Origin: an uncultured Bacilli bacterium
Lineage (GTDB): Bacteria; Bacillota_I; Bacilli_A; RF39; UBA660
Length of the DNA: 64,000 nucleotides
Assembly (NCBI GenBank): GCA_934119955.1
Contig: CAKOSZ010000001.1
Location: 46,592 to 110,591, forward strand
Direction of reading: 5' to 3'
Shown here: positions 1-64,000 of the stretch, piece after piece
How positions within the stretch are numbered: the first letter of the stretch is position 1
Layout of the letters: each line of letters begins with the position of its first letter
Translations under genes and position numbers: made by a program
Notes under the pieces: model-generated
What the model saw: only the letters and a program-made list of their open reading frames with translations
Databases searched by the model: none
What the model was told of the DNA's origin: nothing

Positions 1-195
1 TTCTAGAATAATTGATATTTTAGATGATATTGTAAATAATCGTAAAGACAAAAATATAATTTTAGATTTTTTAAAGAAATAATCAAGTAATAATTGATTG
101 TTTTTTTATTCGACATTTTTCACGACAATTATTAGTATTTAAAAAAGTTTTACAAGAAAAGAAAAAGCAAGAATAAATCTCACTTTTAAAACATT

Positions 196-735
196 TTAAT
201 AATTTTCAGCCTTAATTTCAAAATAACTTTGAGGGTGAGAACAAACAGGACAAACCATTGGTGCTTTTGTTCCTACAACTATATGACCACAGTTACGGCA
301 TTTCCAAATTTTAACTTCCCCGGCTTCAAATACTTTATTTTCTTCAATGTTACTTAATAATTTACGATATCTTTCTTCATGTTCTTTTTCTATTTTAGCA
401 ACACTTTCAAATAAAAAAGCAATGTTATTAAATCCTTCTTCCTTAGCAGTTTTTGCAAATTCTTCGTACATATCAGTCCATTCGTAGTTTTCACCTTCGG
501 CTGCACTTAATAAGTTTTCTTTGGTTGAAGGAATATCTCCATCATTTAATAATTTAAACCACATCTTAGCATGTTCTTTTTCATTGTTAGCAGTTTCTTC
601 AAAGATTGCTGCAATTTGTTCATAACCATCTTTTCTAGCCTTAGAAGCATAATAAGTATATTTATTTCTTGCTTGTGATTCACCGGCAAAGGCTGTTTGT
701 AAATTTTCATAAGTTTTACTATTTTTAAGTTCCAT
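196..735 (-). CDS. rbr: Rubrerythrin (ferritin-like diiron domain plus C-terminal rubredoxin-like CxxC...CxxC)
   Basis: 179 aa. Paired E..EH diiron motifs ([16 protein letters not shown]) and C-terminal CRNCGH...CPVCS zinc/iron-ribbon typical of rubrerythrin. Confidence 0.9.
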
Positions 736-841
736 AATTACCTCCTTAACTTATATTCTTATTATATTAAGAATAAGGTGAAATTGCAAGGAAAAGTTAC
801 CAATTTAAACAATTATCATATAATACCTTGATTGGAGGATT

Positions 842-1819
842 ATGAGAAAAAAAATTGTTACAATACTTGCCTTTTTAATTATTTTTATGCTTGCATGTAG
901 TGTTCTTTTTAATGACAAAGATAAAAATAAAAACTTAGTTAAAGTTAAGGTTGCTGAAGTTGCTCATAGTATTTTTTATGCTCCTCAATATGTTGCAATT
1001 CACAATAATTATTTTAAAGAAGAAGGACTTGATGTTGAGTTAATACTTGCAGCAGGTGCTGATAAAGTTACAGCAGCCGTTTTATCAGGTGATGTTGATA
1101 TTGGTTTTTCAGGATCTGAGGCAACCATTTATGTTTATAATGGCGGAGAAAAAGATTACTTAAAAACATTCGCCCAGTTAACACAAAAAGATGGAAGTTT
1201 CATTGTTGCAAGAAAGAAAATTGATAATTTTTCTTTAAATGATTTAAAAGGAAAATACATAATTGGCGGAAGAATTGGTGGTATGCCAGAAATGACACTT
1301 GAATATATTTTAACTAAAAACAATATAGATCCTAGTAAAGATTTAACTATTGACACAAGTATTGCTTTTTCTGCTATGCAAGGAGCCTTTATTGGAGGAA
1401 CTGGGGACTTTGTTAGTTTATTTGAACCAAATGCAACCTTAACCGAAAAAGAAGGATATGGTTATATTGTTGCAAGTTTAGGTAGTCTTGGTGGTAATAT
1501 TCCTTATACTGCCTATAATGCTAGAATATCTTATCTAGAAAAAAATCCTAAAATAATTAAAAGTTTTACGAAAGCTATTCAAAGAGGACTTGATTATGTA
1601 AACAGTCATAAAAGTGAAGAAATTGCTAAAATAATTAAAGATGAATTTCCAGATATCAAATTAGAAGACTTAACAACTGTAATTAATCGTTATAAAGAAA
1701 ATGACACTTGGCCAAAAACAACTGAATTTACCGAAGAAAGTTTTAATCACTTACAAGATATTATGATAAATGCTAAACAATTAGATAAAAAAGTTAATTT
1801 TAAAGATTTAGTATATTAA
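842..1819 (+). CDS. ABC transporter substrate-binding lipoprotein (NMT1/SsuA/TauA-like, nitrate/sulfonate/bicarbonate family)
   Basis: Lipoprotein signal peptide with lipobox (FMLAC). Overall periplasmic-binding-protein-like composition resembling SsuA/NMT1 family. GGAGG RBS 6 nt upstream. Confidence 0.55.
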   Translation: MRKKIVTILAFLIIFMLACSVLFNDKDKNKNLVKVKVAEVAHSIFYAPQYVAIHNNYFKEEGLDVELILAAGADKVTAAVLSGDVDIGFSGSEATIYVYNGGEKDYLKTFAQLTQKDGSFIVARKKIDNFSLNDLKGKYIIGGRIGGMPEMTLEYILTKNNIDPSKDLTIDTSIAFSAMQGAFIGGTGDFVSLFEPNATLTEKEGYGYIVASLGSLGGNIPYTAYNARISYLEKNPKIIKSFTKAIQRGLDYVNSHKSEEIAKIIKDEFPDIKLEDLTTVINRYKENDTWPKTTEFTEESFNHLQDIMINAKQLDKKVNFKDLVY

Positions 1820-1883
1820 ATGTTAATAAAAAAGAAGTAGTTTGTTTTATTTACAAATCTACTTTTTTTAGTCTTATAATTTA

Positions 1884-2249
1884 TTAATAATACGAACAAT
1901 TTGATAAAATATTATCATTTATACCATTAGTTTTATAAACTTCTTTACTTGTATTTTTACAAGTTATATATGATTTCATATTGGAAATATCAACATAACC
2001 ATTACAACTTATATTATCATTTATTTTCTTCATATCTAAATCTCGAAGACAAATATAACTTTTTTCTTTATACTTAGGAATTACTTTAACATATTTTATC
2101 ATCATATCTTCATACGTTTCATATTGCTTGTTTTGATTTGATGAATAGATACTTCTAACACTTGGAAATATCAACAACATTGTTAAAGATAATAAAACAA
2201 TAACTGCTAATAATTCTACTAAGGTAAATCCTTTATTATTCATAGCCAC
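1884..2249 (-). CDS. Prepilin-type N-terminal cleavage/methylation domain protein (ComGC-like pseudopilin), orphan
   Basis: N-terminus MAMNNKGFTLVELLAVIVLLSL is the class III signal / N-methylation motif (G-F-T-L-x-E) of type IV pilins and competence pseudopilins. No other pilus genes nearby. Confidence 0.6.
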   Translation of the reverse strand: MAMNNKGFTLVELLAVIVLLSLTMLLIFPSVRSIYSSNQNKQYETYEDMMIKYVKVIPKYKEKSYICLRDLDMKKINDNISCNGYVDISNMKSYITCKNTSKEVYKTNGINDNILSNCSYY

Positions 2250-2313
2250 CTCTATTTACTATTTTAGTATATCAAAAAATGAAAAAAAAAAATAGATATT
2301 TTCTTTAATTAAT

Positions 2314-2910
2314 CTATTTTTTTCTCTTTGAAAATTTACAACCACAATAATCTTGTCTATATAAATTATATTCGTGGGATAAAACTATACTTCTTTTATA
2401 TCCTTCTTTTTTCTTAAAATCAGAATATAAATAATTAACATGATAAATATTTTCTAACTCTGCTCCTATTTCATTTATAACTTTGCTATTTTTTAAAGGA
2501 CTAATAGTAAGAGTTGTTGTTATAAAGTCAAAGTTATTTTTTTTAGCATAGATAAAAGTTTTTTCTAGTCTTAATCTATAACATTTAAAACAACGACTCC
2601 CTCCTTCTTTTTCATTTTCAAGTCCTTTAACTACATTTAAATAATCTAAGTTATTATAACCAAGTGAAACTACTTTAACTTGATTTTTAGTCTTGAAGCA
2701 TTTAACAAATTTTAATAATTCTTGAAGTCTTTTATTATATTCTTCAAGGGTATCAATATTTGGATTATAGAAAAGAATTGTTATATCAAAGTAATCACTT
2801 AAATATTCAATAACATAACTAGAACAAGGAGCACAACAGGCATGTAAAAGTAAAGTTTTTTTACTGCTTAAATTCTTTAAAGTATTTTCTAAAACAATTT
2901 GATAATTCAT
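2314..2910 (-). CDS. queH: Epoxyqueuosine reductase QueH (DUF208)
   Basis: LLLHACCAPCSSY motif and conserved downstream Cys cluster (CFKCY, CGC) characteristic of QueH. Stop overlaps the start of yebC. Confidence 0.75.
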   Translation of the reverse strand: MNYQIVLENTLKNLSSKKTLLLHACCAPCSSYVIEYLSDYFDITILFYNPNIDTLEEYNKRLQELLKFVKCFKTKNQVKVVSLGYNNLDYLNVVKGLENEKEGGSRCFKCYRLRLEKTFIYAKKNNFDFITTTLTISPLKNSKVINEIGAELENIYHVNYLYSDFKKKEGYKRSIVLSHEYNLYRQDYCGCKFSKRKK

Positions 2911-3629
2911 TAGATATCTAGATTATGATAAACATTTGATACATCATCAATATCTTCTAAGGCTTCAATTAAATTCATTACTTTTTCAGTATCTTCTTCA
3001 TTTAAAGCAATTTTATTTGAAGCAACATAAGTTACTTCACTTCTTAAAAAGTCTTTTATACCACTTTCTTCAAAAACGGCTTTAACATTTAAAAAATTTT
3101 CTGGTTCTGTATAAATAGTATAGGTATCATCACAATCAATTACATCTAAACTATCGGCTGTAATTGCAATATTCATAATTTCATCAAAGTTATCATTTGC
3201 TTCTATTTCAATTACACCAAGGCGTTTAAACATATAACTAACTGAACCATCTGTTCCTAAGTTACCACCTCGTTTAGTAAGAGTTGATCTAACAAGCATG
3301 GCTGTTCTATTTTTATTATCAGTTAAACAATCAATCATAATTGCTATTCCATGAGGTGCATACCCTTCATATCTAATACTTTCAAAATTAACATCACTAT
3401 TAGCACCAACTGCTTTATCAATAGCCTTTTGAATGTTATCTTTTGGCATATTGTTACTTCTTGCTTTTTCAATAACCATTCTAAGACCAGGATTTGTATC
3501 AGGATCTCCATTAGTACCCTTTGCTGCTACTTGAATTTCTTTGGATATTTTTTGAAATATTTTTCCTCTTTCTGCATCTATTAAACCTTTTTTACGATGA
3601 ATTGTTGCCCATTTAGAATGTCCACTCAT
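2910..3629 (-). CDS. YebC/PmpR family DNA-binding transcriptional regulator
   Basis: MSGHSKWATIHRKKG... is a canonical YebC/TACO1 N-terminus. The six-frame ORF extends 5 codons upstream, but AGGAGG sits 4 nt before the MSGHSKW ATG. Confidence 0.9.
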   Translation of the reverse strand: MSGHSKWATIHRKKGLIDAERGKIFQKISKEIQVAAKGTNGDPDTNPGLRMVIEKARSNNMPKDNIQKAIDKAVGANSDVNFESIRYEGYAPHGIAIMIDCLTDNKNRTAMLVRSTLTKRGGNLGTDGSVSYMFKRLGVIEIEANDNFDEIMNIAITADSLDVIDCDDTYTIYTEPENFLNVKAVFEESGIKDFLRSEVTYVASNKIALNEEDTEKVMNLIEALEDIDDVSNVYHNLDI

Positions 3630-3678
3630 AAATCCTCCTTTCAAACTTCTTTATTTTAACAAATTTTTTCTTATTAGT

Positions 3679-4908
3679 CTAGTTATTTTTTAACTCTTCT
3701 TCTATGCGCATTAATTGATTATATTTACAAATTCTATCTGTTCTTGACATAGAACCAGTTTTAATTTGACCAAGATTCAAGCCAACTGCTAAATCAGCAA
3801 TAGTAGTATCTTCGGTTTCTCCACTTCTATGAGAAATTACAGTATTATAATTATTCTTTTTAGCAAGGGCAATTGTTCTTAAAGTTTCCGTGATTGTTCC
3901 TATTTGATTAACTTTTAATAAAATTGCATTTCCTGCATGGTTATCAATTCCTTTTTGTAAATATTCTATATTAGTTACAAATAAATCATCACCTACTAAT
4001 TGAATTTTATCTCCTAGTCTTTCGGTTACTAATCTAAATCCTTCCCAGTCATTTTCATCTACTGGATCTTCAATTGAAATAATTGGATAAGTATTAATTA
4101 ATTCTTCATAATAGTCTATTAATTCTTGGGTTGTTAATTTCTTGTTTTCTCCTTTTAGATAATAGATACCATCTTCATAGAATTCACTGGCAGCAACATC
4201 AATTGCCATATTAACGTCAACTCCTGGGGTGTATCCTGCAAGTTTAATTGCTTCCATAATAAGTTCAAAACCCTCTTTATTAGTTTTTAAATTAGGAGCA
4301 AATCCTCCTTCATCTCCAACACTTGTAACATAACCTTTATCTTTTAAAACTTTCTTTAAATTATGAAATACTTCTGATCCTATTCTTACTCTTTCTTTTA
4401 TAGTATCAGCAGTTGGAATAATCATATATTCTTGGAAATCCAAGTTATTATCAGCATGAGCTCCTCCATTTATAATATTCATCATAGGACGTGGCATTGT
4501 AGTACCAGATCCAACATATTTATAAAGTGGCATTTTTTTCTCATTAGCTGCCGCTTTTAAACAGGCCATAGAAACACCTAAAATAGCATTTGCCCCGAAA
4601 TTAGATTTTGTTTTAGTTCCATCAAGTTCAATCATCATATCATCTATTTTTTCTTGATCAAAAACATCCATTCCAACAACTAAATTTCTAAGTTCATTAT
4701 TTACATGACTAACGGCTTTTAAAACTCCTTTTCCAAGGTAACGACTACCACCATCACGAAGTTCTAAGGCTTCTCTTTCCCCAGTTGATGCTCCACTTGG
4801 AACACATGCTCTTCCCATTACTCCACTTTCAAGAATTACATCAACTTCAACAGTTGGATTTCCTCTTGAATCCAAAATTTCTCTTCCTATTACATTTTTA
4901 ATTTTCAT
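3679..4908 (-). CDS. eno: Enolase (phosphopyruvate hydratase)
   Basis: N-terminal [30 protein letters not shown], and C-terminal [17 protein letters not shown] motifs. Confidence 0.95.
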
Positions 4909-4960
4909 AAATTCTCCTTTAATTATTAATATATTTAAATTTATTATTTAACTTTAAATT

Positions 4961-5206
4961 TTATTTTTTATTTTTACTTTCTACTTCTTGTAATTCAAAA
5001 CGATACTTTTGCTTAACATCTGGATATTTTTCTTTATCTACTAAACTTAAAAACATTTTAAGTGGTCTTACATATAAGAAACCATCTCCATATAAACATC
5101 TATATAAAACCATCTCTTCCTGAGTTTCACTATTAATACAAGTATCAACTACTAAATAATAATCACCTTTAAAATGTTTATAAATTCTATTTTTTAATAA
5201 CTTCAT
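4961..5206 (-). CDS. DUF1653 domain protein
   Basis: YKHFKGDYY...YRCLYGDG...VRPLKMF pattern of DUF1653. Stop overlaps murD. Confidence 0.55.
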   Translation of the reverse strand: MKLLKNRIYKHFKGDYYLVVDTCINSETQEEMVLYRCLYGDGFLYVRPLKMFLSLVDKEKYPDVKQKYRFELQEVESKNKK

Positions 5207-6534
5207 TTTAAACCCTCAACTAATTTTTTAAATTCTGCTCCTCTTTCTTCACATTCTTTGTATTGATCCCAAGAAGCAGAGGCTGGACTTAGTAAAATAA
5301 CATCTCCACTTGCTGAACTTTTATAAGCATCATAAAAAGCCTCGTTTAAATGTTCATGAATAATTGTTTTAATTCCTAAACTATTCCCAAATTCTAATAC
5401 CCTCTTACGACACTGTCCTATTCCAAGAATTAATTTAACATTTTTCATAAATGGTTTTAATTCATTAAAATCTTGCCCACGTTCAAGACCTCCTAAAAAG
5501 ATAATAGTAGGTTCTGTAAAAGCATTTAAAGCAATTTGAGTACATTTAATATTAGTTGCTTCGGTATCATTATAAAACTTACGATTATTAATAACATCAA
5601 CAAGTTCTAAACGATGTTCTACACCTCTAAAATTTTCTAAAACTTTACAAATAGTTTCATTTTTAACACCAAGTTCTTTACAAATTATAATTGATGCTAA
5701 GGCATTACTAACATTATGATCTCCTTTTAAAAACATTTTATTTCTTGGCATAATAACTTCATCTTGATACATTAAATTAGAGTTTAAATAACTTGCATCT
5801 GCTTTTTCTTTTACAGAAAAATACATTCTTTTAGCCTTTAAATTACTAGTTTTTTTCATACTATCATAATTATCTAAATTAAGAATTGCTAAATCTTTAT
5901 TAGTTTGATTTTTAAATAATTTTAATTTAACATCTTGATAAGTTTCATAATCACCAAAGAAATCAATATGAGCCGGGCTTAAATTAGTAAGAAGTGCAAT
6001 ATCAGGCTTGAAGGTATCTAAATTAGCAAGTTGTTGACAAGATATTTCCATAACTAAAATATCGTCATCTTTTAAAGTATCAACAATACTTGTTAAAGGA
6101 TAACCAATATTACCAGCAAGTTTTACTCTTAAACCATATTCTTCTTTTAAAATATTATAAGTAAGAGTTGTTGTTGTTGTTTTACCATTTGTTCCAGTAA
6201 TAGCAATTAATTTTACTTTGGGTAATAAGTGATAGGCAAACTCAACTTCATTTATAACTGGTATATTTAATTTTTTAGCAAGTATTACATATTTATGATC
6301 ATTTCTAATACCAGGATTTTTAATAACATAATCAAAAGAACTATCTAGTAAATCATCAGGATGACTTCCTAATATACATTTTACTCCCTTTTCTTTTAAC
6401 TTAGTTATTTCTAAATTATCAGTTTCTTTTAAGTCATTTAATACTACTTCATTATTTAATTTAATTAATTTTGAAGCACAGGAAATACCACTTCTAGCAG
6501 CACCTAATACTAATATTTTTTTATTTTGAAACAT
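5203..6534 (-). CDS. murD: UDP-N-acetylmuramoylalanine--D-glutamate ligase MurD
   Basis: KKILVLGAARSG Rossmann N-terminus and GTNGKTTTTTL P-loop, Mur ligase architecture. Start placed at the ATG preceded by GGAGGT (MFQNKK...); the first in-frame ATG at 6546 lacks an RBS. Confidence 0.85.
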   Translation of the reverse strand: MFQNKKILVLGAARSGISCASKLIKLNNEVVLNDLKETDNLEITKLKEKGVKCILGSHPDDLLDSSFDYVIKNPGIRNDHKYVILAKKLNIPVINEVEFAYHLLPKVKLIAITGTNGKTTTTTLTYNILKEEYGLRVKLAGNIGYPLTSIVDTLKDDDILVMEISCQQLANLDTFKPDIALLTNLSPAHIDFFGDYETYQDVKLKLFKNQTNKDLAILNLDNYDSMKKTSNLKAKRMYFSVKEKADASYLNSNLMYQDEVIMPRNKMFLKGDHNVSNALASIIICKELGVKNETICKVLENFRGVEHRLELVDVINNRKFYNDTEATNIKCTQIALNAFTEPTIIFLGGLERGQDFNELKPFMKNVKLILGIGQCRKRVLEFGNSLGIKTIIHEHLNEAFYDAYKSSASGDVILLSPASASWDQYKECEERGAEFKKLVEGLK

Positions 6535-6854
6535 ACTAACCTCCATATTAATTATATTATTTCTTTTTTTAAAAGTAAACGAATTTTACTAATTTTAAAT
6601 AGTAAGAACACATTTTTTATATAAATTAATTTAGTATTTTATTATTTTTTTATCCTTGTTTATTGATTTAACACTTACTACCTTCAAGATATTTTAATAT
6701 TACAATTATTTTTAAATTAAATCGTCTTAATATTATATTAACATACTTTATATATCATGTTTTTTACTAATAAGAAATTAAATTTTATTATACATTAATC
6801 AAAAATAAATTTGACTAGTTATTTATTTTTATTTATAATTAGTTTGGTGAGGTT

Positions 6855-7427
6855 ATGTTATTTGCAAGTAATAATTTAAATAAAGTATTAGAAGTTGAAA
6901 ATATTTTAAATAAAAAAATTTTATCTTTAAAAGATATAAAGGCTAAAATTGATATTCAGGAAACTGGAAAAACTTTTGAAGAAAATGCTATTATTAAGGC
7001 CAAAAAAATATATGAATTAACAAAAATTCCAACTATTGCTGAGGATAGTGGCTTAGAAATAACTGCCTTAAATGGATTTCCAGGAGTTAAAACTAATAGA
7101 TTTTTAGGTGATAATAAAACTGATAGTGAAAGAAATCAAAAGATTTTAGAAATGATGCAAGATAAAAATGATAGAACTTGTTATTTTATTTCTTGTTTTG
7201 CTTATTATGATGGGAAAGTTTTGCAAACATTTAAAAGTTCTCTTCCTGGAATAATTTCAAAAGAAGAACATATAAATATGGGATTTGGCTTTGATAGTAT
7301 TTTTCTATACAACAATGAATATTTATCTAATATGGATATTACTAGTAAAAATAAAATAAGTCCCAGAACTAAATCTTTAAAAAAATTACAAGATTTTTTA
7401 CAAAAAAATATTGATTTAATAGATTAA
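6855..7427 (+). CDS. RdgB/HAM1 family non-canonical purine NTP pyrophosphatase
   Basis: ASNN.NK..E N-terminus and IAEDSGLEITALNGFPGVKTNRF motif typical of dITP/XTP pyrophosphatase. GGTGAGG RBS. Confidence 0.85.
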   Translation: MLFASNNLNKVLEVENILNKKILSLKDIKAKIDIQETGKTFEENAIIKAKKIYELTKIPTIAEDSGLEITALNGFPGVKTNRFLGDNKTDSERNQKILEMMQDKNDRTCYFISCFAYYDGKVLQTFKSSLPGIISKEEHINMGFGFDSIFLYNNEYLSNMDITSKNKISPRTKSLKKLQDFLQKNIDLID

Positions 7428-7460
7428 GTATGATATTATAAATTAGCAAATGCAAGAAAT

Positions 7461-7537
7461 GGACCCTTAGCTCAGTTGGTTAGAGCATCCGGCTCATAAC
7501 CGGGCGGTCATAGGTTCGAGTCCTATAGGGTCCACCA
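7461..7537 (+). tRNA. tRNA with CAU anticodon, most similar to tRNA-Ile2 (lysidine, k2C) of Firmicutes; elongator Met not excluded
   Basis: Cloverleaf GGACCCTTAGCTCAGTTGGTTAGAGC...CTCATAA anticodon loop...GGTTCGAGTCC...CCA. Near-identical in outline to B. subtilis tRNA-Ile(CAU). Confidence 0.85.
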
Positions 7538-7545
7538 TTTTTTAT

Positions 7546-7628
7546 GCGGGTATGGCGGAACTGGCAGACGCGCTAGTCTTAGGAACTAGTTCTTCGGAGT
7601 GCAGGTTCAATTCCTGTTACCCGCACCA
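7546..7628 (+). tRNA. tRNA-Leu (anticodon UAG), class II with long variable arm
   Basis: GCGGGTATGGCGGAA..., anticodon stem-loop CTAGT-CTTAGGA-ACTAG, variable arm TCTTCGGAGT, GGTTCAATTCC T-loop, CCA end. Confidence 0.85.
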
Positions 7629-7639
7629 TTGATGAATCT

Positions 7640-7669
7640 GTTCGAACTATTATTTTAGTTCGTTTTTTT
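7640..7669 (+). terminator. Rho-independent terminator after the tRNA pair
   Basis: CGAACTA...TAGTTCG hairpin followed by a T7 run. Confidence 0.6.
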
Positions 7670-7893
7670 ATACATCAAATGAAAATTTAACACACTATAC
7701 TATACAAGGTCAAATATTTGCCATTATCAACAATTCATAAATACAAGCAATATTTATCTTATTGTTATCATTGACAAAAAAATAACAATCAACGTAAAAG
7801 TTAATAATAAATGAACCATAAATAATTTTTTACTTAACTTGTGTTAATAAATAAACTCATGTTATAATAAAACTATTGAAAGAAGTGATAATA

Positions 7894-8562
7894 ATGATAT
7901 ATGAAAATGATAAATTTATTGTTTATTATAATAAATGTGATATTAGATATTTAAAAAAATTACTAAACATTTTAAATCAACGTATACCTAGTATTTTAAA
8001 TTTTTTCAAAATTAATTTTAATAGAAAAATAATAATTAAATTATATGATAACATAGATGAATACAAAAATAATATTACAAATTCTTTTAAAAATGCCTTT
8101 ATAAATGGAGAATATAATCAAGAAAAAAAATTTCAATATTGGATGATTGCAAATACAGAAGATGGAAATATTAATATGCAATCACTTGACTTAATAAGGC
8201 AACTTAATGATTATACTAATTACACAGAAGAAGAATTTTGTTATAATGCAGCACATGAATTTACTCATATTTGCCAACAAGAAATAAATTCAAATAGTCC
8301 AGGATGGTTTTGGGAAGTTCTTGCAACAAATTTAGGTAATCCAGAATGTCAGCATGAAGCAACAGAACCATTTACACTAGAAGATTTAAATAATAATTTT
8401 GATAAAATTGATGGATATGGAATTGCTTATAAAATTGGAAAATATTTATTTAAAAATTACGACAATGATTTTATTTTACAATTAGCACATGATAATTCTA
8501 AATTAGAAACAGTCATAAATGATATTATTAATAAACTAAATAATTCTATAACAAAGAAATGA
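7894..8562 (+). CDS. Hypothetical protein with HExxH motif (possible zinc metallopeptidase-like)
   Basis: AAHEFTHICQQE motif and no other recognisable domain. Extended -10 (TGtTATAAT, 7860-7868) upstream. The ORF could start at TTG 7876, but GAAGTGA RBS favours ATG 7894. Confidence 0.35.
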   Translation: MIYENDKFIVYYNKCDIRYLKKLLNILNQRIPSILNFFKINFNRKIIIKLYDNIDEYKNNITNSFKNAFINGEYNQEKKFQYWMIANTEDGNINMQSLDLIRQLNDYTNYTEEEFCYNAAHEFTHICQQEINSNSPGWFWEVLATNLGNPECQHEATEPFTLEDLNNNFDKIDGYGIAYKIGKYLFKNYDNDFILQLAHDNSKLETVINDIINKLNNSITKK

Positions 8563-8709
8563 TTTTCAATTTTTAGGTAATACTAAATCAAGTAATTATT
8601 TATTTTACATAGATTCAGTTTCATTTGAAACTGATTTTTTTTTAGATCAAAAAAGATAGCAGTAAATCACTACTATCTAAAAAACTAACATTTAAAACAT
8701 TTTTTAATT

Positions 8710-9831
8710 TTAATCTTCTTTATATTCAGTTAATTTAACCTTGGTTGTTCTTTCCTTACCATCTCTCAAATAAGTTAAAGTAATTTCATCACCAGCATTA
8801 TATTTATATAACTCATATCTTAAATAAGCCATGTTATCAACTTTTTCATTATTAATTTTAGTAACAACATCACCTTTTTGTAAATCTGATTTACTTGCTC
8901 CACTATTTTTAGAGATTTCAACAACTACAACCCCAGTTGTAACATTATCTTTTAGCATTATTCCATTTCTGTATAGAGAATAAGTATCACTTGCATTTAT
9001 CATAGAAATACCAAGCATTGGTCTTGTAATTGCCTTACCACTTTCTAAGGACTCAATATGACTCATTGCATATTCAATAGGAATAGCAAATCCCATATTT
9101 TCAACTTCGGTTTGAACTAATTTTAAAGAAATAATTCCTATTACTTCTCCACTTGCATTTACAAGTGGTCCCCCACTATTACCTGGGTTTACAGCAGCAT
9201 TTGTTTGTAATACTTTCATAACCCAATCATTTGTTCCTGATAAACTAACAGTTACTAATCTATCTTTTCCCGATAAAATACCATCAGTTACAGTTCCTCT
9301 ATATTCATATCCAAGCGGAGAACCAATTGTAAAGACAGTATCTCCTAATTTAGATTTTTCACTTGTTCCAATAACTGCTGTATCAATTACATCACTTTTA
9401 TTAATTCTAATAACAGCAAGGTCTAAATACTCATCACTTCCAAGCACTACACCTTCAATTTCCTTATCATCACTTCTTATTAAAACAACCTTTTCAGCAC
9501 CTGATATTACATGATGATTAGTCATTACATATCCATATTTATCATCTGTTTTATACACAAAACCAGAACCTGTTGATGATATAGTATTCTTTTGATAGTT
9601 TTGAATCATCATAACTGCATCATAAACTTTTTCAACACTTGCTGATAATGATCCTTCATTAACAACAACTGTTTTACTACATGCTCTACATGTACTTGTA
9701 CCACTACTATTAGTACCTGATACACTACTACTAAATGTTGTATTAATAGCAATAAAATACATTACTAAGCCTCCTAGTACAAAAGCAACAAATAAATAAA
9801 TTACCAAATTAATTCTATTTTTATCTTTCAT
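8710..9831 (-). CDS. HtrA/DegP family trypsin-like serine protease with PDZ domain, membrane-anchored
   Basis: N-terminal TM helix. Catalytic triad context TNHHVISGA, DLAVIRI, GNSGGPLVN, and a C-terminal PDZ-like segment. Confidence 0.85.
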   Translation of the reverse strand: MKDKNRINLVIYLFVAFVLGGLVMYFIAINTTFSSSVSGTNSSGTSTCRACSKTVVVNEGSLSASVEKVYDAVMMIQNYQKNTISSTGSGFVYKTDDKYGYVMTNHHVISGAEKVVLIRSDDKEIEGVVLGSDEYLDLAVIRINKSDVIDTAVIGTSEKSKLGDTVFTIGSPLGYEYRGTVTDGILSGKDRLVTVSLSGTNDWVMKVLQTNAAVNPGNSGGPLVNASGEVIGIISLKLVQTEVENMGFAIPIEYAMSHIESLESGKAITRPMLGISMINASDTYSLYRNGIMLKDNVTTGVVVVEISKNSGASKSDLQKGDVVTKINNEKVDNMAYLRYELYKYNAGDEITLTYLRDGKERTTKVKLTEYKED

Positions 9832-9841
9832 ATTTTCACCT

Positions 9842-10768
9842 CTACATATCTTTTATTTCATTATAATTAGTGGGAAATCCCATTCTATCTAATACTTTAT
9901 CAATATTAATATGGCTTATATTTAATTCTAAATTCTTTAAATTGTGATTTATTTCTTCAATCAAATTACTAAACTCATTATGAGATAACATCTGTTTCAT
10001 AATAATAATTAAAGCAAACAAATCATTTTTACCATAGATATAATCATCATCCATGATAGGTATTTTTAATTCTTTATGATATTTTGTATCATTTACTTTT
10101 CTTTGCGTTTTATTTTCAAACACAATATCTTCATGAGCACACAAATTTCTATAATTAGATAAAATTGTTAAATAATTACCTAAAACATCTATATCTAAAT
10201 TATAAATTTCAGCAATTGCAAGTTGATCTTCTTTCTTTAAAATTGAATATAACTCTCCAACTATTCCAAAAGATAAGACCTTAACCAGTACCCACAAAGG
10301 AATATAACCATAATTAGTTACATAGTGCATAGTTGCTGAATGCTGAGTTGCATTTATATTAATTTGCCTTTTCATTTTCTTTAAGATGTCATTAACTTGT
10401 TTAGATTTTTCACGGTTAGTTGTAAAGTTTTTAGGTGTTAAATAATCTTTCTCTCTATAACCATATTTTAAAGATAACTGATAACTAATAATAGATTTAA
10501 TATTGTTTTCAATTACTAAAATATTTTTAAATATTATATTTCTAAATGTTCTATCAAATAGAAACAAACTATAAAGTTCTAGAAAATTTGTTCCTTCTAT
10601 ATAAGTTCTATCAGCACTACTTTTCATAAATAAATGTCTATATCCATTTAAAAAGAAATAATTCTCACGAAATAAAACTTCCTTTGCATATTCTATATCA
10701 TCAATCACTAACCCTTTATTTTTTAAAATCTCAATTTGTTCATTTAAGGTTTTAAATTCCTTTTTCAT
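9842..10768 (-). CDS. Abi family protein (Abi_2 domain, AbiD/AbiF-like abortive infection protein, HEPN-type)
   Basis: N-terminus KTLNEQIEILKNKGLVIDDIEYAKEVLFRENYFFLNGYRHLF matches the conserved Abi_2 start. YRNLCAHED supplies an Rx4H HEPN-like motif. Confidence 0.8.
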   Translation of the reverse strand: MKKEFKTLNEQIEILKNKGLVIDDIEYAKEVLFRENYFFLNGYRHLFMKSSADRTYIEGTNFLELYSLFLFDRTFRNIIFKNILVIENNIKSIISYQLSLKYGYREKDYLTPKNFTTNREKSKQVNDILKKMKRQININATQHSATMHYVTNYGYIPLWVLVKVLSFGIVGELYSILKKEDQLAIAEIYNLDIDVLGNYLTILSNYRNLCAHEDIVFENKTQRKVNDTKYHKELKIPIMDDDYIYGKNDLFALIIIMKQMLSHNEFSNLIEEINHNLKNLELNISHINIDKVLDRMGFPTNYNEIKDM

Positions 10769-10923
10769 TCTCTCTCTCCTACTTAATTAAGTATATCATA
10801 AAATTGGTAAAAAAATATGTTTTTTTTGTGAAAATTTCTAGGATTTTTCTTGAAAAAATTTTTTCCTTGATTTTTTTATAATCCATAAGAAAGAAAAATA
10901 ATTAAAAAACTAATATTTTTTTA

Positions 10924-11502
10924 CTAAATATCAGTTTTCTTCTCTTCTTTCTTCTCTTCTATTAAAATTTTATCTTCTTTATCCCGACTATCATTATTAA
11001 AGATAAAACCAATAATTTCAATAACAGAATATGCCATAATAACAATACCAATAGTTTGAAATGCCAAATTTGCTTCTAAAATAGTATACAAACCACCTGC
11101 AATTAACAAAATTGATAAACCAAGAGATACAAAAAATCTAGTATCTTTTTTCATATACAAACTACTAACAAATCTTGTTATTCCAATAAATAAGATATAA
11201 CCACCTATTACAAGTCTAACAAGAGCCTCAATTACATTTGCTAAAAAGATAAAAACTAAACCAATAACAATTAAAGTAATTCCCAAAATCATATCCTTAG
11301 ATGACTTTGAATTATCATGTTTAATTTCTACATAGTTCTTAATACAATAATAAACTCCAAACAAAATAATAAGTCCACCCATAACATAAGAAAAAACAAG
11401 AACAATAAATTCTGGTTTAGTATACATAACTGCCCCAAGAATAAAAAATAAAATAGATATTACTAACATCATAACAGAATAATTTTTAAAATACTTTTTC
11501 AT
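10924..11502 (-). CDS. HdeD/DUF308-like integral membrane protein
   Basis: Six predicted TM helices with repeated G-rich helix motifs (GGLIILFG, IGGYILFIG, AGGLYTIL). Confidence 0.45.
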   Translation of the reverse strand: MKKYFKNYSVMMLVISILFFILGAVMYTKPEFIVLVFSYVMGGLIILFGVYYCIKNYVEIKHDNSKSSKDMILGITLIVIGLVFIFLANVIEALVRLVIGGYILFIGITRFVSSLYMKKDTRFFVSLGLSILLIAGGLYTILEANLAFQTIGIVIMAYSVIEIIGFIFNNDSRDKEDKILIEEKKEEKKTDI

Positions 11503-11641
11503 AAAACTTCACCATTTTCAGTATACAATACTTTTTAATTTTTTAAAAGTAATTATAAAAGAAAAATTTATTTATTTTTTTTACTAAAATAGCCAAAATA
11601 ACATTTTTTTATGGTATAATTATTAATAATAGGAGATTATT

Positions 11642-12175
11642 ATGAATGAATTTAATGAACAAAACTTTTTAAACTATATAAAAACAACTAATATTTCATC
11701 AAATGAAATTAATTATTTAAAAAAATTATACAAAGTTTATAAATCACTTAATAAAATAACTGATAACGATATCAATAATAATATAATTAAAATAGCAGAT
11801 TTAGAAAATGAAATTTACACGGTAAATAATAATATTTTATCTCAATTTGATCGTATTAAAATAGAAATTATTAAAATTAAAAATGTTTATAATAAGGCTG
11901 ATCCCCTAACTCAAAGAAATGCTTTTCCTTATATTCGTAAATTGTATAATATTTTAAATAATGATAATTTCTCTTCGAATGAATACTTAGTTTTATATGC
12001 TAAAAAACTAGTTGTTACTATTCAATTAATTTTAAATATAAAAATAAACTTTTATTATGCTAGTTACCAAGTTTTTCTTGAAAAATATCGTAATTTAGAA
12101 TTATCTAATTTAAATAAAATAGAATATAAACCTATTAATAATAAAAGATTAATTAAAAAGGAGTTAAAGAAATGA
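11642..12175 (+). CDS. Hypothetical protein (operon gene 1 of 4)
   Basis: 177 aa, N/K/I-rich, no recognisable motif. AGGAG RBS. Stop overlaps next start (ATGA). Confidence 0.5.
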   Translation: MNEFNEQNFLNYIKTTNISSNEINYLKKLYKVYKSLNKITDNDINNNIIKIADLENEIYTVNNNILSQFDRIKIEIIKIKNVYNKADPLTQRNAFPYIRKLYNILNNDNFSSNEYLVLYAKKLVVTIQLILNIKINFYYASYQVFLEKYRNLELSNLNKIEYKPINNKRLIKKELKK

Positions 12176-13809
12176 ATATAGATAATTTTATAAGACAAAT
12201 AAAAACTAAACTTGATAAAGCTAAAATAGATTTGTTAAAAGAAAAAAATGAATTAGGTAAATTATCTTCTAAATTAATAGAATTTGATAATAATCTAGCA
12301 AATTTAAACTTAGACAATATTCAAGAAATCTTAATTTTATTAGAAAGTAAAGAAGAAGTAATTAAAGATATTCAATTTTTAAATTCTTATAAAGTACTTA
12401 TATCTTTTTTAAAAAATCCTCAAATAGAAAATGAAGGTGTTAAAAAAAATTTATTAGATGAATATAGTAGTTTAAAAGAAAAATTTAAAGTTAAGAAAAC
12501 TGAATTAATTGCTAAACAAAAATTATCTATTGAAAAACTTCAAGATTCAATTCTTGATTATACTAAATTAAAAAATTACTTAGAAAATTTAGATGGTGAT
12601 TATAGTTTAGAAGAAATAGATGAATTCATTGATTTATGTGAATTAATTGATATGAATCTTACTGATAGATTAAAATTAATTACTTATATTGGAAAAATTA
12701 GTCTTAAAGCATTTAAAAAGCGTAAAATAGAAGATAGTATTATTACCAAAGAAAATATTGAAGATATAATAGAACAAACTACTAAAAATGAGAAAAAAGT
12801 TGAAAAAAAATTAGAAATTGAAGATGACAAGGTTCTTGAAACTTTAACTGAGGAAGAAATAAAGACTAAAAAAGAAGAAGAAAGAAAATTTAAAGAAAAA
12901 GAGTTAATTTTAAAAGAATTAAGAAAAACTATTCAAGAAATATTAAAAGAACATAATGATATGTTAACTTACTATTATGATTTAAATGCTGGTAAAGATA
13001 TGTCTAAATCACCAATAAGTGCAAAAGACTATGGTATGTCATCTGGTATTATTCCCTATCTACTTGACTTAAAAAAAATTTTTGAGGATTCTTATGACAG
13101 TGATACTATTGATGATTGTATAGGACTTTCAAATATATCCTTAAAAGAATATAGAGAATATTTAGAAGTTGCTCCAAAGAAAGAAGAAGAAAAATCTAAT
13201 GATAGTGATACCTCACTAGATGATTTTACTAAAAAATCAGCCAATATTATTTTATTTTCTAAAAGTAATGATGAATATCAAATAGATCTTAATTTAAGAA
13301 GAGATGATGAAGATAAAAAAGCATTAAAAGAAAACGAATTAATAAAAGCTGTTAGATGCTTTGCTAATTCTACTTATATAGATGTTATAAGAGTTGGTTC
13401 TAACATTGATTTATTACATAAAGATGTTAAAAATAAATATAGAAAAAATTATGATAATGCCACAAGAGCATTCCGTCTAAGAGCAAGTGATAATTGTAGA
13501 ACTTGTTATGTAGTTGTTGATACTTGTGAAGAAAACATGAAAAAAATCAAGGAATTATATGGTAATAGTAATGTTACAGGTTCTGGAAGAGTTATTCTAA
13601 TATTCTCAGTTATTTGGGTTGATGCTAAACATAATGATGGTTATGATGAGGCTAATGATGATTTAAAAGATAACTTAGATTATATTCTTAAAATAAATAA
13701 ATTATTTAAAGATCCAAATACTAAAAAAGAAACTTTAAAAGAAATAATTGATGAAAGCATGACTAAATCTTTATCTATATTAAATAAAGAAAATAGTCTA
13801 CAAAGATAA
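12172..13809 (+). CDS. Hypothetical protein, 545 aa (operon gene 2); coiled-coil-rich N-half, Cys/Asp-rich C-terminal globular region
   Basis: Long charged K/E repeats. C-terminal CRTCYVVVDTCEE...RVILIFSVIWVDAKHNDG has loose D...D/E-x-K resemblance to PD-(D/E)XK nucleases (speculative). Confidence 0.5.
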   Translation: MNIDNFIRQIKTKLDKAKIDLLKEKNELGKLSSKLIEFDNNLANLNLDNIQEILILLESKEEVIKDIQFLNSYKVLISFLKNPQIENEGVKKNLLDEYSSLKEKFKVKKTELIAKQKLSIEKLQDSILDYTKLKNYLENLDGDYSLEEIDEFIDLCELIDMNLTDRLKLITYIGKISLKAFKKRKIEDSIITKENIEDIIEQTTKNEKKVEKKLEIEDDKVLETLTEEEIKTKKEEERKFKEKELILKELRKTIQEILKEHNDMLTYYYDLNAGKDMSKSPISAKDYGMSSGIIPYLLDLKKIFEDSYDSDTIDDCIGLSNISLKEYREYLEVAPKKEEEKSNDSDTSLDDFTKKSANIILFSKSNDEYQIDLNLRRDDEDKKALKENELIKAVRCFANSTYIDVIRVGSNIDLLHKDVKNKYRKNYDNATRAFRLRASDNCRTCYVVVDTCEENMKKIKELYGNSNVTGSGRVILIFSVIWVDAKHNDGYDEANDDLKDNLDYILKINKLFKDPNTKKETLKEIIDESMTKSLSILNKENSLQR

Positions 13810-13820
13810 GGAGTCTAACT

Positions 13821-15584
13821 ATGTATGATGAAAAAATAAAACAATTAATTAATTCTAGAATAAGTATGTTAGAAAATAAACTTCATAGTATAATTGATAC
13901 TTATCAAGAAAATAAAATAAGACTTGAAAAAATTATCAAAGATTTAAAAGAAATAAAAGAAGATTATACCAAAATTAAAACTTTTGATATAAAGCGTTTA
14001 AATAAAAATGAGCCTATTAATGAACCTATTTTAGACTCTTCACCAAGCATAGCAAATTTATCATTTTTTAGCCTTGCTTTAAATCAAGGTTGGATTTTAG
14101 AAAAAAGTGATATTAAAAAACTTAATTTCTTTGTTTTAGAATTTATTCAAGTATTTGAAAAAGAACTAGTTGAACTTGAAACAAATTATAAAAATAATCA
14201 AAATAGTAATGAAATTAATGATTTAAAAAATCTTCTTATTAAACTAAATAATTATAACTTAGAAGAAACTGATTTTGATTTACTAAAAGAAATATTAAGT
14301 GACAATACTAATTTAAGAGAATCAGTTGAAATTATGAAATATGTAGTACATAAAACTTTAAAAAATGCTTTAATTAATGATGATAGTATTTTACAAGAAA
14401 CTGGACTTGATATTGATAGTTTAAAAGAATTATTAAGTAAATATGATATTGATTTTGAAGAATTAAGACCTATTAGTAAAGAAGAATTACTTAAATATGG
14501 CTCTTTAACTAATATTTCTAATATTCTCTCTCTTTTAAAAGAAAATAACTTATTTAATAAAAATATTTATAATAGATATCAATTACCTATTACAAGAATT
14601 TTAATTTATTCAAATAAAGAATTAGTTGAAAGTATAATTAAATCTTATCAAAAAGCAAATATAAATATTAATTCTTTCTTAGATGAATTTTATAAAAGAC
14701 CTGCTAAGTTCATAAAAAGAAAAAGAAGATGGTATGGAAAAAATAATAAAACTGGTAATAAAAAGGAAAAAACAAGTAATGAAGATGAAATAGGTTCTTA
14801 TGAAGATTTTACCAGCAATATGGATTTATTCACTAGAATTGGAATAGATATAAATGAGGCTTATAAAAAAAGTTCTACTTTATTTGAAAAGGCACATAAT
14901 CATATTTTAATTGGTTACAATAATCTTAATTTATATGGTATAACACCTAATTACTATGCTAATACTTTAACAGTATTTAATACACATAAACAATTAGAAA
15001 CAATAGATATGTTTATAGAACTTGATGCTTATAATTATGTTTTAAATAATATGTCAAGAGTTAATTATACCCCTACTTCACTTATATTTCATAAATTATA
15101 TAGATTGAAAAAACAAGGAATTCCAGTTGCAACTCTTTATAGAAATAAAAAAGGTTCTATTGTTTTACCAATTCAAATTACAGATGAAAAATTAAGTTAT
15201 GATGGATTAAATAAAGATAATATGTTAACTGAAAATGGTATTTTTAAACCAGATAGTATTACTTTTAAAGTATATGATGAAATAATTAACCAAAATGATA
15301 ATAATTTTATTCAAGAAGGTATTTCAGATATTATTCAAAAGTTAGATGATGCTTACTTAGTAGAAAGTGAAGGTATTTTAGAAAATAAATTATATAACAT
15401 TGAAGGTACTATTATATCAAGACTTAAAGTACTTAGATATTTAACTACTTTAATATTTAATGGAATTAGTGAAAACAGTGATATGCTTTTATATGCAATT
15501 ACTAAAAATAGTTTATTAACAAAGGAAGAATTTGATAAAATTAAAACAAGTGTTGATAAATTATTAAATGAAAAAGTGAGGTAA
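13821..15584 (+). CDS. Hypothetical protein, 587 aa (operon gene 3)
   Basis: GGAG RBS 8 nt upstream. No recognisable domain. Confidence 0.5.
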   Translation: MYDEKIKQLINSRISMLENKLHSIIDTYQENKIRLEKIIKDLKEIKEDYTKIKTFDIKRLNKNEPINEPILDSSPSIANLSFFSLALNQGWILEKSDIKKLNFFVLEFIQVFEKELVELETNYKNNQNSNEINDLKNLLIKLNNYNLEETDFDLLKEILSDNTNLRESVEIMKYVVHKTLKNALINDDSILQETGLDIDSLKELLSKYDIDFEELRPISKEELLKYGSLTNISNILSLLKENNLFNKNIYNRYQLPITRILIYSNKELVESIIKSYQKANININSFLDEFYKRPAKFIKRKRRWYGKNNKTGNKKEKTSNEDEIGSYEDFTSNMDLFTRIGIDINEAYKKSSTLFEKAHNHILIGYNNLNLYGITPNYYANTLTVFNTHKQLETIDMFIELDAYNYVLNNMSRVNYTPTSLIFHKLYRLKKQGIPVATLYRNKKGSIVLPIQITDEKLSYDGLNKDNMLTENGIFKPDSITFKVYDEIINQNDNNFIQEGISDIIQKLDDAYLVESEGILENKLYNIEGTIISRLKVLRYLTTLIFNGISENSDMLLYAITKNSLLTKEEFDKIKTSVDKLLNEKVR

Positions 15585-15586
15585 AT

Positions 15587-15820
15587 ATGTTAGATTTTTT
15601 AGATGATTATTTTAATGAAGATGAATTAAAAGAAATAAAAAATAATATTAGAGGTCCTCTTGCATTTGATCTTAATTCAAATCAAGATAGTGTAATAGAA
15701 ATTGTTAAGTATTTAAAATCTTTAAAACTAAATGTATGTACTTTATTAATTACAGATACTGATATTTTCTTTAAAGAAATAGATGAAATAAAAGAATTGT
15801 TTATAGAAGAACTAAATTAA
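15587..15820 (+). CDS. Hypothetical small acidic protein, 77 aa (operon gene 4)
   Basis: GAGG RBS. Begins 2 nt after the gene 3 stop. Confidence 0.45.
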   Translation: MLDFLDDYFNEDELKEIKNNIRGPLAFDLNSNQDSVIEIVKYLKSLKLNVCTLLITDTDIFFKEIDEIKELFIEELN

Positions 15821-15840
15821 CAAGCATTGCTTGTTTTTTT
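15821..15840 (+). terminator. Rho-independent terminator of the 4-gene operon
   Basis: CAAGC-ATT-GCTTG hairpin followed by T7. Confidence 0.55.
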
Positions 15841-15923
15841 ATAACTATAATGATAGAATAAGGTTACTTAAAAAGAGATTATAATAATTTAATTCTAGTT
15901 AATAATAAAAAAGGAGGAAAATT

Positions 15924-15977
15924 ATGTTTGATTTAGTTAGTAAATATACTAAAATAAAACTAAAAAAAATGAAATAG
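15924..15977 (+). pseudogene. Duplicated uvrB 5' fragment (RBS plus first 9 codons MFDLVSKYT, then stop after 17 codons)
   Basis: About 44 nt (AAAGGAGGAAAATTATGTTTGATTTAGTTAGTAAATATAC) are identical to the real uvrB start at 17215-17258. Confidence 0.7.
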
Positions 15978-16046
15978 ATAGATGATTTGTAATTTTTATT
16001 GGTTTTAATTAGTTGGAAACAGGAAATATATATGAAAGGAAGATAA

Positions 16047-17072
16047 ATGAATAGTATAGAAGTTGGAAATGAAAAAAATATTTTATTTTATAGTGATGAA
16101 AATGGTCAAACTAAAATAGAAGTAGTTTTACAAGATGATGATGTTTGGTTAAATGTAAATGCCATAGCAAATCTTTTTAACGTACAAAGACCTGCTATTG
16201 TAAAACATATAAATAATATATATAGTGATGATGAATTAAAGAAAACAGCAACCTGTTCCATTTTGGAACAAGTTCAAGTAGAAGGAACACGAAATGTAAA
16301 AAGACAGAAAGAATATTATAATTTAGATATGATTATTTCTATTGGTTTTAGAGTTAATTCTAAGAAAGCGATTAAATTTAGAAGTTGGGCAAATGAAATA
16401 ATTAAAGATTATATGATTCAAGGTTTCGCACTTGATGATGATAGATTTATGAAAGCAAGAAAATCTGATCAAGAATATTTTAAAAGATTACTAGAAAGAA
16501 TAAAATTAATTCGTACTAGTGAGAGAATGTTTTACCAAAAAATTACAGATATATTTGCAGAATGTTCCATTGACTACGATAAAAATAGCAATATAGCAAA
16601 AGATTTTTATGCAACTGTTCAAAATAAATTTCATTATGCTATTACTGGAAATACCGCAGCAGAAATTATTTACAACAGAGTTGATAGTCAAAAGATGAAT
16701 ATGGGGCTAACTAATTGGAACAAATCTCCTGATGGAAAAATTTTAAAACCAGACGTTTTTGTTGCCAAAAATTATTTGGACGAAAAAGAAATAAAAAAAT
16801 TAAATAATTTGGTAAACTTATTTCTAGATATTGCAGAGAATAACGCCGAAAGAAATTTATCAATGAGTATGAGTGATTGGAAAAATGAAGTTGAAACATC
16901 CTTAAAATTATTTCATTATGATATATTAGAGGGTAAAGGAAAAATTTCTAATGAAACAGCAAAGCAAAAAGCAGAAAAGGAATATGAAAAATACAAAGTT
17001 ATACAAGATAAAAAATTTATTTCTGATTTTGATAAATTATTAATTGAAACAGAAAAAATAGAAAATCATTAA
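16047..17072 (+). CDS. RhuM family virulence protein (DinD-like)
   Basis: N-terminal ENGQTKIEVVLQDDDVWLNVNAIANLF...YYNLDMIISIGFRVNSKKAIKFRSWANEIIKDYMIQGFALDDDRF matches the RhuM family conserved core. Confidence 0.75.
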   Translation: MNSIEVGNEKNILFYSDENGQTKIEVVLQDDDVWLNVNAIANLFNVQRPAIVKHINNIYSDDELKKTATCSILEQVQVEGTRNVKRQKEYYNLDMIISIGFRVNSKKAIKFRSWANEIIKDYMIQGFALDDDRFMKARKSDQEYFKRLLERIKLIRTSERMFYQKITDIFAECSIDYDKNSNIAKDFYATVQNKFHYAITGNTAAEIIYNRVDSQKMNMGLTNWNKSPDGKILKPDVFVAKNYLDEKEIKKLNNLVNLFLDIAENNAERNLSMSMSDWKNEVETSLKLFHYDILEGKGKISNETAKQKAEKEYEKYKVIQDKKFISDFDKLLIETEKIENH

Positions 17073-17229
17073 AAATAATTACATCATTAAATTAATTATG
17101 TATATTAAAAAAAATATTAATTTAAACATAAAAATATAAAAAACATAAACAAATTTATAAATTAATAAATGATAATAATTATTATTCAAAAAGAGAAAAA
17201 GTTACAAAAAATTATAAAGGAGGAAAATT

Positions 17230-19182
17230 ATGTTTGATTTAGTTAGTAAATATACACCTAGTGGAGATCAACCAGAAGCAATTAAAGAATTAGTTGAAGG
17301 AATAAAAGATAATAAAAAACATCAAGTATTACTAGGAGCAACAGGAACTGGTAAAACTTTTACTATTGCTAATGTAATAAAGGAAGTAAATAAACCTACT
17401 TTGGTTCTAGCCCATAATAAAACTTTGGCAGGTCAACTTTATAGTGAATTAAAAGAATTATTTCCAAATAATCGAGTTTGTTATTTTGTTTCATACTATG
17501 ATTATTATCAACCAGAAGCCTACGTTCCATCAAGTGATACTTATATTGAAAAAGATGCTAAAATAAACGATGAAATAGATGAATTAAGACATTATGCAAC
17601 CAGTTCTCTTTTATCAAGAAGAGATGTAATTGTAGTTGCCAGTGTTTCTTGTATATATGGTATTGGAGAAGTTGAGGAATATAAAAATAAAACTTTAACT
17701 TTAAATGTTGGAGATAAAGTCGAAAGAAACGATATCATGGTAAAACTTATTGAAATGTTATACGAAAGATCAGAATTTGATTTTAAAAGAGGTACATTTA
17801 GAGTAAGAGGAGATACACTAGAAATAATTCCTGCTAATGAACATACTCATGGACTTAGAATTGAGTTTTTTGGAGATGAAATAGATAGAATAAGTGAAAT
17901 AGATACTTTAACTGGAAGTATTGTTACTAATAAAAAAAGTATTACTATCTTCCCTGCTAGTCACTTTGTAACAAATGACGAAAAGTTATTAAAAGCAATT
18001 AGTAATATTAAAGAAGAATTAAAAGAAAGACAAAAATATTTTTTAGATAATAATAAGCCTCTTGAAGAAGAAAGAATTAGAGAAAGAACTAATTATGATA
18101 TGGAACTACTTGCTGAAACTGGTTTTTGTCATGGAATAGAAAATTATTCAAGACATCTTGCTTTAAAAAAAGAAGGAGAAACACCTACTTGTTTGCTTGA
18201 TTTCTTTCCCAAAGATTATTTAATGGTAATAGACGAAAGTCATGTTACTATTCCTCAAATAAGAGGTATGTATAATGGAGATAGAGCAAGAAAAATGAAT
18301 TTAGTTGACTTTGGGTTTAGATTACCATCTGCACTTGATAATAGACCTTTAAAGTTTGAAGAATTTGAAGCAAAAGTAAATCAAGTAATATATGTATCAG
18401 CAACCCCAGGAGAATATGAACTTAATTTAACTAATAATAAATATGTTGAACAAATAATAAGACCAACTGGATTATTAGATCCAACCATTGAAATAAGGAA
18501 AACAAATGGGCAAATAGATGATTTAGTTGGAGAAGTAAATGATAGAATTAATAAAAATGAAAGAGTTTTAATTACTACTTTAACTATTAGAATGGCTGAG
18601 GAATTAACTAATTATTTAAAACAATTAGATATAAAAGTTGCTTATTTACATGCAGAGGTTAAAACTCTTGAAAGAATGAAAATTATAAGAGATTTAAGAC
18701 TTGGTAATTATGATGTTTTAGTTGGAATTAATCTTTTAAGAGAAGGACTTGATATACCAGAAGTATCTTTAATTGCTATTTTAGATGCTGATAAGGAAGG
18801 CTTTTTAAGAAGTAGCCGTAGTTTAATTCAAACGATTGGTAGATGTGCAAGAAATGAACATGGTCATGTAATTTTATATGCTGATAAGATGACTGATAGT
18901 ATGGAATATGCTATTAAAGAAACTAAACGAAGAAGAGATATTCAAGAAAAATATAATAAAGAACATGGTATTGTTCCAAAAACTATCGTAAAAGAAATAA
19001 GGGATTTAATATCTAATTTAGATGAAAATAATGATAAAAAGCCTACTAAATTAACTAAGAAAGAAAAACTTCAAACCATTGATAAAATAGAAGCCGAGAT
19101 GAAAGAGGCTGCTAAGGAACTTGATTTTGAAAGAGCAATGGAATTAAGAGATATTTTATTTGAAATGAAAGGTGAACTATGA
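17230..19182 (+). CDS. uvrB: Excinuclease ABC subunit B
   Basis: [10 protein letters not shown] Walker A, helicase motifs, and C-terminal UVR domain ([12 protein letters not shown]). 650 aa. Confidence 0.95.
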
Positions 19183-20018
19183 AATTTAGTAAAATCTATG
19201 TAGAAATTACTAATATTTGTAATTTAAATTGTTCCTTTTGTTCCAAAGATAATTTAAAGAAGAAAGAAATGTCTTTACAAGAATTCGACAAAGTATTATC
19301 AAAAATTAGACAATACACAGATACTATTTATTTACACATTAAAGGAGAACCTCTACTTCACACAAAATTAAAAGAAATCCTTGATTTAACAAGAAAATAT
19401 AAGATTAATGTTAGAATTACAACTAATGGAACTTTACTTAAAGAAAGGCTTAATACTTTACAAAAATACGACAATATTAGACAAATTAATATTTCGCTTC
19501 ATAGTGAAAATAATAAAGTAAACTATTTTGAAGATGTATTTCAAGCAGCCAATATTTTGTCTAAAAATATTCCTATCATTTATCGTATATGGTTACTTGA
19601 TAATTATAACTTAGATATTTTATCCACAATCATTGTGGATAAAATAATTGCTAACTACAATTTAGATAACAGTTTTAAAGAAAAAGTATTAAATAATAAA
19701 AACATTAAAATAACTGACAATATTTATCTTGATAAAGATAATAAATTTAGTTGGCCAGATAATATAGAAAACATTAATAAAGAAATAGGAACTTGTCTTG
19801 GTACAAGAAGTCACATAGGAATACTTGTAGATGGAACAATTATTCCCTGTTGTTTAGATAGTAAAGGATTATTAAAACTTGGTAATATTTTTACTGATAA
19901 TTTAGAAGATATCTTTGAAACAAAAAAGTTTTTAGATATTCATAATGGTTTTTTAAATAATAAATTAACCAATAATCTTTGTAAAAATTGTAGTTTTAGA
20001 GATCTTAAATTTAAATAA
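19179..20018 (+). CDS. Radical SAM domain protein with SPASM-like C-terminal Cys cluster
   Basis: CNLNCSFC (CxxxCxxC) near the N-terminus and C-terminal CCLDS...CKNCSF cysteines. Start overlaps the uvrB stop (ATGA). Confidence 0.65.
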
Positions 20019-20022
20019 ATTA

Positions 20023-20046
20023 AAAAGTGCCACCGCACTTTTTTAA
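20023..20046. terminator. Bidirectional rho-independent terminator
   Basis: AAGTGC-CACC-GCACTT hairpin flanked by A-run and T-run. Sits between convergent genes. Confidence 0.65.
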
Positions 20047-20055
20047 ACTATTTTT

Positions 20056-21027
20056 TTAATTATTTAATTCTTTCTTGATGTTTTCTAATTCTTTTTGATT
20101 AAGATTAGTAATTTCCATTATTTCTAAATCACTCATATTTTTATTTAATAAATTTTTAACTATAAGGGTTTGATTTTCTTTTTTTCCTTCTATTTTCCCT
20201 TCAATTATTCCTTCTATTTTTCCTTCAATTATTCCTTCCATTTTTCCTTCAATTATTCCTTCGTTTTTTCCTTCAAGTTTCCCATCAGTTAATCCAGCTA
20301 AATAGTTTTCCTCGGCTCTTAAATTTCTTTCCATATCCTCAGTCATGATTTCCTCCAAATATTTATTATCATTAGATAAATTATATAACTTTTTACTATA
20401 ATAATTTAACTCTTCATATTTAGAAAACTTTTTTAATTTATCTTCTGTATCAACAGTTAGTAATTTATATAATTTATCATAATTATCAAGATTATCATAA
20501 CCTAATTTTTCATAATAATCAAGATTAATGTTAATTATTTTAATAAGATAATCAACATTATATAGTTCTTTTAAGATATCATCCATTGGATAATCATATG
20601 TAATTATTTTTTTAGAAGGAACTTTTTTACTAAGATTTTTAGTTTTATACCAATTAAGATTAACTAGTATTACTTTATAAAAATTTCCTTTATCATAGTA
20701 ATTATCTTTATCAAAATTATAATAATTAGATAAAGTATTCAAGGCATATAAAACATTTCTTAGATAAAAACCTTGATAATTATTATTAAGTTCTATTATT
20801 ATTTTTTGATTTTTATAAACAACTACTAAATCAACATATTTTACTCTTTCATTTTCATTAATTCTTGGTAGTCTAATATTTAAAACACTGACTTTTCCTT
20901 TAATCTCTTTTACATCACATTCAAGTATTTGAGATGAGGCCCATTCTAGTAAACTCATATCATTTTCATTAAATAAATCGTGAAATAACTTATCATATCT
21001 TACTTGTAAAATTTTCTTATTCTTCAT
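20056..21027 (-). CDS. Rpn family recombination-promoting nuclease / PD-(D/E)XK nuclease-family putative transposase (copy 1, with internal GIIEGKxE repeat expansion)
   Basis: N-terminal LFHDLF...ERVKYVDLVV...NQKIIIELNNNY pattern and C-terminal LEGKxEG repeats typical of Rpn/YhgA-like proteins. The first 251 aa are identical to the ORF at 56896. Confidence 0.6.
   Translation of the reverse strand: MKNKKILQVRYDKLFHDLFNENDMSLLEWASSQILECDVKEIKGKVSVLNIRLPRINENERVKYVDLVVVYKNQKIIIELNNNYQGFYLRNVLYALNTLSNYYNFDKDNYYDKGNFYKVILVNLNWYKTKNLSKKVPSKKIITYDYPMDDILKELYNVDYLIKIININLDYYEKLGYDNLDNYDKLYKLLTVDTEDKLKKFSKYEELNYYSKKLYNLSNDNKYLEEIMTEDMERNLRAEENYLAGLTDGKLEGKNEGIIEGKMEGIIEGKIEGIIEGKIEGKKENQTLIVKNLLNKNMSDLEIMEITNLNQKELENIKKELNN
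20197..20292. repeat. Four tandem copies of a 24-bp coding repeat (GIIEGK[MI]E) inside Rpn copy 1
   Basis: TTTTCCTTCAATTATTCCTTC[CT]AT repeated head-to-tail. Absent from copy 2. Confidence 0.7.
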
Positions 21028-21312
21028 TTTTTGCTCCTTTCTAATAAGTAATTTTAATAATAAAAATATTTAAGTTTTATAATTTTTTCTCATATTTACC
21101 TCCCAAATATAATATAAAAGATTAGTAAATGTTAGAAAAAAATTTTTTTATTTTTTAAAAGCCTTATTATATAAGGGTTTGAGAAAACTAAAATGTGAAA
21201 CTTGTTCACATTTAAAAAAATAAAGTTAATTTAATACTTTCTTTATTCAAAAATATACAATTTGTCAATTTTAAAATGCTATGTTATAATTACATATATT
21301 GGAGATGATTTT

Positions 21313-21645
21313 ATGGCTAAATATTGTACTAATTGCGGAAATGAGTTAAAAAAAAATGCTGATGTTTGTTTAAATTGTGGTAAATTAGTAGATAAAAATG
21401 ATAAAGTCTTACCTACTACTAAAAGTAAAATTGCTGCTGGGTTATTTGGTATTTTTCTTGGTTGTTTTGGAGTTCATAATTTTTATTTAGGATATGTAGC
21501 AAAAGCCTTAACTCAATTATTATTAACAATTTTTTCTTGTTTTTTATTATCACCCATAATAGCAATTTGGGGATTTATCGAAGGTATTTTAATTCTTTGT
21601 GGAGTAATAGATAAAGATAGTCAAGGACATAAATTAAGTGATTAA
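21313..21645 (+). CDS. Zinc-ribbon / TM2 domain membrane protein
   Basis: CTNCGNEL...CLNCGK zinc ribbon followed by TM2 motif GVHNFYLG. GGAGATGA RBS; the ORF extends upstream without an RBS. Confidence 0.6.
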   Translation: MAKYCTNCGNELKKNADVCLNCGKLVDKNDKVLPTTKSKIAAGLFGIFLGCFGVHNFYLGYVAKALTQLLLTIFSCFLLSPIIAIWGFIEGILILCGVIDKDSQGHKLSD

Positions 21646-21677
21646 AAAATTCATATCGTCATAAGATATGAATTTTT

Positions 21678-22463
21678 TTAACCTAACAAAACATCTAAAA
21701 GCATCATTATAATAAAACCTAAAATAGTAAACATCGTTGTCATTTCCTTATTTTCATTAGTTTGACTTTCAGGAATTAATTCTTGTATTACTACATATAT
21801 CATTGCCCCAGCTGCAAATGATAATAAAAATGGTAAAATTGTTCTTATTTTTAAAACTAAAATTGCTCCTATAATTGCTGATATTGGTTCAACTATTCCA
21901 CTTAACATTCCATATACAAAAGATTTTCCTCTTGAATATCCTTCTCTTCTAAGCGGAACAGATATAGACATTCCTTCTGGTAAATTTTGAATACCTATTC
22001 CCATTGCAAGCGACCAAGCCGAGATAATAGTTGCTCCTGGTAGGCCATATAAAGTTGAACCAAAAGATGTTCCTATTGCTAAACCTTCTGGAATATTATG
22101 AAGTGTAATTGATATAATCAACATCAAAGTTCTTTTAAAACCTTTTTTGCCATCAATTACTTTATTCATAATTTTATCACCTACAAAAAGTAACAAACCA
22201 CCAAGTATTATTCCCCCAGCAACTGGTAATAAAATACTTTTATTCATACTTTTTAAACTCTCTATTGCTGGATTTAAAAGTGACCAAAAAGATGCTGCTA
22301 TCATAATGCCTGCTGAGGCCCCCAACATTGCATCTAAAATATTCTTATGAATTTTTTTAAAACAGAAAACAATGGCTGAACCAATCGAAGTAATTAACCA
22401 AGTAACTAAACTGGCAAGTAAAGCCTGTACTATTGGATTTAAACTAAAAATAAAATTAAACAT
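21678..22463 (-). CDS. ZIP family zinc/iron transporter (ZupT-like)
   Basis: HNIPEGLAIG and QNLPEGMSIS signature metal-binding helices. Eight TM architecture. Confidence 0.85.
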   Translation of the reverse strand: MFNFIFSLNPIVQALLASLVTWLITSIGSAIVFCFKKIHKNILDAMLGASAGIMIAASFWSLLNPAIESLKSMNKSILLPVAGGIILGGLLLFVGDKIMNKVIDGKKGFKRTLMLIISITLHNIPEGLAIGTSFGSTLYGLPGATIISAWSLAMGIGIQNLPEGMSISVPLRREGYSRGKSFVYGMLSGIVEPISAIIGAILVLKIRTILPFLLSFAAGAMIYVVIQELIPESQTNENKEMTTMFTILGFIIMMLLDVLLG

Positions 22464-22509
22464 ACTTCCTCCTTTAATTAGTCTATGAAATATGTTTAAT
22501 CTTGTATAG

Positions 22510-23442
22510 TTATTTATTTAATGGTAAACCAGTTCCATATGATAAATTTTCAAATAATAAATCTAAATCTACTTCTTTATTATTAAAAATATAATCATAT
22601 AATAAATTTATTTTAATAACAGTCTTATTAACTACCTCATCATATAAATCAATTATACTTTTATTACTAGTAATATTCTTATTATCTAAATAATGCCAAG
22701 GAACATGATTTAAATTTAAATAATCAATTGTTTTATCTAGGGGAAAATTATATGATAAATAACGAATATCACGAAAACATCTTTTAGTAATTACATTTAA
22801 AATATTATAAATATATCTTTTTATTTTGTAAGGATCATATCTAAATACTTTAAAAAATAATTTCATTTCCTGTAAAGATTTATAATAATATGTTCCTATA
22901 TTTTTAATATCAAAGACATTCTCTATTGATTTATTTAACAAATTAATAACATCTAAATTTTTTTTAGCATTAAAACAAAAATTATAACCTTTAAATTTCT
23001 TGTAATCTAAATTATGTTTAGAAATATAATAATTATCAAAATAGGTTTCAAGGAAAAAATGATTATCTTTTCTTTCTAAAAATTTCTTATTTAAAAGTTC
23101 TGCTTTATATTCTACATAAGGATGAATTGTACTATCTGCCATATAATGAGTAAATAAACCTACTAAATAATTAAATTGATTAATGTTTTTAGTTGATTTA
23201 ACTTGTTTAGTTAAACTTAAAAAGAAATCATTTGTTTTTTCATGATGAATAGTTCTACCTAAATCTTGAATAGTTCTAGCCTTTTTAGTAAATGGGAACA
23301 CAATGTGATAAAAGTAAAAGATATCTGGACCTTGACTATATGTTTTATAATCTTCTAAATTAACGATATTTTTAACTTTTTTATCTAAATTATTAAATAT
23401 ATCTATGGCAAGATAGGCATGTGTAATACTTGATGGCATCAT
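22510..23442 (-). CDS. Zinc-dependent phospholipase C-like family protein (putative)
   Basis: N-terminus MPSSITHAYLAIDIF resembles the conserved start of clostridial 'zinc dependent phospholipase C family' proteins. Start overlaps the ctpA stop. Confidence 0.4.
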   Translation of the reverse strand: MMPSSITHAYLAIDIFNNLDKKVKNIVNLEDYKTYSQGPDIFYFYHIVFPFTKKARTIQDLGRTIHHEKTNDFFLSLTKQVKSTKNINQFNYLVGLFTHYMADSTIHPYVEYKAELLNKKFLERKDNHFFLETYFDNYYISKHNLDYKKFKGYNFCFNAKKNLDVINLLNKSIENVFDIKNIGTYYYKSLQEMKLFFKVFRYDPYKIKRYIYNILNVITKRCFRDIRYLSYNFPLDKTIDYLNLNHVPWHYLDNKNITSNKSIIDLYDEVVNKTVIKINLLYDYIFNNKEVDLDLLFENLSYGTGLPLNK

Positions 23443-24677
23443 TCACCTGTTAATAAAGCAAGAGCAGTTTTTAGTTGACTATCATATTCATTTTCGGTAT
23501 CACTTGCTACAAAAGAAGCAACATGATCTGGTTCCATTCCCTTACCACCTAAGGACTTACCACTTGGAGTTAACCATTCTTGGAAAGTAAATTTAATAGA
23601 TGTTCCATTACTTAAATCTTGGGTCTTTTGAACTTTACTTTTTCCATAAGTAGTAGTTCCTACAATATATGCTTTATAAGTTTCTTTCATACAAGATGCT
23701 AAAACTTCACTTGCTGAGGCAGATCCTCCATTTACTAAAACAGCAACTTTATAATCTCTTTTTTCATCAGTTTTATCATATATTTTTTCTATTTCATCTT
23801 TGGTTTTTAATTGATAAATTACTTCTCCTTTTTTAACAAATAATGATAAAATATCTGTTACAGTTGTTAAATATCCCCCGCTATTACCTCTTACATCAAT
23901 AACTAAACTATCAATACCATCATGTTCTATTTTTTCTAATTCAGTTTTAAATTGATTAGCCGAATTCGCAGCAAATAAACTAATTGTTATTACCCCTACT
24001 TTTTTATTATTATATTCTATAATATTGGATGTAACTGATTGGATATCAATACTCTTTCTTTTTGTCTCAAATGTTTTTTCTTCTTCATTTCTTAAAACGG
24101 TTATTTTAACCTTAGTTCCTTCTTTTCCTTTTACAAGTTTTGATATTTCAGTTAATTTCATATTTTCTATCTTAGTACCATCTACTTTTACTAAAATATC
24201 CCCATTACGAATACCAGCATCATAAGCAGGACCATCTTCATAAACATCTTTAAACTCCACTTTCCCATCTGTATACATTATTATTTCCGTTCCAATTCCA
24301 ACATACTCACCACTTACTTTTTCATTAAAAGCAGTAGTTGTATCTTTATCCATATAAACAGAATAAGGATCTCCTAAATAACTAATCATTCCTTTAACAC
24401 CTGCTTCAAGTAACTCTTGGGCTGGAATTTCTTCATAATATTCATTTAATACTTCGGTGTAAGTATTTAAAAATTCATTTAATTCTTTCTTAATACCAGT
24501 ATTTAAAGAACCTTTTTTATACATTAAAACGCCACCTAAAAGCATACCAAAAATACTTGCTATAATCATTAAAGCAACTACTTCCATAAAATTATATTTA
24601 TTATTTTTAGAAACAAACTTAAAAGTCTTCTTTAATTTTTGTTTTGTATTACTTAATATATTTTTTATTCTTTCCAT
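23439..24677 (-). CDS. S41 family C-terminal processing peptidase (CtpA-like) with PDZ domain
   Basis: N-terminal TM anchor, PDZ segment (GDILVKVDG) and S41 catalytic region (LVIDVRGNSGGYL, GSASASEVLA). Confidence 0.85.
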   Translation of the reverse strand: MERIKNILSNTKQKLKKTFKFVSKNNKYNFMEVVALMIIASIFGMLLGGVLMYKKGSLNTGIKKELNEFLNTYTEVLNEYYEEIPAQELLEAGVKGMISYLGDPYSVYMDKDTTTAFNEKVSGEYVGIGTEIIMYTDGKVEFKDVYEDGPAYDAGIRNGDILVKVDGTKIENMKLTEISKLVKGKEGTKVKITVLRNEEEKTFETKRKSIDIQSVTSNIIEYNNKKVGVITISLFAANSANQFKTELEKIEHDGIDSLVIDVRGNSGGYLTTVTDILSLFVKKGEVIYQLKTKDEIEKIYDKTDEKRDYKVAVLVNGGSASASEVLASCMKETYKAYIVGTTTYGKSKVQKTQDLSNGTSIKFTFQEWLTPSGKSLGGKGMEPDHVASFVASDTENEYDSQLKTALALLTGE

Positions 24678-24807
24678 AATCTCTCCCTATAAATTATATT
24701 ATTATCATACCACATTTTGCTAATTAATTAAATGAAATTTAGGTGAAATATTTTACAAATATTAAATTATATGATATAATAAGCAAGAATTTTTTTGGAG
24801 GAATTGT

Positions 24808-25209
24808 ATGAATAATAATGATAGTATTAATATTAAAGAAGAAAAATTAACTAAATTATTTTCTTATATTTTAAACACTGGTTTTTCTACTATTAAACCA
24901 GAACTTAAAAGTAAATGGTATGATACTCTTATTAATGACTTAAATAATGAAGAAATAGATATTAATTACCAACTTGCTAACTTTTTAGCCGCTTCTCTTA
25001 TTATGCTTAAATTAAGTAATAATGAAAGTATTGAAGATACCTATGATTTAATTGATATTCAAAGTCATCAATGTGTATTTAATGATTTAATTTTAACTGG
25101 TTGGCAAAACTACTATATAACTAAGTTAATAACAAGATTTCATGAACGTGGTATTGAATTTTCAAATTATCGCAGTCAAAAAATAAAAACAAAACAAAAG
25201 GCTATTTAA
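24808..25209 (+). CDS. Hypothetical protein
   Basis: 133 aa, GGAGG RBS, no motif. Confidence 0.4.
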   Translation: MNNNDSINIKEEKLTKLFSYILNTGFSTIKPELKSKWYDTLINDLNNEEIDINYQLANFLAASLIMLKLSNNESIEDTYDLIDIQSHQCVFNDLILTGWQNYYITKLITRFHERGIEFSNYRSQKIKTKQKAI

Positions 25210-25235
25210 GAATTTTAGTTCTTAAATAACCTTTT

Positions 25236-26675
25236 TTATTTTTCTGTTACTAAATCTAAATCACTACTATATCTTAATACTTTACTATAATAGTCTTTAT
25301 TATTACTATTAAATAAACCATGACGACTATTAGAATAACCTACTACTATATAATCAGTTGTATTATTAATTGTACTAGCCGTATCCGGAATTGCTACAAT
25401 TATATCATTTAAAATATCGTTTTTCTTACCACCATATACTTTATGATTTAACATTTTACCATCATAATCATATTCAATTATAAAAGACTCAGTCATATTT
25501 TCTTTATATTTTAAACCATCTAATTTAATATCACTTGATTTAGTATAACCAACTGTAACTATTTTATTATCAAGTAAAATCAAGGAATTAAATCTATCAT
25601 CATTATTACCACCAAGAGTAATTTTATCTAATAATTCTCCATTTAAATCATAAATAAAGATACAAGCATCATATTTAAATAAAGTTTTCCCTTCTTCATT
25701 TTTCTCATTTGAAACATTATAACTTGAAGCAATATATAATTTATCATCTTTTAATTTAATATCAGTAAAACCAACTGCATCTGTATTAGCATAATTTTTA
25801 ACCCAAAGACGATTACCTTCTTTATCAAATTTAACAAGCATACCATAGTTACTAGCATCTTTACCACAAACAATATAACCATCAGTAACCATTACTATAC
25901 TTCCAAAAATACCTGATTTGTTACCACCAAAATTATTAGACCAAAGAATATTACCATCAAAATCATATTTAACAATAATACCTCCTCCATTTTGATGATT
26001 ACCTATTTCCATATTTTCATAAATACTTTGACCAATAGCAATAAAACCATCATCAACTACTAAAACTTTTTTAAATTCAGTATCACCTAAAACTTGATAA
26101 TTTTTACTCCATAAGAAATTACCATCTAAATCATACTTAGCAATTAAACCATCTCTTGTATTTAAACTAAGTTGTTTTTCTTCATAAACATAACTTCCAA
26201 CAGCAATAAAACCATCACTAACTTTACTAGCATCATAAAAACATGAATCATAATCACTTACAAAAGTCTTTTCAAAAATAACATTTAATTCTTTATCAAG
26301 TTTTACTAATTTAGCCTTTTCAGCATAAATAGTTTGAGTTTCTTTATCATTTTTATATTCATAAGTTTTCATTTCATTATAACGACTATGTTTAAAATTA
26401 CTAGAGCCTGCTACAATATAATAAGAATCATCAACATTTGAAATATTATAATAAGCATCTATATAAGTTAACTTATTTTCTCTTGTAATATGCATAACTA
26501 ACATAACAATAAGTTCAATACTTACAATAGTTAAACATAATAACCCAATTAATTTGGCTTTTCTTTTAAAAGATATACTATCTATATTTTTATCTTTTTT
26601 ATCTTTTTTAATCTTTTCTACTTTTTCTTTTTTATTTTTAATTTTCTTATTATCTTTTTTATTCACTTTACTCAC
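25236..26675 (-). CDS. Membrane-anchored beta-propeller repeat (SBBP-like) protein
   Basis: K-rich cytoplasmic tail and one TM helix. About 6 repeats of D.DGN.LWSKN..G....G.....DG(F/Y)I.(V/C)G. Confidence 0.5.
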   Translation of the reverse strand: MSKVNKKDNKKIKNKKEKVEKIKKDKKDKNIDSISFKRKAKLIGLLCLTIVSIELIVMLVMHITRENKLTYIDAYYNISNVDDSYYIVAGSSNFKHSRYNEMKTYEYKNDKETQTIYAEKAKLVKLDKELNVIFEKTFVSDYDSCFYDASKVSDGFIAVGSYVYEEKQLSLNTRDGLIAKYDLDGNFLWSKNYQVLGDTEFKKVLVVDDGFIAIGQSIYENMEIGNHQNGGGIIVKYDFDGNILWSNNFGGNKSGIFGSIVMVTDGYIVCGKDASNYGMLVKFDKEGNRLWVKNYANTDAVGFTDIKLKDDKLYIASSYNVSNEKNEEGKTLFKYDACIFIYDLNGELLDKITLGGNNDDRFNSLILLDNKIVTVGYTKSSDIKLDGLKYKENMTESFIIEYDYDGKMLNHKVYGGKKNDILNDIIVAIPDTASTINNTTDYIVVGYSNSRHGLFNSNNKDYYSKVLRYSSDLDLVTEK

Positions 26676-26711
26676 CTTAATAAGAATAACACATTTTTAA
26701 TAATTTAACAA

Positions 26712-27938
26712 TTACTTATGTATAATAACATAATATTTCTTTTTACCTTTTCTAATAATAGTAAATTTATTATCAATAGCATTTTCACGTTTTACAACAA
26801 ATTCTAAATCATTTACTTTATCCCCATTAATAGAAATTGAATTATTTGTTATAAATTCTCTGGCTTCTCTTTTACTAGATGTTATGTTAGCATCTACTAA
26901 TAAATCTACTAAGTTAGTATCATTATCTATTTCATAACTATCCATTGATTTAGAAGCATCTAAAAGTTCATCATGAGATAATTCTTTAATGTTTCCTTTA
27001 AATAAAGCATCACTTATATGAACTGCTTTTAAGTATTCATCATGCCCATGTAAAAAGGTAATAATTTCTTCGGCTAGTTTTTTATGAGCAAGTCTTAAAT
27101 GAGGTTCATTTTTATTAACTTCTTCGTATTTTTCAATTTCTTCTTTGGTTAAGAAAGTATAAATTTTTAAATAATCAATTACCATACTATCTTCAACATT
27201 TACTAAGAATTGATATAATTCATATGATGAAGTTTTATTTTTATCAAGCCATAAAGCATTTCCTTCACTTTTACCAAATTTAACTCCTCTACTATCAGTT
27301 ACAAGTGGCATAGTAAAAGCATAGACAGTATCACCAGTTGCTTTTTTAATTAAATCAACTCCGGCTGTAATATTTCCCCATTGATCAGATCCTGCTACTT
27401 GTAAATCAACTCCATAATTTTCATGTAAATATTTAAAATCAAGTGCTTGTAAAATCATATAAGAAAATTCTGTAAAAGAAATTCCACTTTCAAGTCTTCT
27501 TCTAATAGTATCTTTATCTAGCATGTAGTTAATTGTAAAATATTTACCATAATCTCTTAAAAAATCAATCATATTAATATCTTTATACCAATCAAGATTA
27601 TTAACTACTTTAAAGCCAAAAATATCTTCAACTTGTTTTCTTAATCCCAAATAATTTTTTTCAATTACTTCTCTTGGAGTTCTATCTCTTTCACAAGTTG
27701 CCTTTGGATCACCGATTAAACCAGTTCCTCCTCCTACTAATAAAATAGGATTATGACCAGCATCTTTAAGTCGTTTAGTAATTAAAAAACTAGATAAATG
27801 ACCAATATGCATACTATCAGCAGTTGGATCAGTTCCAATATAAAATGTTAAACCTCCCTTATTAAGTTTTTCTTCAAGTTCAGGACTAGTAATATCTTTA
27901 ATAAGTCCTCTCCATTTTAATTCTTCAAATAAAGTCAT
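26712..27938 (-). CDS. tyrS: Tyrosine--tRNA ligase
   Basis: HIGH motif (SMHIGHL), KMSKS-type KFGKS, and C-terminal S4-like domain. Confidence 0.95.
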   Translation of the reverse strand: MTLFEELKWRGLIKDITSPELEEKLNKGGLTFYIGTDPTADSMHIGHLSSFLITKRLKDAGHNPILLVGGGTGLIGDPKATCERDRTPREVIEKNYLGLRKQVEDIFGFKVVNNLDWYKDINMIDFLRDYGKYFTINYMLDKDTIRRRLESGISFTEFSYMILQALDFKYLHENYGVDLQVAGSDQWGNITAGVDLIKKATGDTVYAFTMPLVTDSRGVKFGKSEGNALWLDKNKTSSYELYQFLVNVEDSMVIDYLKIYTFLTKEEIEKYEEVNKNEPHLRLAHKKLAEEIITFLHGHDEYLKAVHISDALFKGNIKELSHDELLDASKSMDSYEIDNDTNLVDLLVDANITSSKREAREFITNNSISINGDKVNDLEFVVKRENAIDNKFTIIRKGKKKYYVIIHK

Positions 27939-28195
27939 TTTTTCCTCCTATAAAAAAACATTACAAACTAAGGACGAAATAACCGTGGTACCACCTTATT
28001 TTGTAATGAATTACACTTATTACGATAACGCGTTTAGCGATTTAACTCCATTTAGGTAATTTCCATATTAAACCGATTAGTTTCCACCACCCACTAACTC
28101 TCTAAACCAAATTTAATACTTAAAACTAAATTTCTTTGTTAAATATGACTATATAATAACATATTTATTTAAAATTGCAAATAGTTTTTTTAATA
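27939..28195 (-). promoter_or_regulatory. T-box riboswitch leader of tyrS
   Basis: Minus-strand RNA contains AGAGAGUUAGUGGGUGGUGGAAAC stem I start, T-box sequence AAGGUGGUACCACGG (plus-strand aaccgtggtaccacctt at 27981-27997), and a U-run before the AGGAGG RBS. Confidence 0.75.
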
Positions 28196-28233
28196 AAAAT
28201 GGAATTTTAATTTATCTATTTAAACTAAAAGTA

Positions 28234-29937
28234 TTATTCTGCACTTATAATATAAGGATCATTTATACTTCCTGTTCCAGATATAATATTCGTTTGGGAT
28301 CCAAGACTTAAGACTGGACGAAGAGCGTCATAGCTATCAGGATCCGGCCAGCCTAAGTCAATGCCGTAGCGCCAGTCAGCCGCCCCCACGGAAAGCCCAG
28401 CAATAGGAGAAAGAAGCCAGAAAGCTGCTTGATCATTTAGCATCCAATTATTATAATTTTTATTTGCATAAACTGCTAAAACTTGATCCCCCCAACCACT
28501 TGGAATTCTTGCATATCCTAAATCACTTGGATATAATAAAGCAATTTTTCCATTCCATGTTGCTTGATTATTTTCTATTATATTACTCTCATCTCTTTCC
28601 ATTGCATATATTTCTTTTAATGTTCCATCATCTAATCCACCTAAATAATATTTCATATTCTCAATTAAATTACTATTTTCTAAACTATTTAAATAATTTT
28701 CATTTAAGTAATACATACTTACTGCTTTTGTCCAATCGTTATAATTCGTTTCTACACTTGATGGGTTATTCCAATAAAAATATTTATATTTTGTTCCTGT
28801 AACTTCTGTATTAAATACTTGATAAGTAATATTATCTTTTGTAATAGTCGCTGGCACTTCTGTACTTAAACTAATTGGTTCATCTTTTACTAGTTTTATT
28901 CTTTCAGCCTTTTCCCCATTTGCATTTTCTTCATTAAATATCCCCACTATTCTCCAAGTCTCATTATTAAATGTTACATAATTTCTTATTCCACTATCTG
29001 TTGGTATTGTTTGATTATTCTTTATACTTATAGTTGTTCCTCCAATATCAGTGCATGTCTTACCCATTATGTCAAACAAATCATTGTCTTCTGTTACAAC
29101 AAATTCTACATCACCTGATACATAACATGCTGTTTGAGGACAAGTATTACCTGAAACAGATATATTATAATCATTTGTTCCATCTGTATATGTACAATAA
29201 TTTCCTATTCCAGAATAACGATATTCTCTTATTGTTCCACCTGTTGTTGCTAGATCACCATCTGTGTTAACAGCCACAAGTCCATCTTGATTAGCACCAT
29301 TATATCTATTTTTTACTGTTTCAACAAAATTTGTTGGTGCTTCATATTTTCCATTTACATTTACTTTTATACTTGCAAATAAGTTTGACCAATCAGTTAA
29401 ATTATAGTCACAATTATCTGTTATATCTCCACTACATATATTAACACTTTCATCTATCCACATATATAATCTATATATTTTTGTTATTTTACTTGTTGTG
29501 TTTGCAGGTATTGTACTACTATATATTGTTGTATTATTAATATTTTCTATTGTTAATTTATCTTGTAAAATATTTTCTTGATTATTGTTAACTTCAACTA
29601 AACTAAATTTCAAGAATTTGTCTTCTATTCTTGTTTTATTTGCTTCTGTATCTCCATGAACTAATTCGATATTATAATTTACTCCATATTTTGTATGAGT
29701 ATTTTTTCCATCTATAGTAAATTCAAAATATTTAGTAGGATCATAAGTGCTACTTGGCATAGCACCTTCTATTTTAAATTCATTTGTTTCATTATAATGC
29801 ATATAGATGTCCCCTACTACAAGACTTGAATTATTAATACTTACCTTATTATAAGTAAAAAATGCAAATGATACTCCTATTGTTAATACTAAGATTGCTA
29901 TTACACTTAATACTATTATTAATTTTTTATTTTTCAT
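28234..29937 (-). CDS. Large secreted/surface-anchored protein (paralog A), N-terminal signal-anchor, Cys-containing extracellular region
   Basis: MKNKKLIIVLSVIAILVLTIGVSFAFF signal/TM. C-terminus ...RPVLSLGSQTNIISGTGSINDPYIIS shares a module with the 47683 gene. Confidence 0.5.
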   Translation of the reverse strand: MKNKKLIIVLSVIAILVLTIGVSFAFFTYNKVSINNSSLVVGDIYMHYNETNEFKIEGAMPSSTYDPTKYFEFTIDGKNTHTKYGVNYNIELVHGDTEANKTRIEDKFLKFSLVEVNNNQENILQDKLTIENINNTTIYSSTIPANTTSKITKIYRLYMWIDESVNICSGDITDNCDYNLTDWSNLFASIKVNVNGKYEAPTNFVETVKNRYNGANQDGLVAVNTDGDLATTGGTIREYRYSGIGNYCTYTDGTNDYNISVSGNTCPQTACYVSGDVEFVVTEDNDLFDIMGKTCTDIGGTTISIKNNQTIPTDSGIRNYVTFNNETWRIVGIFNEENANGEKAERIKLVKDEPISLSTEVPATITKDNITYQVFNTEVTGTKYKYFYWNNPSSVETNYNDWTKAVSMYYLNENYLNSLENSNLIENMKYYLGGLDDGTLKEIYAMERDESNIIENNQATWNGKIALLYPSDLGYARIPSGWGDQVLAVYANKNYNNWMLNDQAAFWLLSPIAGLSVGAADWRYGIDLGWPDPDSYDALRPVLSLGSQTNIISGTGSINDPYIISAE

Positions 29938-30162
29938 ACTTAACTCCTTTTCTTGAATAATTGCCCCTCTATTCTAATATAATTTTATTTTAACGTAGTT
30001 TTTATTTATTATAAAGTATTTTTATGTCTAAAAAAATCGTATTATGTGGACTATAAAAAAACATGATTAAGTTTACAGTTTATCTGTAATTTTTAGTAAT
30101 GTTTTTAAGTATCAATTATATATAATAATTCTTTACAAACTCTTTTACTTAGTTGGTTTTTC

Positions 30163-30246
30163 TTAGATATTTCTACCCCCCCCCCATGTAAAGTTTTGTA
30201 AAGTTAGAGTTTGATTAGTTGTAAAGCAATTATTTGGTTTATTCAT
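30163..30246 (-). CDS. Mini-ORF (27 codons, MNKPNNCFTTNQTLTLQNFTWGGGRNI) containing a G10 homopolymer; upstream ORF/leader peptide of surface locus A
   Basis: AAGGAG RBS 8 nt before the ATG. Conserved with the mini-ORF at 49740-49817. The G-run encodes the GGG tail. Confidence 0.4.
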   Translation of the reverse strand: MNKPNNCFTTNQTLTLQNFTWGGGRNI

Positions 30247-30272
30247 GAAAATCAACTCCTTATCATGTAAAA

Positions 30273-30301
30273 ATCATATCATGTTTTTATATATTTTTCA
30301 A
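30273..30301 (-). promoter_or_regulatory. Sigma-A-type promoter TTGAAA-17-TATGAT driving the mini-ORF/surface locus A
   Basis: Read on the minus strand: TTGAAA (30301-30296), 17-nt spacer, TATGAT (30278-30273). Confidence 0.55.
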
Positions 30302-30362
30302 GGGGTATTAGTTGCATTTTTATTAATTTTATGATATAATATGCGTACTTTGGGGGAATAAT

Positions 30363-31370
30363 ATGTTTACATGTAATAATATTAACTTATTAACTTTTAC
30401 TTATTATTTAAAGATTGTAATAGCCTCTTGTATGACTATTGTTCCTTTTATCTATTTAGAAATGATTTTTATTAGAATGATTAAATATAAGAAAAAGTTT
30501 GGTTTTATTAATAAATATTATAATAAATATTATATAAAAAAACAATTAAAAATATTTAGTCATTCTTTAATAATTTTTGTACTTGCATTTATATTACATA
30601 ATACTTTAAATAAAGAAACTAATGTTTGTTATAACTATGCTACTCCTAAGGTTTATAATAAATATAAAAGTGTTTATAAATCTTTAAAAAATAAAAATAT
30701 AAATGAAAATATTAAAAATAATTATTTAGAAAATACTATTATAATTGCTTTAAATGATAATAGTTCTAATAATAAAACTAATAATTTTAGTAACTTAGTT
30801 AATGTGGTTAAAGAAGAAGTTCAGGAAGAAGAAAAGAAAGATACTTTTAATTTAAATGAAACTGATTTAAATATGCAAAATAAAGTTTATGTTTCAAATG
30901 GAGTATTTTATTATCCAAAATATCAATATGGTAATTATAAAACTTATACAGGTATATCTTGTCCTAGTAATCCTTTAAATGAAGGTTTTAATAATCCTTA
31001 TGGATATAATAATTATTTTTATACAAGACTAACAAAGTTTGTTGAAGAAGCAAGTAAACTTGGTTATAAAATAACAATTAGTAGTCAAGGTTGTAGAAGT
31101 TATCAAACTCAGGTTCATTATTATAATACAATGACAAGAGGAAGAGCAGCACCTCCTGGTTATTCTTATCATGGTCTTGGTATTGCATCTGATTTAGAAT
31201 TTTATCATAGTGATGGTAGTGTTTGTGGTTATGGTAGAAATGATTATAATTGTCCTAGTATGGGTTGGGCTCATAATAATGCTAGTAATTTTGGTTTAAC
31301 ATTTCCTCTTTTAAATGCAAGTTACAGGGAAGATTGGCATATTGAACCTATAAATAAAAGTGGCTATTAA
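30363..31370 (+). CDS. M15 family metallopeptidase (VanY-like D-Ala-D-Ala carboxypeptidase), membrane-anchored
   Basis: SYHGLGIASDL (SxHxxGxAxD) and EDWHIE motifs of the LAS/M15 fold. N-terminal TM. Confidence 0.7.
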   Translation: MFTCNNINLLTFTYYLKIVIASCMTIVPFIYLEMIFIRMIKYKKKFGFINKYYNKYYIKKQLKIFSHSLIIFVLAFILHNTLNKETNVCYNYATPKVYNKYKSVYKSLKNKNINENIKNNYLENTIIIALNDNSSNNKTNNFSNLVNVVKEEVQEEEKKDTFNLNETDLNMQNKVYVSNGVFYYPKYQYGNYKTYTGISCPSNPLNEGFNNPYGYNNYFYTRLTKFVEEASKLGYKITISSQGCRSYQTQVHYYNTMTRGRAAPPGYSYHGLGIASDLEFYHSDGSVCGYGRNDYNCPSMGWAHNNASNFGLTFPLLNASYREDWHIEPINKSGY

Positions 31371-31377
31371 ACCACTT

Positions 31378-32208
31378 TTATTTATATATAATTTTTTTTA
31401 CTTTGTTTGGTATTTCATTTGTTATCGTAATTCCCTCATCTATTACTTTAAAATTAAAATAATCATCCTTAAATACTTCCCCATCTACTTCACATAAAAT
31501 TGGAACTAAACTTTTAATTTCTAAATTTGAAGTTCTGAAAGTATTAACTTTTTTATCTAGAAAATGGGTTCCTTTAAATATTTTTAAAAAGCAAATTATC
31601 TCTTCTAGTCTTGTCATATTATTTGCAATTATAACATTAAAAATTTCTTTATCTAAACAATAATTTGGATTAATTGGAACTCCATTTCCATAATACTTTC
31701 CAAGACAAATTGCAAGTATATTTATTAAATATCTATTGTTATCTAATAATACTTCTTCTTTTTCATATGTTAGTAAACTTTTTAATATATTTCTTTGATA
31801 TTTTAAAAATTGTATTTTATCTTTATTAACATCATCTACTATTTTAGCATCTACTCCAAGAGATGCTATATTTATAAACTTTTTCCCATTTACATCTCCA
31901 ATTGATACTTTTTTAGTTGAAACATCTTTTATTATTTTATAATAATCATTACCAGAACCCAATGGTACTACATGGAGTTTTGAATTTGATCCATATATTC
32001 CATTTACAACTTCATTTAAGGTGCCATCTCCTCCTACACTATAAACAATAGAATTAGGATATTTTTTAGTTATTTCTTGTAAAAAAGTAATTGCTTCTCC
32101 CTTATTTTTAGTAACATGAATTAAAGTATCATCTAAATTCATTAAACTTGGTATTAGTTCTACACCTTTTTTATTACCTGCTTTTGGATTAATTATAAAT
32201 ATATTCAT
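31378..32208 (-). CDS. Diacylglycerol kinase family lipid kinase (YegS/DagK-like)
   Basis: NPKAGNKKG and SVGGDGTLNEVVNG DAGK catalytic-domain motifs. Confidence 0.8.
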   Translation of the reverse strand: MNIFIINPKAGNKKGVELIPSLMNLDDTLIHVTKNKGEAITFLQEITKKYPNSIVYSVGGDGTLNEVVNGIYGSNSKLHVVPLGSGNDYYKIIKDVSTKKVSIGDVNGKKFINIASLGVDAKIVDDVNKDKIQFLKYQRNILKSLLTYEKEEVLLDNNRYLINILAICLGKYYGNGVPINPNYCLDKEIFNVIIANNMTRLEEIICFLKIFKGTHFLDKKVNTFRTSNLEIKSLVPILCEVDGEVFKDDYFNFKVIDEGITITNEIPNKVKKIIYK

Positions 32209-32245
32209 TTTGCACCTCTTTCATTTATTATATATAAAATTTAAT

Positions 32246-32290
32246 AAAATAAAAAGCCTCATAAACATAAGTTTACAAGGTTTATTATTT
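32246..32290. terminator. Bidirectional rho-independent terminator
   Basis: CCTCATAAAC-ATAA-GTTTACAAGG hairpin with flanking A-run and T-run. Confidence 0.5.
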
Positions 32291-32396
32291 TAAGATTAAC
32301 GTTCGTTCTTCATGAGAATTGGTTACAGTATTTAAGTGCCATATCCATAGTTTGCTTAAAATGACTACCATTAACTTTTAGATATTTTAGGATTTT

Positions 32397-33332
32397 TTAA
32401 TAAAATTTTGATATTTTTTTCAAAATACTTCTAGTAACTTTAATTGCTTCATAAGCTTGTGTATCAGTTACCTCATTACCCTTGTGAATAGCTTTATTTC
32501 TAATTTCTGTTACAACTTTTATATCAGCAAAAGATATATCAAAATTTAACAAACCTAATAACTTATATTTTGCATATAAAGTCTTATAATCTTCTGATAA
32601 ATTCTTAACATTCAATTTCTTTTGTATTTCTTCTATTTTGGAAGTTATTGCAATTTCACAGGCAGTTGATAAATCTAAAATGCATTTTCTATTATCATAT
32701 CTTTCATACGATTCAATTCCACTAACCAAAAAATCATACTCTATTGGAATTAGAATTTGTTTGCTAATTATATTTAGCATTTTTTCTAATTGTTTTTTTG
32801 TTATAGACTTATTATCATCATGTATATGCATAAATATTTCTTCTTCTTCGATATTAGGTATTCTTTTACCACTCAAATCATCATATAAATTTATTTCACA
32901 ACTTCTTTGCTCAGCAAAAGCATTTGGACATATATCTTCATTTATTATATAGCATAACTTATAAAGTGATTGTATTGTTTTATTAATACCGTCGTATATT
33001 AAATTAATTTTTTTCTCTTGCACAGGTTCTTCTAACTCTACCGACACAACTACTTTTTCAATCTCACTACTAACCTCAGGATAACTACGAGGCATACCAT
33101 AAAAAATTTCTTTATTTCCAACTTTATATTTTCTAGAAATTGGTGGTGATGATAGAGGGCAATGTAATTTATCTTTAATATCATCGTCTTGCCATTGTGA
33201 AGGAATATCAGGAAAATGCAGTTTCATATCCAATCCATTAATACTAAAATCAAATATTTTGCCTAAAACATTTTTTGCAAAATATCTATTAAAATTCACA
33301 TCTACGAATGAAATTATAATTTTATTTTTCAT
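32397..33332 (-). CDS. Hypothetical protein with C-terminal Rx4H (HEPN-like) motif
   Basis: 311 aa. C-terminal EIRNKAIHKGNEV supplies an Rx4H motif embedded in predicted helices. No other recognisable domain. Confidence 0.35.
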   Translation of the reverse strand: MKNKIIISFVDVNFNRYFAKNVLGKIFDFSINGLDMKLHFPDIPSQWQDDDIKDKLHCPLSSPPISRKYKVGNKEIFYGMPRSYPEVSSEIEKVVVSVELEEPVQEKKINLIYDGINKTIQSLYKLCYIINEDICPNAFAEQRSCEINLYDDLSGKRIPNIEEEEIFMHIHDDNKSITKKQLEKMLNIISKQILIPIEYDFLVSGIESYERYDNRKCILDLSTACEIAITSKIEEIQKKLNVKNLSEDYKTLYAKYKLLGLLNFDISFADIKVVTEIRNKAIHKGNEVTDTQAYEAIKVTRSILKKISKFY

Positions 33333-33503
33333 ATTTTATCTCCTAATCATTACTACAAAATCTCTTTTTTCTATTGGTACAATTGTTAACAATACAATTT
33401 TTTATTTTAAGTATATGTTTCGATATTACCAATTTCACCAAAGTTATATTTAATAAATATTTCAAATTCAGCAAGTTAATCAATTTTTTGTCAAAAACAC
33501 ATG

Positions 33504-33538
33504 AAAGAAAAACCCCATAAACATTGAGTTTATGAGGT
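33504..33538 (-). terminator. Terminator of the rplM-rpsI operon
   Basis: Minus strand: CCUCAUAAAC-UCAAUG-GUUUAUGGGG followed by a U-run. Confidence 0.6.
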
Positions 33539-33556
33539 AAATTTTTAAGTAAATTC

Positions 33557-33970
33557 CTAACGTTTACTAAATTGTGGAGCACGACGAGCCTTTTTAAGAC
33601 CGTATTTTTTACGTTCTTTAACTCTTGGATCACGAGTAATAAATCCAGCGGCTTTTAAAGATTTTCTTAAACTGTTTTCACTATCTTTACTAGTAGTTGC
33701 ATCATATTCAAGTAATGCTCTTGTAATTCCTAAGCGAATTGCACCTGATTGTCCTCTAAATCCTCCACCAAATGTAGTTACTTCAACATCAAATATTTCT
33801 TTTGTGTTAGTTAATACAAGTGGTTGTTCTAAATCCATTACTAAGGTTTCAAATGGAAAATATTCACGAACATCACGTCCATTTACTGTAATCTTACCAG
33901 TACCATTAACTAATTTAACTTTTGCTATACTACCTTTTCTTTTTCCAGTAGCTTCGTATTGTTTTGCCAT
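33557..33970 (-). CDS. rpsI: 30S ribosomal protein S9
   Basis: C-terminal ...[12 protein letters not shown] and GGG..GQ..A...G..RAL motifs. Confidence 0.95.
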
Positions 33971-33982
33971 CTTATTATCCTC

Positions 33983-34413
33983 CTATTTAATTTCTATTTG
34001 AGTAGGTTTTTGTGCCATATGAGGATGAGTTTCACCTTCATAAACAAATAACTTCTTACCCATAGCTCTTCCTAAACGATTGTGAGGTAGCATTCCTTTT
34101 ACTGCCCTTTCAATCATTTCAATTGGATAATTTTCACGCATTTCTTTTGCATTTCTTTCTCTTAATCCTCCTGGATACATAGAATGATTATAATACATCT
34201 TATCATTCAACTTATTTCCAGTTAAATTAACTTTCTTAGCATTGATAATAATAACGTAATCACCACAATCAACGTTTGGTGTATAAGTTACTTTATGCTT
34301 TCCTCTTAAAATATGAGCTGCTTTGGTAGCAACACGACCTAATGATTCATCCTTAGCATCAATTATATACCAAGAACGAACAACATCTTCTTTTCTTTGT
34401 ATAAAACTTTTCA
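33983..34413 (-). CDS. rplM: 50S ribosomal protein L13
   Basis: MKSFIQRKEDVVRSWYIIDAKDESLGR is the canonical L13 start. AGGAGA RBS before this ATG; the six-frame ORF extends 27 codons further without an RBS. Confidence 0.9.
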
Positions 34414-34529
34414 TATATTCTCCTATTCTTTTAGTTTTGTGTTCCCACCACAAAACTACCCGGGAATCAATGTACCGACATAGATTATACCACAAATACT
34501 ATCTAAATGTCAACTATTTTTCCCATTTT

Positions 34530-35168
34530 TTAACGTGTTTTTCTATATATTTTTGGATTTTGAGAGACAGATACTCCAACGTAGGTTTCTTTAACCCTAG
34601 CAACTTCCAATTTTCCATTAATATAATCATTAACTTCCCCCAACTTTTTTATCTTTTTACTATAATCTTTATCATGAATACTTCCATACATTCCAAGGCA
34701 AACTTTATTATATAAACTTAAATAATTAAAATTTGTAACCTCTCTTTGATCATATGGATTTGTCATATGGATATAATCATAAAACGGTATTGTTAATTTC
34801 GAAGACCTACCTTGCTTTATAGTTATTCCATTTAAATCAACATCAAAAGGATTAACATTTCCTTTATAAATAAATCTATTACCAACCACATCAAATGTTT
34901 TGGCATAAGGTGTAATTAAAATAGTTTTTTTATTATCAAAAGGTGTTGTAACTGTATCATATACACCTTTATTAAGTTCTATACCAATATTATCATCTTT
35001 AATACTAGTATGTTCTAATAAATTTTTATAAATTTCTATTCTGTTTCTTAATTCAATAAGATAGTGATAAAACTCTTCTTTATTTAAATTACTATCTAAG
35101 GAAAAATTTTGGTTATTAATTGCTGCTTGATATTGTTTTAATAATTTATTAATATATCTTTCTATCAT
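34530..35168 (-). CDS. Hypothetical protein (operon with the three upstream genes)
   Basis: 212 aa, no motif. Start 2 nt after the previous stop. Confidence 0.45.
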   Translation of the reverse strand: MIERYINKLLKQYQAAINNQNFSLDSNLNKEEFYHYLIELRNRIEIYKNLLEHTSIKDDNIGIELNKGVYDTVTTPFDNKKTILITPYAKTFDVVGNRFIYKGNVNPFDVDLNGITIKQGRSSKLTIPFYDYIHMTNPYDQREVTNFNYLSLYNKVCLGMYGSIHDKDYSKKIKKLGEVNDYINGKLEVARVKETYVGVSVSQNPKIYRKTR

Positions 35169-35169
35169 A

Positions 35170-36033
35170 CTATTTTTTCCTCAAAACTTTACATTCATTT
35201 TCCATTTCATATTCAGGATATTTTCTTTTAAACTCAATATATGAAATAACAAATGATAAATAATATGGATCTAAATTAGCAATTCTTGTAAAACGATCAC
35301 CTAAGGTATGTGTATCATCATATCCAAATTCTAAAAATCTAATATCCATTCCCCCAGATTCTCTTATATCAGTACAATTCTTTTTAAGATCATCTATATG
35401 AATAACATTTCTTACAACGTCTCTTCCTAATCTTTCTCTTAACTTATCTGCTTTATTATTACATTCATTAGAACCTATTGTTTTATGATATGGCATAGCA
35501 ATAATACCATCAATATTTGGAAATAAACGATAAAGTTCTTTAATTTTTTCAAATGATTCATGTTCCATATTATAATGAGTATTAAATATTACAAAAACAT
35601 TATCTGGTTTATTTTCCATTATATGTCTTATATAATCAACTGTTGTAATTCCAGTTTCAGCATTCTTAACAAAATTTTCATCTTTATAAACTCTTTTATA
35701 ATCAATTTTTGGATAAACTATTCTTTGTGGAACTCCATAACGCATATTTTCATCATCTTGAAAAGGAGTTTCTTCTAAAATTGCATTTAAAATAGCATAT
35801 GATTTTTTAGAATCTATTTTAAAATCTTCTGTTTCTTCATTAGCAATTAAAGAACGATATTTCTTAGTAGAACGAAAATCAATCTCCTCTAATATTTCTT
35901 GCATAATAGAAGTATTATAAACAACACCATCAACATCAATAGATAATATTGTATAGTCATCTCCTAAATCTCTTATTTTATCTCTTAATTCTCCAATTTT
36001 TTTTGAATTATAAGCCATTATTTCATCTTTCAT
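35170..36033 (-). CDS. Hypothetical protein with HAD-like DxDGV motif (possible nucleotidase/phosphatase)
   Basis: ILSIDVDGVVYNT resembles HAD motif I (DxDx[TV]). The remainder is unassignable. Confidence 0.35.
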   Translation of the reverse strand: MKDEIMAYNSKKIGELRDKIRDLGDDYTILSIDVDGVVYNTSIMQEILEEIDFRSTKKYRSLIANEETEDFKIDSKKSYAILNAILEETPFQDDENMRYGVPQRIVYPKIDYKRVYKDENFVKNAETGITTVDYIRHIMENKPDNVFVIFNTHYNMEHESFEKIKELYRLFPNIDGIIAMPYHKTIGSNECNNKADKLRERLGRDVVRNVIHIDDLKKNCTDIRESGGMDIRFLEFGYDDTHTLGDRFTRIANLDPYYLSFVISYIEFKRKYPEYEMENECKVLRKK

Positions 36034-36041
36034 AAATCCTC

Positions 36042-36776
36042 CTATTTAACTAATTTATAAGTTTTATCTAATAATCCATATGACTTAGCATAGTTATTTA
36101 TTTTATCAAATTCCAAAGTACTTAAAAATTCTTTTAACTCTGGATATTTTTCTTTTAATTTATTAAGTAAAAATTTATAAACATTTACATATTCAAGATA
36201 CATTCCTTCTTTGTTAAAATTACTACCATAAGTAATAAATCTACCACTTAAATCACATAATTTAATATCTGTACCTTTATATAATATATTTAATGTAGGT
36301 TCACACCCTCTTTGTGCTTTACTAAGATCTAAATGACTAATTTCATTATCTTCTAATTCTTTAACTGCCAATAATATATTTTCTAATATTTTTAAACTTG
36401 TTTCTAAATCTGTATCTATATAAGTTAAATCTTTATAATCTGTATGATTAAATAAATTAATACCACATACTCTATCATTTACTAAAACTACCCCTAAATC
36501 AAAATTTGTTAATTTAATACTAGGTTGCTTACTTTGTAAATATTCAATTTGTTCTCTTTCAACAAATGGTTTATTATTCCACATATAAACATTTTTAAAT
36601 ACTCTATCTGCTAAACCTAAACTATTAACTTTTAATAAACTATATAAATTCTTATCTAATTTAATTAAATCATTACCATGTAAAAAAACTGTACTTGAAA
36701 AACCATTATCACTAATTAATTTACTATTATCAATAACTGTTTTCATTTCACTACTAGTATAATTTAAATCTTTCAT
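36042..36776 (-). CDS. Protein-kinase-like fold protein (atypical kinase/phosphotransferase)
   Basis: ISHLDLSKAQRG (HxDLxxxN-like catalytic loop) followed by KLCDLSGRF (DFG-like) in a ~240 aa protein. Confidence 0.4.
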   Translation of the reverse strand: MKDLNYTSSEMKTVIDNSKLISDNGFSSTVFLHGNDLIKLDKNLYSLLKVNSLGLADRVFKNVYMWNNKPFVEREQIEYLQSKQPSIKLTNFDLGVVLVNDRVCGINLFNHTDYKDLTYIDTDLETSLKILENILLAVKELEDNEISHLDLSKAQRGCEPTLNILYKGTDIKLCDLSGRFITYGSNFNKEGMYLEYVNVYKFLLNKLKEKYPELKEFLSTLEFDKINNYAKSYGLLDKTYKLVK

Positions 36777-36871
36777 AAAACCCCCTTATTATCCCATTAA
36801 GTGTGTTTATTATATCATAAATTAAGGTTTTTGTCAAAAAAGCAAAAAAAAATTAGAAAATTCTAATTTTA

Positions 36872-37492
36872 TTAAATATTTAAATAATCATGAATTATCT
36901 TAATAACATTTTCTATTTTTTTATCAATTACATCAGTTGCTTCTACTCTTTTTAAATTCTTATGTTTACTCCAAGCATCATTGGTTCTTTTATCTAAATC
37001 AATTACTTCTTCAATATCATCTTCAAATCTTGCTGAATTAGTACTATTATTATATTTATTTTCATTATTAGTTGCAACTGTTACTAAATGAATAACCATA
37101 TCATATTCATCAATAATATCACTTTCTAATAAATTATTTTCTGCAAGTAATTTATCAAATAATTCTTGTCCAAGATAAGCCTTATTATCAATTACTCCTC
37201 TATCTGCTAAAATAATACAATTAGCATCATCTGGTAATTTTTTTATAATATCACGAAATCTTTTTTCCTTAAACATTTGTAAATTTAATATTTCATTTTG
37301 AAAATCAAATACACTCACTTTATTATCCCCAAAAGGTCTAATCCCCCAGTTAATAACTTCGGTTGCACATTCATTTAAAAGTAGAACATGATATCCTCTA
37401 CTTTCTAAATCTTCTTTTATCTTGGCAATTGTTGTTGTTTTACCAGCACAAGGTCCTCCTGTTAAAACAATTTTAGCTTTCAATACTCCCAT
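36872..37492 (-). CDS. AAA_28-type P-loop NTPase/kinase (NadR C-terminal domain-like ATPase)
   Basis: IVLTGGPCAGKTT Walker A immediately at the N-terminus, ADRG Walker-B-like. ~200 aa, typical of AAA_28 small kinases. Confidence 0.55.
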   Translation of the reverse strand: MGVLKAKIVLTGGPCAGKTTTIAKIKEDLESRGYHVLLLNECATEVINWGIRPFGDNKVSVFDFQNEILNLQMFKEKRFRDIIKKLPDDANCIILADRGVIDNKAYLGQELFDKLLAENNLLESDIIDEYDMVIHLVTVATNNENKYNNSTNSARFEDDIEEVIDLDKRTNDAWSKHKNLKRVEATDVIDKKIENVIKIIHDYLNI

Positions 37493-37587
37493 AAAATACT
37501 CCCATTTCTTTATTCATTATTATTATAATATGAATAAATAGTTTGTCAAGAAAAATTTAATTTTAATGATTTTTAAACTTAATTTTA

Positions 37588-38580
37588 TTATTTAATTTTA
37601 TTTATAGTATTAATAGCACTTGATATTAAATTACCTAGTTTTTCTATAACAAAATCTATTTCTTTGGTCGTAACTATTAAATTATAGCCAATAGGATTTA
37701 ATGTTTCAAAAATCAAATCTTTTAAAGTTGTTTCATCAAGTGTTCCTATTAAACCTAATAATTCTTTTTTTTCAAATTCATTTAAGTCTTTTTCTTCATT
37801 TAAATAATTTATATTACTACTAGGTATAAATTTATCTTTTTGATAATTATTTTTATGATAACTTATTTTTTTCATTAAAAACTTTAAAGTATCATTTACT
37901 ATTACAATACTAGATACAACTGTGGGAACTCCTATTGCAATTACTGGAATATTTATAGTATTTTTAGATATTTCCATTCTTTTATTATCTATTCCTGATC
38001 CTGGACTAATACCTGTATTAGTTATTTGAATAGTTTTTTGAATTCTTTCAACTCCAAGAGATGCAAGAGAATCTACTACAATTAAAAAATCAGGATTTGT
38101 TTCTTTTATAACTCCTAAAATAATATCTTTTGATTCAATACCCGTATTACCAAAAACATTAGGTTCTAAAATAGATACATTTCTATATTCCAACACTTCA
38201 TCTAATAAATATAAATGTCTTGTAACTACTATATTTTTTAAAACCTCATAACCAAGAGAATCTGGGGTTGATTTATTATTACCAAGTCCTATTATTAAAA
38301 CTTTATCACTTTTTTTAATTTTAGTTAGTTTTAAAATTCTTTTTAATTCTTTTATTAAAACTTTTAAAACGTTTTCATAATTAGTTTTATCTGTAATATC
38401 ATTAAAACTAATAGTTATATAATCACCTTTTTCTTTATTTAAAAAATTTTTTTCTTTAAGAGAAACATAACTTACTTCTATCCCATTTTCTTTATAATTA
38501 TCTTTTAAAAAATCATCACATTTATTTTCTATTATCAAATCAGATCTAATATTATATTTACTTAAATCTATTTCATGCAT
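37588..38580 (-). CDS. gpr: Germination protease (GPR endopeptidase, spore protease)
   Basis: MHEIDLSKYNIRSDLIIE start and IIGLGNNKSTPDSLGYEV motif match GPR. Divergent from rpsT as in Bacillus/Clostridium. The ORF extends 36 codons upstream of the conserved start. Confidence 0.8.
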   Translation of the reverse strand: MHEIDLSKYNIRSDLIIENKCDDFLKDNYKENGIEVSYVSLKEKNFLNKEKGDYITISFNDITDKTNYENVLKVLIKELKRILKLTKIKKSDKVLIIGLGNNKSTPDSLGYEVLKNIVVTRHLYLLDEVLEYRNVSILEPNVFGNTGIESKDIILGVIKETNPDFLIVVDSLASLGVERIQKTIQITNTGISPGSGIDNKRMEISKNTINIPVIAIGVPTVVSSIVIVNDTLKFLMKKISYHKNNYQKDKFIPSSNINYLNEEKDLNEFEKKELLGLIGTLDETTLKDLIFETLNPIGYNLIVTTKEIDFVIEKLGNLISSAINTINKIK

Positions 38581-38677
38581 ATTATCACCATTATTAGTAT
38601 GTATTATTTTAAAAAAAATATTGCTTTTTAAATAAATATTTGTTATTATAATAATGATTTTGAAAAGAGGTGAAAAA

Positions 38678-38941
38678 ATGCCAAACATTAAAAGTGCTAA
38701 AAAAAGAGTATTAACTAGTGAAAGAAAATGTCAAGAAAATGTTTTAGTAGATTCAAGAATGAAAAATTCTATTAAAAAATTAGAAAAAACTGTTAAAGAA
38801 GGAAATAAAGAAGAAAGTAAAGAATTATTAAAAACTACTTTCAAAAATATTGATAAAGCACAAGATATTAATATTGTTTCTAAAAATAAGGCTGCAAGAT
38901 TAAAATCTAGATTAAGTAAATCTATTAATAATATGGAATAA
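38678..38941 (+). CDS. rpsT: 30S ribosomal protein S20
   Basis: MPNIKSAKKRVLTSERK... canonical S20. GAGGTGA RBS. Confidence 0.95.
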   Translation: MPNIKSAKKRVLTSERKCQENVLVDSRMKNSIKKLEKTVKEGNKEESKELLKTTFKNIDKAQDINIVSKNKAARLKSRLSKSINNME

Positions 38942-38943
38942 AA

Positions 38944-38968
38944 TATACGTGTAAACGTATTTTTTTTG
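38944..38968 (+). terminator. rpsT terminator
   Basis: ATACG-TGTAAA-CGTAT hairpin followed by T8. Confidence 0.6.
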
Positions 38969-39044
38969 TAAACTTGAAAAAAATTTTAACAATTAAGATA
39001 TTTTTTGTATTTTTTTATTATTTTTATGATAAAATATAAATTGG

Positions 39045-39956
39045 GTGAGGCTTGTGAAGAAAGTATTATATTGGTTTGTATTTTTATTATTATTTTCTTT
39101 AACATTTTACTATCGAGAAGATATTTTAGTTTATTATAATAAATATTTATCTCCTGCTAAACAAGTACCCACTACTTTAATTAAAAATGAATATTATAGA
39201 AATTATAATTTTAAATTTGTTTCTAATACAGATAATTTTTTTCCTAGTAATAAACAGGATATTTTAAATATATATTATACTATTATTAATAGTGGCATGG
39301 ATGATTTTACTTTTTATTGTAAAGATGAATATGAAACTTGTCTTGAAGATGTAAAGAATATTGCTCATAATAAAACGATTTTATCAAGTATTAATGATTA
39401 TGTACATCCTTTCAATAGTTTTAGTCATATTGAAACATCATATGATAAACTTGGTAAAATAATGGTTAAAATTAGTCATAATTATGATGATGAGATGAAA
39501 GTGCTTTTGAATTATAAAGTTAATGAAGTAATAAAAGATAATATTACAAGTAGTATGGATGATACAGTTAAAATAAAAAAAATTCATGATTATATAATTA
39601 ATAATAGTGAGTATGATAGAAATAGAAGTGATAAGAATATTTTTGATTATAAATCTAATACTGCTTATGGAGTTTTACTTGAAGGATATGGTATTTGTAG
39701 TGGTTATACGGATAGTATGATGTTATTTTTAGAAAAAATGGATATAAAAAGTTTTAAAGTTTCAAGTGATAATCATGTTTGGAATAAAGTTTTATTAAAT
39801 AACAAATGGTATAATCTTGATTTAACTTGGGATGATCCAGTTAATAGTGATGGAAGTGATTTACTTTTACATGATTTCTTTTTAGTAAGTGATGAAGAAA
39901 TGTTAAAGATAGATAAAACTGAACATACATATGATAAAAGTGTCTATGAAGGTTAG
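39045..39956 (+). CDS. Transglutaminase-like cysteine peptidase domain protein, membrane-anchored
   Basis: GYGICSGYTDS (Cys), DNHVWNKV (His), DLTWDD (Asp) catalytic triad context. N-terminal TM. GTG start at 39045 or 39054 after GGGTGAGG. Confidence 0.7.
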   Translation: MRLVKKVLYWFVFLLLFSLTFYYREDILVYYNKYLSPAKQVPTTLIKNEYYRNYNFKFVSNTDNFFPSNKQDILNIYYTIINSGMDDFTFYCKDEYETCLEDVKNIAHNKTILSSINDYVHPFNSFSHIETSYDKLGKIMVKISHNYDDEMKVLLNYKVNEVIKDNITSSMDDTVKIKKIHDYIINNSEYDRNRSDKNIFDYKSNTAYGVLLEGYGICSGYTDSMMLFLEKMDIKSFKVSSDNHVWNKVLLNNKWYNLDLTWDDPVNSDGSDLLLHDFFLVSDEEMLKIDKTEHTYDKSVYEG

Positions 39957-39963
39957 ACACTTT

Positions 39964-40170
39964 TTATTTTAATGGATCGTACCCGCCTTTACTAAATGGA
40001 TTACATTTAAATATTCTCTTAACCCCAAGATATAAACCTTTCAAAGAACCATACTTAGTAATTGCTTCTATCATATAGTTAGAACATGTTGGATAAAATT
40101 TACAATTATAATGAAATTTACCAGGAATACGTTGATATAATTTAATTAATTTTATTAAAAATCTGCTCAT
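39964..40170 (-). CDS. yidD: Membrane protein insertion efficiency factor YidD
   Basis: YQRIPGKFHYNCKFYPTCSNYMIEAI...CNPFSKGGYDPL matches YidD. Confidence 0.85.
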   Translation of the reverse strand: MSRFLIKLIKLYQRIPGKFHYNCKFYPTCSNYMIEAITKYGSLKGLYLGVKRIFKCNPFSKGGYDPLK

Positions 40171-40246
40171 GATTTATATTTTAACTTATATTTTCAAAAA
40201 TAACAATTGCTAATTTAAATAATTTTTAGTATACTTATTAAGTAAT

Positions 40247-40320
40247 TGCCCTATGGCCAAGCGGTAAGGCAGTGGACTCTGACTCCATCATCGTTAGTTC
40301 GAATCTAACTAGGGCAACCA
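40247..40320 (+). tRNA. tRNA-Gln (anticodon CUG)
   Basis: TGCCCTA acceptor, D-arm GCC-AAGCGGTAA-GGC typical of tRNA-Gln, anticodon loop CT-CTG-AC, T-arm GTTAG-TTCGAAT-CTAAC, discriminator A plus CCA. Confidence 0.8.
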
Positions 40321-40948
40321 AATAGTAAATTACCTCTTATAAAATAAGAGTTTTTTTAATAAAATAAATAAAAACACAACATAGATAAAACATATATAAT
40401 CTTTGATAAAAAATATCTAAAAAAAATAAAAAACAATTGTATTTTCAATGCAAAAAATATATACTTATATGGAAGAGATAATTCCTATGTTAGGTGCTAC
40501 CCTCCATACTTATATAGTAAAGGAGGTGATGTGGATGAAACTATATATTTTAAAAAACAAACAAATTCCATTTCAAAGGTGGAATACTTAATTTTTGTTT
40601 TTTTAATATTAGTTATGATATTGTTATTAATAATTGCAGTATCAAAAATTCTAAAATAAAAGCACCTAACTTCATTGTAAGAAATTGGTGCTAACCAAAT
40701 ATAATTGAGGTAACACCTAACGTGCAAAAATTAGGATTATCTCTTTTTTATTTTATGCATTAATCACAACATAATACATAAAATGTCCTCTTTGTAAGAA
40801 TTGATGTTATTATACACTATTTTTATTGCAAAGTCAATCACGATAAAATGATATAACAATTACCACATTGCTAAATTAATTTTAACATATTCTTGATATA
40901 TTGTTAATACATTTTTAAACATTAATATTTTTTATAGAAAAAGAATGA

Positions 40949-42628
40949 CTAATATGTCATTCCTCCCCATTCAACAGCAGTAAATCCTACTCTTTTAAAA
41001 CTTTCTAATTTTTGTTCTTTAATGTTAACTTTTTTATCAACTTTTTTAATATGAATATTAACTCTTAATAAAGAATCAGGTGTTGGTTCGATTATTAATT
41101 TATTATTTAATTCTCTTTCCTCAGTTAATTCAAAGTAAACTAAACTTTGTTTATTATTTTCTAAAATTGGTAACCAATACATAATAAATTCATTTTTTTC
41201 TTTATCATTTAAACCAATTAAAGACATTTTTTCTTCTAAGAAATTAATTGCATTTTCCTTAGTTACATAGAATCCTTCGTTAAATGATACTTCATGATAT
41301 CTAACTTCGTCCCAGTACAAGGCATAATAATATTTGTTATTATTATCTAATAAATCTCCATTAGGTTTTGCTGTTACAACCCATTCTTTATCATATTTAG
41401 GATAAGTTGTAGTTAAATACTCAGGATGAGCAAATCTTACTTTAACCGTAGTAGTTGTTGTTGGATATAAATATAAAACCGGTTTAGCACGTCCACCCAT
41501 AGCTTCTTTAATAGGATATGTAACTATTTCACTTCCAGTATAACAATATTCCATACCATAATTATCTCCAACCTTGTTTTGATAATAAATAACTAAATAT
41601 AATCCTTCCTTTTTATCAGGTTCATTTAATTTATCTAAATCATCTCTTGAATAATAACGAGATGAATATATATCATAATTATAATTATCACTCCAAGAAA
41701 CTATTTCTTTTAAAGAACCATCACTTAAAGACTCAACAACTAATTTGTCATCTTTAACATAGATTATTTTATCTTCAATTAATTGTTTAAAGTTTTCATA
41801 CTTTTTAGATGTACTAATTAATTTACCATCAGCATTATATTTTTTAACAACATTGTTATTATATACATATAGATTATCTTTAAAGAAAGAATATTTTTCG
41901 TCCCCAATAATTTCATCAGTTGTATTTTCAAATAATAATTTTTTATCATTATTATAAATTTTTTCTATTGTTGAAGTTTCAATTTGAGAACCTAAAATAT
42001 AAAAAGAATTATTATTTAATTTATGGCTATAATATACAATTCCTCCATATTTTACTTTATCTTTTAATTCAATATTTCCATTTTCTACATTTACTAAATA
42101 AACACATCCTGTTTTATTATCAAAATCATAATAAGAAGTGCTAAGATAATTATCATCTACCTTAAATAATTCATAACTATCATAATTAGTATCAAGATTA
42201 GTTTTAACTATTTTTTGAGTTTTAACATTATAAAGTTTTAAACCATTATCATTATACAATATATAAGCAAAATCATATCCTTCAATACCTACTATCTTTG
42301 CATTTTCAGTTTCAGTTTTTAAAGTATAAGCAATAATATTACAAGATTCATTTGCTTCACTACATAAGCGATCATATTGATTCTTATAAACATTCATTGT
42401 ATATTTATAATCCGTTGTATCAACATCTTTGTTATCAACTTGTTCTTTATCATCTCCTTGGTTATTATTATTGTTGTTATTATTAGTACTACTATTTAAC
42501 TCATTATAAACAATAAATCCAACCAAACCTAGTATTATAATTATTAAAATAATGACTAATACTACTAACCCATTTTTCTTTTTTGTACTTTCCATACTCC
42601 TCCTTCTATTTATAACTAAATTATACAA
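40949..42628 (-). CDS. Membrane-anchored hypothetical protein with poly-Asn tract
   Basis: N-terminal TM (LVVLVIILIIIILGLVGFIV), N8-10 run, large extracytoplasmic Y/N/K-rich domain. Confidence 0.5.
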   Translation of the reverse strand: MYNLVINRRRSMESTKKKNGLVVLVIILIIIILGLVGFIVYNELNSSTNNNNNNNNQGDDKEQVDNKDVDTTDYKYTMNVYKNQYDRLCSEANESCNIIAYTLKTETENAKIVGIEGYDFAYILYNDNGLKLYNVKTQKIVKTNLDTNYDSYELFKVDDNYLSTSYYDFDNKTGCVYLVNVENGNIELKDKVKYGGIVYYSHKLNNNSFYILGSQIETSTIEKIYNNDKKLLFENTTDEIIGDEKYSFFKDNLYVYNNNVVKKYNADGKLISTSKKYENFKQLIEDKIIYVKDDKLVVESLSDGSLKEIVSWSDNYNYDIYSSRYYSRDDLDKLNEPDKKEGLYLVIYYQNKVGDNYGMEYCYTGSEIVTYPIKEAMGGRAKPVLYLYPTTTTTVKVRFAHPEYLTTTYPKYDKEWVVTAKPNGDLLDNNNKYYYALYWDEVRYHEVSFNEGFYVTKENAINFLEEKMSLIGLNDKEKNEFIMYWLPILENNKQSLVYFELTEERELNNKLIIEPTPDSLLRVNIHIKKVDKKVNIKEQKLESFKRVGFTAVEWGGMTY

Positions 42629-42708
42629 TTATGCACTTTAAATTGCAAGAATTTTGCTAAAAAAATATGTATTTTTTTAAACACATATTTAATATATTAT
42701 TTTATTAA

Positions 42709-42963
42709 TTATTTATCAAATCTCTCGTTTAAAACCTCAGCCTCTGGTACTCTTTCTTTTCTTTCTTTAACTTTCTTTTTTATTTTAAACTTACCTTGTT
42801 TATATAATATGTATAAATAATAACCTATAATTAATATAGCAATTACTGGTAATATATATATAAATAATTTAATTACAATAAAAACTATAAAACCTGTTAT
42901 TAATAAACCTAATATCATCCTTAATGTATATTTTATATCATTATTCATAAATTCTCCTTTCAT
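42709..42963 (-). CDS. Small two-TM membrane protein
   Basis: 84 aa, two hydrophobic helices, basic C-tail. Confidence 0.45.
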   Translation of the reverse strand: MKGEFMNNDIKYTLRMILGLLITGFIVFIVIKLFIYILPVIAILIIGYYLYILYKQGKFKIKKKVKERKERVPEAEVLNERFDK

Positions 42964-43049
42964 TGTTACATAATTATATCATGATATAAAAAAATAATAA
43001 AGAAATTCTAGACAAATTTCAAATTTCTTTATATTATAAAGACAAGAGG

Positions 43050-43751
43050 GTGTTTATGAAAAGATATAAAAATATTAAAATACCATATTTCTATTATAAT
43101 AAAATTAAAGGATGTTGTTACTTTGTTTATAATAATAAATACTATAATAGTATCTATGAGGCTACAAAAGATTATCTTGGTTATGAATTAACTTATCATT
43201 TTCTTTATAATAATGAATTAATAGAAGTTCATGATTTAGAACAGATATGTGAATATATTCTTTTAAAAGGAAGTTTTTTTATTCCGGATAAATATAAACA
43301 GGAATATAGTTTAATAGAATATCAAGAATTAAATCGATTATATAAAAATATAAATAACTTTAAATTTAAAGAATATTATTATCAAAGACCTGATTTAAAA
43401 TATTTATTAGAAGAACCAATTCCTTGTTATTTAAAACATAAATATCATAAATTATATAAAGATTATAATTATCCAAGAAAAGTATATTCTAAATTTTTAA
43501 AAAAAGAAATATTTGTTTATAAAGGTTATATTTATTATACTATAAATAATATATTAGAATTAAATTATTATTATGAATTTAATAAACCTTTAATATCAGG
43601 TTATCAAGCACATGAACATGAATTTAATTTAGTTATAAAAGCAGTACTTAATTCTTTTAAAGAATTTAAAATTTATAAAAATCAAGAAAAATTTTATAGT
43701 AAACAAGAATTAATTTTTCTTAACAAACTGATTAATAAATTAAAGAAATAA
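43050..43751 (+). CDS. Hypothetical Tyr/Lys-rich protein
   Basis: 233 aa, GAGGG RBS. Confidence 0.45.
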   Translation: MFMKRYKNIKIPYFYYNKIKGCCYFVYNNKYYNSIYEATKDYLGYELTYHFLYNNELIEVHDLEQICEYILLKGSFFIPDKYKQEYSLIEYQELNRLYKNINNFKFKEYYYQRPDLKYLLEEPIPCYLKHKYHKLYKDYNYPRKVYSKFLKKEIFVYKGYIYYTINNILELNYYYEFNKPLISGYQAHEHEFNLVIKAVLNSFKEFKIYKNQEKFYSKQELIFLNKLINKLKK

Positions 43752-43764
43752 TGTGATGATTGCA

Positions 43765-45018
43765 TTATTTCTTTTTAGTATTTTCCTTTATTTTATCATA
43801 TATTCTTTGATTAATAACTAAATCAAATTCTCCAATATATTCTATTATCGTAGAATTAAAACTTAATCTTGGAGCATTTAAAGTTTGATATTTACCTAAG
43901 TCTTCTCGTCCAAAGTCACCTACTACTCCATTTAAATTTATATACATAAATCCTTCATTTTTATATTTTTTAATAAGTTCCCAAATAAAAACATATCTTG
44001 GATTAAATTTTAAATATTCATCTAAGTAACTATCTATTATTAAATCAACACCATTATTGTGCTTAATTGTAAAACCTGCTCCAATTGTAACATAATCTGG
44101 ATTAGTTCTTGATAACTTAGTAGCATAAATTAATTCATTTTTATAAAAATTTAATCTTTCATCTGATTTCATTTTATCATTTATAATTCTTTGTTTTTCA
44201 GATCCAGTTATACTAAGATCTTGAACAAATGAGGCTAATTCATCATTTTTCATGGCTTCTATATCATATTTTTGCTTCATATTAGTTAAATATTTATCTG
44301 TATTTACATTAATAAAGAATATATCCATAGCATTATTTCTAGAAAAATTATTATACATACCTTGATAATATCTTTTTCTTCTTTTTCTATTTTTAAAACC
44401 TATAAATTTATATAATTCATCTATATTACCAGTTTTATCAATTGAAACTTCTAAACCTGATAAAACACTTTCTTCTATTTTAGTTTTAGCATCTTTACTA
44501 ATATTATTATATAATGTTTTAATATCATAATTTAAATTAACAAAAGCATTTAATCTTGGTTTATAGTTTTCAAAATATTTATTGAAGCCCATATGAATAT
44601 AGTTATTACTTTTTAAAGTATCTAATATTTGATTAATTGTATTACTAAAATAAATAACATTTCCTTTATTATCACGTTCACTACAAATAATAGGTGGGTC
44701 TATTTTAATAAAAGCATAACGTTGTTTTCTTAATAAATTGATAAGTCCCATTGTTACATTTTTAACAAGTTTACTATCTGTATAATCTATTAAAAAGCCA
44801 CGAGGTGCATAGGCATATTTATAATGCAAATAAATAGTTTTATGTAAAAATAAAGTAGCACCTACAAGTTCATTATCTTGAACAAAGCCTATATAAAATG
44901 TATTTAACCCTTCATATCTTGATGTTTCAGCATAAGCAGATGTTTGATAATATGTACTGTATTTATGTTTATAAGCAAAATTGTCAAATTCTTCTTTGGA
45001 TAAAGCAACTATTTTCAT
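43765..45018 (-). CDS. FemAB family peptidoglycan interpeptide-bridge aminoacyltransferase
   Basis: ~417 aa. N-terminal LSKEEFDNFAYKHKYSTYYQTSAYAE...FYIGF...ELVGATLFL parallels FemA/FemX. Confidence 0.65.
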   Translation of the reverse strand: MKIVALSKEEFDNFAYKHKYSTYYQTSAYAETSRYEGLNTFYIGFVQDNELVGATLFLHKTIYLHYKYAYAPRGFLIDYTDSKLVKNVTMGLINLLRKQRYAFIKIDPPIICSERDNKGNVIYFSNTINQILDTLKSNNYIHMGFNKYFENYKPRLNAFVNLNYDIKTLYNNISKDAKTKIEESVLSGLEVSIDKTGNIDELYKFIGFKNRKRRKRYYQGMYNNFSRNNAMDIFFINVNTDKYLTNMKQKYDIEAMKNDELASFVQDLSITGSEKQRIINDKMKSDERLNFYKNELIYATKLSRTNPDYVTIGAGFTIKHNNGVDLIIDSYLDEYLKFNPRYVFIWELIKKYKNEGFMYINLNGVVGDFGREDLGKYQTLNAPRLSFNSTIIEYIGEFDLVINQRIYDKIKENTKKK

Positions 45019-45139
45019 CTTTCCAACACCTTTCTAGATTATTGTACCAATTTTTTACAATAATATCAATAATTAATTAAATTTATATTCTATATTATTA
45101 AATAGTTGTGTTATAATAATAGCATAAAGGTGGTGGCTT

Positions 45140-46468
45140 ATGGAAACATTGGATAGTATCAAAAATGAAGATTTAGAATTAATTGATGATGATAATGTTT
45201 TAGATAATCAAAATGATTTTTTAGAAGAAGAAGAAAATAAAGAAAATAATATGTTTGATACAGTTATTGATGTAATTGATAACGATGATAATCTTGATAA
45301 TGATGACGTTGATTTAATAGAAACCATTAATGATGAAGATAAAAATGAAAATATAGAAAAAGCAAATCAAGATGAAGAAATTGAAACTGATAAACATGTA
45401 GAAGAGGTTAAAGAAATCAAAGAAGAAACAAATCAAAATGAAAATACTGAACCAGAAGAAATCAAAGAAGAAATAAATCAAGATGAAAATATTAAACAAG
45501 AAAGTATTAAAGAAACTAATTCTAACTTAGAAGAAAAAAATTCTATTAAAGATAATCCAAGTTATAAAGTATTACTTGAATACGGTGAAAATATAACTGA
45601 TAAAGAATATATTACTAATCCTGCAATTGGAAGAGATAAAGAAATTCAAGAATTAATTGTTATTCTTTTAACACCTGAAAAATCTGGTATTTTAGTAGGT
45701 AAACCTGGTATTGGTAAAACTGCTATTGTTGAAGGATTAAGTTATAGAATTCAAAATGGTAATGTTCCTGATGCTTTAAAAGATTATACTATTTTAAAAT
45801 TAAGTAGTGCATCTTTAACTGGTATTATTCCTGAAACCCAAGAATTAAGAATTCAACATGTAGTAGATAATTTAAAAAATCTTGATCGAGTTATGGTTTT
45901 TATTGATGAAATTCATACTTTAATAGGAACTGGGGAAAATACCTTAGACTTTGCTAATATCTTTAAACCTGTAATTGATAGAGGTACTATTAAAATAATA
46001 GGTGCTACAACAAGCGATGAATATGATAGGTATATTTTAAGAGATAAAGCCTTTGTTAGACGTTTTCAAAAAGTTGAAGTTGCAGAGCCTACCAGGGAGA
46101 TGAATATTCAAATAATGATGGGAACTTATCCTAAATTTGAAAAGAAAATGGGTTTAAAACTTAAATATACTGATTTTATTAAGAAAAATATCATGAGTTT
46201 TATAACTGATATAACCAGTGAATTTAAAAGAACTTATGAAACTTCTGTAAGATACCCAGATATTTCTTTAACAATTTTACAACAAGCATTTTCATATGCC
46301 TCATTTGATAATAGAAAAGAAGTTGATATAAGAGATGTTAGAAAAGCCATTTTAAATACTAAATTAATCTATCCTGATGTAATCAAAAAAGAACTTATAA
46401 GATTTAATGAAGTATTTAAAGATATTTATCTAATGGAAACTAAACAAATATTAAAGGATGAAGTATGA
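45140..46468 (+). CDS. Diverged Clp/Hsp100 D1-type AAA+ ATPase domain protein with acidic repeat-containing N-terminal extension
   Basis: IGRDKEIQELIVILL...GKPGIGKTAIVEGLSYRIQNGNVP...VFIDEIHTLIG...IGATTSDEYDRYILRDKAFVRRFQKVEVAEPT aligns motif-for-motif with the ClpC D1 domain. It lacks Clp_N repeats and D2, and the sensor region is degenerate. Confidence 0.6.
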   Translation: METLDSIKNEDLELIDDDNVLDNQNDFLEEEENKENNMFDTVIDVIDNDDNLDNDDVDLIETINDEDKNENIEKANQDEEIETDKHVEEVKEIKEETNQNENTEPEEIKEEINQDENIKQESIKETNSNLEEKNSIKDNPSYKVLLEYGENITDKEYITNPAIGRDKEIQELIVILLTPEKSGILVGKPGIGKTAIVEGLSYRIQNGNVPDALKDYTILKLSSASLTGIIPETQELRIQHVVDNLKNLDRVMVFIDEIHTLIGTGENTLDFANIFKPVIDRGTIKIIGATTSDEYDRYILRDKAFVRRFQKVEVAEPTREMNIQIMMGTYPKFEKKMGLKLKYTDFIKKNIMSFITDITSEFKRTYETSVRYPDISLTILQQAFSYASFDNRKEVDIRDVRKAILNTKLIYPDVIKKELIRFNEVFKDIYLMETKQILKDEV

Positions 46469-46839
46469 AAAAAATAATTTATTATTTAAGAATAATTTTA
46501 TTTGTTCTTTATTTAATAACCATGTTTTTATTAATAGATAAATTATATAAAACTAGTTTCTTATCAATTATTTATTATATATTTAATATAATTTATTCTA
46601 TTTTTATAATAATAAGTATTATTTCAAAGAAAAAAATATTTAAAGAAATAATTTCTTATAATTTATTAAATATTGGTATTTATCTTTATACTTTTATGCT
46701 TTATAAAATAATTAAAGATAATAGTTTCTTAGATATTATAAACAACAAAGTTTATTTTAATAATAACTATATAATGATGTCTATTCTATTATTTGGTTTA
46801 ACAATTTATACTTTAATTTTAAACAATGAAAAAAACTGA
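46465..46839 (+). CDS. Small polytopic membrane protein, translationally coupled to the Clp-D1-like gene
   Basis: ATGA overlap. About 4 TM helices. Confidence 0.45.
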   Translation: MKKIIYYLRIILFVLYLITMFLLIDKLYKTSFLSIIYYIFNIIYSIFIIISIISKKKIFKEIISYNLLNIGIYLYTFMLYKIIKDNSFLDIINNKVYFNNNYIMMSILLFGLTIYTLILNNEKN

Positions 46840-46841
46840 TA

Positions 46842-47630
46842 TTATTTACCAGTTTTTTTTCTTTCTTCTAATAATTTACTTTGATAAGATTCATAAACAG
46901 TTAATTTATTTTTAATACTTTGAGAATTAAAGTTTTCTAATATATTATAACTATTTAAACCATTTAAACGAATTTCAATTTCTAAGGCTTTGGAATTTTT
47001 TAATAAATTTTGTTGAAAATTTAATTTATGAAAACATAATTCTATTCTTTTATTAACATCTCTTATTAAATTTTCTTTTTCTAAACTTGTTAATTCATTT
47101 ATTTTATTTTCCAATGTATCCATGATAATTACTTGAATTTTATCTAAATAATTAAATGAACTAATAGATAAATCATGAAATTCTTGAAAACCTTCTAATT
47201 CTTTTTTATAATTTTCTAAAAAAGAAGGATTTATATTTTTAGAACTTTTATTTCTAAGAAAAAATTCATCTGTTAAATTATAACTTCTAACTTTAATTAT
47301 ATTTTTATAACTTTGAATATTATCTTCAAGAGATAACATACTATCAAATAAAGAAGCATAGATATCCATTATTTCAATAGATTGAGTATGTGGTAATTTA
47401 ACCTTAATATTTTGAATTATTAAATTCAATAAACTATTCATATAATTATTCTTTAAATAATTAACAGCAGAATAATTTAAATATAAATCAACTAATTCCT
47501 TCAAATTCAAAACAGATAACTGATTCTCAATTTCTTCTAAAAGAATATCAAACTTTCTTTTATAAATATTTTCATATTCATCTTGTTTATTATAATACTT
47601 TATATACGTTTCTACTAAATAAATATTCAT
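46842..47630 (-). CDS. Hypothetical protein downstream of surface locus B
   Basis: 262 aa, helical/charged, no motif. Confidence 0.45.
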   Translation of the reverse strand: MNIYLVETYIKYYNKQDEYENIYKRKFDILLEEIENQLSVLNLKELVDLYLNYSAVNYLKNNYMNSLLNLIIQNIKVKLPHTQSIEIMDIYASLFDSMLSLEDNIQSYKNIIKVRSYNLTDEFFLRNKSSKNINPSFLENYKKELEGFQEFHDLSISSFNYLDKIQVIIMDTLENKINELTSLEKENLIRDVNKRIELCFHKLNFQQNLLKNSKALEIEIRLNGLNSYNILENFNSQSIKNKLTVYESYQSKLLEERKKTGK

Positions 47631-47682
47631 ATATCCCCCTCAAATACCCGTTATTATACCACTTTATTAATAAAATGTAAAG

Positions 47683-49539
47683 TTATTTAAGAGCAATAGT
47701 AAATGGATTACTTTTAGTTCCATCTCCACCTGTTATAACGATATTTGATTTTAGATATATTGATGGACGAGCAGCAATAGTAGTGGAAAGTTTGATGAAG
47801 CTAACATCACCGGTTTTTTCAGTGTAATAAACACGAGAAGAGCTAGAAGGTGTTATTAACCACATACTACTTGAACCAGAATAACCACCTCCTTGTTGAC
47901 TGGCAAACATTTCTCCGTATCTTGGTAGCCCTACATAACCAGTATTCCAAATACTTGTTGTTTTAACACAATCTTTTGTTATTTCAGTGGTATTATTTGT
48001 ATTACATAAAGAATTTTTATAACTTGTACCTCTAGATATTTCTTTTATATAATATGTTCCTTTGTCTAACATATTTTTTTGTGCTAAACTATTATACCAA
48101 GTATTATTTAAATAATAATCCCAGTAATCATCACTATCTCCATTTCCATATGGTGTACTTGTACTAAACTTTTTAGTTAAAGTAGTTGTACCATTTTTTA
48201 TATAATCATTTTTATTTAATTTAACTTTCTCGTCTTCAATACTTACTATTCTATACAATTCTTTGGTTGTATTATTACCATCTTCGTCAAATATTACATA
48301 CTCACCTATTGTTCTTGTATTTAATAAAGTTGTATTTGCTGTTGCCGGTTCCTTATCTCCTAAAATTGTATATGGATCATCTTTGGTTCCCGAACCACCT
48401 AAAAGTTGGATATTTGATTTTAGATTTATTGACGGGCGAACACCATAGGTACTGGAAGGACTGCCGACGCCGTTGCTATCATTACCGCTGTTAGTAACAG
48501 CCCAAACATAAGAAGAGCTACAAGGATTTAATAACCACCAATCATAGCCTATATTTAAATAACCACCTGGGTATCCTATGTTTCCTATGTTTTTATAACT
48601 TAAATAATATTCATGCCTATTTAATAGCCCTACTGATGTATTCTTACCAATTGTAGAATTGTTTATTAAAGGTGTTATATTCCATGTACTATCTTCAACT
48701 ATTATATTTTGATAATTATATAAAGTATCTAAAAAGTCTTCATTTAACCATTGATACATGTATGATCCAGTATATGTTGTATCATCTTTTTTAGATATAT
48801 CATAAAAATTTACATCACTTCCGTAAGAAATAGTTGTAATTACATCATCTGTTATCATTTTCATAGTTCCATCAGAATTAATGGCTGTTATTCGCCAAAG
48901 TTTGCCACTATACCAAACATAATTAAAGTTTATACAAGTACTTGTTCCTGATATATAAGTTATACCATCTTCTTCTACTTTGGTTTTACATGAACCTGTT
49001 GGATTATTAACACTTGTTGCAATTGCATCTTTAACTGGTACTCCTAAGGTTTCATTTAGTTTTAATTCTATTCCTTGTTCAAGGGGAATTGGATAACCTG
49101 TTAAGCCTCCTTGGGTACCTAGTTTAATTGTTATGTCATTTTCTCCTATGTTTGTAAATGTAAAACTAAATGATTTAGATGAAGTCATATCACCTTCAAC
49201 TATATTATTTGTAAATGTTTCTGTTGATGTTACATTGAATAAAGATATACCTGACACTACTTCATAGTACATTTTATATGCTATTTGATTTGTTAATTCT
49301 GTTGTTAAATTAACAGTTAAAGTAATACTGCTTCCTTTTGGAATTGTAAAAGTATTATTCTCTTGATTTACTACTGTTGTTGTTATATTAATGGATGCTG
49401 TTTTTAAAACTATAACACTATTTTTTATAACTGATACTTCATAATATGCATACGATGAATACATTCCTATTGATAATACACACATTAATACTAAAAATAC
49501 TATAATTTTTTTATTTAAATTAATTTCTTTATCTAACAT
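47683..49539 (-). CDS. Large secreted/surface-anchored protein (paralog B) with two C-terminal repeat modules
   Basis: Signal-anchor. Modules ...RPSINLKSNIQLLGGSGTKDDPYTI and ...RPSIYLKSNIVITGGDGTKSNPFTI, related to the C-terminus of the 28234 gene. Confidence 0.5.
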   Translation of the reverse strand: MLDKEINLNKKIIVFLVLMCVLSIGMYSSYAYYEVSVIKNSVIVLKTASINITTTVVNQENNTFTIPKGSSITLTVNLTTELTNQIAYKMYYEVVSGISLFNVTSTETFTNNIVEGDMTSSKSFSFTFTNIGENDITIKLGTQGGLTGYPIPLEQGIELKLNETLGVPVKDAIATSVNNPTGSCKTKVEEDGITYISGTSTCINFNYVWYSGKLWRITAINSDGTMKMITDDVITTISYGSDVNFYDISKKDDTTYTGSYMYQWLNEDFLDTLYNYQNIIVEDSTWNITPLINNSTIGKNTSVGLLNRHEYYLSYKNIGNIGYPGGYLNIGYDWWLLNPCSSSYVWAVTNSGNDSNGVGSPSSTYGVRPSINLKSNIQLLGGSGTKDDPYTILGDKEPATANTTLLNTRTIGEYVIFDEDGNNTTKELYRIVSIEDEKVKLNKNDYIKNGTTTLTKKFSTSTPYGNGDSDDYWDYYLNNTWYNSLAQKNMLDKGTYYIKEISRGTSYKNSLCNTNNTTEITKDCVKTTSIWNTGYVGLPRYGEMFASQQGGGYSGSSSMWLITPSSSSRVYYTEKTGDVSFIKLSTTIAARPSIYLKSNIVITGGDGTKSNPFTIALK

Positions 49540-49739
49540 ATAAACTCCTTTTTGCCTCAGTATTCCAATACAATTTTATTTTAACATATATTTTATTTTT
49601 ATTAAACAAGTTAATTAGATTTTAAAATCATATTATATGGACATGTAAAAAACATGATTAAAAATCACAGATTGACTGTAAACTTAATCATGTTTTAATT
49701 TTAATTATTTTATTACAAAGCTTCTTGTTTAATAAGGGA

Positions 49740-49817
49740 TTATATCCCCCCCCCCCATGTAAAGTTTTGTAAAGTTAGAGTTTGATTAGTTGTAAAGTAA
49801 TTATTTAGTTTATTCAT
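49740..49817 (-). CDS. Mini-ORF (25 codons, MNKLNNYFTTNQTLTLQNFTWGGGI) containing a G11 homopolymer; upstream ORF of surface locus B
   Basis: AAGGAG RBS. Paralog of the 30163-30246 mini-ORF. Confidence 0.4.
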   Translation of the reverse strand: MNKLNNYFTTNQTLTLQNFTWGGGI

Positions 49818-49843
49818 TAAAACCAACTCCTTATCATATGAAA

Positions 49844-49872
49844 ATGATATCATGTTTTTACTTGTTTTTCAA
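49844..49872 (-). promoter_or_regulatory. Sigma-A-type promoter TTGAAA-17-TATCAT for the mini-ORF/surface locus B
   Basis: Minus strand: TTGAAA (49872-49867), 17-nt spacer, TATCAT (49849-49844). Confidence 0.5.
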
Positions 49873-49889
49873 TATGTTTTTAGTTAATT

Positions 49890-52181
49890 TTAAGTTATTT
49901 TTATTTTCTTTTTGTTATTTAAAATACTATCTATTACTAAGTTATCTATTTTATTCTCTAATATAGTATTAATATTTCTAGCACCATATAAATTATAATT
50001 AGATAGTTCTATTATTTTATTTACAAAGTTTTTATCTATATTAATAGTTATATCTTGTTGTTTTAATCTTTTTCTTATTTCTAATATATTTTTATTTATA
50101 ATATCTTTTATATTATCTCTTGTTAATTCATTAAATTGAATTATATGAGTTATTCTATTAATAAATTCTATTTTTAAAACATTTTTTAGTTTATCAAGTA
50201 TTACTTTATCTTGACTTTGATTAAATCCAATTGTATTTATATTAGAAGTAATATTACTTGTAAAAATAATAATTGCATGTTTAAAATATATTTTATCATT
50301 TTTACTATCTGTAATAAAACCTTCATCTAAAATTTGTAAAAATAAATCAATAAAAGCATTGCTAGATTTTTCTATTTCATCTATTAGTATTACTGAAAAA
50401 GGATTATTTTTAACACTTTCTAAAATACTATTATGAGAATCATATCCAACATATCCAGGTGGTGAACCTATTAATTTACTAATAGCATGACTTTCTTTAT
50501 ATTCACTTGCATCTATCCTAATTAATTCCATTTTCATATACTTGGCATATTGTTTTACAAGTTCAGTCTTTCCTATTCCAGATTTACCCGTAAATAAAAA
50601 TGATATTGGTTTTTGATTATTCTTTAAACCTAGTTTTATTTTCTTAGTTTCATTTACTAATATACTAATAGCATTATCTTGACCAATTATTTCTTTTTTT
50701 AAATTATTTTCTAAATTCTTTAATTCTTTTAAATTACTTAAATTATTTTCATAAACTGGTATATTAACTTTATTTTTAATTACTTCATTTATATCATTTA
50801 TACTTACTTCTTTTTTAGAATAATTAGTTTTATCAAGTTCTAAATTATTTAATTTATTCTCTAAAACTAATTCTTGTTTTTTATAATAAGAAGCATTTAA
50901 AAAATCTTGTCTTAATAAATATTTATTTTTTTCTTGTTTAATAAATTCTAATTCTTGTTCCATGTTTTCTTGTTTTTTCGTATTTTTATCTTTTTTAAGT
51001 TTTCTTAATATACAAACTTCATCTAAAATATCAATTGATTTATCTGGATTTTTTCTATTTAAAATATATTTATCACATAAATTAATAATTGTATCAATTG
51101 CCTGATCTTTAATAATTACTTGATGAAATCTTTCATAGATTGGTTTTAATTTTAATAATATTTCTTTGGTTTCTTCCTTTGAAGGTTCTTTTATTAAAAT
51201 TGTTTGAAAACGCCTTGCTAAGGCTTTATCTTTTTCAATTGAGTTTTTATATTCTATAATAGTAGTTGCTCCAATTAATTTTAATTTACCACGTGCAAGA
51301 GCTGGTTTAAATATATTAGATGCATCTATTGCTCCTTCGGCTCCCCCTGCTCCTACTAAGGAATGAACTTCATCTATAAAAAGAATAATATCAGGATTAT
51401 TTTCTAATTCTTTAATTATTTTATTAACTTTTTCTTCGAATTCACCTCTGTATTTAGTACCAGCAACTAAACTAGCCAGTGATAAAGACATGATTTTTTT
51501 ATTTAATAATTGGCTTGGAACACTTTTGTTACTTATTTTTAAAGCCAGTCCTTCTACAACTGCTGTTTTTCCTACCCCTGCTTCACCTATTAATAAAGGA
51601 TTATTCTTTGTTCTTCTTAAAAGTATTTCTATCATTCTATTAATTTCTTTATCTCTTCCTATTACAGGATCTATTTTATTCTCACTTGCAAGTTTTACTA
51701 AATCTGTTGCAAATTCATTTATTAATAACTTTTTATTACTTTTGTATTTAGAATTATCATCTTTATTTAAAAACTCTAAATACATATCATCTATATCAAT
51801 TTCTAAATTATTTAAAATTCTAATTGCAACCCCTTCTCCTTCATCTAAAAGAGATAAAAATAAATCATTTATATTAACACTTTCCCTACCTTCTTCTCTT
51901 GTATCAAGAATTGCATTTTCAATTATTCTTTTAAATAAAGGAGTATAAATAAAATAAGAATTTAAACTATTACCATAACCAATTATATTTAATAATTCTT
52001 CTTTAAAATTATCATAGAAAATATTATAATCATTTAATTTCTTAGTTAATTCTAAATCTTTATTGCTTAAAATACTTAACATTAAATGTTCTGTTCCAAC
52101 AAATGGGTGTTTTAACTTCTGCATTTCAATTTTAGCATTTTTTAAGACTTTGGTACAAACTTCATCAAATTTTTGAAACAT
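49890..52181 (-). CDS. ATP-dependent Clp protease ATP-binding subunit (ClpC/ClpE-like, two AAA+ domains)
   Basis: Clp_N repeats, D1 (VIGRDKEINRMIEILLRRTKNNPLLIGEAGVGKTAVVEGLA...LFIDEVHSLVGAGGAEGAIDASNIFKPALARG), D2 (FLFTGKSGIGKTELVK...ILIDEIEK). 763 aa. Confidence 0.85.
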   Translation of the reverse strand: MFQKFDEVCTKVLKNAKIEMQKLKHPFVGTEHLMLSILSNKDLELTKKLNDYNIFYDNFKEELLNIIGYGNSLNSYFIYTPLFKRIIENAILDTREEGRESVNINDLFLSLLDEGEGVAIRILNNLEIDIDDMYLEFLNKDDNSKYKSNKKLLINEFATDLVKLASENKIDPVIGRDKEINRMIEILLRRTKNNPLLIGEAGVGKTAVVEGLALKISNKSVPSQLLNKKIMSLSLASLVAGTKYRGEFEEKVNKIIKELENNPDIILFIDEVHSLVGAGGAEGAIDASNIFKPALARGKLKLIGATTIIEYKNSIEKDKALARRFQTILIKEPSKEETKEILLKLKPIYERFHQVIIKDQAIDTIINLCDKYILNRKNPDKSIDILDEVCILRKLKKDKNTKKQENMEQELEFIKQEKNKYLLRQDFLNASYYKKQELVLENKLNNLELDKTNYSKKEVSINDINEVIKNKVNIPVYENNLSNLKELKNLENNLKKEIIGQDNAISILVNETKKIKLGLKNNQKPISFLFTGKSGIGKTELVKQYAKYMKMELIRIDASEYKESHAISKLIGSPPGYVGYDSHNSILESVKNNPFSVILIDEIEKSSNAFIDLFLQILDEGFITDSKNDKIYFKHAIIIFTSNITSNINTIGFNQSQDKVILDKLKNVLKIEFINRITHIIQFNELTRDNIKDIINKNILEIRKRLKQQDITINIDKNFVNKIIELSNYNLYGARNINTILENKIDNLVIDSILNNKKKIKIT

Positions 52182-52244
52182 AGTATTCCTCCATATAATA
52201 ATATATGTTTTTTTTAAACTTTTACTATTTTTTTAAACGACATT

Positions 52245-52775
52245 TTATTTAATATTTTTTATTCCATATATTTCATTTATAGGATCAAAAAAGAAAGGAG
52301 TTTTAACTGGGTTATAAGTTAAATAACCAAGTATTCCTGTAATAACTATTATTATTACTAAACTTATACTATTTATTAAATAATTATGTTTTCTTTTGCT
52401 AATTAAGTAAAAAATAATATTACCTACTATTAAAGTAATTAAATAAATAGTCATGGTTAAAATTAAGTTTTCTCCATATCTATTATAAATAGGTAAATAA
52501 ATAAGAAAGAATAAAGATATTGTTACTATTACTCCTGTTAATAAACCTAAAATATAATTACTAAATTTAATATTTTTAAGTTTCAAGACTAATAAAGTTA
52601 TTAAACTAATAATAATTTCACTTGTAAACATTAGTTTTAAATGTTCAAATAAACTTTCATTTACAGGAAATAAAAAGGAAGTTAAAAAATTAGGAAATAA
52701 ATTATATATATTGTGAAATAAAAATAAAGATAAAAAAATAATAATCGTGTTTATAAATAAAATTTTTTTATTCAT
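52245..52775 (-). CDS. Polytopic membrane protein of unknown function
   Basis: About 5 TM helices. Conserved-looking NESLFEHLKL segment in the first loop. Confidence 0.4.
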   Translation of the reverse strand: MNKKILFINTIIIFLSLFLFHNIYNLFPNFLTSFLFPVNESLFEHLKLMFTSEIIISLITLLVLKLKNIKFSNYILGLLTGVIVTISLFFLIYLPIYNRYGENLILTMTIYLITLIVGNIIFYLISKRKHNYLINSISLVIIIVITGILGYLTYNPVKTPFFFDPINEIYGIKNIK

Positions 52776-52817
52776 TGTATCACCATTATTATTTTAGTAA
52801 ATTATTTTAAATTTATA

Positions 52818-54086
52818 CTATAATTCTTTTAAGCAAAAACTTGCATAAACAGGAATATATCTAATGTTTTTCTTTTTAGCAAAGTTATCTTCGGTTAATC
52901 TAATTGGATTTGCTACACTAAACTTTGAAGTAAATAGAGATAAGGCTTTGGCTTTGGTTAAATTCATATTAAGTATTTCTATTGGTATTATTTCACCCAT
53001 TCTATTTTGAATTATAAAGTTTATTTCTGATTTACCATCTGATTGATAATAATATAAACTATAACCCATATTTATTAAAGTATTACTAACATTATTTTCT
53101 ATTAAAGTTCTTCTAATATCATTATCTGTTAAGAACTTCATTTTATTTAAATGTAACATAGTATAAAGTATTCCAACATCATTTGGATATAGTTTAAAAC
53201 TTTCTATATCTTTATAACTACTTAAAGGACTTTTAATATCATTTAATTTAAAACTTCTATGAATTAAACTATTTACACCTAGAAATTGAATACTTGCTTC
53301 ATAGTCTTTACTACGACTTCCTTTTTTAATATTTCCGTATTGGAATTTTTTATTCTCTTTTAATAATTGAAAAGGAATACTATTTAATACTTCATTAGTT
53401 CTTGGTATATCTATTAAATTTCTAGCATATATCGTTTCTGATTTAATTAAATCAATTATTTTTTGTTTTATACTTTCTATTATTAAATAATCTTTTTTAT
53501 TAATATAAGAATCTACTACCTCAGGATATCCCCCAGTTATTAAAAAATCATTATATAGGTCAAGTGCCATTTGATGAAAAGGCATTGGTATATTTTTAGT
53601 ATATGATTCTTTGATAAAATCAACCAATTGCTTTTTACCAGTATTTACCAAAAATTCTTCAAAATCCATTGGATACATTGCTTTAAAATGTAATTCTTCT
53701 CCTTTAAATTTAGTTAAATATTCTTTTTTAGATGTTATCATGATTATATGATATTGATTATTTTCATTACCAAATAATTTAATTGCTTTAACTATATAAT
53801 TATTTTCAACATTATCTAAAATAATTAAAGTATCTTGTTTAAAAATAGTTTCTCCTGATAATACTGATAATTTTAAAATAATTTTATCTGGTATTTTTTC
53901 TCTTTTTAAAATATCTAATAAATCTAAATTATTAGTTGTATTGAAGTAAACAATATTTTTATAACATTTTTTTCCAAAGTCTATGACAGAATAAGTTTTA
54001 CCTACTTGTTTAGAACCATATACAAGTAATGGTTTATAAGCATCTTTTTTCCATCTTAATAAGTCATTATAAATCTTTCGTTCCAT
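52818..54086 (-). CDS. AAA family ATPase (AAA_14 plus DUF4143 type)
   Basis: N-terminus RKIYNDLLRWKKDAYKPLLVYGSKQVGKTYSV is the stereotyped start of this widespread ATPase family. Confidence 0.75.
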   Translation of the reverse strand: MERKIYNDLLRWKKDAYKPLLVYGSKQVGKTYSVIDFGKKCYKNIVYFNTTNNLDLLDILKREKIPDKIILKLSVLSGETIFKQDTLIILDNVENNYIVKAIKLFGNENNQYHIIMITSKKEYLTKFKGEELHFKAMYPMDFEEFLVNTGKKQLVDFIKESYTKNIPMPFHQMALDLYNDFLITGGYPEVVDSYINKKDYLIIESIKQKIIDLIKSETIYARNLIDIPRTNEVLNSIPFQLLKENKKFQYGNIKKGSRSKDYEASIQFLGVNSLIHRSFKLNDIKSPLSSYKDIESFKLYPNDVGILYTMLHLNKMKFLTDNDIRRTLIENNVSNTLINMGYSLYYYQSDGKSEINFIIQNRMGEIIPIEILNMNLTKAKALSLFTSKFSVANPIRLTEDNFAKKKNIRYIPVYASFCLKEL

Positions 54087-54192
54087 AAATCGTTACCTCC
54101 CTACATTTATTATAATTAAAGTATATATCTTTTTTTAATTAAAGTCAATTGTTATTTACTGATGAATGTGTTATTATAATAAAGAGGTAGCT

Positions 54193-54969
54193 ATGAATTT
54201 ATTAATAATATTTTTATCAATTTTGCCAATTTATTTAATTGGACTTTATTATTATAAGAAAGATACAATAAAAGAACCTAAGAGTTTATTGAAAAAATTA
54301 TTTTTTAGTGGTATTTTAGCCGGGATTGTTGTTGTTGTTATCTCTTTGATAAGTTTTATTTTTTTTCCAAGATTAATGAATAGTGATGAATTAAATAGTT
54401 TTGAACTACTTGTTTATTGTTTTATCTTTGTAGCCTTTGTTGAAGAAGTAACTAAATGGTTTATGATATATAAGATATCATATGATCAAGAGTATTTTGA
54501 TCAATACTTTGATATAATTTTGTATAGTGTTTTTGTAGGACTTGGATTTGCTTGTTTTGAAAATATAATTTATGTTTCAACAAGTAGTCAAGCCTTACAA
54601 ACTGCTCTTTTAAGAAGTATAACAGCTATTCCAGGACATGCTTGTTTTCAAACTATAATGGGTTATTTTTTAGGTAATTGTAAATTTAATTTAAATGGTT
54701 CTTTTAAGAAAAATTTAACTCTTAGTATAATAGTTCCTACTATTTTACATGGAATATATGATTATTTGTTGTTATCTAATAATTTATTATTTTTACTTAT
54801 TTATTTTATATTTATAATCATTTTATTTGTTGTAACAGTTAAAAAAATAAAACAATCTATTAAATATGATAAAGAAAGAATTAATTATAATATTTGTCCT
54901 CGTTGTAATACTTATATTAAATTTAATTATTGTCCAACTTGTGGGTATAAAAAAACTAGTAGTGAGTAA
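54193..54969 (+). CDS. PrsW family intramembrane metalloprotease with C-terminal zinc ribbon
   Basis: VEEVTKW (EExxK), GFACFENIIY, PGHACF and HGIYDY motifs. C-terminal CPRCN...CPTCG. GAGGT RBS before this ATG. Confidence 0.7.
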   Translation: MNLLIIFLSILPIYLIGLYYYKKDTIKEPKSLLKKLFFSGILAGIVVVVISLISFIFFPRLMNSDELNSFELLVYCFIFVAFVEEVTKWFMIYKISYDQEYFDQYFDIILYSVFVGLGFACFENIIYVSTSSQALQTALLRSITAIPGHACFQTIMGYFLGNCKFNLNGSFKKNLTLSIIVPTILHGIYDYLLLSNNLLFLLIYFIFIIILFVVTVKKIKQSIKYDKERINYNICPRCNTYIKFNYCPTCGYKKTSSE

Positions 54970-54984
54970 ATCACTATTAGTTTT

Positions 54985-56364
54985 TTAGTATTCACAGTTA
55001 CCAGGAGTTCTTGGATAAGGAATTACATCACGAATATTTTCAACACCAGTTAGATATATTAATAATCTTTCAAATCCCATTCCAAAACCTGAATGAGGAC
55101 AACCTCCAAATTTTCTTAAATTTAAATACCATTCCATTGATGAAGCATCCATTTTTAATTCTTCCATACGTCTAACTAATTTATCATAGTCTTCTTCTCT
55201 TTGAGAACCACCCATTAATTCTCCTGCACCTGGTACTTCTAAATCAACCGCTGCAACAGTTTCTTGATCAGGATTTAATTTCATATAAAAGGCTTTAATA
55301 TCTTTTGGCCAATCAGTTATAAATACAGGTCCATTAAAGTATTCTGTTATATATTTTTCATGTTCCTTGGCAATATCCTCACCATATTCTGGTTTAAATT
55401 CCCAATCTACCTTGGCCTCTTTTAAAATAGAAATTACATCATGATGAGTTATTCTTGTAAAGTGACTAGTTAATAGTTTATTTAATTTTTCAAGTAAACC
55501 TTTTTCAACAAAACTATCAAAGAAATTCATTTCGTCTTTACAATTATCAAGGACATATTTAACAACATATTTAAGCATATCTTCCATGATATCCATATCA
55601 CCTGCAAGATCACAAAAAGCAATTTCAGGTTCAATCATCCAAAATTCACTTGCATGAGTTTTGGTATTAGAATTCTCTGCTCTAAATGTTGGACCAAAAG
55701 TATAAACTTTTTTGTAAGCAAGAGCAAATGTTTCAGCTTCAAGTTGACCTGATACGGTAAGAGCTGTTGTTTTACCAAAGAAATCTTTTGAATAATCAAC
55801 AGTTCCTGATTTAGCAACTCTATTTAAATCAAGAGTTGTAACTTGAAACATTTGACCTGCACCTTCACAATCACTTGCTGTAATTAATGGAGCATGAAAA
55901 TATACATATCCTTTTTCTTGAAAATATTTATGAATTGCATAAGCAGCCACACTTCTAACACGAAAAACTGCATTAAACAAATTAGTTCTAGGTCTTAAAT
56001 AGGCTTGCTCTCTTAAAAATTCTCTTGTATGTCTTTTAGGTTGAATTGGATATTCATCAGGACACTCACCAATTACTTTAATATTATTAACTTTAATTTC
56101 AAAGTCTTGTCCACTTCCTTGGGATTTAATAACCACTCCTTCAACTTCTAAACTAGATCCAACTTTTATCTTAGTAATATCTTCAAAATCACTTAAATTA
56201 TTATCATAAACAAGTTGAATAGTTTTAAAACAAGTTCCATCACTAAAATCAATAAAACCAAATTCTTTTTGTTTACGATGATTTCTAACCCAACCATCTA
56301 TTACTACTTTCTCTCCCATATACTTTTCTAAATCCATTACGATATCTTTTACATCTATTTTCAT
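54985..56364 (-). CDS. asnS: Asparagine--tRNA ligase
   Basis: N-terminal OB-fold (VVIDGWVRNHRKQK), class II motifs (FRAE, GGSQRE, GFGMGFERL). Confidence 0.95.
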   Translation of the reverse strand: MKIDVKDIVMDLEKYMGEKVVIDGWVRNHRKQKEFGFIDFSDGTCFKTIQLVYDNNLSDFEDITKIKVGSSLEVEGVVIKSQGSGQDFEIKVNNIKVIGECPDEYPIQPKRHTREFLREQAYLRPRTNLFNAVFRVRSVAAYAIHKYFQEKGYVYFHAPLITASDCEGAGQMFQVTTLDLNRVAKSGTVDYSKDFFGKTTALTVSGQLEAETFALAYKKVYTFGPTFRAENSNTKTHASEFWMIEPEIAFCDLAGDMDIMEDMLKYVVKYVLDNCKDEMNFFDSFVEKGLLEKLNKLLTSHFTRITHHDVISILKEAKVDWEFKPEYGEDIAKEHEKYITEYFNGPVFITDWPKDIKAFYMKLNPDQETVAAVDLEVPGAGELMGGSQREEDYDKLVRRMEELKMDASSMEWYLNLRKFGGCPHSGFGMGFERLLIYLTGVENIRDVIPYPRTPGNCEY

Positions 56365-56615
56365 ATATCCTCCTTTAAAATAAAAGCACTGATTAAAAGA
56401 GGCGACTAATCACGGTACCACTCTTCTTATCAGTGCTTGATATCTCTTCTTGATAACGGTTATAAACCGATATTTTCTACTAAATTCAAAAATATACTCC
56501 ACAGTGTTATTCTTATATTCTTCCTGTTAATTTTCACCAACCATTAACTCTCTAAATGTAACTAAATATAATACTTCTCTGTATCATCGCTTTGATTAGT
56601 TATATTATATAACCT
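56365..56615 (-). promoter_or_regulatory. T-box riboswitch leader of asnS
   Basis: Minus-strand RNA has AGAGAGUUAAUGGUUGGUGAAAA stem I start, T-box AGAGUGGUACCGUGAUUAG, and terminator inverted repeat AAGCACUGAU...AUCAGUGCUUUU followed by a U-run. Confidence 0.7.
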
Positions 56616-56692
56616 TGTTTTCATAAATGTCAATAACTTTATAATAAAAATATACAAATTTATTATACCCATTTATTAATTTTTTATAAATA

Positions 56693-57783
56693 TAATTAAC
56701 TTTTTTTAAAAATGTGAACAAGTTTCACATTTTAGTTTTCTCAAACCCTTATAGAATAAGACTTTTAAAAAATAAAAAAATTTTTTTCTAACATTTACTA
56801 ATCTTTTATATTATATTTGGGAGGTAAATATGAGAAAAAATTATAAAACTTAAATATTTTTATTATTAAAATTACTTATTAGAAAGGAGCAAAAAATGAA
56901 GAATAAGAAAATTTTACAAGTAAGATATGATAAGTTATTTCACGATTTATTTAATGAAAATGATATGAGTTTACTAGAATGGGCCTCATCTCAAATACTT
57001 GAATGTGATGTAAAAGAGATTAAAGGAAAAGTCAGTGTTTTAAATATTAGACTACCAAGAATTAATGAAAATGAAAGAGTAAAATATGTTGATTTAGTAG
57101 TTGTTTATAAAAATCAAAAAATAATAATAGAACTTAATAATAATTATCAAGGTTTTTATCTAAGAAATGTTTTATATGCCTTGAATACTTTATCTAATTA
57201 TTATAATTTTGATAAAGATAATTACTATGATAAAGGAAATTTTTATAAAGTAATACTAGTTAATCTTAATTGGTATAAAACTAAAAATCTTAGTAAAAAA
57301 GTTCCTTCTAAAAAAATAATTACATATGATTATCCAATGGATGATATCTTAAAAGAACTATATAATGTTGATTATCTTATTAAAATAATTAACATTAATC
57401 TTGATTATTATGAAAAATTAGGTTATGATAATCTTGATAATTATGATAAATTATATAAATTACTAACTGTTGATACAGAAGATAAATTAAAAAAGTTTTC
57501 TAAATATGAAGAGTTAAATTATTATAGTAAAAAGTTATATAATTTATCTAATGATAATAAATATTTGGAGGAAATCATGACTGAGGATATGGAAAGAAAT
57601 TTAAGAGCCGAGGAAAACTATTTGGCCGGATTAACTGATGGGAAACTTGAAGGAAAAAATGAAACTCAAACTCTTATTGTTAAAAATTTATTAAAAAATT
57701 CTATTCCTGATGATATTATTATAAACTCAACTAATATATCTTATGAAAAATTAGAAAATATCAAGAAAGAATTAAATAATTAG
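56693..57783. repeat. Right arm of ~1.15 kb inverted repeat (partner at 20056..21232)
   Basis: Reverse complement of the left arm, including the leader with palindrome AATGTGAACAAGTTTCACATT and the 7-codon mini uORF. Confidence 0.8.
56896..57783 (+). CDS. Rpn family recombination-promoting nuclease / PD-(D/E)XK nuclease-family putative transposase (copy 2, no repeat expansion)
   Basis: Residues 1-251 are identical to the 20056-21027 product. C-terminus ...ETQTLIVKNLLKNSIPDDIIINSTNISYEKLENIKKELNN. Confidence 0.6.
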   Translation: MKNKKILQVRYDKLFHDLFNENDMSLLEWASSQILECDVKEIKGKVSVLNIRLPRINENERVKYVDLVVVYKNQKIIIELNNNYQGFYLRNVLYALNTLSNYYNFDKDNYYDKGNFYKVILVNLNWYKTKNLSKKVPSKKIITYDYPMDDILKELYNVDYLIKIININLDYYEKLGYDNLDNYDKLYKLLTVDTEDKLKKFSKYEELNYYSKKLYNLSNDNKYLEEIMTEDMERNLRAEENYLAGLTDGKLEGKNETQTLIVKNLLKNSIPDDIIINSTNISYEKLENIKKELNN

Positions 57784-57799
57784 TAAAAAAATACTAAAA

Positions 57800-57829
57800 A
57801 TATAAAAATGCAGTTTTTAAATTGCATTT
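57800..57829. terminator. Bidirectional terminator between Rpn copy 2 and truA
   Basis: AAAATGCA-N10-TGCATTTT palindrome flanked by A-runs and T-runs. Confidence 0.55.
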
Positions 57830-57846
57830 TTTAATAGTTAAACTTT

Positions 57847-58581
57847 TTAATATTTATAAATTACATCTTTTAAATACAGTCCTTCGGGGTGACTTGTTCT
57901 AAATCCGTTACTTCTATTTTTACTATCAAGTATTTTTTTTACATCATCGATTTCTTTTTTATTAAGTCCTACTTGAATTAATAAGCCAACCATATTTCTT
58001 ATTTGATATTTAATAAAACCATTTCCTCTAAATGTAAACGTTAAAATATCATTTTTTTCATTAATATCAATACTTCTAATTTCTCTTATATAATTATTTC
58101 TAATATCTTTATTTGGAGTAAATGCTTTAAAATCATGAGTTCCAATTAAATATTTTGAACCTTCTATCATTTTATTAAGATCTAGTTTTTTATTAAATTG
58201 ATAAACATAGTTTCTTTCAATAGGATTATACTCCCCCATATTTAATTTATATTCATATACTTTTTCATAAACCATATATCTTGCATGAAAATTATCATCA
58301 ACTACCTTAGTACTAATTACATGAATATCACTTGGAAGTAAACTATTCATTGCACATTTTAATTTATACTCAGTTATATTAACTGAAATATCAGCATGAC
58401 ACACCTGCTTTATTGCATGTACTCCTTTATCAGTTCTTCCACTTGCAACTATTTTAGTTTCTTTATTATTAATAAATTTTAAAACATTTTCCATTTCACC
58501 TTGAACTGTCCTTAAATTATCTTGCTTAGAGAATCCATTAAAATTAGAACCATCATATGAAAAAGTAATTAAAAAACGCAT
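57847..58581 (-). CDS. truA: tRNA pseudouridine(38-40) synthase
   Basis: FSYDGSNFNGFSKQ and ASGRTDKGVHA catalytic-Asp motif. Confidence 0.9.
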   Translation of the reverse strand: MRFLITFSYDGSNFNGFSKQDNLRTVQGEMENVLKFINNKETKIVASGRTDKGVHAIKQVCHADISVNITEYKLKCAMNSLLPSDIHVISTKVVDDNFHARYMVYEKVYEYKLNMGEYNPIERNYVYQFNKKLDLNKMIEGSKYLIGTHDFKAFTPNKDIRNNYIREIRSIDINEKNDILTFTFRGNGFIKYQIRNMVGLLIQVGLNKKEIDDVKKILDSKNRSNGFRTSHPEGLYLKDVIYKY

Positions 58582-58584
58582 ATA

Positions 58585-59253
58585 CTACCTCACTAATAAA
58601 CTTAATATCAGTATTATAACATGAATAACTAGATATAACAAATTAATATAATCTAGTTTAAATTTAAAATTTACTTGATTTTTATAAAATCTTAAATAAT
58701 TCATATAAACATATTCTTCTAATTTATCACTTGCTAAATTATCTAAATTATCTTTAACTAAACCCTGTAAATCTGATCCATCTTCTATCTTATTTTCACT
58801 TAAATAATTATTTATTTCACTTAAATAAATTTCTTTAAATTTACTTATTTTCTTTTTTCTTAATTCTTTAAAAGTATATTTACCATGTTTTAATTTAAAA
58901 TATTTAATTTTTTTATTTTTAATTTCTTTTATAACTATTAATAAATAACTTAAAAAGAAAGATGTTTTAACTAAAATTAATAATATATTTTTTATATCAA
59001 TTATATTTAAATTTAAACTTATAAATATAAAACCAAGTAATAATATACCTGAAATATCTGTCATGAATTGAATACTTTTATTTCTTGAATGATAGAAAAG
59101 TTCATATATTAAAATATAAATTAAAATTAATAAATAAATATTTTTAACAACAATAAGCGTTATTGATAAAAGAATAAGTGTTATTAAAAGAGTAATACTA
59201 TTTAAATTAGTTAAAGTAATATTATCATGTAGTTTTTTTATTTTCCCAAACAT
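58585..59253 (-). CDS. Putative ECF transporter T component (divergent, short)
   Basis: Polytopic membrane protein in the conserved ecfA-ecfA'-ecfT-truA position. Sequence is highly diverged. Confidence 0.35.
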   Translation of the reverse strand: MFGKIKKLHDNITLTNLNSITLLITLILLSITLIVVKNIYLLILIYILIYELFYHSRNKSIQFMTDISGILLLGFIFISLNLNIIDIKNILLILVKTSFFLSYLLIVIKEIKNKKIKYFKLKHGKYTFKELRKKKISKFKEIYLSEINNYLSENKIEDGSDLQGLVKDNLDNLASDKLEEYVYMNYLRFYKNQVNFKFKLDYINLLYLVIHVIILILSLLVR

Positions 59254-60010
59254 TTTTATACACTTCCTTTATTAAGTCTTTTATATCTTTATAATTTTTT
59301 AATTTTATATTATAATTCCTTGCTTTATTTGAAAATGAAACTAAATCTGGTAATTCTATGTTATTATTATTTAAAAATTCTTTATCATTAAAAACAATAT
59401 TTGTTTTATCATTTATTACCATTTTATTATCTTTAAATATTATTAAATAATCTGTTAATTCATATAAAATATTTATATCATTTGAAATAATTATAATAGT
59501 TTTTTTATATTTTCTTTTTAAATCTAATAAAATATTTTTAATTAATAATTTATTATTTTTATCTAAATCATTACTAAGTTCTAAAATAATTATATCAGGA
59601 TCTATTATTAAATTAAGAGATAAATTAAGTAAATAAGTTTCACTTGTTGATAAATTCTTTATTTCTTTGTTTAAATATGTATTATCAAGTCCTACTAAGG
59701 ATAAAATAGATTCTATTTTAGATAGATATGAATTACTACCTATTTTAAGTTTGCTAAGTTGTAAGTAGAATTCATCTTTTACATATTTAGTTAAATATAA
59801 TTTATCAAGTTTAACATAACTAATTAAATTTAAATTATATTGATTTATATCTAAATCATTTATTAAAATAGTTCCTGTATAATTTTTATTTTTTAAAATT
59901 ATATCTGGTAATAAATTATTGTTTAAAATACCAGTTATTTTACTTGCTTTAATTAAAATATTTAAATTATTAAATTCTTCTGTATTTATATTTAAAAGTT
60001 TTATTTCCAT
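59225..60010 (-). CDS. Degenerate ABC ATPase-like protein (EcfA2 position), probably non-catalytic
   Basis: ABC fold length and LSTSETYLL (LSGGQ-like) / IIILELSNDLD (Walker B-like) remnants. No intact Walker A. Confidence 0.4.
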   Translation of the reverse strand: MEIKLLNINTEEFNNLNILIKASKITGILNNNLLPDIILKNKNYTGTILINDLDINQYNLNLISYVKLDKLYLTKYVKDEFYLQLSKLKIGSNSYLSKIESILSLVGLDNTYLNKEIKNLSTSETYLLNLSLNLIIDPDIIILELSNDLDKNNKLLIKNILLDLKRKYKKTIIIISNDINILYELTDYLIIFKDNKMVINDKTNIVFNDKEFLNNNNIELPDLVSFSNKARNYNIKLKNYKDIKDLIKEVYKNVWENKKTT

Positions 60011-60804
60011 AAATTATCCTCCAAAGAATCTAAATCATAATATATTTTATCAATTAAATCATAAAATTTTAATTTAATTGATAAATCTATTATAAAAGGT
60101 AATTCTAAACCTATTTTTCTTAAATAATTATCCATATTAAATGTTTCTTCTAAATTACCTATTAAAGATATTTTATAATCATTTAAAAGATAAATTAAAT
60201 TACTATTATAAATTGTATTTAAATTACTAGTAATATTTATAATAGTTAAACCTTCTTCATTTAATTTTTTTAATTTTTTTAACATAAATGGTAAAGTTTC
60301 TTTATCTAAGTTATTAAAAGCATCATCTAATATTAAGATTTTAGGTTCATGCATTAAAGATATAATTATTTTTAGTTTATTTATTTCGTTTCTTGATAAA
60401 TTTTTTATATTTTTATTTAATAAGTTTTCTATTTCAAAAAAACTTGCTATTTTAGTTAATCTTTTATTTATCTTATACTCATTATAACCTAGATTTTTTA
60501 AAGGTAAAATTAATTCATCTTTAACTTTTTTAGTTAAAAAGACATTTAGAAAGTTAGAAACTACTCCTATTTTTTCTATATATTTTAAAACATTTTTTTT
60601 ATTTAAAATAATATTTTCAATTTGAATTACATCAGTAGTTGGAATAATTGCACATAAAAGTTTTGTTAAAGTTGTTTTACCACTTCTATTTGGAGCAATA
60701 ATACTTACATAATCTCCCATATTTATATCTAAATTAAGATTAGTAAATTTTTTAGTTTCATCTATTTGATAGTTTAATTTATTAATTTGTAAAATAGTCG
60801 TCAT
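60001..60804 (-). CDS. ABC transporter ATP-binding protein (EcfA1 position) with partly degenerate motifs
   Basis: Walker A APNRSGKTT, signature degenerated to LSRNEINKL, Walker B ILILDDAFNNLD, and C-terminal ELPFIIDL helix typical of EcfA. Confidence 0.55.
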   Translation of the reverse strand: MTTILQINKLNYQIDETKKFTNLNLDINMGDYVSIIAPNRSGKTTLTKLLCAIIPTTDVIQIENIILNKKNVLKYIEKIGVVSNFLNVFLTKKVKDELILPLKNLGYNEYKINKRLTKIASFFEIENLLNKNIKNLSRNEINKLKIIISLMHEPKILILDDAFNNLDKETLPFMLKKLKKLNEEGLTIINITSNLNTIYNSNLIYLLNDYKISLIGNLEETFNMDNYLRKIGLELPFIIDLSIKLKFYDLIDKIYYDLDSLEDNLWK

Positions 60805-60862
60805 ATTGTCCTCCTATAATAAGTATAATAAATAATGTCAAAAAAAAGTAGACTAATTTACA

Positions 60863-61429
60863 TTAATCTACATAAGTATATAACTCATTTTTAATAGAAT
60901 CATAATTTGTTAGGCTAGAAACTACTTTATTGTTTTTTATTTTCAATAAAGTTGGTACAACTAATTTTAGGGTTGTAACATCATTTGTTACTACTAAATC
61001 ATCTGCTAAACACATATTATTACGACTATTACTTAAATCAAGTTGATATAATGGTATTTTTTTACTAGAATTATTATATTTTTCTATTATACTTTGATAT
61101 AAACTAGCACTATCTTCATCCATTTCATAAGCAACTACTAAGTATTCTTCATCACTTCTGTTTAAAATAGAACCACATGTGATTTTTTCAGTTTGCACCT
61201 CGGCAGTATAATTAATATTATTTTCTTTGGTAAATAAATTCCATTCTCCTGTTTTTATTTTAGTAAATACAAACATTAAACCAATAAATGCTATAACAGA
61301 ACAAGCAATTATTACTCCATTTTTTACATTTTTATTAGTTGAATTCATTTCGTATTCACGCATACTAACTTTTTCTTTTTTTAATTTTTTTTGCATTTCT
61401 TTTTTCTTCATAGTAACCTCTCTTGTCAA
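60863..61429 (-). CDS. Membrane-anchored hypothetical protein downstream of sigH
   Basis: Basic N-tail, single TM (VIIACSVIAFIGLMFVF), extracytoplasmic domain. Confidence 0.4.
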   Translation of the reverse strand: MTREVTMKKKEMQKKLKKEKVSMREYEMNSTNKNVKNGVIIACSVIAFIGLMFVFTKIKTGEWNLFTKENNINYTAEVQTEKITCGSILNRSDEEYLVVAYEMDEDSASLYQSIIEKYNNSSKKIPLYQLDLSNSRNNMCLADDLVVTNDVTTLKLVVPTLLKIKNNKVVSSLTNYDSIKNELYTYVD

Positions 61430-61467
61430 TTAAATTTTATCATATTTATCTAAAAAAATAAACATTT

Positions 61468-62064
61468 TTATTGATTAACAGATAATTTCCTTTTTATAAG
61501 ACTTAAACATTTAGTAAAAGTATTTGTACTTATATTCATTATTGTTTCTATTTCTTTTTGATTTAAACCACTTATTTTTAGTTCTAAAACAACTGAGGCT
61601 TCCAAAGGAAGAGAATTTAATATTTTAATATATTTATTTTTTAATTCTTGAATATCTAAGTACATATATGGATCAATTGCATTTTTATCTTCTAATACAT
61701 CTAAAAGAATAGTATTGTTATATGATGTATAATAAGAAATTGAGGTGTTTAAAGCCTTTTTTTTATTAGTATCATTATCTCTTATTTCAGTATTTAATTT
61801 ATTATGAATGCAATGACTAAGATAAGTATAAAATTTTGTATTTTGATTATCTTTATCATTATAGTTTTTAATAGCGTCTATTAAGGCTATGTTTGCAACT
61901 TGAACTAAATCTTCTAGTTCATATCCCATATCTTTTACTTTTCTTAGTTTTTGATTACAAATTGTTATTATTAAGGGTTTATATTTTTCAAGCATTACTT
62001 CATAGCAATCTTCATTTTCATTAATCATATATAGTATTTCATAATCATCTGTTTCTTTATACAT
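61468..62064 (-). CDS. sigH: RNA polymerase sigma factor SigH (sigma-70 family, sporulation/stationary-phase)
   Basis: Region 2 EDLVQVANIALIDAIKNY, TLLDVL, region 4 VLELKISGLNQKEIETIMNISTNTFTKCLSLIKRKL. Synteny cysS-mrnC-rlmB-sigH as in Bacillus. Confidence 0.75.
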   Translation of the reverse strand: MYKETDDYEILYMINENEDCYEVMLEKYKPLIITICNQKLRKVKDMGYELEDLVQVANIALIDAIKNYNDKDNQNTKFYTYLSHCIHNKLNTEIRDNDTNKKKALNTSISYYTSYNNTILLDVLEDKNAIDPYMYLDIQELKNKYIKILNSLPLEASVVLELKISGLNQKEIETIMNISTNTFTKCLSLIKRKLSVNQ

Positions 62065-62065
62065 A

Positions 62066-62764
62066 TTACCTCTTTCTTATTAATTCATATATCATAATAC
62101 CAGCTGCAACTGAGGCATTTAAACTATTAATTTTTCCATACATTGGGATGGAAACAACATAATCACATGATTCTTTAACAAGTCTTGACATACCAAAACC
62201 TTCACTTCCAATTATTAAAACTGATTTTTCTGGGTAATTAATTTCTTGATAATTAGATGCATTCATATCAGTTCCTATTATCCAAAATCCTAATTCTTTT
62301 AATTTTGAAATTGTTTGATTTAAATTAATTACTTGGCATACATTAACATTATATAAGGCACCAACACTTGTTTTCATAACTGTTTCATTAACAGAAACAG
62401 ATCTATTTTTTGGTAAAATTATTCCATCTATTCCTGATGCTTCAACAGTTCTAATAATTGCTCCTAAATTATGAGGATCTTCTAAATGATCAAGAATTAC
62501 TAATTTATTAGAATCTTTAACTAAATCATCAAATTTAGTATATTCAAAATTCTTAACATCCATAATTATTCCTTGATGATTATTATTAATCATTTTATCA
62601 AGTTCATATTTTTCTTTATATACAATAGGCAAATTCAATTTTTCTATTAAAGATAAAATATTTTTTTCATTAAATTTATTAGTACAATATACTTTTTTAA
62701 TTATTTTTTTATCTTGAAAATTTCTAAGTATTTCTAAACAATTATTTCTACCACTTACTAACAT
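62066..62764 (-). CDS. rlmB: 23S rRNA (guanosine-2'-O-)-methyltransferase RlmB (TrmH/SpoU family)
   Basis: SpoU methylase motifs (LDHLEDPHNLGAIIRT, IGSEGFGMS, SLNASVAAGI). Confidence 0.85.
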   Translation of the reverse strand: MLVSGRNNCLEILRNFQDKKIIKKVYCTNKFNEKNILSLIEKLNLPIVYKEKYELDKMINNNHQGIIMDVKNFEYTKFDDLVKDSNKLVILDHLEDPHNLGAIIRTVEASGIDGIILPKNRSVSVNETVMKTSVGALYNVNVCQVINLNQTISKLKELGFWIIGTDMNASNYQEINYPEKSVLIIGSEGFGMSRLVKESCDYVVSIPMYGKINSLNASVAAGIMIYELIRKR

Positions 62765-63138
62765 ACTTCACCTAGAATTATCTTAATTATTTCTTCTATC
62801 CTTTCTATATTATTTTCTAATTTTAAATAACCAAATAAAGCCTCTAATCCAGTTGCATTTCTATATGTTTGAATACTACAACTTTTAGGATGAGTTTTAC
62901 TTTTTTGATTTCTTCCTCTTTTAATTACATCAAGTTCAAGGCTTGTAAAAACATTTTTATTCATTAATTCTTCTAATATTCTTGCTTGACTATTAGCACT
63001 TACAAAGTTAAGAGATTTTTCTTGTAATTCTTTTACATGATTTATACCAAGATTAATTAAATATTCTCGTATATAACTCTCATAAATACTATCTCCAAGA
63101 TAAGCAAGTGCTAATGAAGAAACTTCTACTACTTTCAT
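62758..63138 (-). CDS. mrnC: Mini-ribonuclease 3 (Mini-III, YazC)
   Basis: LALAYLGDSIYE RNase III signature in a 126 aa protein. Confidence 0.85.
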   Translation of the reverse strand: MKVVEVSSLALAYLGDSIYESYIREYLINLGINHVKELQEKSLNFVSANSQARILEELMNKNVFTSLELDVIKRGRNQKSKTHPKSCSIQTYRNATGLEALFGYLKLENNIERIEEIIKIILGEVC

Positions 63139-63141
63139 AAA

Positions 63142-63411
63142 TCACCTACTAATTAATTTATATACTTTATATAAACTTATTTCATTTCTTGATAACGATA
63201 TAATATCATTTATTAAAGTACTATACCATTTATGATAAACGTTATAATACATAAAAATTATTTTAGCAATATCTTGTTCATAAAAATCAAATTCTATTTT
63301 ATCTTTAACTAAACCTTTAAAAGTTTCTATTACTTTTTTTTCATATTCAACCTTACTTAATGCTTTACTTTTACTTAAAGATAAATTATTTATTATATCA
63401 TTTAAAGTCAT
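63142..63411 (-). CDS. Hypothetical small protein between cysS and mrnC
   Basis: 89 aa, no motif. Confidence 0.35.
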   Translation of the reverse strand: MTLNDIINNLSLSKSKALSKVEYEKKVIETFKGLVKDKIEFDFYEQDIAKIIFMYYNVYHKWYSTLINDIISLSRNEISLYKVYKLISR

Positions 63412-63428
63412 TTTTACCCCCTTTTATC

Positions 63429-64000
63429 TTATAATTTAATAATTTTAAAACCTTCTCTTGTATCTAAAACTTTATAACCTAAGTCAGCAATTTTTAAACG
63501 AACTTTATCGGCTTCTTCGTAATTTTTTTCAGATTTTAATTTGTTTCTTAAATTAACTAATTCTAATACTTCTTCTGGAATACTATTAGAATCTACTAAA
63601 TTAAGAGATAAAACTTTATCAAATGATTTAATTAATTCTAATTTGGTATAATCGTTCATATCACTTTTTAAAACATCATAAACAGTTGTAATAGCAAGAG
63701 AAGTATTTAAGTTATTAGATAAGGCATCTTTAAACTGATTATTATAAGTATCATATAATTCTTGATTTAAAACATCTTTTTCTTTATTTAAAGTATTAAT
63801 TCTTTCTTTTAGTTTTTTGTATTCAAATAAAGATTTATCTAGGGCTTCATAAGAAAATTCAAGATTTTTTTGATAATGACTTAGTAATACCATATATCTA
63901 TATGATAAAGGATCATATCCTTTTTCTTCAAGAAGAGATACCGTTAAAAATTCTCCTTTACTCTTACTCATTTTACCATTTTTATCATTTAAATGTTCAA
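63429..64000 (-). CDS. cysS: Cysteine--tRNA ligase, C-terminal part (5' end lies beyond the window)
   Basis: Begins within the KMSKS motif (MSKSKGEF) and continues through the anticodon-binding helical domain. The ORF is open to the window edge. Confidence 0.85.
   Translation of the reverse strand, partial: EHLNDKNGKMSKSKGEFLTVSLLEEKGYDPLSYRYMVLLSHYQKNLEFSYEALDKSLFEYKKLKERINTLNKEKDVLNQELYDTYNNQFKDALSNNLNTSLAITTVYDVLKSDMNDYTKLELIKSFDKVLSLNLVDSNSIPEEVLELVNLRNKLKSEKNYEEADKVRLKIADLGYKVLDTREGFKIIKL

Follow-up and report, generated by a model that had tools for sequence, protein, structure and literature searches.

In the 64-kb window (the whole stretch of DNA that was analysed), a gene of the RhuM family lies immediately upstream of the repair gene uvrB, enclosed by two copies of the uvrB 5' end. 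This insert is a presence/absence polymorphism within the species, because contigs of the same species hold the clean empty site, and its relatives have spread horizontally to the same address in other hosts. In two related cases (loci L079 and L097), the insert carried a foreign uvrB 5' end, leaving a chimeric uvrB. Judging from these end products, we lean towards a recombinase-free module whose spread relies on homologous recombination via uvrB 5' homology on both sides.

Layout of the locus

The duplicated uvrB start that a preliminary description had reported around a RhuM gene is real, with the repeat corrected from about 44 bp to an exact direct repeat of 40 nt (AAAGGAGGAAAATTATGTTTGATTTAGTTAGTAAATATAC) and the coordinates slightly shifted (Table 1). 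It comprises the uvrB ribosome-binding site, the ATG and 26 coding bases (uvrB -14 to +26), and when extended into the flanks it reaches 49 nt at 94% identity. With up to three mismatches allowed, the 40-mer matches the window twice, against no match in 100 dinucleotide-preserving shuffles; one other exact repeat of at least 25 nt is present across the 64 kb. The only long sense ORF between the two copies encodes RhuM. An assembly artefact is ruled out, since the identical RhuM protein is found on 17 independently assembled contigs, with the gene order alike where it is shown.

Table 1. Features of the rhuM insert and its flanks (window coordinates).
Feature	Position	Strand	Basis
Intrinsic terminator of the upstream 77-aa gene (p77)	15819..15835	+	Terminator-like hairpin and T run; also in empty-site contigs
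Native uvrB upstream region, presumed promoter	15836..15909	+	Identical in empty alleles L130-L132, directly 5' of uvrB there
Left repeat copy, orphan uvrB 5' fragment (RBS AAAGGAGG, ATG, 26 coding bases)	15910..15949	+	Exact 40-nt match to right copy; contiguous with native flank in empty allele
Dead-end ORF of 17 codons, begun by the orphan uvrB start codon	15924..15977	+	Read from sequence
Shortened 5' half of a uvrB-type leader, foreign and decayed	15950..16046	+	Homologous to cassette leaders of L074, L035, L036
rhuM, 341 aa, candidate single-gene anti-phage defence (PDC-S05)	16047..17072	+	Pfam PF13310, PADLOC
Tail of 143 nt, decayed 3' half of a uvrB-type leader, brought by the cassette; stops just 5' of the RBS	17073..17215	+	Homologous to 149-nt tails of L095, L097, L100
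Right repeat copy, RBS and start of functional uvrB	17216..17255	+	Exact repeat match
uvrB, intact, 650 aa	17230..19182	+	Pfam UvrB_inter, UvrB, Helicase_C, UVR
1,306-bp segment missing from conspecific empty alleles	15950..17255 (equally 15910-17215)	+	Alignment to L130

In the expression pattern that we infer, the native uvrB upstream region acts as a promoter that now lies 5' of the orphan fragment and rhuM, and in the window rhuM and uvrB are probably co-transcribed from it. No terminator was predicted in the tail. The p77 terminator forms the beginning of the native uvrB intergenic region.

Empty sites and distribution

Comparison with relatives that lack rhuM, which the preliminary description had proposed, located the empty site. 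In three conspecific contigs (L130-L132), p77 is followed after 103 nt by uvrB; rhuM is missing, the 40-mer occurs once, and the flanking sequences match those of the window at 99.4% and 98.7% identity. The window aligns to L130 over 12106-15949 (99.4%) and 17207-20295 (98.7%), with nothing between. These clean conspecific empty sites bear out the view that a small cargo was inserted at the uvrB 5' end. Two rhuM-bearing contigs (L003, L004) carry the same flanking SNP haplotype as the empty contigs, and within the 1,306 bp only position 17139 distinguishes them from the window.

Beyond the species, rhuM was found directly upstream of uvrB at 33 loci in 13 host groups. Within the scope of this count (rhuM relatives of at least 80% amino acid identity, on sufficiently long contigs), every relative sits at this address. 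Loci with only 64-76% identity in uvrB share 88-97% nucleotide identity in rhuM; rhuM is therefore far more similar than uvrB and moves horizontally to one address, confirming the earlier suggestion that RhuM is accessory, horizontally moving cargo. The prophage or island context that had been expected for such cargo was not encountered here, and a scan of viral contigs with RhuM returned no relative. The upstream neighbours vary by host (p77; DAGK/471-aa; NAD synthase/CTP transferase; others) and only uvrB is constant. In addition, the same scaffold can hold alternative cargo, namely a peptide deformylase (L079) or an ORF of 304/307 aa (L074, L077).

The RhuM protein and DNA-damage genes

The window protein is a full-length member of the RhuM family, matching Pfam PF13310 above the curated threshold (E = 2e-101, 339 bits against a cut-off of 33.7, profile positions 1-249 of 252) and the PADLOC PDC-S05 models (E = 4e-134), with a weak Pfam match to Bro-N at its N-terminus. 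A PDB sequence search gave no match, and NCBIfam gave no meaningful match for RhuM or for three upstream ORFs. In an AlphaFold2 model (pLDDT 84), the best solved-structure match is the DNA-damage protein DdrC, and the structure comparison revealed no nuclease or recombinase fold. RhuM is a candidate anti-phage protein with predicted DNA binding and a predicted DdrC-like fold. The RhuM family has been predicted to be a toxin-like component of defence loci linked to restriction-modification (PMC3710099), and one RhuM-domain PDC-S05 gene protected E. coli from T7, T5 and T4, lowering the plating efficiency of T7 and T5 about 1,000-fold (bioRxiv 10.1101/2024.09.26.614923); by analogy with this one representative, the window RhuM may protect its host from phages. 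Family members usually reside in restriction-modification operons, islands or prophages, whereas the window rhuM stands alone between the uvrB promoter and uvrB, without partner genes.

A quite different history would be an old, vertically inherited rhuM-uvrB operon that has been sporadically lost, with the repeat representing a conserved regulatory leader and no insertion scar. The sister species (L008, L009; UvrB 98% identical) does have rhuM at the same place (80% amino acid identity), rhuM adjoins uvrC elsewhere (L098, L108), B. subtilis LexA binds the LexA box of a gut rhuM in vitro (PMC3998124), and the RhuM model resembles the DNA-damage protein DdrC. The uvrC neighbours, the LexA box and the DdrC likeness suggest that selection for DNA-damage-linked expression may help to keep rhuM here. 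Nevertheless, vertical inheritance is very improbable, being largely refuted by the strong incongruence of rhuM and uvrB identities, by the empty sites and by the finding that, within a single species, one haplotype occurs both with and without rhuM. Of 80 related species, about 70 have no rhuM at uvrB, and the repeat is missing from the empty alleles and from most rhuM-bearing relatives. Canonical LexA (Cheo) boxes were found neither upstream of uvrB in 78 loci nor in the whole window, so that SOS control via a canonical LexA site is unsupported in this clade.

Origin of the cassette flanks

By sequence homology, the leader and the tail of the cassette each correspond to one half of a structured leader found natively 5' of uvrB in related species. 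The better preserved cassettes contain a motif with 93-97% identity to native uvrB leaders over 27-30 nt. The L095 tail aligns with positions -100 to -34 of the native L040 leader (83.6% of 67 nt, E = 2e-9), and window positions 17196-17228 align with -37 to -5 of the same leader (84.8% of 33 nt, E = 0.002). The window's own leader copy is too decayed to yield a match by direct BLAST; a remnant of the motif, GATTTGTAATTTTTATTGGTTTTAATTAGTTGG, is readable at 15984-16016 and is followed by the rhuM ribosome-binding site. What had been taken for the cassette's own promoter-like, AT-rich leader is instead the decayed 5' half of a uvrB leader native to relatives.

The structure of the leader is suggested by folds of single sequences; RNAalifold, run on native leaders that MAFFT aligned poorly, gave no consensus structure, and Rfam returned nothing for the cassette region, for the native leaders or for the locus in a scan of the whole window. 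The left end of the cassette forms a hairpin that is homologous to native uvrB leaders. The element GTGTTATTTAGTATC at this end was considered as stacked uvrB-start remnants or as an att core and was rejected, since it belongs to the native uvrB leader and the true remnant end is at +271.

Orphan uvrB fragments

Across hosts, the orphan uvrB fragment at the left of the cassette measures 17, 29, 40, 45+59, 70+44, 89, 271 or 273 nt. All of the long fragments end at TCATATTATGA (uvrB +271), and the junction of TCATATTATGA with AAATAYCTYAAAT is common to L101, L110/L136, L077, L079 and L094, with a degraded form in L036; it lies approximately at the -10 box or transcription start of the leader copy. 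The short fragments are explicable as deletions from longer ones, and the window's 40-bp left copy is most likely a remnant of the +271 orphan fragment, presumably trimmed by deletion. In L074 the junction falls within a shared 9-nt stretch (TTTAGTATC), and in L090 the truncated uvrB is fused at +88 to the rhuM ribosome-binding site. The L094 remnant is a mosaic, with a 5' part 97.8% identical to its own uvrB and a distal part at 83% with non-conservative changes. The target duplication that the first reading had envisaged does not resemble the work of an insertion enzyme, since the repeat in relatives spans 17 to 271 nt, its long forms end at +271, and it can be mosaic or foreign.

The window junctions could also have arisen de novo through homology-facilitated illegitimate recombination, in which a foreign DNA consisting of truncated leader, rhuM, tail, ribosome-binding site and uvrB was anchored by uvrB and joined by its left end at the recipient's uvrB +26. 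The 40-bp duplication would then have been made in this lineage, without any trimmed older remnant. Naturally competent bacteria are known to undergo such recombination, and it has been put forward to explain comparable displacement arrays in which orphan fragments stay behind (PMC3240628; PMC5361080). At both window junctions, the homology with the nearest cassette relatives amounts to no more than microhomology (right, about 8 nt, AAAGGAGG; left, 1-2 nt), and the left junction is unlike that of the family. We nevertheless regard this origin as unlikely, as the window uvrB does not differ from the empty allele between -14 and +391 and shows no donor tract, a join inside the anchor region would be an unusual outcome, and deletion is an equally simple account given the many remnants of intermediate length in relatives.

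Chimeric uvrB genes and variable breakpoints

In L079, the left copy matches the conspecific empty allele without a difference as far as +270, and the functional uvrB shows about 48 differences from that allele in +1 to +265 and identity from +266. Compared with L095/L100, the uvrB of L097 is 99.2% identical over codons 1-88 and 77.8% identical over codons 101-410, a contrast that is the top outlier of 5,778 pairs and places the breakpoint between +411 and +438. Two further conspecific loci (L138, L139) have identical cassettes and 45 differences in uvrB +15 to +610. The right-hand breakpoints differ, at the uvrB start, +266, +411 and +610. Between hosts with 96-97% identical rhuM (L088/L089, L094/L089), uvrB 1-271 was not co-transferred; an early rejection of a model with a replacement 5' end, made on the basis of these loci, was softened because L079 and L097 do carry uvrB 5' ends.

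Mobility machinery

According to Pfam scans and precomputed annotations, neither the cassette nor the annotated ORFs up to about 10 kb away on either side contain an integrase or transposase domain. The other rhuM-uvrB loci with listed neighbouring genes likewise contain no recombinase gene, and no terminal inverted repeats link the cassette ends. The footprint of site-specific insertion proposed earlier finds no support in these results. A transposon or insertion sequence is further disfavoured by a duplication that ranges over 17-273 nt with no fixed length, an integron cassette by the lack of an integrase and by a left-end hairpin that resembles uvrB leaders and not attC, and a free-standing homing endonuclease by a cargo that is not a nuclease. 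Co-transferred uvrB 5' tracts do exist in L079 and L097; their end points differ, and other transfers lack them.

Both the constancy of the +271 junction and the insertion of L079 at a single point would also be expected from a site-specific enzyme or homing nuclease acting at a conserved uvrB coding site. The cassette would then be a non-autonomous integrative element with a replacement uvrB 5' end, moved by a recombinase or homing-type nuclease encoded elsewhere, with its att or cleavage site at uvrB +271 in a conserved coding stretch. The recurrence of the junction in the loci named above, the native left copy and foreign functional copy of L079, and the cleanness of the empty sites are all in line with such an element. 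However, no recombinase or nuclease gene lies in or near any cassette examined, the RhuM model shows neither kind of fold, and, although several loci share the left junction at +271, the right-hand breakpoints vary and the remnants differ in length. In addition, uvrB 1-271 did not travel with nearly identical rhuM genes, remnants can combine host-like proximal parts with old, decayed distal parts, and the +271 junction may have been inherited from one ancestral event. We therefore consider an integrative element improbable.

Discussion

The reading that we favour, homologous recombination through uvrB, describes the insert as a 'landing-pad' module in which a single gene, rhuM, is embedded in a copy of a uvrB 5' leader and bounded on the right by a functional uvrB and on the left by an orphaned uvrB 5' fragment. 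Ancestrally this fragment would have run from the ribosome-binding site to +271. Incoming DNA would recombine with a naive uvrB by ordinary, presumably RecA-type, homologous recombination, whatever lies upstream in the recipient, which would be possible because uvrB is conserved; uvrB would thus be both the target and the homology anchor. If the left crossover fell within the orphan fragment and the right one at or past the same point in uvrB, the duplication would be regenerated, and the crossover positions would decide whether the donor replaces part of the host uvrB 5' end. In the opposite direction, recombination between the repeat copies would delete the module cleanly and restore the empty site. 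The shortness of the arms counts against this mechanism, as remnants of 17-40 nt and the roughly 8 nt of shared ribosome-binding site at the window's right junction would be very short for interspecies homologous recombination. The window copies are 100% identical, which indicates that the latest event took place within the species or in situ and is silent on the primary mechanism.

The closest known systems include minimal mobile elements (Saunders & Snyder 2002; Snyder et al. 2007, as described in PMC3082526), gene cassettes for which exchange by homologous recombination in conserved flanks after DNA uptake has been proposed. As far as that description goes, the two share the absence of mobility genes, the variety of whole-gene cassettes at one chromosomal site across strains and species (here rhuM, deformylase, the 304/307-aa ORF or none) and the proposed route of homologous recombination. 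They differ in that minimal mobile elements have two conserved flanking genes, whereas only the uvrB flank is conserved here, the upstream neighbours vary, and the second arm is an orphan fragment of uvrB carried with the cassette. This carried arm would make the uvrB module independent of synteny, leave a duplication and sometimes produce a chimeric uvrB. In Rhs/T6SS effector-immunity displacement arrays, a conserved stretch of a resident gene likewise anchors incoming DNA, and the ancestral end is kept as an orphan beside the cargo (PMC5361080; PMC3240628). At the present locus, by contrast, the piece displaced is the 5' end of a housekeeping repair gene, and this gene is restored in full; a single defence-type gene lies inside its leader, and the module recurs in at least 13 host lineages.

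Phage 21 and e14 carry a replacement icd 3' end. As in these elements, the L079 insert supplies a foreign gene end, the target stays intact, the native end remains as a pseudo-fragment, and long imperfect direct repeats result. In contrast to them, the uvrB module has no integrase, shows variable crossovers, is 1.3-1.4 kb long with one gene, and targets the 5' end including the ribosome-binding site.

A perfect duplication of the corA 3' end, 108 bp long, flanks an unrelated rhuM (L103) and could hint at some rhuM-linked mechanism. More tentatively, then, these loci may exemplify a defence gene with targeted, recombinase-free mobility, for which the orphan fragment and uvrB would serve as portable homology arms, so that it lands at any uvrB regardless of synteny, regenerates its arms and sometimes swaps the host 5' end; the corA case suggests that this might hold generally for single-gene rhuM cassettes.

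Single-gene defence systems are scattered among genomes, and how they arrive is often unclear. The uvrB locus offers a concrete and testable recombinase-free route, in which a conserved repair gene would be the address and an orphaned piece of the same gene the second homology arm. Such traffic can rewrite a core gene, as the chimeric uvrB 5' ends illustrate, and this matters for phylogenies and for strain typing based on metagenome-assembled genomes. The structured leader upstream of uvrB in these uncultured gut Bacilli is apparently undescribed. Finally, through the uvrB leader, the uvrC neighbours, the predicted DdrC-like fold and the LexA site reported at a gut rhuM, the locus ties the poorly understood candidate defence family RhuM/PDC-S05 to the DNA-damage response.

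The duplicated uvrB start and its cargo

An exact 40-nt direct repeat, AAAGGAGGAAAATTATGTTTGATTTAGTTAGTAAATATAC, is present in two copies only and covers the ribosome-binding site and ATG of uvrB along with 26 coding bases. Including its flanks, the repeat extends over 49 nt at 94% identity, and dinucleotide-preserving shuffles of the window yielded no match to it at three or fewer mismatches. Besides the uvrB-start repeat, the 64 kb contain just one other exact repeat of at least 25 nt; the G+C content is 23%. The preliminary description had reported a duplication of ~44 bp with a left copy ending in an 18-codon dead-end ORF. Both the duplication and the dead end are real, with their lengths corrected to an exact 40 nt and 17 codons, and the RhuM gene was correctly described as the sole cargo between the copies. 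Matches to the window were found in human-gut metagenome contigs, the longest of them from a Hadza sample, and among genomes the window is closest to MAGs of uncultured gut Bacilli.

Coordinates of features in the window and in related loci (L-numbers)
Feature	Locus	Position	Remark
Left repeat copy	window	15910-15949	opens 17-codon dead-end ORF, 15924-15977
Right repeat copy	window	17216-17255	start of complete 650-aa UvrB, 17230-19182
rhuM	window	16047-17072	sole gene between copies; 341-aa RhuM-family protein; Pfam PF13310, E 2e-101
Decayed leader halves	window	15950-16046; 17073-17215	
Native uvrB leader	L016	7866-8000	
Native uvrB leader	L066	1104-1236	
Native uvrB leader	L038	7866-8000	
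Native uvrB leader	L040	7852-8000	
Native uvrB leader	L034	7850-8000	
Native uvrB leader	L063	7828-8000	
rhuM pseudogene	L074	6113-6937	3' part replaced by 304-aa ORF of no known family
UvrC-like gene and rhuM	L098	3123-6026	other lineage
UvrC-like gene and rhuM	L108	1791-4388	other lineage
108-bp direct repeat	L103	4671-4778; 5961-6068	last 105 nt of corA and stop codon
Abi_2 gene	window	9842-10768	minus strand
Four consecutive ORFs	window	11642-15820	177, 545, 587 and 77 aa; upstream of insert
323-aa protein	window	20056-21027	minus strand
~130-nt segments	window	30176-30310; 49747-49880	minus-strand genes
Long ORFs next to segments	window	28234-29937; 47683-49539	567 and 618 aa; no family match

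Using the upstream 77-aa protein, conspecific contigs with and without rhuM were retrieved. In three of these (L130, L131 and L132), uvrB begins 103 nt after the 77-aa gene and there is a single copy of the 40-mer, providing the empty site that was sought for a small-cargo insertion at the uvrB 5' end. The flanks of the empty contigs are 99.4% (3,844 nt) and 98.7% (3,089 nt) identical to the window, whose surplus over the empty allele is exactly 1,306 bases; two more contigs end inside the repeat. The rhuM-bearing contigs L003 and L004 have the same SNP haplotype in the flanks as the empty contigs and, over the 1,306 bp, depart from the window only at position 17139, so presence or absence is recent and independent of strain background. 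The insertion at uvrB is real and polymorphic within the species.

One address in many hosts

In a set of 80 related species retrieved with UvrB, rhuM directly precedes uvrB in L008, L009, L035, L036 and L074. With loci added by metagenome scan and protein look-ups, all sources gave 33 loci with rhuM immediately upstream of uvrB, representing 13 host groups when grouped at a uvrB identity of at least 95%. Every rhuM copy of at least 80% amino acid identity on a long enough contig is upstream of uvrB, and copies at or below 79% are not at uvrB, L036 (53%) excepted. A vertically inherited rhuM-uvrB operon is a very improbable account of this constant neighborhood: rhuM is 88-97% identical at the nucleotide level between loci with uvrB genes just 64-76% identical (96% and 67%, respectively, for L094 and L089), and rhuM identity so far above uvrB identity indicates horizontal transfer to one address.

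Six rhuM copies at uvrB (L074, L095, L096, L097, L100 and L109) are pseudogenes with stop codons, frameshifts or truncations. In L074, a 304-aa ORF replaces the 3' part of rhuM, and this ORF is the sole cargo in L077. The pseudogenes and the 304-aa ORF suggest that cargo at the uvrB site often decays and turns over.

An unrelated rhuM (51% amino acid identity) was observed in a metagenome contig, L103, in a 1,290-bp insert at the corA 3' end flanked by a perfect 108-bp direct repeat. L102 and L104 have the same ORF in different surroundings (90% and 84% nucleotide identity, respectively), and the homology does not extend beyond it.

A rhuM gene nested in a copy of the uvrB leader

The cassettes are highly identical to one another from ~110-160 nt upstream of rhuM to within ~45 nt of its stop codon. 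The AT-rich leader upstream of rhuM had been taken for the cassette's own promoter region; its motif, CTAGTGTTATTTAGT ... AAATTTGTGACTTTTATTCGTCTC, is instead native to rhuM-less species (among them L016, L033, L034, L038, L040, L053, L063 and L066), where it occurs 110-165 nt ahead of uvrB. In these native leaders, the motif is followed by GGGGACGAAT repeats and then by GTCACAAA adjoining the Shine-Dalgarno sequence. Two stems are predicted by single-sequence folds: a closing one (UUUGUGAC/GUCACAAA), immediately next to the Shine-Dalgarno sequence, and an inner one (AUUCGUCCC/GGGACGAAU). Two-sided changes keep the pairing in L063 (GUGGCC/GGCCAC and CGUGC/GCACG) and likewise preserve pairs in the leader of L079. 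A structured uvrB 5' leader of ~130-190 nt is conserved in many rhuM-less relatives, and Rfam contained no family for either the cassette region or the native uvrB leaders. Judged from sequence and predicted folds, this leader is a candidate for a new RNA that regulates a DNA-repair gene in cis.

BLAST aligned the left ends of the cassettes with native leaders over 27-30 nt, at 93-97% identity (E 1e-8 to 1e-10). On the other side of rhuM, the 149-nt tail of L095 matches positions -100 to -34 of the native L040 leader (83.6% of 67 nt, E 2e-9), and the window tail matches the same leader at -37 to -5 (E 0.002). As both flanks match native uvrB leaders, rhuM is embedded in a copy of such a leader. 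In the window species itself, uvrB as seen in the empty allele has no leader of this kind, so the module was imported from a leader-bearing lineage.

Orphan fragments and carried uvrB ends

The uvrB 5' fragments left of the cassette measure 17 nt in L136, 29 nt in L074, 45 + 59 nt in L094, 70 + 44 nt in L036, 89 nt in L090, 271 nt in L079 and 273 nt in L101. All long fragments stop at TCA TAT TAT GA (uvrB +271) and are followed by AAATAYCTYAAAT, the start of the leader copy, with the junction located approximately at the -10 box or transcription start of that copy. Deletions that took the leader start as well would account for the short fragments. The L074 junction falls within a shared 9-nt TTTAGTATC, L090 has uvrB +88 joined to the rhuM ribosome-binding site, and the window cassette starts ~60 nt into the leader. 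Rather than the target duplication initially proposed, the window repeat is most likely what is left of a longer orphan fragment after trimming. The L094 remnant is a mosaic, with its first 45 nt 97.8% identical to its own uvrB and its distal 59 nt 83% identical, including non-conservative changes in a 12-residue motif.

L079 contains a related insert of 1,404 bp with peptide deformylase cargo and has conspecific empty alleles (L151-L153). Its left copy equals the empty allele through +270, while its functional copy shows ~48 differences from that allele in +1 to +265, mostly at third codon positions, and is identical from +266, indicating that a foreign uvrB 5' end came in with the insert and that the native one was orphaned. 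L097 and L095/L100, all carrying rhuM (98% identical), are 99.2% identical in uvrB codons 1-88 and 77.8% in codons 101-410, the largest 5' excess of 5,778 pairs (mean 3.4, sd 4.2), and their common block ends between +411 and +438. The conspecific rhuM-bearing L138 and L139 have identical cassettes and 45 differences in uvrB +15 to +610, and no carried uvrB tract was found in the other recent transfers L088/L089 and L094/L089. Taken together, these cases show right-hand breakpoints varying from the uvrB start to +266, +411 and +610.

In the rhuM-less pairs L019/L025, L053/L055, L029/L053 and L016/L020, uvrB codons 1-88 trail the remainder of the gene by 8-15 points in similarity, the reverse of the usual pattern across pairs, which may reflect past 5'-end swaps at the uvrB locus.

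Spread of the module

The flanks were searched for the integrase expected of a site-specific insertion footprint, and no integrase or transposase domain was found in the cassette or in annotated ORFs within ~10 kb on either side; no inverted repeats link the two cassette ends. A site-specific enzyme acting in trans, or homing at +271, the point where the long fragments stop, is quite unlikely, and so is de novo homology-facilitated illegitimate recombination in the window lineage. Judging from the end products, we lean toward spread of the module by ordinary homologous recombination. With uvrB 5' homology on both sides, a linear fragment would integrate by crossing over on the left within the orphan fragment and on the right at the same point in uvrB or farther into the gene. 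Such crossovers would regenerate the duplication and partly replace the host uvrB 5' end, depending on the crossover points, and recombination between the repeats would yield a clean empty site. The single address and the absent enzymes are in keeping with homologous recombination, as are the mosaic remnants, chimeric uvrB genes and variable breakpoints.

Integrative elements carrying a replacement gene end are among the closest concepts to the uvrB-rhuM module. So are minimal mobile elements (PMC3082526) and displacement arrays that keep orphan fragments, explained by homology-facilitated illegitimate recombination (PMC5361080; PMC3240628). Unlike all three, the module combines the lack of a recombinase and a single conserved anchor gene with a carried fragment of that gene as second arm and defence-type cargo nested in its leader.

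Other features of the window

The four consecutive ORFs upstream of the insert have no Pfam match, and the three largest have none in NCBIfam or PADLOC. The 545-, 587- and 77-aa products are just 35-68% identical in the sister species, compared with 98% for UvrB; with the nearby Abi_2 gene, these ORFs may form a fast-evolving defence-type locus. The 323-aa protein has a C-terminal (EGKxEGII)n repeat and no significant Pfam match; by eye, its N-terminus tentatively resembles Rpn/PD-(D/E)XK "transposase-like" proteins. The two ~130-nt segments are near-identical, begin with C10 on the plus strand, and read on the minus strand as a ribosome-binding site, ATG, ~25 codons and a G10 tract just upstream of the long ORFs. 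These genes look like paralogues that homopolymer slippage could switch on or off.

The RhuM cargo

The window RhuM matches the PADLOC candidate system PDC-S05, and one tested RhuM-domain PDC-S05 gene protected E. coli against T7, T5 and T4 (bioRxiv 10.1101/2024.09.26.614923). The family has also been predicted as a toxin-like partner in R-M loci (PMC3710099). The window has no predicted terminator from the native uvrB promoter region to uvrB, which makes co-transcription of rhuM and uvrB probable.

In vitro, B. subtilis LexA bound a LexA box lying ahead of a gut rhuM gene (PMC3998124); no canonical LexA box was found upstream of uvrB in the window's clade. The predicted RhuM fold is DdrC-like, DdrC being a sensor of DNA breaks. 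In L098 and L108, rhuM (63-70% amino acid identity) lies directly downstream of a UvrC-like gene, called by eye from a GIY-YIG-like start at the N-terminus; on this reading, uvrC would be the second excision-repair gene associated with rhuM. The LexA box, the uvrC neighbor, the DdrC-like predicted fold and the place in the uvrB leader link the RhuM family to DNA damage.

Follow-up and report, generated by a model that had tools for sequence, protein, structure and literature searches.

Papers on gut phages describe DUF6273 as a lectin-like target of diversity-generating retroelements (DGRs), with the variable region at the C-terminus. These phage targets (tentaclins, Mtd-like proteins and those of Toutatisvirus) have the same Pfam domain and C-type-lectin-like fold as the two proteins analyzed here, paralogs A and B of an uncultured Bacilli bacterium. 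As in the A/B family, their variable region lies at the C-terminal end of the domain, and one template repeat serves two DUF6273 variable regions, which is likewise seen in a B-type relative. In contrast to the phage targets, the A/B family is chromosomal and carries a signal peptide and a TasA-like N-domain in place of Ig/Fn3 domains. Its genes stand behind poly-G leaders with no detected phage context, and its template repeats often adjoin the target with no reverse transcriptase (RT) in the recovered sequence. Chromosomal location, the TasA-like N-domain, and poly-G leaders appear to be new for DUF6273 lectin-fold DGR targets.

Three other systems are close enough for comparison. The N-terminal domain of the Thomasclavelia ramosa IgA peptidase was annotated as DUF6273 in one paper, and a second paper described it as C-type-lectin-like and dispensable for IgA cleavage. 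In this enzyme (PDB 9qa6), the lectin-like domain is N-terminal, joined to an M64 catalytic domain and not known to be hypervariable; A and B, in contrast, have no peptidase domain. Mtd of the Bordetella phage and TvpA of Treponema denticola are built, like the A/B family, on a lectin-fold scaffold that tolerates massive variation. Their classical DGRs and the relatives of A and B have in common an Asn-codon template repeat, adenine-specific changes, and Avd and RT. The third system is that of the matrix-fibre proteins TasA and camelysin; A and B gave no Pfam or NCBIfam match to the TasA, camelysin, or SipW-signal models. Our analysis makes it highly probable that A and B are secreted DUF6273 lectin-fold proteins with a variable binding patch written by a DGR.

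Domain architecture of paralogs A and B

The window, i.e., the whole 64-kb stretch of DNA that was analyzed, has a G+C content of ~24%. Both open reading frames were confirmed as first reported, and the following features were assigned to them.

28234–29937, minus strand: paralog A, 567 aa, with signal peptide, TasA-like N-domain, unique middle domain, and one DUF6273-like lectin-fold domain
29863–29937, minus strand: signal peptide or N-terminal hydrophobic helix of A, residues 1–25, ending ...GVSFA|FFTY; read from the sequence, aligns with the N-terminus of B
29338–29829, minus strand: N-terminal beta-sandwich domain of A, residues ~37–200, homologous to the N-domain of B
28987–29337, minus strand: A-specific middle domain, residues 201–317, with a variable, indel-rich loop (268–300) between Cys residues
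28237–28986, minus strand: DUF6273-like C-type-lectin-fold domain of A, residues 318–567
28237–28482, minus strand: module copy 1 as originally delimited, A residues 486–567
47683–49539, minus strand: paralog B, 618 aa, with signal peptide, N-domain, and two DUF6273 domains
49045–49401, minus strand: N-terminal beta-sandwich domain of B, residues ~47–165, from profile alignment to the A N-domain
48355–48957, minus strand: DUF6273 domain 1 of B, residues ~195–395, holding module copy 2 and the Pfam PF19789 match
47686–48342, minus strand: DUF6273 domain 2 of B, residues ~400–618, holding module copy 3 and aligning with domain 1

Both proteins start with a signal peptide and continue with a TasA-like beta-sandwich domain; the remainder includes a single DUF6273 domain in A and two in B. 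The first residues of A, B, and their relatives form a hydrophobic helix that ends in G-x-(S/T)-(F/Y)-A and leads into an aromatic-rich strand; in A, cleavage would take place after GVSFA. NCBIfam gave no matches for A and B, which leaves the SipW-signal and camelysin models unsupported, and no sipW gene was seen in the scanned parts of the window. Gene A is flanked by tyrS with its T-box (27967–28145) and a gene for a VanY-type peptidase, and gene B by clpC and an asparaginyl/aspartyl-tRNA synthetase gene. The window is part of a 316-kb contig assembled from a Hadza human-gut metagenome. The few named homologs come from metagenome-assembled genomes labelled "Erysipelotrichaceae bacterium" or "Bacilli bacterium". 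We assign A and B to a single modular family of secreted proteins, made by an uncultured gut bacterium (Erysipelotrichaceae/Bacilli) that is low in GC and forms spores.

The preliminary description of this DNA was based on a C-terminal module common to A and B and present twice in B. Its occurrence was verified by alignment, BLASTP, profile–profile comparison, and local HMMs. The module is found at residues 486–567 of A and at residues 318–395 and 545–618 of B, and these are the only three copies that local HMMs detected in the window. The similarity of A and B exceeds chance in BLASTP (E 5e-6 and 4e-4), which also aligned their signal-anchor regions. Profiles were then built from 51–52 homologs of each protein. 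Residues 318–567 of A aligned to B 183–395 with a probability of 98.3% (E 2e-14, 183 columns) and to B 396–618 with a probability of 99.3% (E 3e-20). In hhalign, the two DUF6273 domains of B aligned with each other (99.4%, E 7e-22), as did the N-terminal domains of A and B (94.7%, E 6e-8). The N-terminal and central regions of the two proteins had been considered unrelated; this view has to be abandoned, as only residues ~200–317 of A are unique relative to B. Judging from these alignments, homology of A and B spans the entire ~200–250-aa domain, well beyond the module. The middle domain of A had no match to B in the profile–profile comparison; its entropy is 1.56, and it shows no adenine depletion. 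The second variable loop of A (268–300), which lies in this domain, likewise varies without adenine depletion.

Both proteins had also been described as rich in Cys, Asn, Thr, and Tyr. The enrichment in Thr is real (9–12% in A and B vs. a background of 5.2%) and is accompanied by an excess of Trp (1.9% vs. 0.4%), Gly, and Ser. A and B are not Cys-rich, because Cys accounts for 1.0–1.1% of residues vs. 0.8% in the background, and the excess of Asn (11.5% and 9.2% vs. 9.0%) and Tyr (6.7–7.1% vs. 5.8%) is marginal.

The identity of the domain was determined by comparison with Pfam. Protein B matched DUF6273 (PF19789) with 30.4 bits over residues 226–375, the gathering cutoff being 23.5. No DUF6273 match was obtained with A itself; 5 of its 51 aligned homologs do match. 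With a threshold of E ≤ 1e-3, an HMM of the three module copies matched 5055 representative clusters out of 1.84 billion, and some of the proteins hold as many as 11 copies. Four of the five top matches that were checked are DUF6273 proteins; in three of those, the best DUF6273 match starts at position 114, 30, or 35 and continues to the end of the profile, which has 172 positions. The module corresponds to the C-terminal end of DUF6273, profile positions ~114–172 of 172, and is the C-terminal third of the domain. Given the DUF6273 match and the many copies per protein, it is therefore the end of a known, repeatable domain and neither a new unit nor a C-terminal anchor.

The domain of A and B has a C-type-lectin-like fold, which is the fold of DUF6273. 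The AlphaFold2 model of A reached a pLDDT of 83.8 and a pTM of 0.70; that of B is confident only in the N-domain (pLDDT 85–90). A Foldseek search against viral models returned gut-phage proteins named "DUF6273 domain-containing". Sequence searches of the PDB gave one insignificant match with B alone (E 0.76) and nothing with either of the two family profiles.

These results bear on the original interpretation of the module as a conserved anchoring or fold-nucleating C-terminal unit of surface antigens. It is the most recognizable motif shared by A and B and stands at the C-terminus of both, and the absence of LPXTG left a place for an unknown anchor. However, one copy in B is internal, up to 11 copies occur in proteins elsewhere, and the module, being part of DUF6273, contains the least conserved stretch of the protein. 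Neither A nor B has LPXTG or a C-terminal hydrophobic segment with a charged tail, and both end 3–5 residues past the D/N-P-Y/F-x-I motif. In the IgA peptidase, a domain of this type is N-terminal, and a separate sortase signal serves as the anchor. An anchoring or fold-nucleating role of the module is thus very improbable. The sole membrane-associated element of A and B is the N-terminal signal peptide or anchor.

A hypervariable, adenine-depleted patch

The stretch of the module with the highest variation was delimited in each of the three copies as follows.

28315–28407, minus strand: variable-region core of A, residues 511–541; GC 0.60 and A 0.13 (remainder of the gene: 0.27 and 0.44)
48436–48513, minus strand: core of B variable region 1, residues 343–368; GC 0.50, A 0.19, 96% NNY codons; aligned to the L088 template repeat
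47767–47838, minus strand: core of B variable region 2, residues 568–591; GC 0.39, with K and E codons; partly decayed

Column entropy was computed among homologs at least 70% identical. It reached 2.1 and 1.7 in A 511–540 and 2.2 in both B 346–360 and B 571–585, with a mean of 0.55. The high-entropy positions sit exactly between the W-x-L-x-P and R-P motifs. The module is composed of four parts: a framework strand (W-x-L-x-P), a hypervariable surface patch of ~25–30 residues, a conserved strand (A/V)-R-P-S/V-I/L-x-L that marks the 3′ boundary of the variable region, and closing strands with the linker G-x-G-T/S-x-x-D/N-P-Y/F-x-I. What looked like an orphan motif can be recognized as a functional unit, namely the framework and border of a binding site that was probably written by a retroelement.

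The nucleotide composition of the patch differs strongly from that of its surroundings. The variable region of A has 60% G+C, 13% adenine, and 71% NNY codons vs. 27%, 44%, and 47% in the rest of the gene. The corresponding values are 50%, 19%, and 96% for B variable region 1 and 39%, 25%, and 88% for B variable region 2. Outside the variable regions of both genes, GC is 0.27–0.29, A 0.42–0.44, and NNY ~47%. Most patch residues belong to the set that can be reached from AAY codons (N, S, T, Y, H, D, G, A, C, F, I, L, P, R, and V). When the codons of near relatives were aligned, variation at positions 1 and 2 exceeded that at position 3 within variable region 1 and nowhere else. This adenine-depleted, NNY-rich patch is the signature of DGR mutagenesis.

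Retroelement parts beside relatives and their absence from the window

A metagenome scan yielded 79 related loci. Complete or partial DGRs accompany several close homologs of A and B. A homolog of B with 82% identity (P0123) is present at loci L084, L088, and L089 and is followed, in this order, by a terminator, a template repeat (SSSNVWNVNNNGNANNNNPSSTNGTR), a spacer of ~240 nt, a 98-aa ORF, a 109-aa Avd-like ORF, and a 320-aa RT. The template repeat next to this homolog contains SSSNVWNVNNNGNANNNN... The match between the DGR Avd model and the 109-aa ORF is full-length (E 6e-6), with a score below the model cutoff. The RT was identified by its RVT_1 match (E 7e-21) and the motifs IGSVCSQ, an instance of the [LIV]GxxxSQ pattern of DGR-type RTs, and YMDD. 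In the 54-nt mutagenic stretch of L088, all mismatches fall on template adenines, 10 of 10 in variable region 1 and 8 of 8 in variable region 2 (18/18 in total). On the 3′ side of this stretch, all variable regions, including B variable region 1 of the window, agree with one another at bases where the template repeat departs from them, as expected for an IMH/IMH*-like pair.

Template repeats were also found beside other relatives. A separate template repeat lies ~300 nt downstream of an A-type relative (P0040, locus L087), with changes at 15 of 29 A sites vs. 5 of 90 non-A sites (p 1.5e-7). Four further loci (L023, L070, L078, and L020) carry template-repeat-like sequences with adenine bias just downstream of targets. 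The one at L023 (GSSNVRNVNNNGNLNNNSPSSNTNAVRP) lies 3′ of two tandem targets in which an A-type N-domain is joined to two B-type domains. At L047, tblastn with RT and Avd detected only an RT remnant.

In these relatives, the RT and its Avd-like partner would copy the RNA of the Asn-codon-rich template repeat. The copying would misincorporate nucleotides opposite template adenines, and the resulting cDNA would then overwrite the variable region. From the 11 Asn codons of the template, we estimate that such a system could generate some 10^13 different binding sites while the scaffold stays constant.

In the Bordetella phage system, a GC-rich hairpin is needed downstream of the variable region. 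Of 158 variable regions of the A/B family, only 1 was followed within 90 nt by a GC-rich stem of 5 bp or more. We had considered the GGSGT-coding DNA as a candidate for this hairpin and dropped it, since the hairpin is essentially absent. The GC-rich hairpin requirement of the Bordetella phage system may not be universal.

As DUF6273 DGR targets have been described in gut phages and the Foldseek matches are phage DUF6273 proteins, A and B might be receptor-binding proteins (tentaclin or Mtd-like) of a phage or a chromosome-resident prophage. However, no relative was found in a scan of viral contigs, and the neighbours of A and B are housekeeping genes (tyrS, clpC, and the asparaginyl/aspartyl-tRNA synthetase gene). 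Both proteins have Sec-type signal peptides, and the DGR of L088 sits between purA/ppiB and sporulation genes. We give a phage origin hardly any credence.

The window itself was searched for the same parts. No template repeat turned up in the 64 kb in a search for exact-seed repeats, in ungapped scans that tolerated adenine changes and were judged against a shuffled null, or with local HMMs for orphan modules. Neither RT nor Avd was detected there by tblastn with the proteins of the relative, and two regex scans of 83 sequences (757,976 nt) found no RT motif. The variable region of A is identical in L092, which comes from another sample and whose 2.5-kb locus is 98.7% identical, with 1.3% of positions differing. 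The exact B protein is present on 13 contigs. Because of these identities, there is no sign of ongoing diversification in the lineage of the window. Compared with the template repeat of the relative, B variable region 1 has three non-adenine differences and a 6-nt insertion inside the mutagenic stretch, and B variable region 2 shows no adenine bias when compared with the L088 template repeat (p 0.66).

The same observations could be explained by ordinary diversifying selection and recombination acting on exposed lectin-fold loops, with the DGR cassettes of relatives being irrelevant to A and B. The absence of template repeat and RT from the window, the static variable regions of close strains, the non-adenine differences to the nearest known template repeat, and loop 268–300 of A, which varies with no adenine depletion, are in line with such a process. 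Yet selection would leave two observations unexplained. One is the synonymous-level signature, namely NNC/NNY codons and 13–25% adenine confined to the patch in a genome of 24% GC; the other is the presence of Asn-codon template repeats beside both A-type and B-type relatives. We therefore regard selection and recombination as an unlikely sole cause. The variable regions of A and B look as if they had been written by a retroelement and are now static or rarely rewritten, so that their diversification looks historical or rare. We infer that this retroelement lies outside the 64-kb window or has since been lost. Sample ERZ15610550 contains both a 97.8%-identical tyrS locus (coverage 4.9) and the P0123-DGR locus (coverage 5.4). 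Their co-occurrence is a single hint that the cassette persists in the species.

Poly-G leaders upstream of A and B

Each gene is preceded by a leader with a homopolymeric G tract.

30058–30301, minus strand: leader of A, with promoter TTGAAA-17-TATGAT (30273–30301), short ORF (30163–30246), G10 (30176–30185), and hairpin with U-run (30058–30106)
49648–49872, minus strand: leader of B, with promoter (49844–49872), short ORF (49740–49817), G11 (49746–49756), and hairpin with U-run (49648–49696)

The promoters of both leaders have the form TTGAAA-17-TATGAT or TATCAT with an upstream TG. They are followed by a ribosome-binding site and a short ORF, MNK(P/L)NN(C/Y)FTTNQTLTLQNFTWGGG..., that carries G10 in A or G11 in B. 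These two tracts are the only G runs of at least 8 in the window. A simple terminator scan missed the leader hairpins because their loops exceed the limits of the scan, and folding was used instead. The hairpin of B has −19 kcal/mol (z −5.1), and that of A is weaker (−7.9). Rfam, applied to the searched region of the A leader, matched only the tyrS T-box. The same leader architecture, with unrelated sequences and G7–G9 tracts, is found upstream of distant family members.

We analyzed in silico how tract length affects the leader ORF. With one tract length in three, the leader ORF continues to a stop 4–10 nt into the 5′ arm of the hairpin or immediately ahead of this arm. The two remaining frames end at least 28 nt upstream at the four loci with a detected outer hairpin. 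The positional ortholog at L086 has G9 and the long leader frame, B has a short frame, and L087, with its interrupted G tract, is locked in a short frame. The leaders have the properties of simple-sequence contingency loci, i.e., a long homopolymer in the leader ORF whose length differs between related loci, and those of A and B are probably phase-variable. Two ideas about the tract were discarded: a role as a promoter spacer, as the spacing of the hexamers is inconsistent across loci, and the assignment of the long leader frame as the ON state, which was withdrawn because L087 is locked in a short frame with an interrupted tract.

We propose slippage-controlled attenuation through the leader ORF and terminator; a search of the literature using obvious terms turned up no account of this kind of attenuation. 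A slipped-strand change in the G tract would switch transcriptional read-through into the large gene, because in one frame the stop of the leader ORF reaches the 5′ arm of the terminator. Expression of A and B would then probably be gated separately from the writing of their variable regions. We can offer only tentatively, and with more doubt than confidence, the broader picture of two stacked variation systems, in which a chromosomal, non-phage DGR rewrites dispersed targets and a poly-G switch acts through the leader ORF and terminator. In such an arrangement, template repeats would adjoin their targets, away from the RT. In the relative, a G7 tract at the head of the DGR accessory operon stands between the ATG and the ORF, and therefore the diversifier itself may be phase-variable. 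The suggestion in the preliminary description of a variable, adhesin-like family with unusual leaders is supported, in that A and B belong to a family of secreted, variable, and probably ligand-binding proteins behind poly-G leaders. A and B would bind ligands at the cell surface or in a matrix.

Hypervariable lectin-fold proteins have so far been described mostly for phages and a few pathogens. Our findings mark an uncultured lineage of the human gut and rumen (Erysipelotrichaceae/Bacilli) as a carrier of chromosomal, host-encoded proteins of this kind. The leader architecture, if confirmed, would represent a compact coupling of homopolymer slippage to transcription termination. The A/B family provides natural material for studying how DGR targets persist once the retroelement is lost or silent, how several dispersed targets might depend on a single retroelement, and how switched expression and sequence hypermutation act together in gut colonization.

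Leaders of the target genes

The genes for the two secreted DUF6273 proteins, A (567 aa) and B (618 aa), are preceded by leaders of conserved order, which consist of a promoter, a short ORF with a G7-G11 tract, and a hairpin followed by a U-run.

30058-30301, minus strand: leader of A, with promoter, short ORF with G-tract, and hairpin with U-run
49648-49872, minus strand: leader of B, with the same elements

The same leader type was also found at the related metagenome loci L002, L003, L083, L086, L087, L059, L066, L067, L072, L074 and L080. In one of the three frames, the stop codon of the leader ORF lies either within the hairpin's 5′ arm or next to it. The target-gene leaders thus look like a system of slippage-controlled transcription attenuation. 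The Rfam search of positions 27900-30400 gave no match for the A leader. Two further stretches lie 5′ of aminoacyl-tRNA synthetase genes.

27967-28145, minus strand: T-box leader 5′ of tyrS (Rfam 71 bits, E 8e-15; below the gathering score of 93)
56506-56568: 63-nt stretch with 71% identity to part of the tyrS T-box, 5′ of an asparaginyl/aspartyl-tRNA synthetase gene

The latter is probably a second T-box.

Variable regions and the diversity-generating retroelement

Two regions of A and B concern sequence variation, which in relatives is written into variable regions from a template repeat by a diversity-generating retroelement (DGR).

47767-47838: B variable region 2, with Lys and Glu codons and lower G+C
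29038-29136: second, indel-rich variable loop of A (residues 268-300), between conserved Cys residues

The Lys/Glu codons and reduced G+C of B variable region 2 depart from the family pattern, and comparison with the template repeat of a relative revealed no adenine bias; this copy has the appearance of a variable region in decay. The A loop is located in the middle domain unique to A. It shows no adenine depletion, and therefore varies by ordinary means.

At five related loci, the template repeat lies directly 3′ of the target gene, and no reverse transcriptase (RT) was present around it in the recovered sequence.

L023, 4556-4840: template repeat
L020, 11445-11620: template repeat
L070, 2440-2535: template repeat
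L078, 915-1020: template repeat
L087, 3938-4071: template repeat

In L023, about 190 nt separate the repeat from a terminator, behind which lies lysS, and the repeat thus resembles a free-standing gene for a template RNA. These template repeats are also frequent end points of contigs. Approximately 370 nt 3′ of the rumen family member at L047, a 54-residue fragment (9121-9282) with 70% identity to the DGR RT is the apparent leftover of a lost cassette.

In relatives with a DGR, the accessory operon consists of a 98-aa ORF, an Avd-like ORF and the RT, with overlapping stops and starts.

L084/L085, 3828-3860; L088, 10328-10360; L089, about 4756-4790: operon start, ATG...ATT-GGGGGGG

With G7, the ATG frame ends after 14 codons, and with G6 it would be fused to the 98-aa ORF, so the diversifier itself may be phase-variable.

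Genomic surroundings of A and B, and possible mobility of A

20260-21220 and 56703-57663: inverted repeat, 961 nt, 99% identity
12172-15584 (plus), 32397-33332 (minus), 46842-47630 (minus): ORFs of 545, 587, 311 and 262 aa, with no match in Pfam

The inverted repeat spans most of a 323-aa ORF (20056-21027), in which a tandem repeat of 12 nt (20176-20307) also codes for (E/K)G(K/I)IEG units. Since the nearly identical copies of the inverted repeat enclose about 35 kb including both A and B, a large inversion of this segment is conceivable. The 262-aa ORF is immediately 3′ of B, and this synteny is kept in L001 and L086.

In the L091 strain, whose TyrRS is identical to that of the window (97.8% nucleotide identity nearby), the slot 5′ of tyrS, held here by A (28234-29937), is occupied by a wholly different gene (2-1303) with leucine-rich-repeat-like sequence, as judged by eye. 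At L083, a homolog 79% identical to A has the same leader in another genomic context. The leader and its gene behave as a movable cassette.

What the first reader, a model, noticed from the sequence alone, without database searches (positions are those of the whole stretch)
29938..30301. Conserved promoter + RBS-equipped mini-ORF + poly-G(10) tract upstream of surface-protein paralog A: candidate phase-variation switch
About 230 nt upstream of the 567-aa secreted protein gene (minus strand) lies a ~140-bp element. It contains a near-consensus sigma-A promoter (TTGAAA-17-TATGAT), then AAGGAG-8nt-ATG, then a 27-codon ORF (MNKPNNCFTTNQTLTLQNFTWGGGRNI). The ORF's 3' end is a run of 10 G (10 C on the plus strand). 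A 10-nt G/C homopolymer is highly improbable by chance in a genome this AT-rich. Such runs are the classic substrate for slipped-strand mispairing. Changing the run length shifts the mini-ORF stop: 11 G gives WGGG-stop, 10 G gives WGGGRNI-stop, and 9 G reads on for more than 30 codons. It could also alter transcription or leader structure of the downstream surface-protein gene.
Basis: partly seen in the sequence, partly recalled or inferred. Interest (0 to 1): 0.8.

Follow-up and report, generated by a model that had tools for sequence, protein, structure and literature searches.

The report
Poly-G leader-peptide switch before surface-protein genes
A run of 9-11 G inside a tiny upstream reading frame, followed by a transcription terminator, most likely works as a random on/off switch for a large family of surface-protein genes in uncultured gut bacteria, using a mechanism so far proven only for Streptococcus gallolyticus pili.

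Summary
On the minus strand there is a TG-extended sigma-A-type promoter, an SD, a 27-codon ORF and a G10 tract (30176-30185). A second copy with G11 (49746-49756) precedes a distant paralog. G/C runs of 8 or more are expected 0.01 times in this 23% GC window.

I collected 36 copies from gut and rumen Bacilli/Erysipelotrichaceae assemblies. In 32 of the 33 with enough downstream sequence, exactly one of the three frames after the tract stays open to the hairpin. The other two frames stop 43 nt or more before the hairpin's inner stem. A diverged relative (G8) keeps this geometry. Tracts are G9, G10, G11 or interrupted, and they differ between orthologous loci. Only 5 of 33 copies are assembled in the long frame.

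This matches the proven S. gallolyticus pil1/pil3 switch (Danne 2014), where a repeat-driven frameshift lets the ribosome reach and disrupt a terminator. Here the repeat is a homopolymer, and one MAG carries 16 such loci.

Caveats:
- No read-level or RNA data were available.
- Both window copies also carry a conserved promoter-like P2 after the terminator.
- The copy A hairpin is weak.

Verdict: a new variant of a known kind.

The parts
30273..30301 (-). Copy A promoter P1: -35 TTGAAA (30296-30301), 17-nt spacer, TG-extended -10 TATGAT (30273-30278)
   Evidence: 10 of 12 matches, TG present. An ACTTGAAAAA...TGnTAnnAT promoter is found upstream of most copies.
30163..30261 (-). Copy A leader: SD AAGGAG (30256-30261), ATG (30244-30246), 27-codon ORF ending at TAA 30163-30165
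   Evidence: All 32 leaders with enough upstream sequence have an SD, an in-frame start and an open frame, with only codon-sized indels.
30176..30185 (-). Copy A G10 tract (C10 on the + strand). As assembled this is the short-frame, predicted OFF state; G9 or G12 would give the long frame.
30105..30107 (-). Copy A: TAA stop of the long (G9/G12) frame. It overlaps the start of the terminator's 5' arm (pairing begins at 30106).
   Evidence: stop ends 15 nt before the inner stem TTACAG
30055..30106 (-). Copy A terminator-like hairpin plus T7 run (T-run 30055-30061). It is flipped relative to the canonical hairpin of the other copies and weakened by arm mismatches.
   Evidence: -7.9 kcal/mol, z = -1.9; the plus-strand reading equals the canonical sequence
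29987..30015 (-). Copy A promoter-like P2 in the long-form spacer (TTTATA-17-TAAAAT). This is the only long-form copy that lacks the conserved TG.
28234..29937 (-). Regulated gene A: 567-aa secreted/surface protein with an N-terminal hydrophobic anchor or signal, beta-sandwich domains and a DUF6273-like C-terminus
49844..49872 (-). Copy B promoter P1: TTGAAA-17-TATCAT with TG
49740..49832 (-). Copy B leader: SD AAGGAG (49827-49832), ATG (49815-49817), ORF MNKLNNYFTTNQTLTLQNFTWGGGI*
49746..49756 (-). Copy B G11 tract. As assembled this is the short frame; G10 or G13 gives the long frame, which ends at TGA 49688-49690 inside the hairpin's 5' arm.
49647..49697 (-). Copy B intrinsic terminator: 14-bp outer stem plus 6-bp inner stem, followed by a T6 run (49647-49652)
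   Evidence: 13-nt perfect arms; -19 kcal/mol, z = -4.9, 0 of 200 shuffles as stable
49578..49605 (-). Copy B promoter-like P2 (TTAATA-16-TAAAAT with TG)
47683..49539 (-). Regulated gene B: 618-aa secreted protein with a DUF6273 domain

Best explanation
Each copy is a phase-variable transcription attenuator.
1. Promoter P1 transcribes a short leader ORF that contains the G-tract.
2. An intrinsic terminator lies between this ORF and the surface-protein gene.
3. Slipped-strand mispairing during replication changes the tract by one G, which changes the leader's reading frame.
4. In two frames the ribosome stops 3-30 nt after the tract. The terminator hairpin then forms and most P1 transcripts end there (OFF or low).
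5. In the third frame the ribosome translates on and stops at or inside the hairpin's 5' arm, or further into the hairpin. Its footprint blocks hairpin formation and RNA polymerase reads into the gene (ON or high).

Window copy A (G10) and copy B (G11) are both one G too long for the ON frame (G9 and G10 respectively).

Shown here: the anatomy, its conservation across 36 copies and in one diverged relative, and tract differences between paralogs and between orthologous loci.

Inferred: high-frequency slippage, translation of the leader, terminator function, and ribosome-mediated antitermination. The last rests on analogy with S. gallolyticus pil1/pil3.
For: (1) Two tracts of 8 or more G in a 23% GC window, against 0.01 expected.

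(2) 36 canonical copies in two GTDB MAGs and other gut and rumen assemblies. All are in the same orientation, and nearly all lie upstream of genes of one secreted-protein family.

(3) In 32 of 33 copies with enough downstream sequence, exactly one frame reaches the terminator. Its stop ends 15-6 nt before the inner stem, or 17-23 nt past its start. Every other frame stops 43 nt or more before it. The rule holds across 6 sequence classes of the intervening region. The chance that a shuffled region has any open frame is 0.09-0.38 per class, with a product of about 5e-5. It also holds where indels move the ON frame to another G count (window B, L021, L055).

(4) A 43%-identity homologue (L053/L054) has a diverged leader but keeps SD, 36-codon ORF, G8, a hairpin of -25.9 kcal/mol and a T-run. 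As assembled it stops 5 nt after the tract; the other frames stop at the base of the hairpin or read through it.

(5) Hairpin: -19 kcal/mol and z = -4.9 in copy B. 97.8% of cells pair across 25 copies, against about 40% in the slid controls. Changes are mostly wobble-compatible, with one compensatory pair.

(6) In at least 10 short-form copies the big gene's RBS follows the T-run within about 25 nt, so the gene can only be reached by read-through.

(7) SD, start codon and frame are conserved in all 32 leaders, but variability is flat across codon positions (36/43/32). This fits a regulatory ORF rather than a functional peptide.

(8) Tracts: G10 x21, G9 x5, G11 x5, interrupted or corrupted x5. 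Only 5 of 33 copies are assembled in the long frame, which fits a mostly-OFF multigene family. Orthologous loci differ in the tract: L013 G9 versus L034 G4AG5, with 5 differences in 420 flanking nt; and L051 G4AG5 versus L056 G11.

(9) Experimental precedent with the same geometry: S. gallolyticus pil1/pil3 (PMC3894217).
Against: - No read-level evidence of length heterogeneity. The tool collapsed the other 11-12 contigs carrying identical window proteins, so no strain-level comparison of the window loci was possible.
- The tract distribution is strongly centred on G10. That could reflect a fairly stable tract.
- All 17 long-form copies, including both window copies, carry a conserved promoter-like P2 between terminator and gene. 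16 of 17 keep a TG upstream of TAAAAT, TATAAT or TACAAT, and L053 has TTGCAA-17-TATAAT at the same position. The gene may therefore be transcribed independently of the switch.
- Copy A's hairpin is weak (-7.9 kcal/mol, z = -1.9).
- The terminator scan did not flag either hairpin because the stems are AT-rich.
- Covariation in the hairpin is not significant: 195 of 500 shuffles do as well.
- A stop-avoidance test within the largest class lacked power (0 of 23 substitutions stop-creating, P = 0.24).
- From my own knowledge, not checked here: transcription-translation coupling is reported to be loose in some Firmicutes.
Confidence: 0.65

Rival explanations
1. The unit P1-SD-ORF-terminator is a stand-alone small gene. 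Its real product is the 40-57-aa long-frame peptide, which is itself phase-variable through the G-tract. The terminator simply ends this small gene, and the surface-protein gene is transcribed from its own promoter P2.
For: A stop codon just before a terminator is normal gene anatomy. P2 is conserved in the long-form copies and in the diverged relative. The long-frame peptides share a loose motif (P-L-x-N-K-E-F-C/V) across classes.
Against: At least 10 short-form copies have no room for P2, so the big gene needs read-through. The long frame ends at variable points, before, in or beyond the hairpin's 5' arm, and peptide length ranges from 40 to 57 aa. The 5' part of the ORF shows no codon-position signature of protein-level selection. 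The leader is nearly always linked to one gene family in cis.
Confidence: 0.14
2. The G-tract is a conserved but essentially stable feature of a repeated leader, for example a WGGG coding or structural element. The 9/10/11 differences would be ordinary mutations or homopolymer assembly errors, so there is no high-frequency switching.
For: 21 of 36 copies are G10. All data are consensus assemblies, some at 2-4x coverage (L034, L037). No read data were available.
Against: The tract is the most length-variable site in otherwise conserved leaders. The three-frame geometry would have no reason to be kept across sequence classes and in L053 if length never changed. From general knowledge, G tracts of 9 or more are established slippage substrates in many bacteria.
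Confidence: 0.1
3. The G-tract acts at the RNA level, not through the reading frame. It could be a length-dependent target of a C/U-rich small RNA (like RepG-tlpB in Helicobacter pylori), or it could change leader structure or stability.
For: The tract sits in the loop of a conserved stem (CUUUACAAA/UUUGUAAAG) and can pair with a nearby CCC(U). A precedent for G-repeat targeting exists (PMC8295292, abstract only, seen).
Against: No candidate sRNA was found and Rfam finds nothing at the leader. This reading does not explain the conserved SD and start, the codon-sized indels, or the one-frame-to-terminator rule.
Confidence: 0.05
4. The element is an invertible-DNA switch. Inverted repeats AAAAACATGAT ... 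ATCATGTTTTT, about 200 bp apart, would flank the -10 box, the mini-ORF and the G-tract and be flipped by a recombinase.
For: The inverted repeat is present in both window copies (16 nt at 94% and 11 nt at 100%). Copy A's hairpin is flipped relative to all the others.
Against: The upstream arm exists only in one of several 5' region types. The downstream arm is simply the terminator's 3' arm. All 36 copies have promoter, ORF and tract in the same orientation relative to the gene. The only flip seen is of the near-palindromic hairpin itself.
Confidence: 0.03

Closest known systems
Streptococcus gallolyticus pil1/pil3 phase-variable leader-peptide attenuator (Danne et al. 2014, PLoS Pathog, PMC3894217)
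   Same: The order of parts is the same: promoter, RBS, leader ORF containing a simple sequence repeat, stem-loop terminator with T-run, then surface-structure genes. The short frame stops tens of nt before the hairpin (39-49 nt in pil1; here 43 nt or more before the inner stem). The frameshifted frame stops about 4 nt before or inside the hairpin (here about 3 nt before, inside, or through it). In both systems most cells or copies are in the low state.
   Different: - The repeat is a G9-11 homopolymer, not GCAGA x13-26.
- There is no sequence homology.
- In the canonical copies only 1 of 3 frames is ON, against 2 of 3 in pil1. L053 does have 2 of 3.
- One MAG carries 16 independent loci, rather than two operons.
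- The genes are single secreted-protein genes, not sortase pilus operons.
- Many copies have an extra promoter-like P2 after the terminator.
- The hosts are uncultured gut and rumen Bacilli/Erysipelotrichaceae.
- Nothing has been tested experimentally here.
E. coli pyrBI leader
   Same: The leader ORF runs up to or through an intrinsic terminator, and a closely following ribosome prevents hairpin formation.
   Different: pyrBI is controlled by UTP-sensitive RNA polymerase pausing, not by a heritable frameshift. It has no repeat tract.
Classical homopolymer contingency loci (Neisseria, Campylobacter, Haemophilus; poly-G in the ORF or in the promoter spacer)
   Same: A poly-G tract as slippage substrate, stochastic ON/OFF switching of surface components, and several independent loci per genome.
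   Different: The tract is neither in the regulated gene's ORF nor between -35 and -10. It lies in a separate upstream ORF and would act through transcription termination.
Clostridioides difficile cwpV switch
   Same: Phase variation of a surface protein through formation or loss of an intrinsic terminator in the leader between promoter and ORF.
   Different: cwpV uses site-specific DNA inversion by a recombinase. Here the switch is a homopolymer frameshift sensed by the ribosome.

Membership tests
SSR-in-leader-peptide transcription attenuator (S. gallolyticus pil1/pil3 type) | [quoted passage not shown] | tested here: met
   SD plus an in-frame start in 32 of 32 leaders with upstream sequence.
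SSR-in-leader-peptide transcription attenuator (S. gallolyticus pil1/pil3 type) | A simple sequence repeat inside the leader ORF whose unit length is not a multiple of 3 | tested here: met
   G9-G11 tract within the ORF in both window copies and in 31 of 36 copies; the other 5 are interrupted or corrupted. The repeat is a mononucleotide, not GCAGA.
SSR-in-leader-peptide transcription attenuator (S. gallolyticus pil1/pil3 type) | A stem-loop intrinsic terminator with a T-run between the leader ORF and the structural gene | tested here: met
   Copy B: -19 kcal/mol, z = -4.9. Copy A is weak (-7.9 kcal/mol). Terminator function was not tested.
SSR-in-leader-peptide transcription attenuator (S. gallolyticus pil1/pil3 type) | Frame-dependent stop position: the short frame ends well upstream of the hairpin, and the shifted frame ends next to or inside it | tested here: met
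   32 of 33 copies. Also true of the diverged L053.
SSR-in-leader-peptide transcription attenuator (S. gallolyticus pil1/pil3 type) | Repeat number varies between isolates or cells | tested here: inconclusive
   Tracts vary between paralogs (9/10/11) and at orthologous loci: L013 vs L034, L051 vs L056, and probably L021 vs L046. These are consensus assemblies only, with no read-level or clonal data.
SSR-in-leader-peptide transcription attenuator (S. gallolyticus pil1/pil3 type) | A single transcription start upstream of the leader, so that the structural genes depend on read-through | tested here: inconclusive
   Short-form copies have no room for another promoter. Long-form copies, including both window copies, have a conserved promoter-like P2.
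SSR-in-leader-peptide transcription attenuator (S. gallolyticus pil1/pil3 type) | Translation-dependent increase in downstream transcription (ATG*, 3-STOP and delta-terminator mutants) | not testable with these tools
   Needs reporter constructs or RNA analysis.
SSR-in-leader-peptide transcription attenuator (S. gallolyticus pil1/pil3 type) | Sequence homology to the pil1 leader (GCAGA repeats) | tested here: not met
   No GCAGA repeats are visible in any leader read. The leader sequence is unrelated, so this is an analogue and not a homologue.
Classical intragenic or promoter-spacer homopolymer contingency locus | The tract lies within the regulated gene's own ORF, or between its -35 and -10 boxes | tested here: not met
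   The tract is 239 nt (A) and 207 nt (B) upstream of the big-gene ATG and downstream of the P1 -10 box, inside a separate ORF.
Invertible promoter/leader switch (fimS, C. difficile Cdi type) | Both orientations of the IR-flanked segment are seen among copies or assemblies | tested here: not met
   All 36 copies have the same orientation. Only the hairpin in copy A is flipped. I did not search for a nearby recombinase.
Known cis-regulatory RNA families (Rfam) | A match to a curated covariance model at the gathering threshold | tested here: not met
   the whole window gives only one T-box (56395-56596) and three tRNAs.

The most novel reading that the evidence does not exclude
These uncultured gut and rumen Bacilli run a genome-wide 'phasome' of independent poly-G leader-attenuator cassettes (16 loci in one MAG). 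The cassettes would give combinatorial, mostly-OFF expression of a hypervariable family of TasA-like or adhesin-like surface proteins. That would be a Firmicute commensal counterpart of the Neisseria opa or Mycoplasma variable-lipoprotein systems. The conserved extra parts (the invariant CTTTACA x3 motif, the P2 promoter with its TAGAGGGGCAA leader, and the flippable palindromic terminator) would add a second layer of control. One example would be a trans-acting leader RNA, peptide or binding protein that coordinates which paralog is expressed.
Probability: 0.15. Interest if true: 0.8.

Novelty: new variant of a known kind. Interest (0 to 1): 0.6.

Why it matters
The repeat-in-leader-peptide attenuator has been shown experimentally only for two pilus operons of S. 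gallolyticus. In the papers I could search, everything citing that mechanism stays within that species.

The same logic appears here, built from unrelated sequence and using a homopolymer. It is multiplied across 16 loci in one MAG, in an uncultured gut and rumen lineage. That suggests this is a general and portable way for Gram-positive commensals to vary their surface stochastically.

It also gives a simple sequence rule for finding such switches in metagenomes: SD-ORF, tract, one frame open to a terminator. And it predicts ON/OFF states that can be read directly from sequencing reads in host-associated samples.

It also shows that intergenic homopolymers should not be scored only as promoter-spacer variants in phasome surveys.

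Tried and rejected
- **Invertible-DNA idea.** It was prompted by the AAAAACATGAT/ATCATGTTTTT inverted repeat. I rejected it because the upstream arm belongs to only one 5' region type and all copies share one orientation.
- **Rfam.** The whole window at the gathering threshold gave nothing at the leader.
- **Terminator consensus scan.** It did not flag the hairpins because the stems are AT-rich. I used folding instead. In that call my third sequence (L002 coordinates) was mis-specified and should be ignored.
- **Hairpin covariation.** Pairing is very high, but covariation is not significant because the copies are too similar.
- **Stop-avoidance test in the largest class.** Underpowered: 0 of 23 substitutions create a stop, P = 0.24.
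- **Codon-position test.** No evidence of a protein-level constraint on the leader.
- **Full-leader folding.** No convincing alternative antiterminator; z = -0.9 and -2.1.
- **Strain-level polymorphism at the window loci.** The look-ups found 12-13 contigs with identical proteins but showed only one, which is identical to the window.
- **NCBIfam** gave no family for either large protein.
- **AFDB fold library** was unavailable.
- **Chance hits.** L003, L012 and L023 from the genome scan, and 10 of the 19 metagenome hits, were chance matches and were discarded.
- **Literature.** Searches for a homopolymer or uORF version of the switch found none.

Full report
**1. Observation**

- Promoter: TTGAAA (30296-30301), a 17-nt spacer, then a TG-extended TATGAT (30273-30278).
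- SD AAGGAG (30256-30261), 9 nt, then ATG (30244-30246).
- A 27-codon ORF, MNKPNNCFTTNQTLTLQNFTWGGGRNI*, ending at 30163.
- A G10 tract at 30176-30185.

The window is about 23% GC. Runs of 8 or more G/C occur at only two loci, against 0.01 expected.

The second locus (G11, 49746-49756) is a paralogous copy of the same element, upstream of a 618-aa gene. The two elements are about 93% identical from -35 to the tract. The two downstream proteins share only about 25-30% identity over parts of their length.

The SD-ATG spacer is 9 nt. The 9-G frame adds 23 codons (46 aa in total), not more than 30.

**2. What else is in the element**

Between the mini-ORF and the big gene, both copies carry a long AT-rich hairpin flanked by an A-run and a T-run.
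- Copy B: 49647-49697, -19 kcal/mol, z = -4.9, with 0 of 200 shuffles as stable.
- Copy A: 30055-30106, -7.9 kcal/mol, z = -1.9.

Rfam finds nothing at the leader.

**3. A multi-copy family**

A scan of one genome per species with a 20-mer ending in the tract found 22 genuine copies in two MAGs.
- 16 loci in an uncultured 'Bacilli' MAG from Hadza gut (CAKPFH01).
- 6 loci in an uncultured Erysipelotrichaceae MAG from rumen (CADBSI01).

To avoid ascertainment through the tract, I scanned metagenome contigs with a pattern taken from the hairpin. Every genuine hit that included upstream sequence had the leader ORF and a G-rich tract.

Look-ups of homologues of the 567-aa protein added more copies. 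That protein has 790 hits with E <= 1e-5, almost all unnamed MAG proteins.

The window itself is identical to part of a 316-kb Hadza gut contig.

**4. The key regularity**

I collected 36 canonical copies, of which 33 have enough downstream sequence.
- In 32 of the 33, exactly one of the three frames after the tract stays open to the hairpin.
- In that frame the stop ends 15-6 nt before the inner stem TTACAG, that is, about 3 nt before or inside the 5' arm. In four copies it ends 17-23 nt past the start of the inner stem.
- All other frames stop 3-30 nt after the tract, which is 43-83 nt before the inner stem.
- The exception is L037, a 1.8x-coverage contig with a stop inside a corrupted tract.

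The intervening region falls into six sequence classes. The chance that a dinucleotide shuffle has any open frame is 0.09-0.38 per class. The product is about 5e-5, a lower bound because the classes are related.

Where indels or substitutions next to the tract change the phase (window B, L021, L055), the ON frame moves to a different G count, but the rule holds.

A 43%-identity homologue in an NCBI 'Bacilli bacterium' MAG (L053/L054) has a diverged leader: a 36-codon ORF with a G8 tract. The logic is the same.
- As assembled, it stops 5 nt after the tract.
- G7 or G10 stops at the base of a -25.9 kcal/mol hairpin with a T-run.
- G6 or G9 reads through the hairpin.

**5. Is the mini-ORF a protein or a device?**

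All 32 leaders with upstream sequence have an SD and an in-frame start. They differ only by codon-sized indels.

Variability is flat across codon positions (36/43/32 minor alleles). What is conserved is the open frame plus a nucleotide motif, CTTTACA, present three times. The amino-acid sequence is not. This fits a regulatory leader ORF.

**6. Tract states**

- Lengths: G10 x21, G9 x5, G11 x5, interrupted or corrupted x5.
- Only 5 of 33 copies are assembled in the long frame (L004, L013, L038b, L043, L046). L020 (G9, cut off by a contig end) is probably a sixth.
- Window A (G10) and window B (G11) are both in a short frame, one G away from the long frame.

Orthologous loci differ in the tract.
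- L013 (G9) versus L034 (GGGGAGGGGG), with 5 differences in 420 flanking nt.
- L051 (GGGGAGGGGG) versus L056 (G11), both directly downstream of the same M23-peptidase gene.
- L021 (G7TG4) versus L046 (TG5TG4), which share leader and spacer sequence and are probably orthologous.

These are consensus assemblies, so they show divergence at the tract, not switching rates.

**7. Mechanism and precedent**

The anatomy matches the S. gallolyticus pil1/pil3 switch (PMC3894217).
- There, GCAGA repeats in a leader-peptide ORF change the frame.
- The short peptide stops 39-49 nt before a stem-loop terminator (low expression).
- Frameshifted peptides stop 4 nt before or within the hairpin (high expression).
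- The mechanism was demonstrated with ATG, three-stop and terminator mutants.

I therefore propose the same translation-mediated antitermination here, driven by a poly-G homopolymer. The steps are inferred from geometry and analogy and were not tested.

Short-form copies support the dependence on read-through. The big gene's RBS lies within about 25 nt of the T-run in at least 10 copies.

**8. Caveats**

- The 17 long-form copies, including both window copies, have a spacer of about 110 nt with a conserved extended -10-like promoter, P2. 16 of 17 keep the TG while neighbouring bases vary, and copy A is the exception. L053 has TTGCAA-17-TATAAT at the equivalent place. The gene may therefore also be transcribed independently, and the switch may only modulate the P1-derived transcripts.
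- Copy A's hairpin is flipped relative to about 30 other copies and weakened.
- Hairpin covariation is not significant, and a stop-avoidance test lacked power.
- No read-level data were available.

**9. Rivals**

- A stand-alone phase-variable small-protein gene with its own terminator (0.14).
- A stable tract with no real switching (0.10).
- RNA-level action of the G-tract, for example as an sRNA target (0.05).
- DNA inversion between the AAAAACATGAT repeats (0.03). This is contradicted by the uniform orientation of all copies, and the upstream repeat is absent from most 5' region types.

**10. What is regulated**

Both window genes encode proteins with an N-terminal hydrophobic anchor or signal and DUF6273-type C-terminal domains.

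An AlphaFold model of the 567-aa protein has mean pLDDT 80. Its best matches in the PDB are surface or fibre proteins:
- Thomasclavelia ramosa IgA peptidase (E = 3e-4).
- TasA fibre (probability 0.99).
- An archaeal bundling pilus.

The 'surface-protein' label is therefore reasonable.

**11. Novelty**

The mechanism is a known kind, but it has been documented only in S. gallolyticus. In the papers I could search, all papers citing it concern that species, and no homopolymer or uORF version turned up.

This case differs in four ways. It is a non-homologous, homopolymer-driven version. It is multiplied across 16 loci in one MAG. It sits in an uncultured gut and rumen lineage. Many copies carry an additional promoter.

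I rate it a new variant of a known kind, interest 0.6.

Noticed in passing
window 30055-30106 (copy A hairpin): The near-palindromic terminator hairpin of copy A is inverted relative to about 30 other copies: its plus-strand reading equals the canonical element-strand sequence. It also has two arm mismatches (-7.9 vs -19 kcal/mol). Possibly a flip by recombination or template switching between the 13-nt inverted arms.
   Followed up: partly
window 30187-30193, 30197-30203, 30223-30229 (minus strand); same positions in copy B: CTTTACA occurs three times in the leader ORF and is invariant at all codon positions in 29 unique leaders, while neighbouring codons vary. TTTACAG is also the inner 5' arm of the terminator, and TGTAAAG lies after the tract in most classes. 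This is nucleotide-level conservation with no known role.
   Followed up: partly
window 29987-30015 and 49578-49605; spacers of 17 long-form copies: A conserved promoter-like P2 (TRTGnTAAAAT/TATAAT) and a conserved TAGAATAGAGGGGCAA motif lie between the terminator and the big gene. 16 of 17 copies keep the TG, and window copy A does not. Short-form copies lack this whole ~110-nt segment.
   Followed up: partly
L007, L010, L011, L020 (CAKPFH01 contigs): Four contigs of the Hadza MAG end within about 40 nt of the G-tract. This could reflect assembly breaks at a repeat shared by 16 loci, or tract-length heterogeneity. I could not tell which.
   Followed up: no
L034, L051 (GGGGAGGGGG); L021 (G7TG4); L046 (TG5TG4); L017, L025 (G10AGG): Interrupted tracts recur. 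They would be much less mutable and may be 'locked' alleles: L034 and L051 in the short frame, L046 in the long frame. 23 contigs carry the exact downstream protein of L051, but only one locus was shown, so the tract state in the others is unknown.
   Followed up: partly
L042 (leader at about 1081-1250, minus strand) and L052: In L042 a complete leader plus long-form spacer precedes an unrelated-looking gene (MNKQFKDSINQSYEEAIKAMEEGQ...). Conversely, L052 is a 56%-identity family member in a prophage-like context (Bro-N, HTH genes) and has no leader at all.
   Followed up: no
window 28234-29937 (567-aa protein model): The N-terminal beta-sandwich resembles TasA fibre and archaeal bundling-pilus subunits. 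A larger part resembles the Thomasclavelia ramosa IgA peptidase. The N-terminus (…LTIGVSFAFFTYNK…) looks like a SipW/TasA-type signal peptide (my impression, from memory), but NCBIfam gave no match.
   Followed up: partly
window 56395-56596 (-) and 28056-28118: A T-box leader (118 bits) precedes the 459-aa gene at 54985-56364. A 63-nt stretch 71% identical to part of it lies upstream of the tyrS-like gene (26712-27938). This may be a second T-box scoring below Rfam's threshold.
   Followed up: no
window 20056-21027 (-) and 56896-57783 (+); 20176-20307: Two ORFs on opposite strands share an identical N-terminus (MKNKKILQVRYDKLFHDLFNENDMSLLEWASSQILECDVKEIKGK), so this is a repeated, possibly mobile gene. 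The first also contains eight overlapping register copies of a 12-nt tandem repeat.
   Followed up: no
window 15901-15949 and 17207-17255: A 49-nt direct repeat (94% identical) covers an RBS and the first codons of the 650-aa ORF at 17230-19182 (MFDLVSKYT...). It flanks the 341-aa ORF at 16047-17072, which suggests an insertion that duplicated the gene start.
   Followed up: no

Follow-up and report, generated by a model that had tools for sequence, protein, structure and literature searches.

Organization of the locus

The locus described here (positions 34530–37492) lies in a 64,000-nucleotide stretch of DNA from an uncultured human-gut bacterium, hereafter the window. It comprises four co-directional open reading frames on the minus strand, whose coordinates agree exactly with those given in an earlier annotation made from the letters of the DNA and its translations (the sequence-only reading). 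In the order of transcription, these are gene A (36872–37492, 206 residues), gene B (36042–36776, 244 residues), gene C (35170–36033, 287 residues), and gene D (34530–35168, 212 residues). All four are real genes, since proteins identical to them recur on 16 to 83 contigs from other samples and diverged but intact homologues are also found. The intergenic gap is 95 nt between A and B and 8 nt between B and C, where a GGAGG site precedes the start of C, and a single nucleotide separates the stop codon of C from the start of D. Further downstream, 115 nt from D, the start of rplM is found (33983–34414, minus strand), followed by rpsI (33557–33970, minus strand) and by a terminator-like site at positions 33512–33538 recognized by a consensus terminator scan.

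Profile searches, which the sequence-only reading had proposed for each protein, gave no curated family or named system covering B, C, or D, and none of the three is matched in the Pfam, NCBIfam, PHROGs, or PADLOC libraries. A Pfam match is also absent in 5 of 10 neighboring ORFs of the window, so the lack of a known family is common in this genome. Moreover, an Rfam scan of positions 30000–42000 showed no RNA family except one tRNA, and nothing relevant was found in the literature on operons combining AAA_28, HAD, and kinase genes or on a dimeric dUTPase together with a kinase.

Between positions 33400 and 38800, only three sites match the sigma-70 consensus at 12 of 12 positions, and they fall, all on the minus strand, in the gaps upstream of A, B, and rplM. 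The site upstream of A (37522–37549) corresponds to TTGACA-16-TATAAT, and the site upstream of B (36809–36837) is a perfect extended −10 promoter, TTGACA-17-TGaTATAAT. The third one, which belongs to rplM-rpsI (34484–34513), corresponds to TTGACA-18-TATAAT with TG and delimits the B-C-D unit on its downstream side. Also, a 9-bp all-A/U hairpin (36849–36870, minus strand) followed by a U run (36836–36848) is a candidate weak intrinsic terminator of A, with an MFE of −5.4 kcal/mol and a z score of −1.98. The consensus terminator scan did not call this hairpin because it requires G-C pairs. The placement of the perfect sigma-70 sites, exactly before A, B, and rplM, makes a monocistronic A and a single B-C-D unit probable, as far as the sequence can tell. 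The single four-gene operon of the sequence-only reading disagrees with the perfect promoter and the hairpin and U run found between A and B, and also with several relatives in which A is separated from B-C or absent from its vicinity.

Conservation of the cluster in related genomes

The comparison set consisted of 15 non-redundant related loci from uncultured Bacilli of ∼23% G+C. Of the 13 loci having B, 11 carry gene C immediately after it, with a spacing of 8 to 18 nt in most relatives at protein identities of 27 to 57%. Gene A, 62 to 79% identical in relatives, is found within 7 kb of the B/C locus in 9 of 15 loci. The clustering of A, B, and C thus recurs in relatives, and because it does, the grouping is not the unconserved adjacency that the sequence-only reading had named as the outcome speaking against it. 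Gene D had been counted in the same cluster and occurs in just 2 of the 15 lineages. On the other hand, B is absent with C present at two loci (L005 and L022) and C is absent with B present at another two (L015 and L016); these separate losses imply that B and C are not obligate partners.

In 11 of 13 related loci, the perfect promoter immediately precedes B or, if B has been lost, C, and it is kept whatever gene stands upstream, including relatives without A in that position. The gene preceding B-C varies among relatives (A, SASP, NAGPA-like, and others), and the persistence of B-C through these exchanges implies selection on the B-C unit itself. Nonetheless, the flanks are syntenic in relatives too, including a small Tyr/Gly-rich gene, an M29 peptidase, a deaminase, a DnaC-like gene, and a pseudouridine synthase, so part of the adjacency may be due to general synteny within a narrow clade. 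At locus L009, identities of 53% for B, 40% for C, and 34% for the gene in the position of D are observed, compared with 74 to 89% for gpr, rpsT, and A. A scan of JGI metagenomes added only one new locus.

A different partner appears in relatives 31 to 40% identical to B. In three of their four informative contexts, the stop codon of the B gene lies within a 4-nt overlap with a dUTPase_2 gene. These three contexts have further neighbors in common and possibly belong to one clade, and hence they are not three independent observations. On the contig of GCA_016648615.1 that carries P0102, dUTPase_2 is followed by an ORF of 308 residues; were this ORF a member of the C family, the ancestral order would be B-dUTPase_2-C.

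Gene A is a thymidylate kinase-like P-loop kinase

The product of gene A matches AAA_28 (PF13521) with an E value of 2.9e-15 and 57.3 bits (gathering cut-off of 27) over model positions 1 to 151 of 164. Residues 8 to 199 of its profile align end to end with the thymidylate kinase from Aquifex (PDB code: 2pbr; E 4.4e-4), and this alignment covers the P-loop, the DR motif, and the lid Arg in RFE. Although A resembles these enzymes over its full length, it reaches 27.9 bits against the dTMP kinase equivalog TIGR00041, far under the cut-off of 83.25. The motif GGPCAGKTT, previously noted at residues 12 to 20, is present. Of the NadR-type kinase fold proposed along with it, what stands is an AAA_28/thymidylate kinase-like P-loop kinase. 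The AAA_28 family includes the ribosylnicotinamide kinase domain of NadR, but no NadR model is among the NCBIfam matches of A at E 0.1 or better, and neither PnuC nor NMNAT (NMN adenylyltransferase) is encoded in any neighborhood examined.

Gene B encodes a minimal protein kinase fold

Gene B encodes a protein with the bilobal kinase fold of the protein kinase superfamily, and its structural and profile matches confirm the protein kinase-like fold assigned earlier. Structurally, B comes closest to the Hanks/eukaryotic protein kinases, with PknB, Csk, and PKR among the top matches. At the sequence level, B itself does not match Pkinase (PF00069) at E 0.1 or better, whereas among its distant relatives this is the Pfam family matched most often, up to an E value of 3.6e-8. 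A search of PDB sequences gave weak matches only (STK17B, E 0.17). Neither the models (APH PF01636, Choline_kinase) nor the closest structural neighbors place B in the aminoglycoside/choline kinase family, a few distant relatives matching APH weakly.

Within the B family (25 to 57% identity), K39 is invariant, and conservation reaches at least 90% for G25, D150, N163, and D175. HMM alignments to STK17B, EGFR, and CDKL3 equate the last three with the HRD Asp, the Asn, and the DFG Asp. B keeps the predicted ATP-binding and catalytic residues, namely, the Gly loop (G25), Lys39, Asp150, Asn163, and Asp175. Both H148-L-D150-L and D175-L-S-G178 are found as previously described, but the literal HxDLxxxN is not, because an 8-residue insertion places the conserved N163 13 residues after D150; only the wider family has the canonical Asp-Asn spacing. 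Also, the candidate C-helix region, in which Hanks-type kinases usually conserve a Glu, has an invariant Gln at position 76.

In the structural model, about 13 residues separate DLSG (175–178) from the next long helix (189–205), after which just two short helices follow, and the C-lobe is truncated beyond the F-like helix. Moreover, the family alignments contain no conserved APE-like motif. Based on this model, B would be devoid of the activation segment and of the substrate-docking part of the C-lobe. Then, compared with Hanks-type kinases (PF00069; PknB from M. tuberculosis, PDB code: 1mru; Csk; PKR), B is a protein of 244 residues without activation segment or APE and with an insertion of eight residues parting the catalytic Asp from the Asn. 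Archaea and eukaryotes have minimal atypical kinases as well, RIO and Bud32, which are ATPases associated with the ribosome or with tRNA modification. B has no sequence match specific to either of them, and the genomic partners in its family, a HAD and dUTPase_2, are different.

The family comprises ∼170 clusters at 50% identity, all of ∼220 to 300 residues and from Bacilli of ∼22 to 27% G+C. Two homologues (L016 and P0097) bear leucine-rich-repeat-like extensions at the C terminus, although Pfam does not confirm the repeats (on the L016 tail, LRR_EndoS has an E value of 0.18). Such extensions would suit protein binding and would go against a module acting on metabolites. The 497-residue protein of L016 was considered as a B-C fusion, and this was rejected, the protein being B plus a repeat-rich tail instead of C.

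Gene C probably encodes a divergent HAD-fold protein

The product of gene C is probably a divergent, phosphatase-like member of the HAD fold, in which a large insert separates motif I from motif II. The HAD assignment of the sequence-only reading is upheld by the motifs, by the top fold matches, and by weak Pfam matches in relatives. The motif reported as DVDGVV is present (D33-V-D35-G-V-V), located at residues 33 to 38 and not at the start of the protein. In the family, D33, D35, K194, and D214 are invariant and D222 is nearly so, whereas position 151, at a strand end, is Ser or Thr; in this way, C has all four HAD motifs (DxD, Ser/Thr, Lys, and the acidic motif IV), the DxD providing the predicted nucleophile and acid. 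The model, of medium confidence (pLDDT 74.9), shows a Rossmann-like core with an insert of ∼110 residues after motif I, at the C1-cap position.

The top five Foldseek matches of this model are HAD hydrolases, although weak (E 3e-3 to 2e-2, TM 0.31–0.49), the best being YfnB (PDB code: 3i76; E 3e-3). No Pfam HAD model reaches threshold for C or its relatives, with Hydrolase being matched weakly by 6 of 13 relatives (best E 0.0062). Motif I resembles weakly that of SSM1/Sdt1-type nucleotide phosphatases (E 0.07–0.08), PDB sequence matches are also weak (a sialyltransferase and SSM1, E 0.02–0.08), and one relative has a weak match to NIF, the FCP/SCP protein phosphatase family (E 0.0044). A comparison with C1-cap HAD enzymes (YfnB from B. 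subtilis and the Sdt1/SSM1-type pyrimidine nucleotidases, PDB codes: 3nuq and 3onn) shows that C shares motifs I to IV and the insert after motif I. However, in the medium-confidence model, this insert contains a β-hairpin and an N-terminal helix that are not found in the matched structures.

Gene D and possible mobile origin

Gene D, the lineage-specific third gene of the B-C-D unit, has only three close homologues among 5.8 billion clusters and no credible family, PDB, or phage match, and the gene in its position in L009 is 34% identical. We regard gene D as a young accessory ORF.

Nothing points to a defense, phage, or plasmid origin. A tblastn search of 50,697 phage genomes returned nothing for B, C, or D, the scans of IMG/VR viral contigs gave no relatives of these genes, and none of them matches PADLOC at E 1 or better. 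The only PADLOC match of A is to mad8, by its P-loop and at 14.7 bits. The sequence-only reading suggested a toxin or antibiotic-modifying cassette, for which one can think of a drug phosphotransferase or of a toxic kinase whose antidote is the phosphatase. B, C, and D do evolve faster than their neighbors in L009, and B has the kinase fold common to aminoglycoside phosphotransferases, which a few of its distant relatives weakly match. However, the absence of PADLOC, phage, and viral relatives together with the stable core-genome synteny makes such a cassette, or a toxin-antitoxin or other defense system, very improbable.

Functional interpretation

The analysis shows the folds and their conserved residues, how the promoters are laid out, and that B and C stay linked among relatives. 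Our preferred reading, to which we give a probability of about 40%, is a module of kinase and phosphatase whose substrates would be small metabolites, probably derived from nucleotides, and whose genes are arranged in two transcription units. One unit would be the well-conserved and probably monocistronic A, a thymidylate kinase-like AAA_28 P-loop kinase; the other would be B-C-D, driven by the conserved perfect extended −10 sigma-A promoter, and both would lie adjacent in the core chromosome of a gut Bacilli lineage of ∼23% G+C. Within one pathway, phosphorylation by B and dephosphorylation by C would take place at different steps, both on small phosphorylated metabolites, the putative substrates being most likely derived from nucleotides or nucleosides, whereas A may act on the same metabolite pool under separate regulation. 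The nucleotide theme comes from the dUTPase_2 overlap and from the presence of the thymidylate kinase-like A near B/C in 9 of 15 loci. Moreover, the coupling of distant B relatives to dUTPase_2 gives indirect support to the nucleotide or small-molecule phosphorylation-dephosphorylation advanced in the sequence-only reading, which is plausible. The independent losses of B and C, the syntenic neighbors, and the medium-confidence model of C, with its weak fold matches, count against a metabolite module.

In the ADP-heptose pathway (HldE/GmhB) and in methionine salvage (MtnK/MtnX), a kinase is co-transcribed with a HAD phosphatase, and the two enzymes act one after the other on small-molecule intermediates; MtnK has a protein kinase-like fold. 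The logic is alike, but B and C have no sequence relationship to these enzymes, and no other gene of either pathway (such as the isomerase, nucleotidyltransferase, or enolase) is found in the B-C neighborhoods. A more specific version, in which B would be an unrecognized nucleoside or nucleotide kinase on a stripped-down protein kinase fold, working with a dUTPase_2-type pyrophosphatase or with C in (deoxy)nucleotide salvage or pool sanitation, seems improbable.

A different possibility is that B and C are a protein kinase and a protein phosphatase forming a signaling pair, with D or other proteins as targets and A unrelated. The logic would resemble that of PrkC/PrpC, except that the kinase would be a minimal Hanks-like one and the phosphatase would be of the HAD type. 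The kinship of B to PknB, Csk, and PKR, the prevalence of Pkinase among the Pfam matches of its distant relatives, and the alignment of its catalytic loop with HRDLxxxN...DFG of protein kinases agree with this explanation, although the excess of protein kinases among the matches comes partly from their over-representation in PDB and Pfam. The repeat-domain fusions in L016 and P0097, the NIF match of one C relative, and the close spacing of a kinase and a phosphatase gene would fit as well. However, the B model contains no activation loop, APE motif, or substrate-docking helices. A large insert between HAD motifs I and II, such as that of C at the C1-cap position, is typical of small-molecule phosphatases, whereas the HAD protein phosphatases known to us are capless or small-capped. 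Distant B relatives pair with a nucleotide pyrophosphatase and not with a phosphatase, and B and C each occur alone at some loci. Weighing both sides, a signaling pair is rather unlikely. The same holds, in our judgment, for the explanation that A to D are functionally independent lineage-specific or housekeeping genes with no common pathway, kept adjacent by inherited synteny in a narrow clade, which we regard as doubtful. The synteny of the entire block and its flanking genes (M29 peptidase, deaminase, DnaC-like gene, and pseudouridine synthase), the own promoter of A and its frequent displacement or absence, the separate losses of B and C, the restriction of D to two lineages, and the frequency of neighboring ORFs without a Pfam match are all consistent with it. 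Nonetheless, the short B-C spacing is maintained in most relatives despite the low protein identities, one conserved perfect promoter serves the pair, the B-C neighborhood persists through changes of the upstream gene, and it is improbable that a kinase fold beside a phosphatase fold has no functional meaning.

B and C have familiar folds and are new families within known superfamilies, neither of them described before. If the metabolite module is correct, B would represent a new minimal branch of the protein kinase superfamily, confined to low-G+C, largely uncultured gut Bacilli and wired to nucleotide phosphohydrolases instead of signaling partners, and the locus would add an enzyme class to the nucleotide or small-metabolite metabolism of organisms that are hard to annotate. 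If, instead, B and C are a protein kinase and a HAD phosphatase, they would form an unusual bacterial signaling module. Under either reading, the finding is no surprise in principle and modest in scope, and four small proteins offer a tractable biochemical target.

Finally, a role in sporulation was considered in view of the adjacent gpr and, in relatives, the SASP genes. Because B-C is under a conserved promoter of the sigma-A consensus, we consider this role less likely.

Probable separate transcription units for A and B-C-D

The genes A (AAA_28 P-loop kinase-like; 36872-37492, 206 aa), B (protein-kinase fold; 36042-36776, 244 aa), C (HAD phosphatase-like; 35170-36033, 287 aa) and D (34530-35168, 212 aa) lie on the minus strand, with gaps of 95 (A-B), 8 (B-C) and 1 nt (C-D). 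The germination protease gene gpr is the upstream neighbor of the interval 34530-37492, and rplM (33983-34414), then rpsI, lie downstream of D. A scan for the sigma-70 consensus over 33400-38800 gave 47 promoter-like sites, a count not above that from shuffled sequence; only three are perfect (12/12). All three are on the minus strand and each falls within a different intergenic gap: one precedes A (37549-37522), one B (36837-36809, with a TG extension) and one rplM (34513-34484). Moreover, A is followed by a weak 9-bp hairpin made only of A and U (-5.4 kcal/mol, z -2), with a U run after it. Of 13 related loci, 11 have the same perfect TTGACA-17-TGnTATAAT immediately before B, or before C if they have no B; which gene lies further upstream (A, a SASP gene, a NAGPA-like gene or some other) makes no difference. 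These features suggest that A is most likely monocistronic and that B-C-D would most likely be a transcription unit of its own; strong, constitutive expression of this unit would fit its conserved consensus promoter. The single four-gene operon proposed in the sequence-only reading is thus not supported.

In many relatives, a short, apparently covarying stem-loop follows the conserved -10 box directly, in the 5' UTR of B or C (L010:4790-4867, L005:7925-8000, L013:5945-6000 and L007:7950-8000, L numbers being related loci in other genomes or metagenomes). Its arms are GCA...TGC in L007, L013 and L022 and GCC...GGC in L010 and L005, and it may be a 5' stabilizer or an operator; the leader of B in the window is shorter and lacks it. 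The rplM leader (34415-34483, minus strand), downstream of its perfect promoter, has G+C-rich segments unusual for this genome (cccgggtag...ggtgggaac), with no Rfam ribosomal-leader match at the gathering score.

Predicted proteins

The motifs quoted in the sequence-only reading are all present, although the conserved Asn of B lies 13 residues past the catalytic Asp instead of 5, and the DVDGVV motif of C is at residues 33-38 rather than at the protein start. None of Pfam, NCBIfam, PHROGs and PADLOC has a match to B. By word-indexed search, B has 32 unnamed homologues among 5.8 billion clusters, and by profile search 167 relatives among 1.84 billion representatives, these all of about 220-300 aa. 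Pkinase is the Pfam match of 41 of 133 distant relatives (best E 3.6e-8) and ABC1 that of 11, with a few matching Kdo, APH or RIO; in the PDB, the family profile finds 759 kinase sequences (best E 4.3e-8). In these alignments D150, N163 and D175 correspond to the HRD-Asp, the catalytic-loop Asn and the DFG-Asp; K39 is invariant in the family, and G25, D150, N163 and D175 are conserved at 90% or more. The predicted model shows no activation segment: DLSG and the long helix that follows are only about 13 residues apart, and beyond this helix there are just two short ones. Taken together, the profile matches, the catalytic residues and the reduced model indicate that B belongs to the protein-kinase superfamily as a minimal, probably active enzyme outside every described family. 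Two B homologues, L016:3004-4497 (plus strand, 497 aa, with no C gene after it) and P0097 (505 aa), carry a C-terminal extension of about 250 residues with leucine-rich repeats of about 22 residues (L.NV.LP...), whose only Pfam match is LRR_EndoS (E 0.18).

For C, 13 unnamed homologues were found, and more diverged copies were located by synteny. D33, D35, K194 and D214 are invariant, D222 is nearly so and position 151 is Thr or Ser, thus reproducing HAD motifs I-IV. The five best Foldseek matches of its medium-confidence model (pLDDT 74.9) are HAD hydrolases, including Bacillus subtilis YfnB (E 3e-3, probability 1.0); among the relatives, 6 of 13 match Hydrolase weakly in Pfam and one NIF. 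Between motifs I and II, about 110 residues forming helices and a beta-hairpin occupy the C1 cap position, and in HAD enzymes a C1 cap generally accompanies small-molecule substrates.

A scores 57 bits against AAA_28, above the Pfam gathering score. When nine orthologues are combined into a profile, residues 8-199 align with Aquifex thymidylate kinase (E 4.4e-4), and the P-loop, DR motif and RFE lid motif all fall within the aligned part; A scores far below the dTMP-kinase equivalog cut-off. An "AAA family ATPase" on an actinobacterial megaplasmid is 33% identical to A, so this is a broad family. For D there are only three close homologues, and it matches no family (Pfam, NCBIfam, PHROGs, PADLOC), PDB entry or phage sequence.

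Conservation of the cluster

The close clade provides 15 non-redundant loci. C is directly downstream of B in 11 of the 13 having B, usually at 8-18 nt, A lies within 7 kb upstream in nine of the 15, and D is found in two. A immediately adjoins B or C in seven (window, L001, L007, L008, L009, L016, L022), and is separated from B by one gene in L011 and by five unrelated genes in L002 (1666-7798: an AAA_14/DUF4143 ATPase, two unknowns, an MBOAT acyltransferase and an Ig-like/transglutaminase surface protein). C is kept without B in L005/L006 and L022, and B without C in L015 and L016. Compared with the window, A is the best conserved (62-79% identity, on par with neighboring housekeeping genes), followed by B (44-57%), C (27-44%) and D (34%, for the gene in the equivalent position of L009). 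Synteny with L009 breaks exactly after D (window 34415-34530, L009:7716-8711): both share gpr, rpsT and a transglutaminase-like gene upstream, whereas downstream L009 has a small gene and an M29 peptidase and the window rplM-rpsI.

A conserved 80-97-aa gene without Pfam match, rich in Tyr, Asn, Gly and Pro, is convergent to C in nearly all relatives (minus strand; L009:8376-8663, L005:8872-9132, L013:7626-7889, L011:4797-5090), with the pattern MYxNYNIPQN...DRFxGGGFLxPFLLGGVGGYLxGRP...PIPVYFP...YY. The M29 aminopeptidase gene always follows it in relatives; both are missing from the window.

Possible function

Directly downstream of B relatives 31-40% identical to B, and overlapping their stop codon by 4 nt, is a gene for dUTPase_2 (PF08761), an all-alpha NTP pyrophosphatase, in three of the four distant loci having downstream sequence (P0102, L024, L025). 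There, the slot of the HAD protein is filled by another nucleotide phosphohydrolase. This pairing and the thymidylate-kinase-like A give indirect support to a role related to nucleotides, although the three contexts may be a single lineage because a tRNA U5-methyltransferase and a pseudouridine synthase are common to all. Our tentative reading (probability about 0.4) is a kinase/phosphatase module under a sigma-A promoter whose substrates would be small, probably nucleotide-derived phospho-metabolites; A would be a separately transcribed neighbor that may act on the same pool. That B itself would be a nucleotide kinase on a minimal protein-kinase fold is improbable.

The nearest structural relatives of B and the repeat-domain fusions of its homologues would also fit a protein kinase/phosphatase signaling pair of B and C, which appears unlikely given that B is devoid of substrate-docking elements, that C carries its insert and that distant B relatives pair with dUTPase_2. 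Doubtful to a similar degree is that A-D are adjacent by inherited synteny, with no shared function. The flanking small Tyr/Gly/Pro-rich gene, M29 peptidase, deaminase and DnaC-like gene are syntenic in relatives too, so that adjacency alone is weak evidence of function; more weight attaches to the short distance between B and C and to the conserved promoter dedicated to them. A defense, toxin or antibiotic cassette is very improbable, and the toxin/antibiotic-modifying role suggested earlier is not borne out, since searches of PADLOC, phage genomes and viral contigs gave no relatives of B, C or D and the genes are part of core-genome synteny.

Novelty and distribution

The folds are already known; for the B, C and D families and the A/B-C neighborhood, no description was found in Pfam, NCBIfam, PHROGs, PADLOC or the searchable literature. 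The significance of this is tempered by the frequency of such cases in the genome, as five of ten sizeable ORFs neighboring the cluster in the window (25236-26675, 28234-29937, 40949-42628, 43050-43751, 46842-47630) have no Pfam match at E <= 1e-5, showing that the lineage is poorly characterized. Also, a 311-aa ORF between rpsI and a diacylglycerol-kinase-like gene (32397-33332, minus strand), for which the public contig also has a gene call, has no match in the same four family collections except a sub-threshold DUF4145-like C-terminus (E 0.015).

The window has a G+C content of about 23%. Identical copies of the A-D proteins occur on 16-83 contigs from other samples, one of which (316 kb) comes from a human-gut metagenome of the Hadza, and the MAGs with related loci, labeled uncultured Bacilli, Erysipelotrichaceae or Clostridia, come from rabbit, sheep rumen and other guts.
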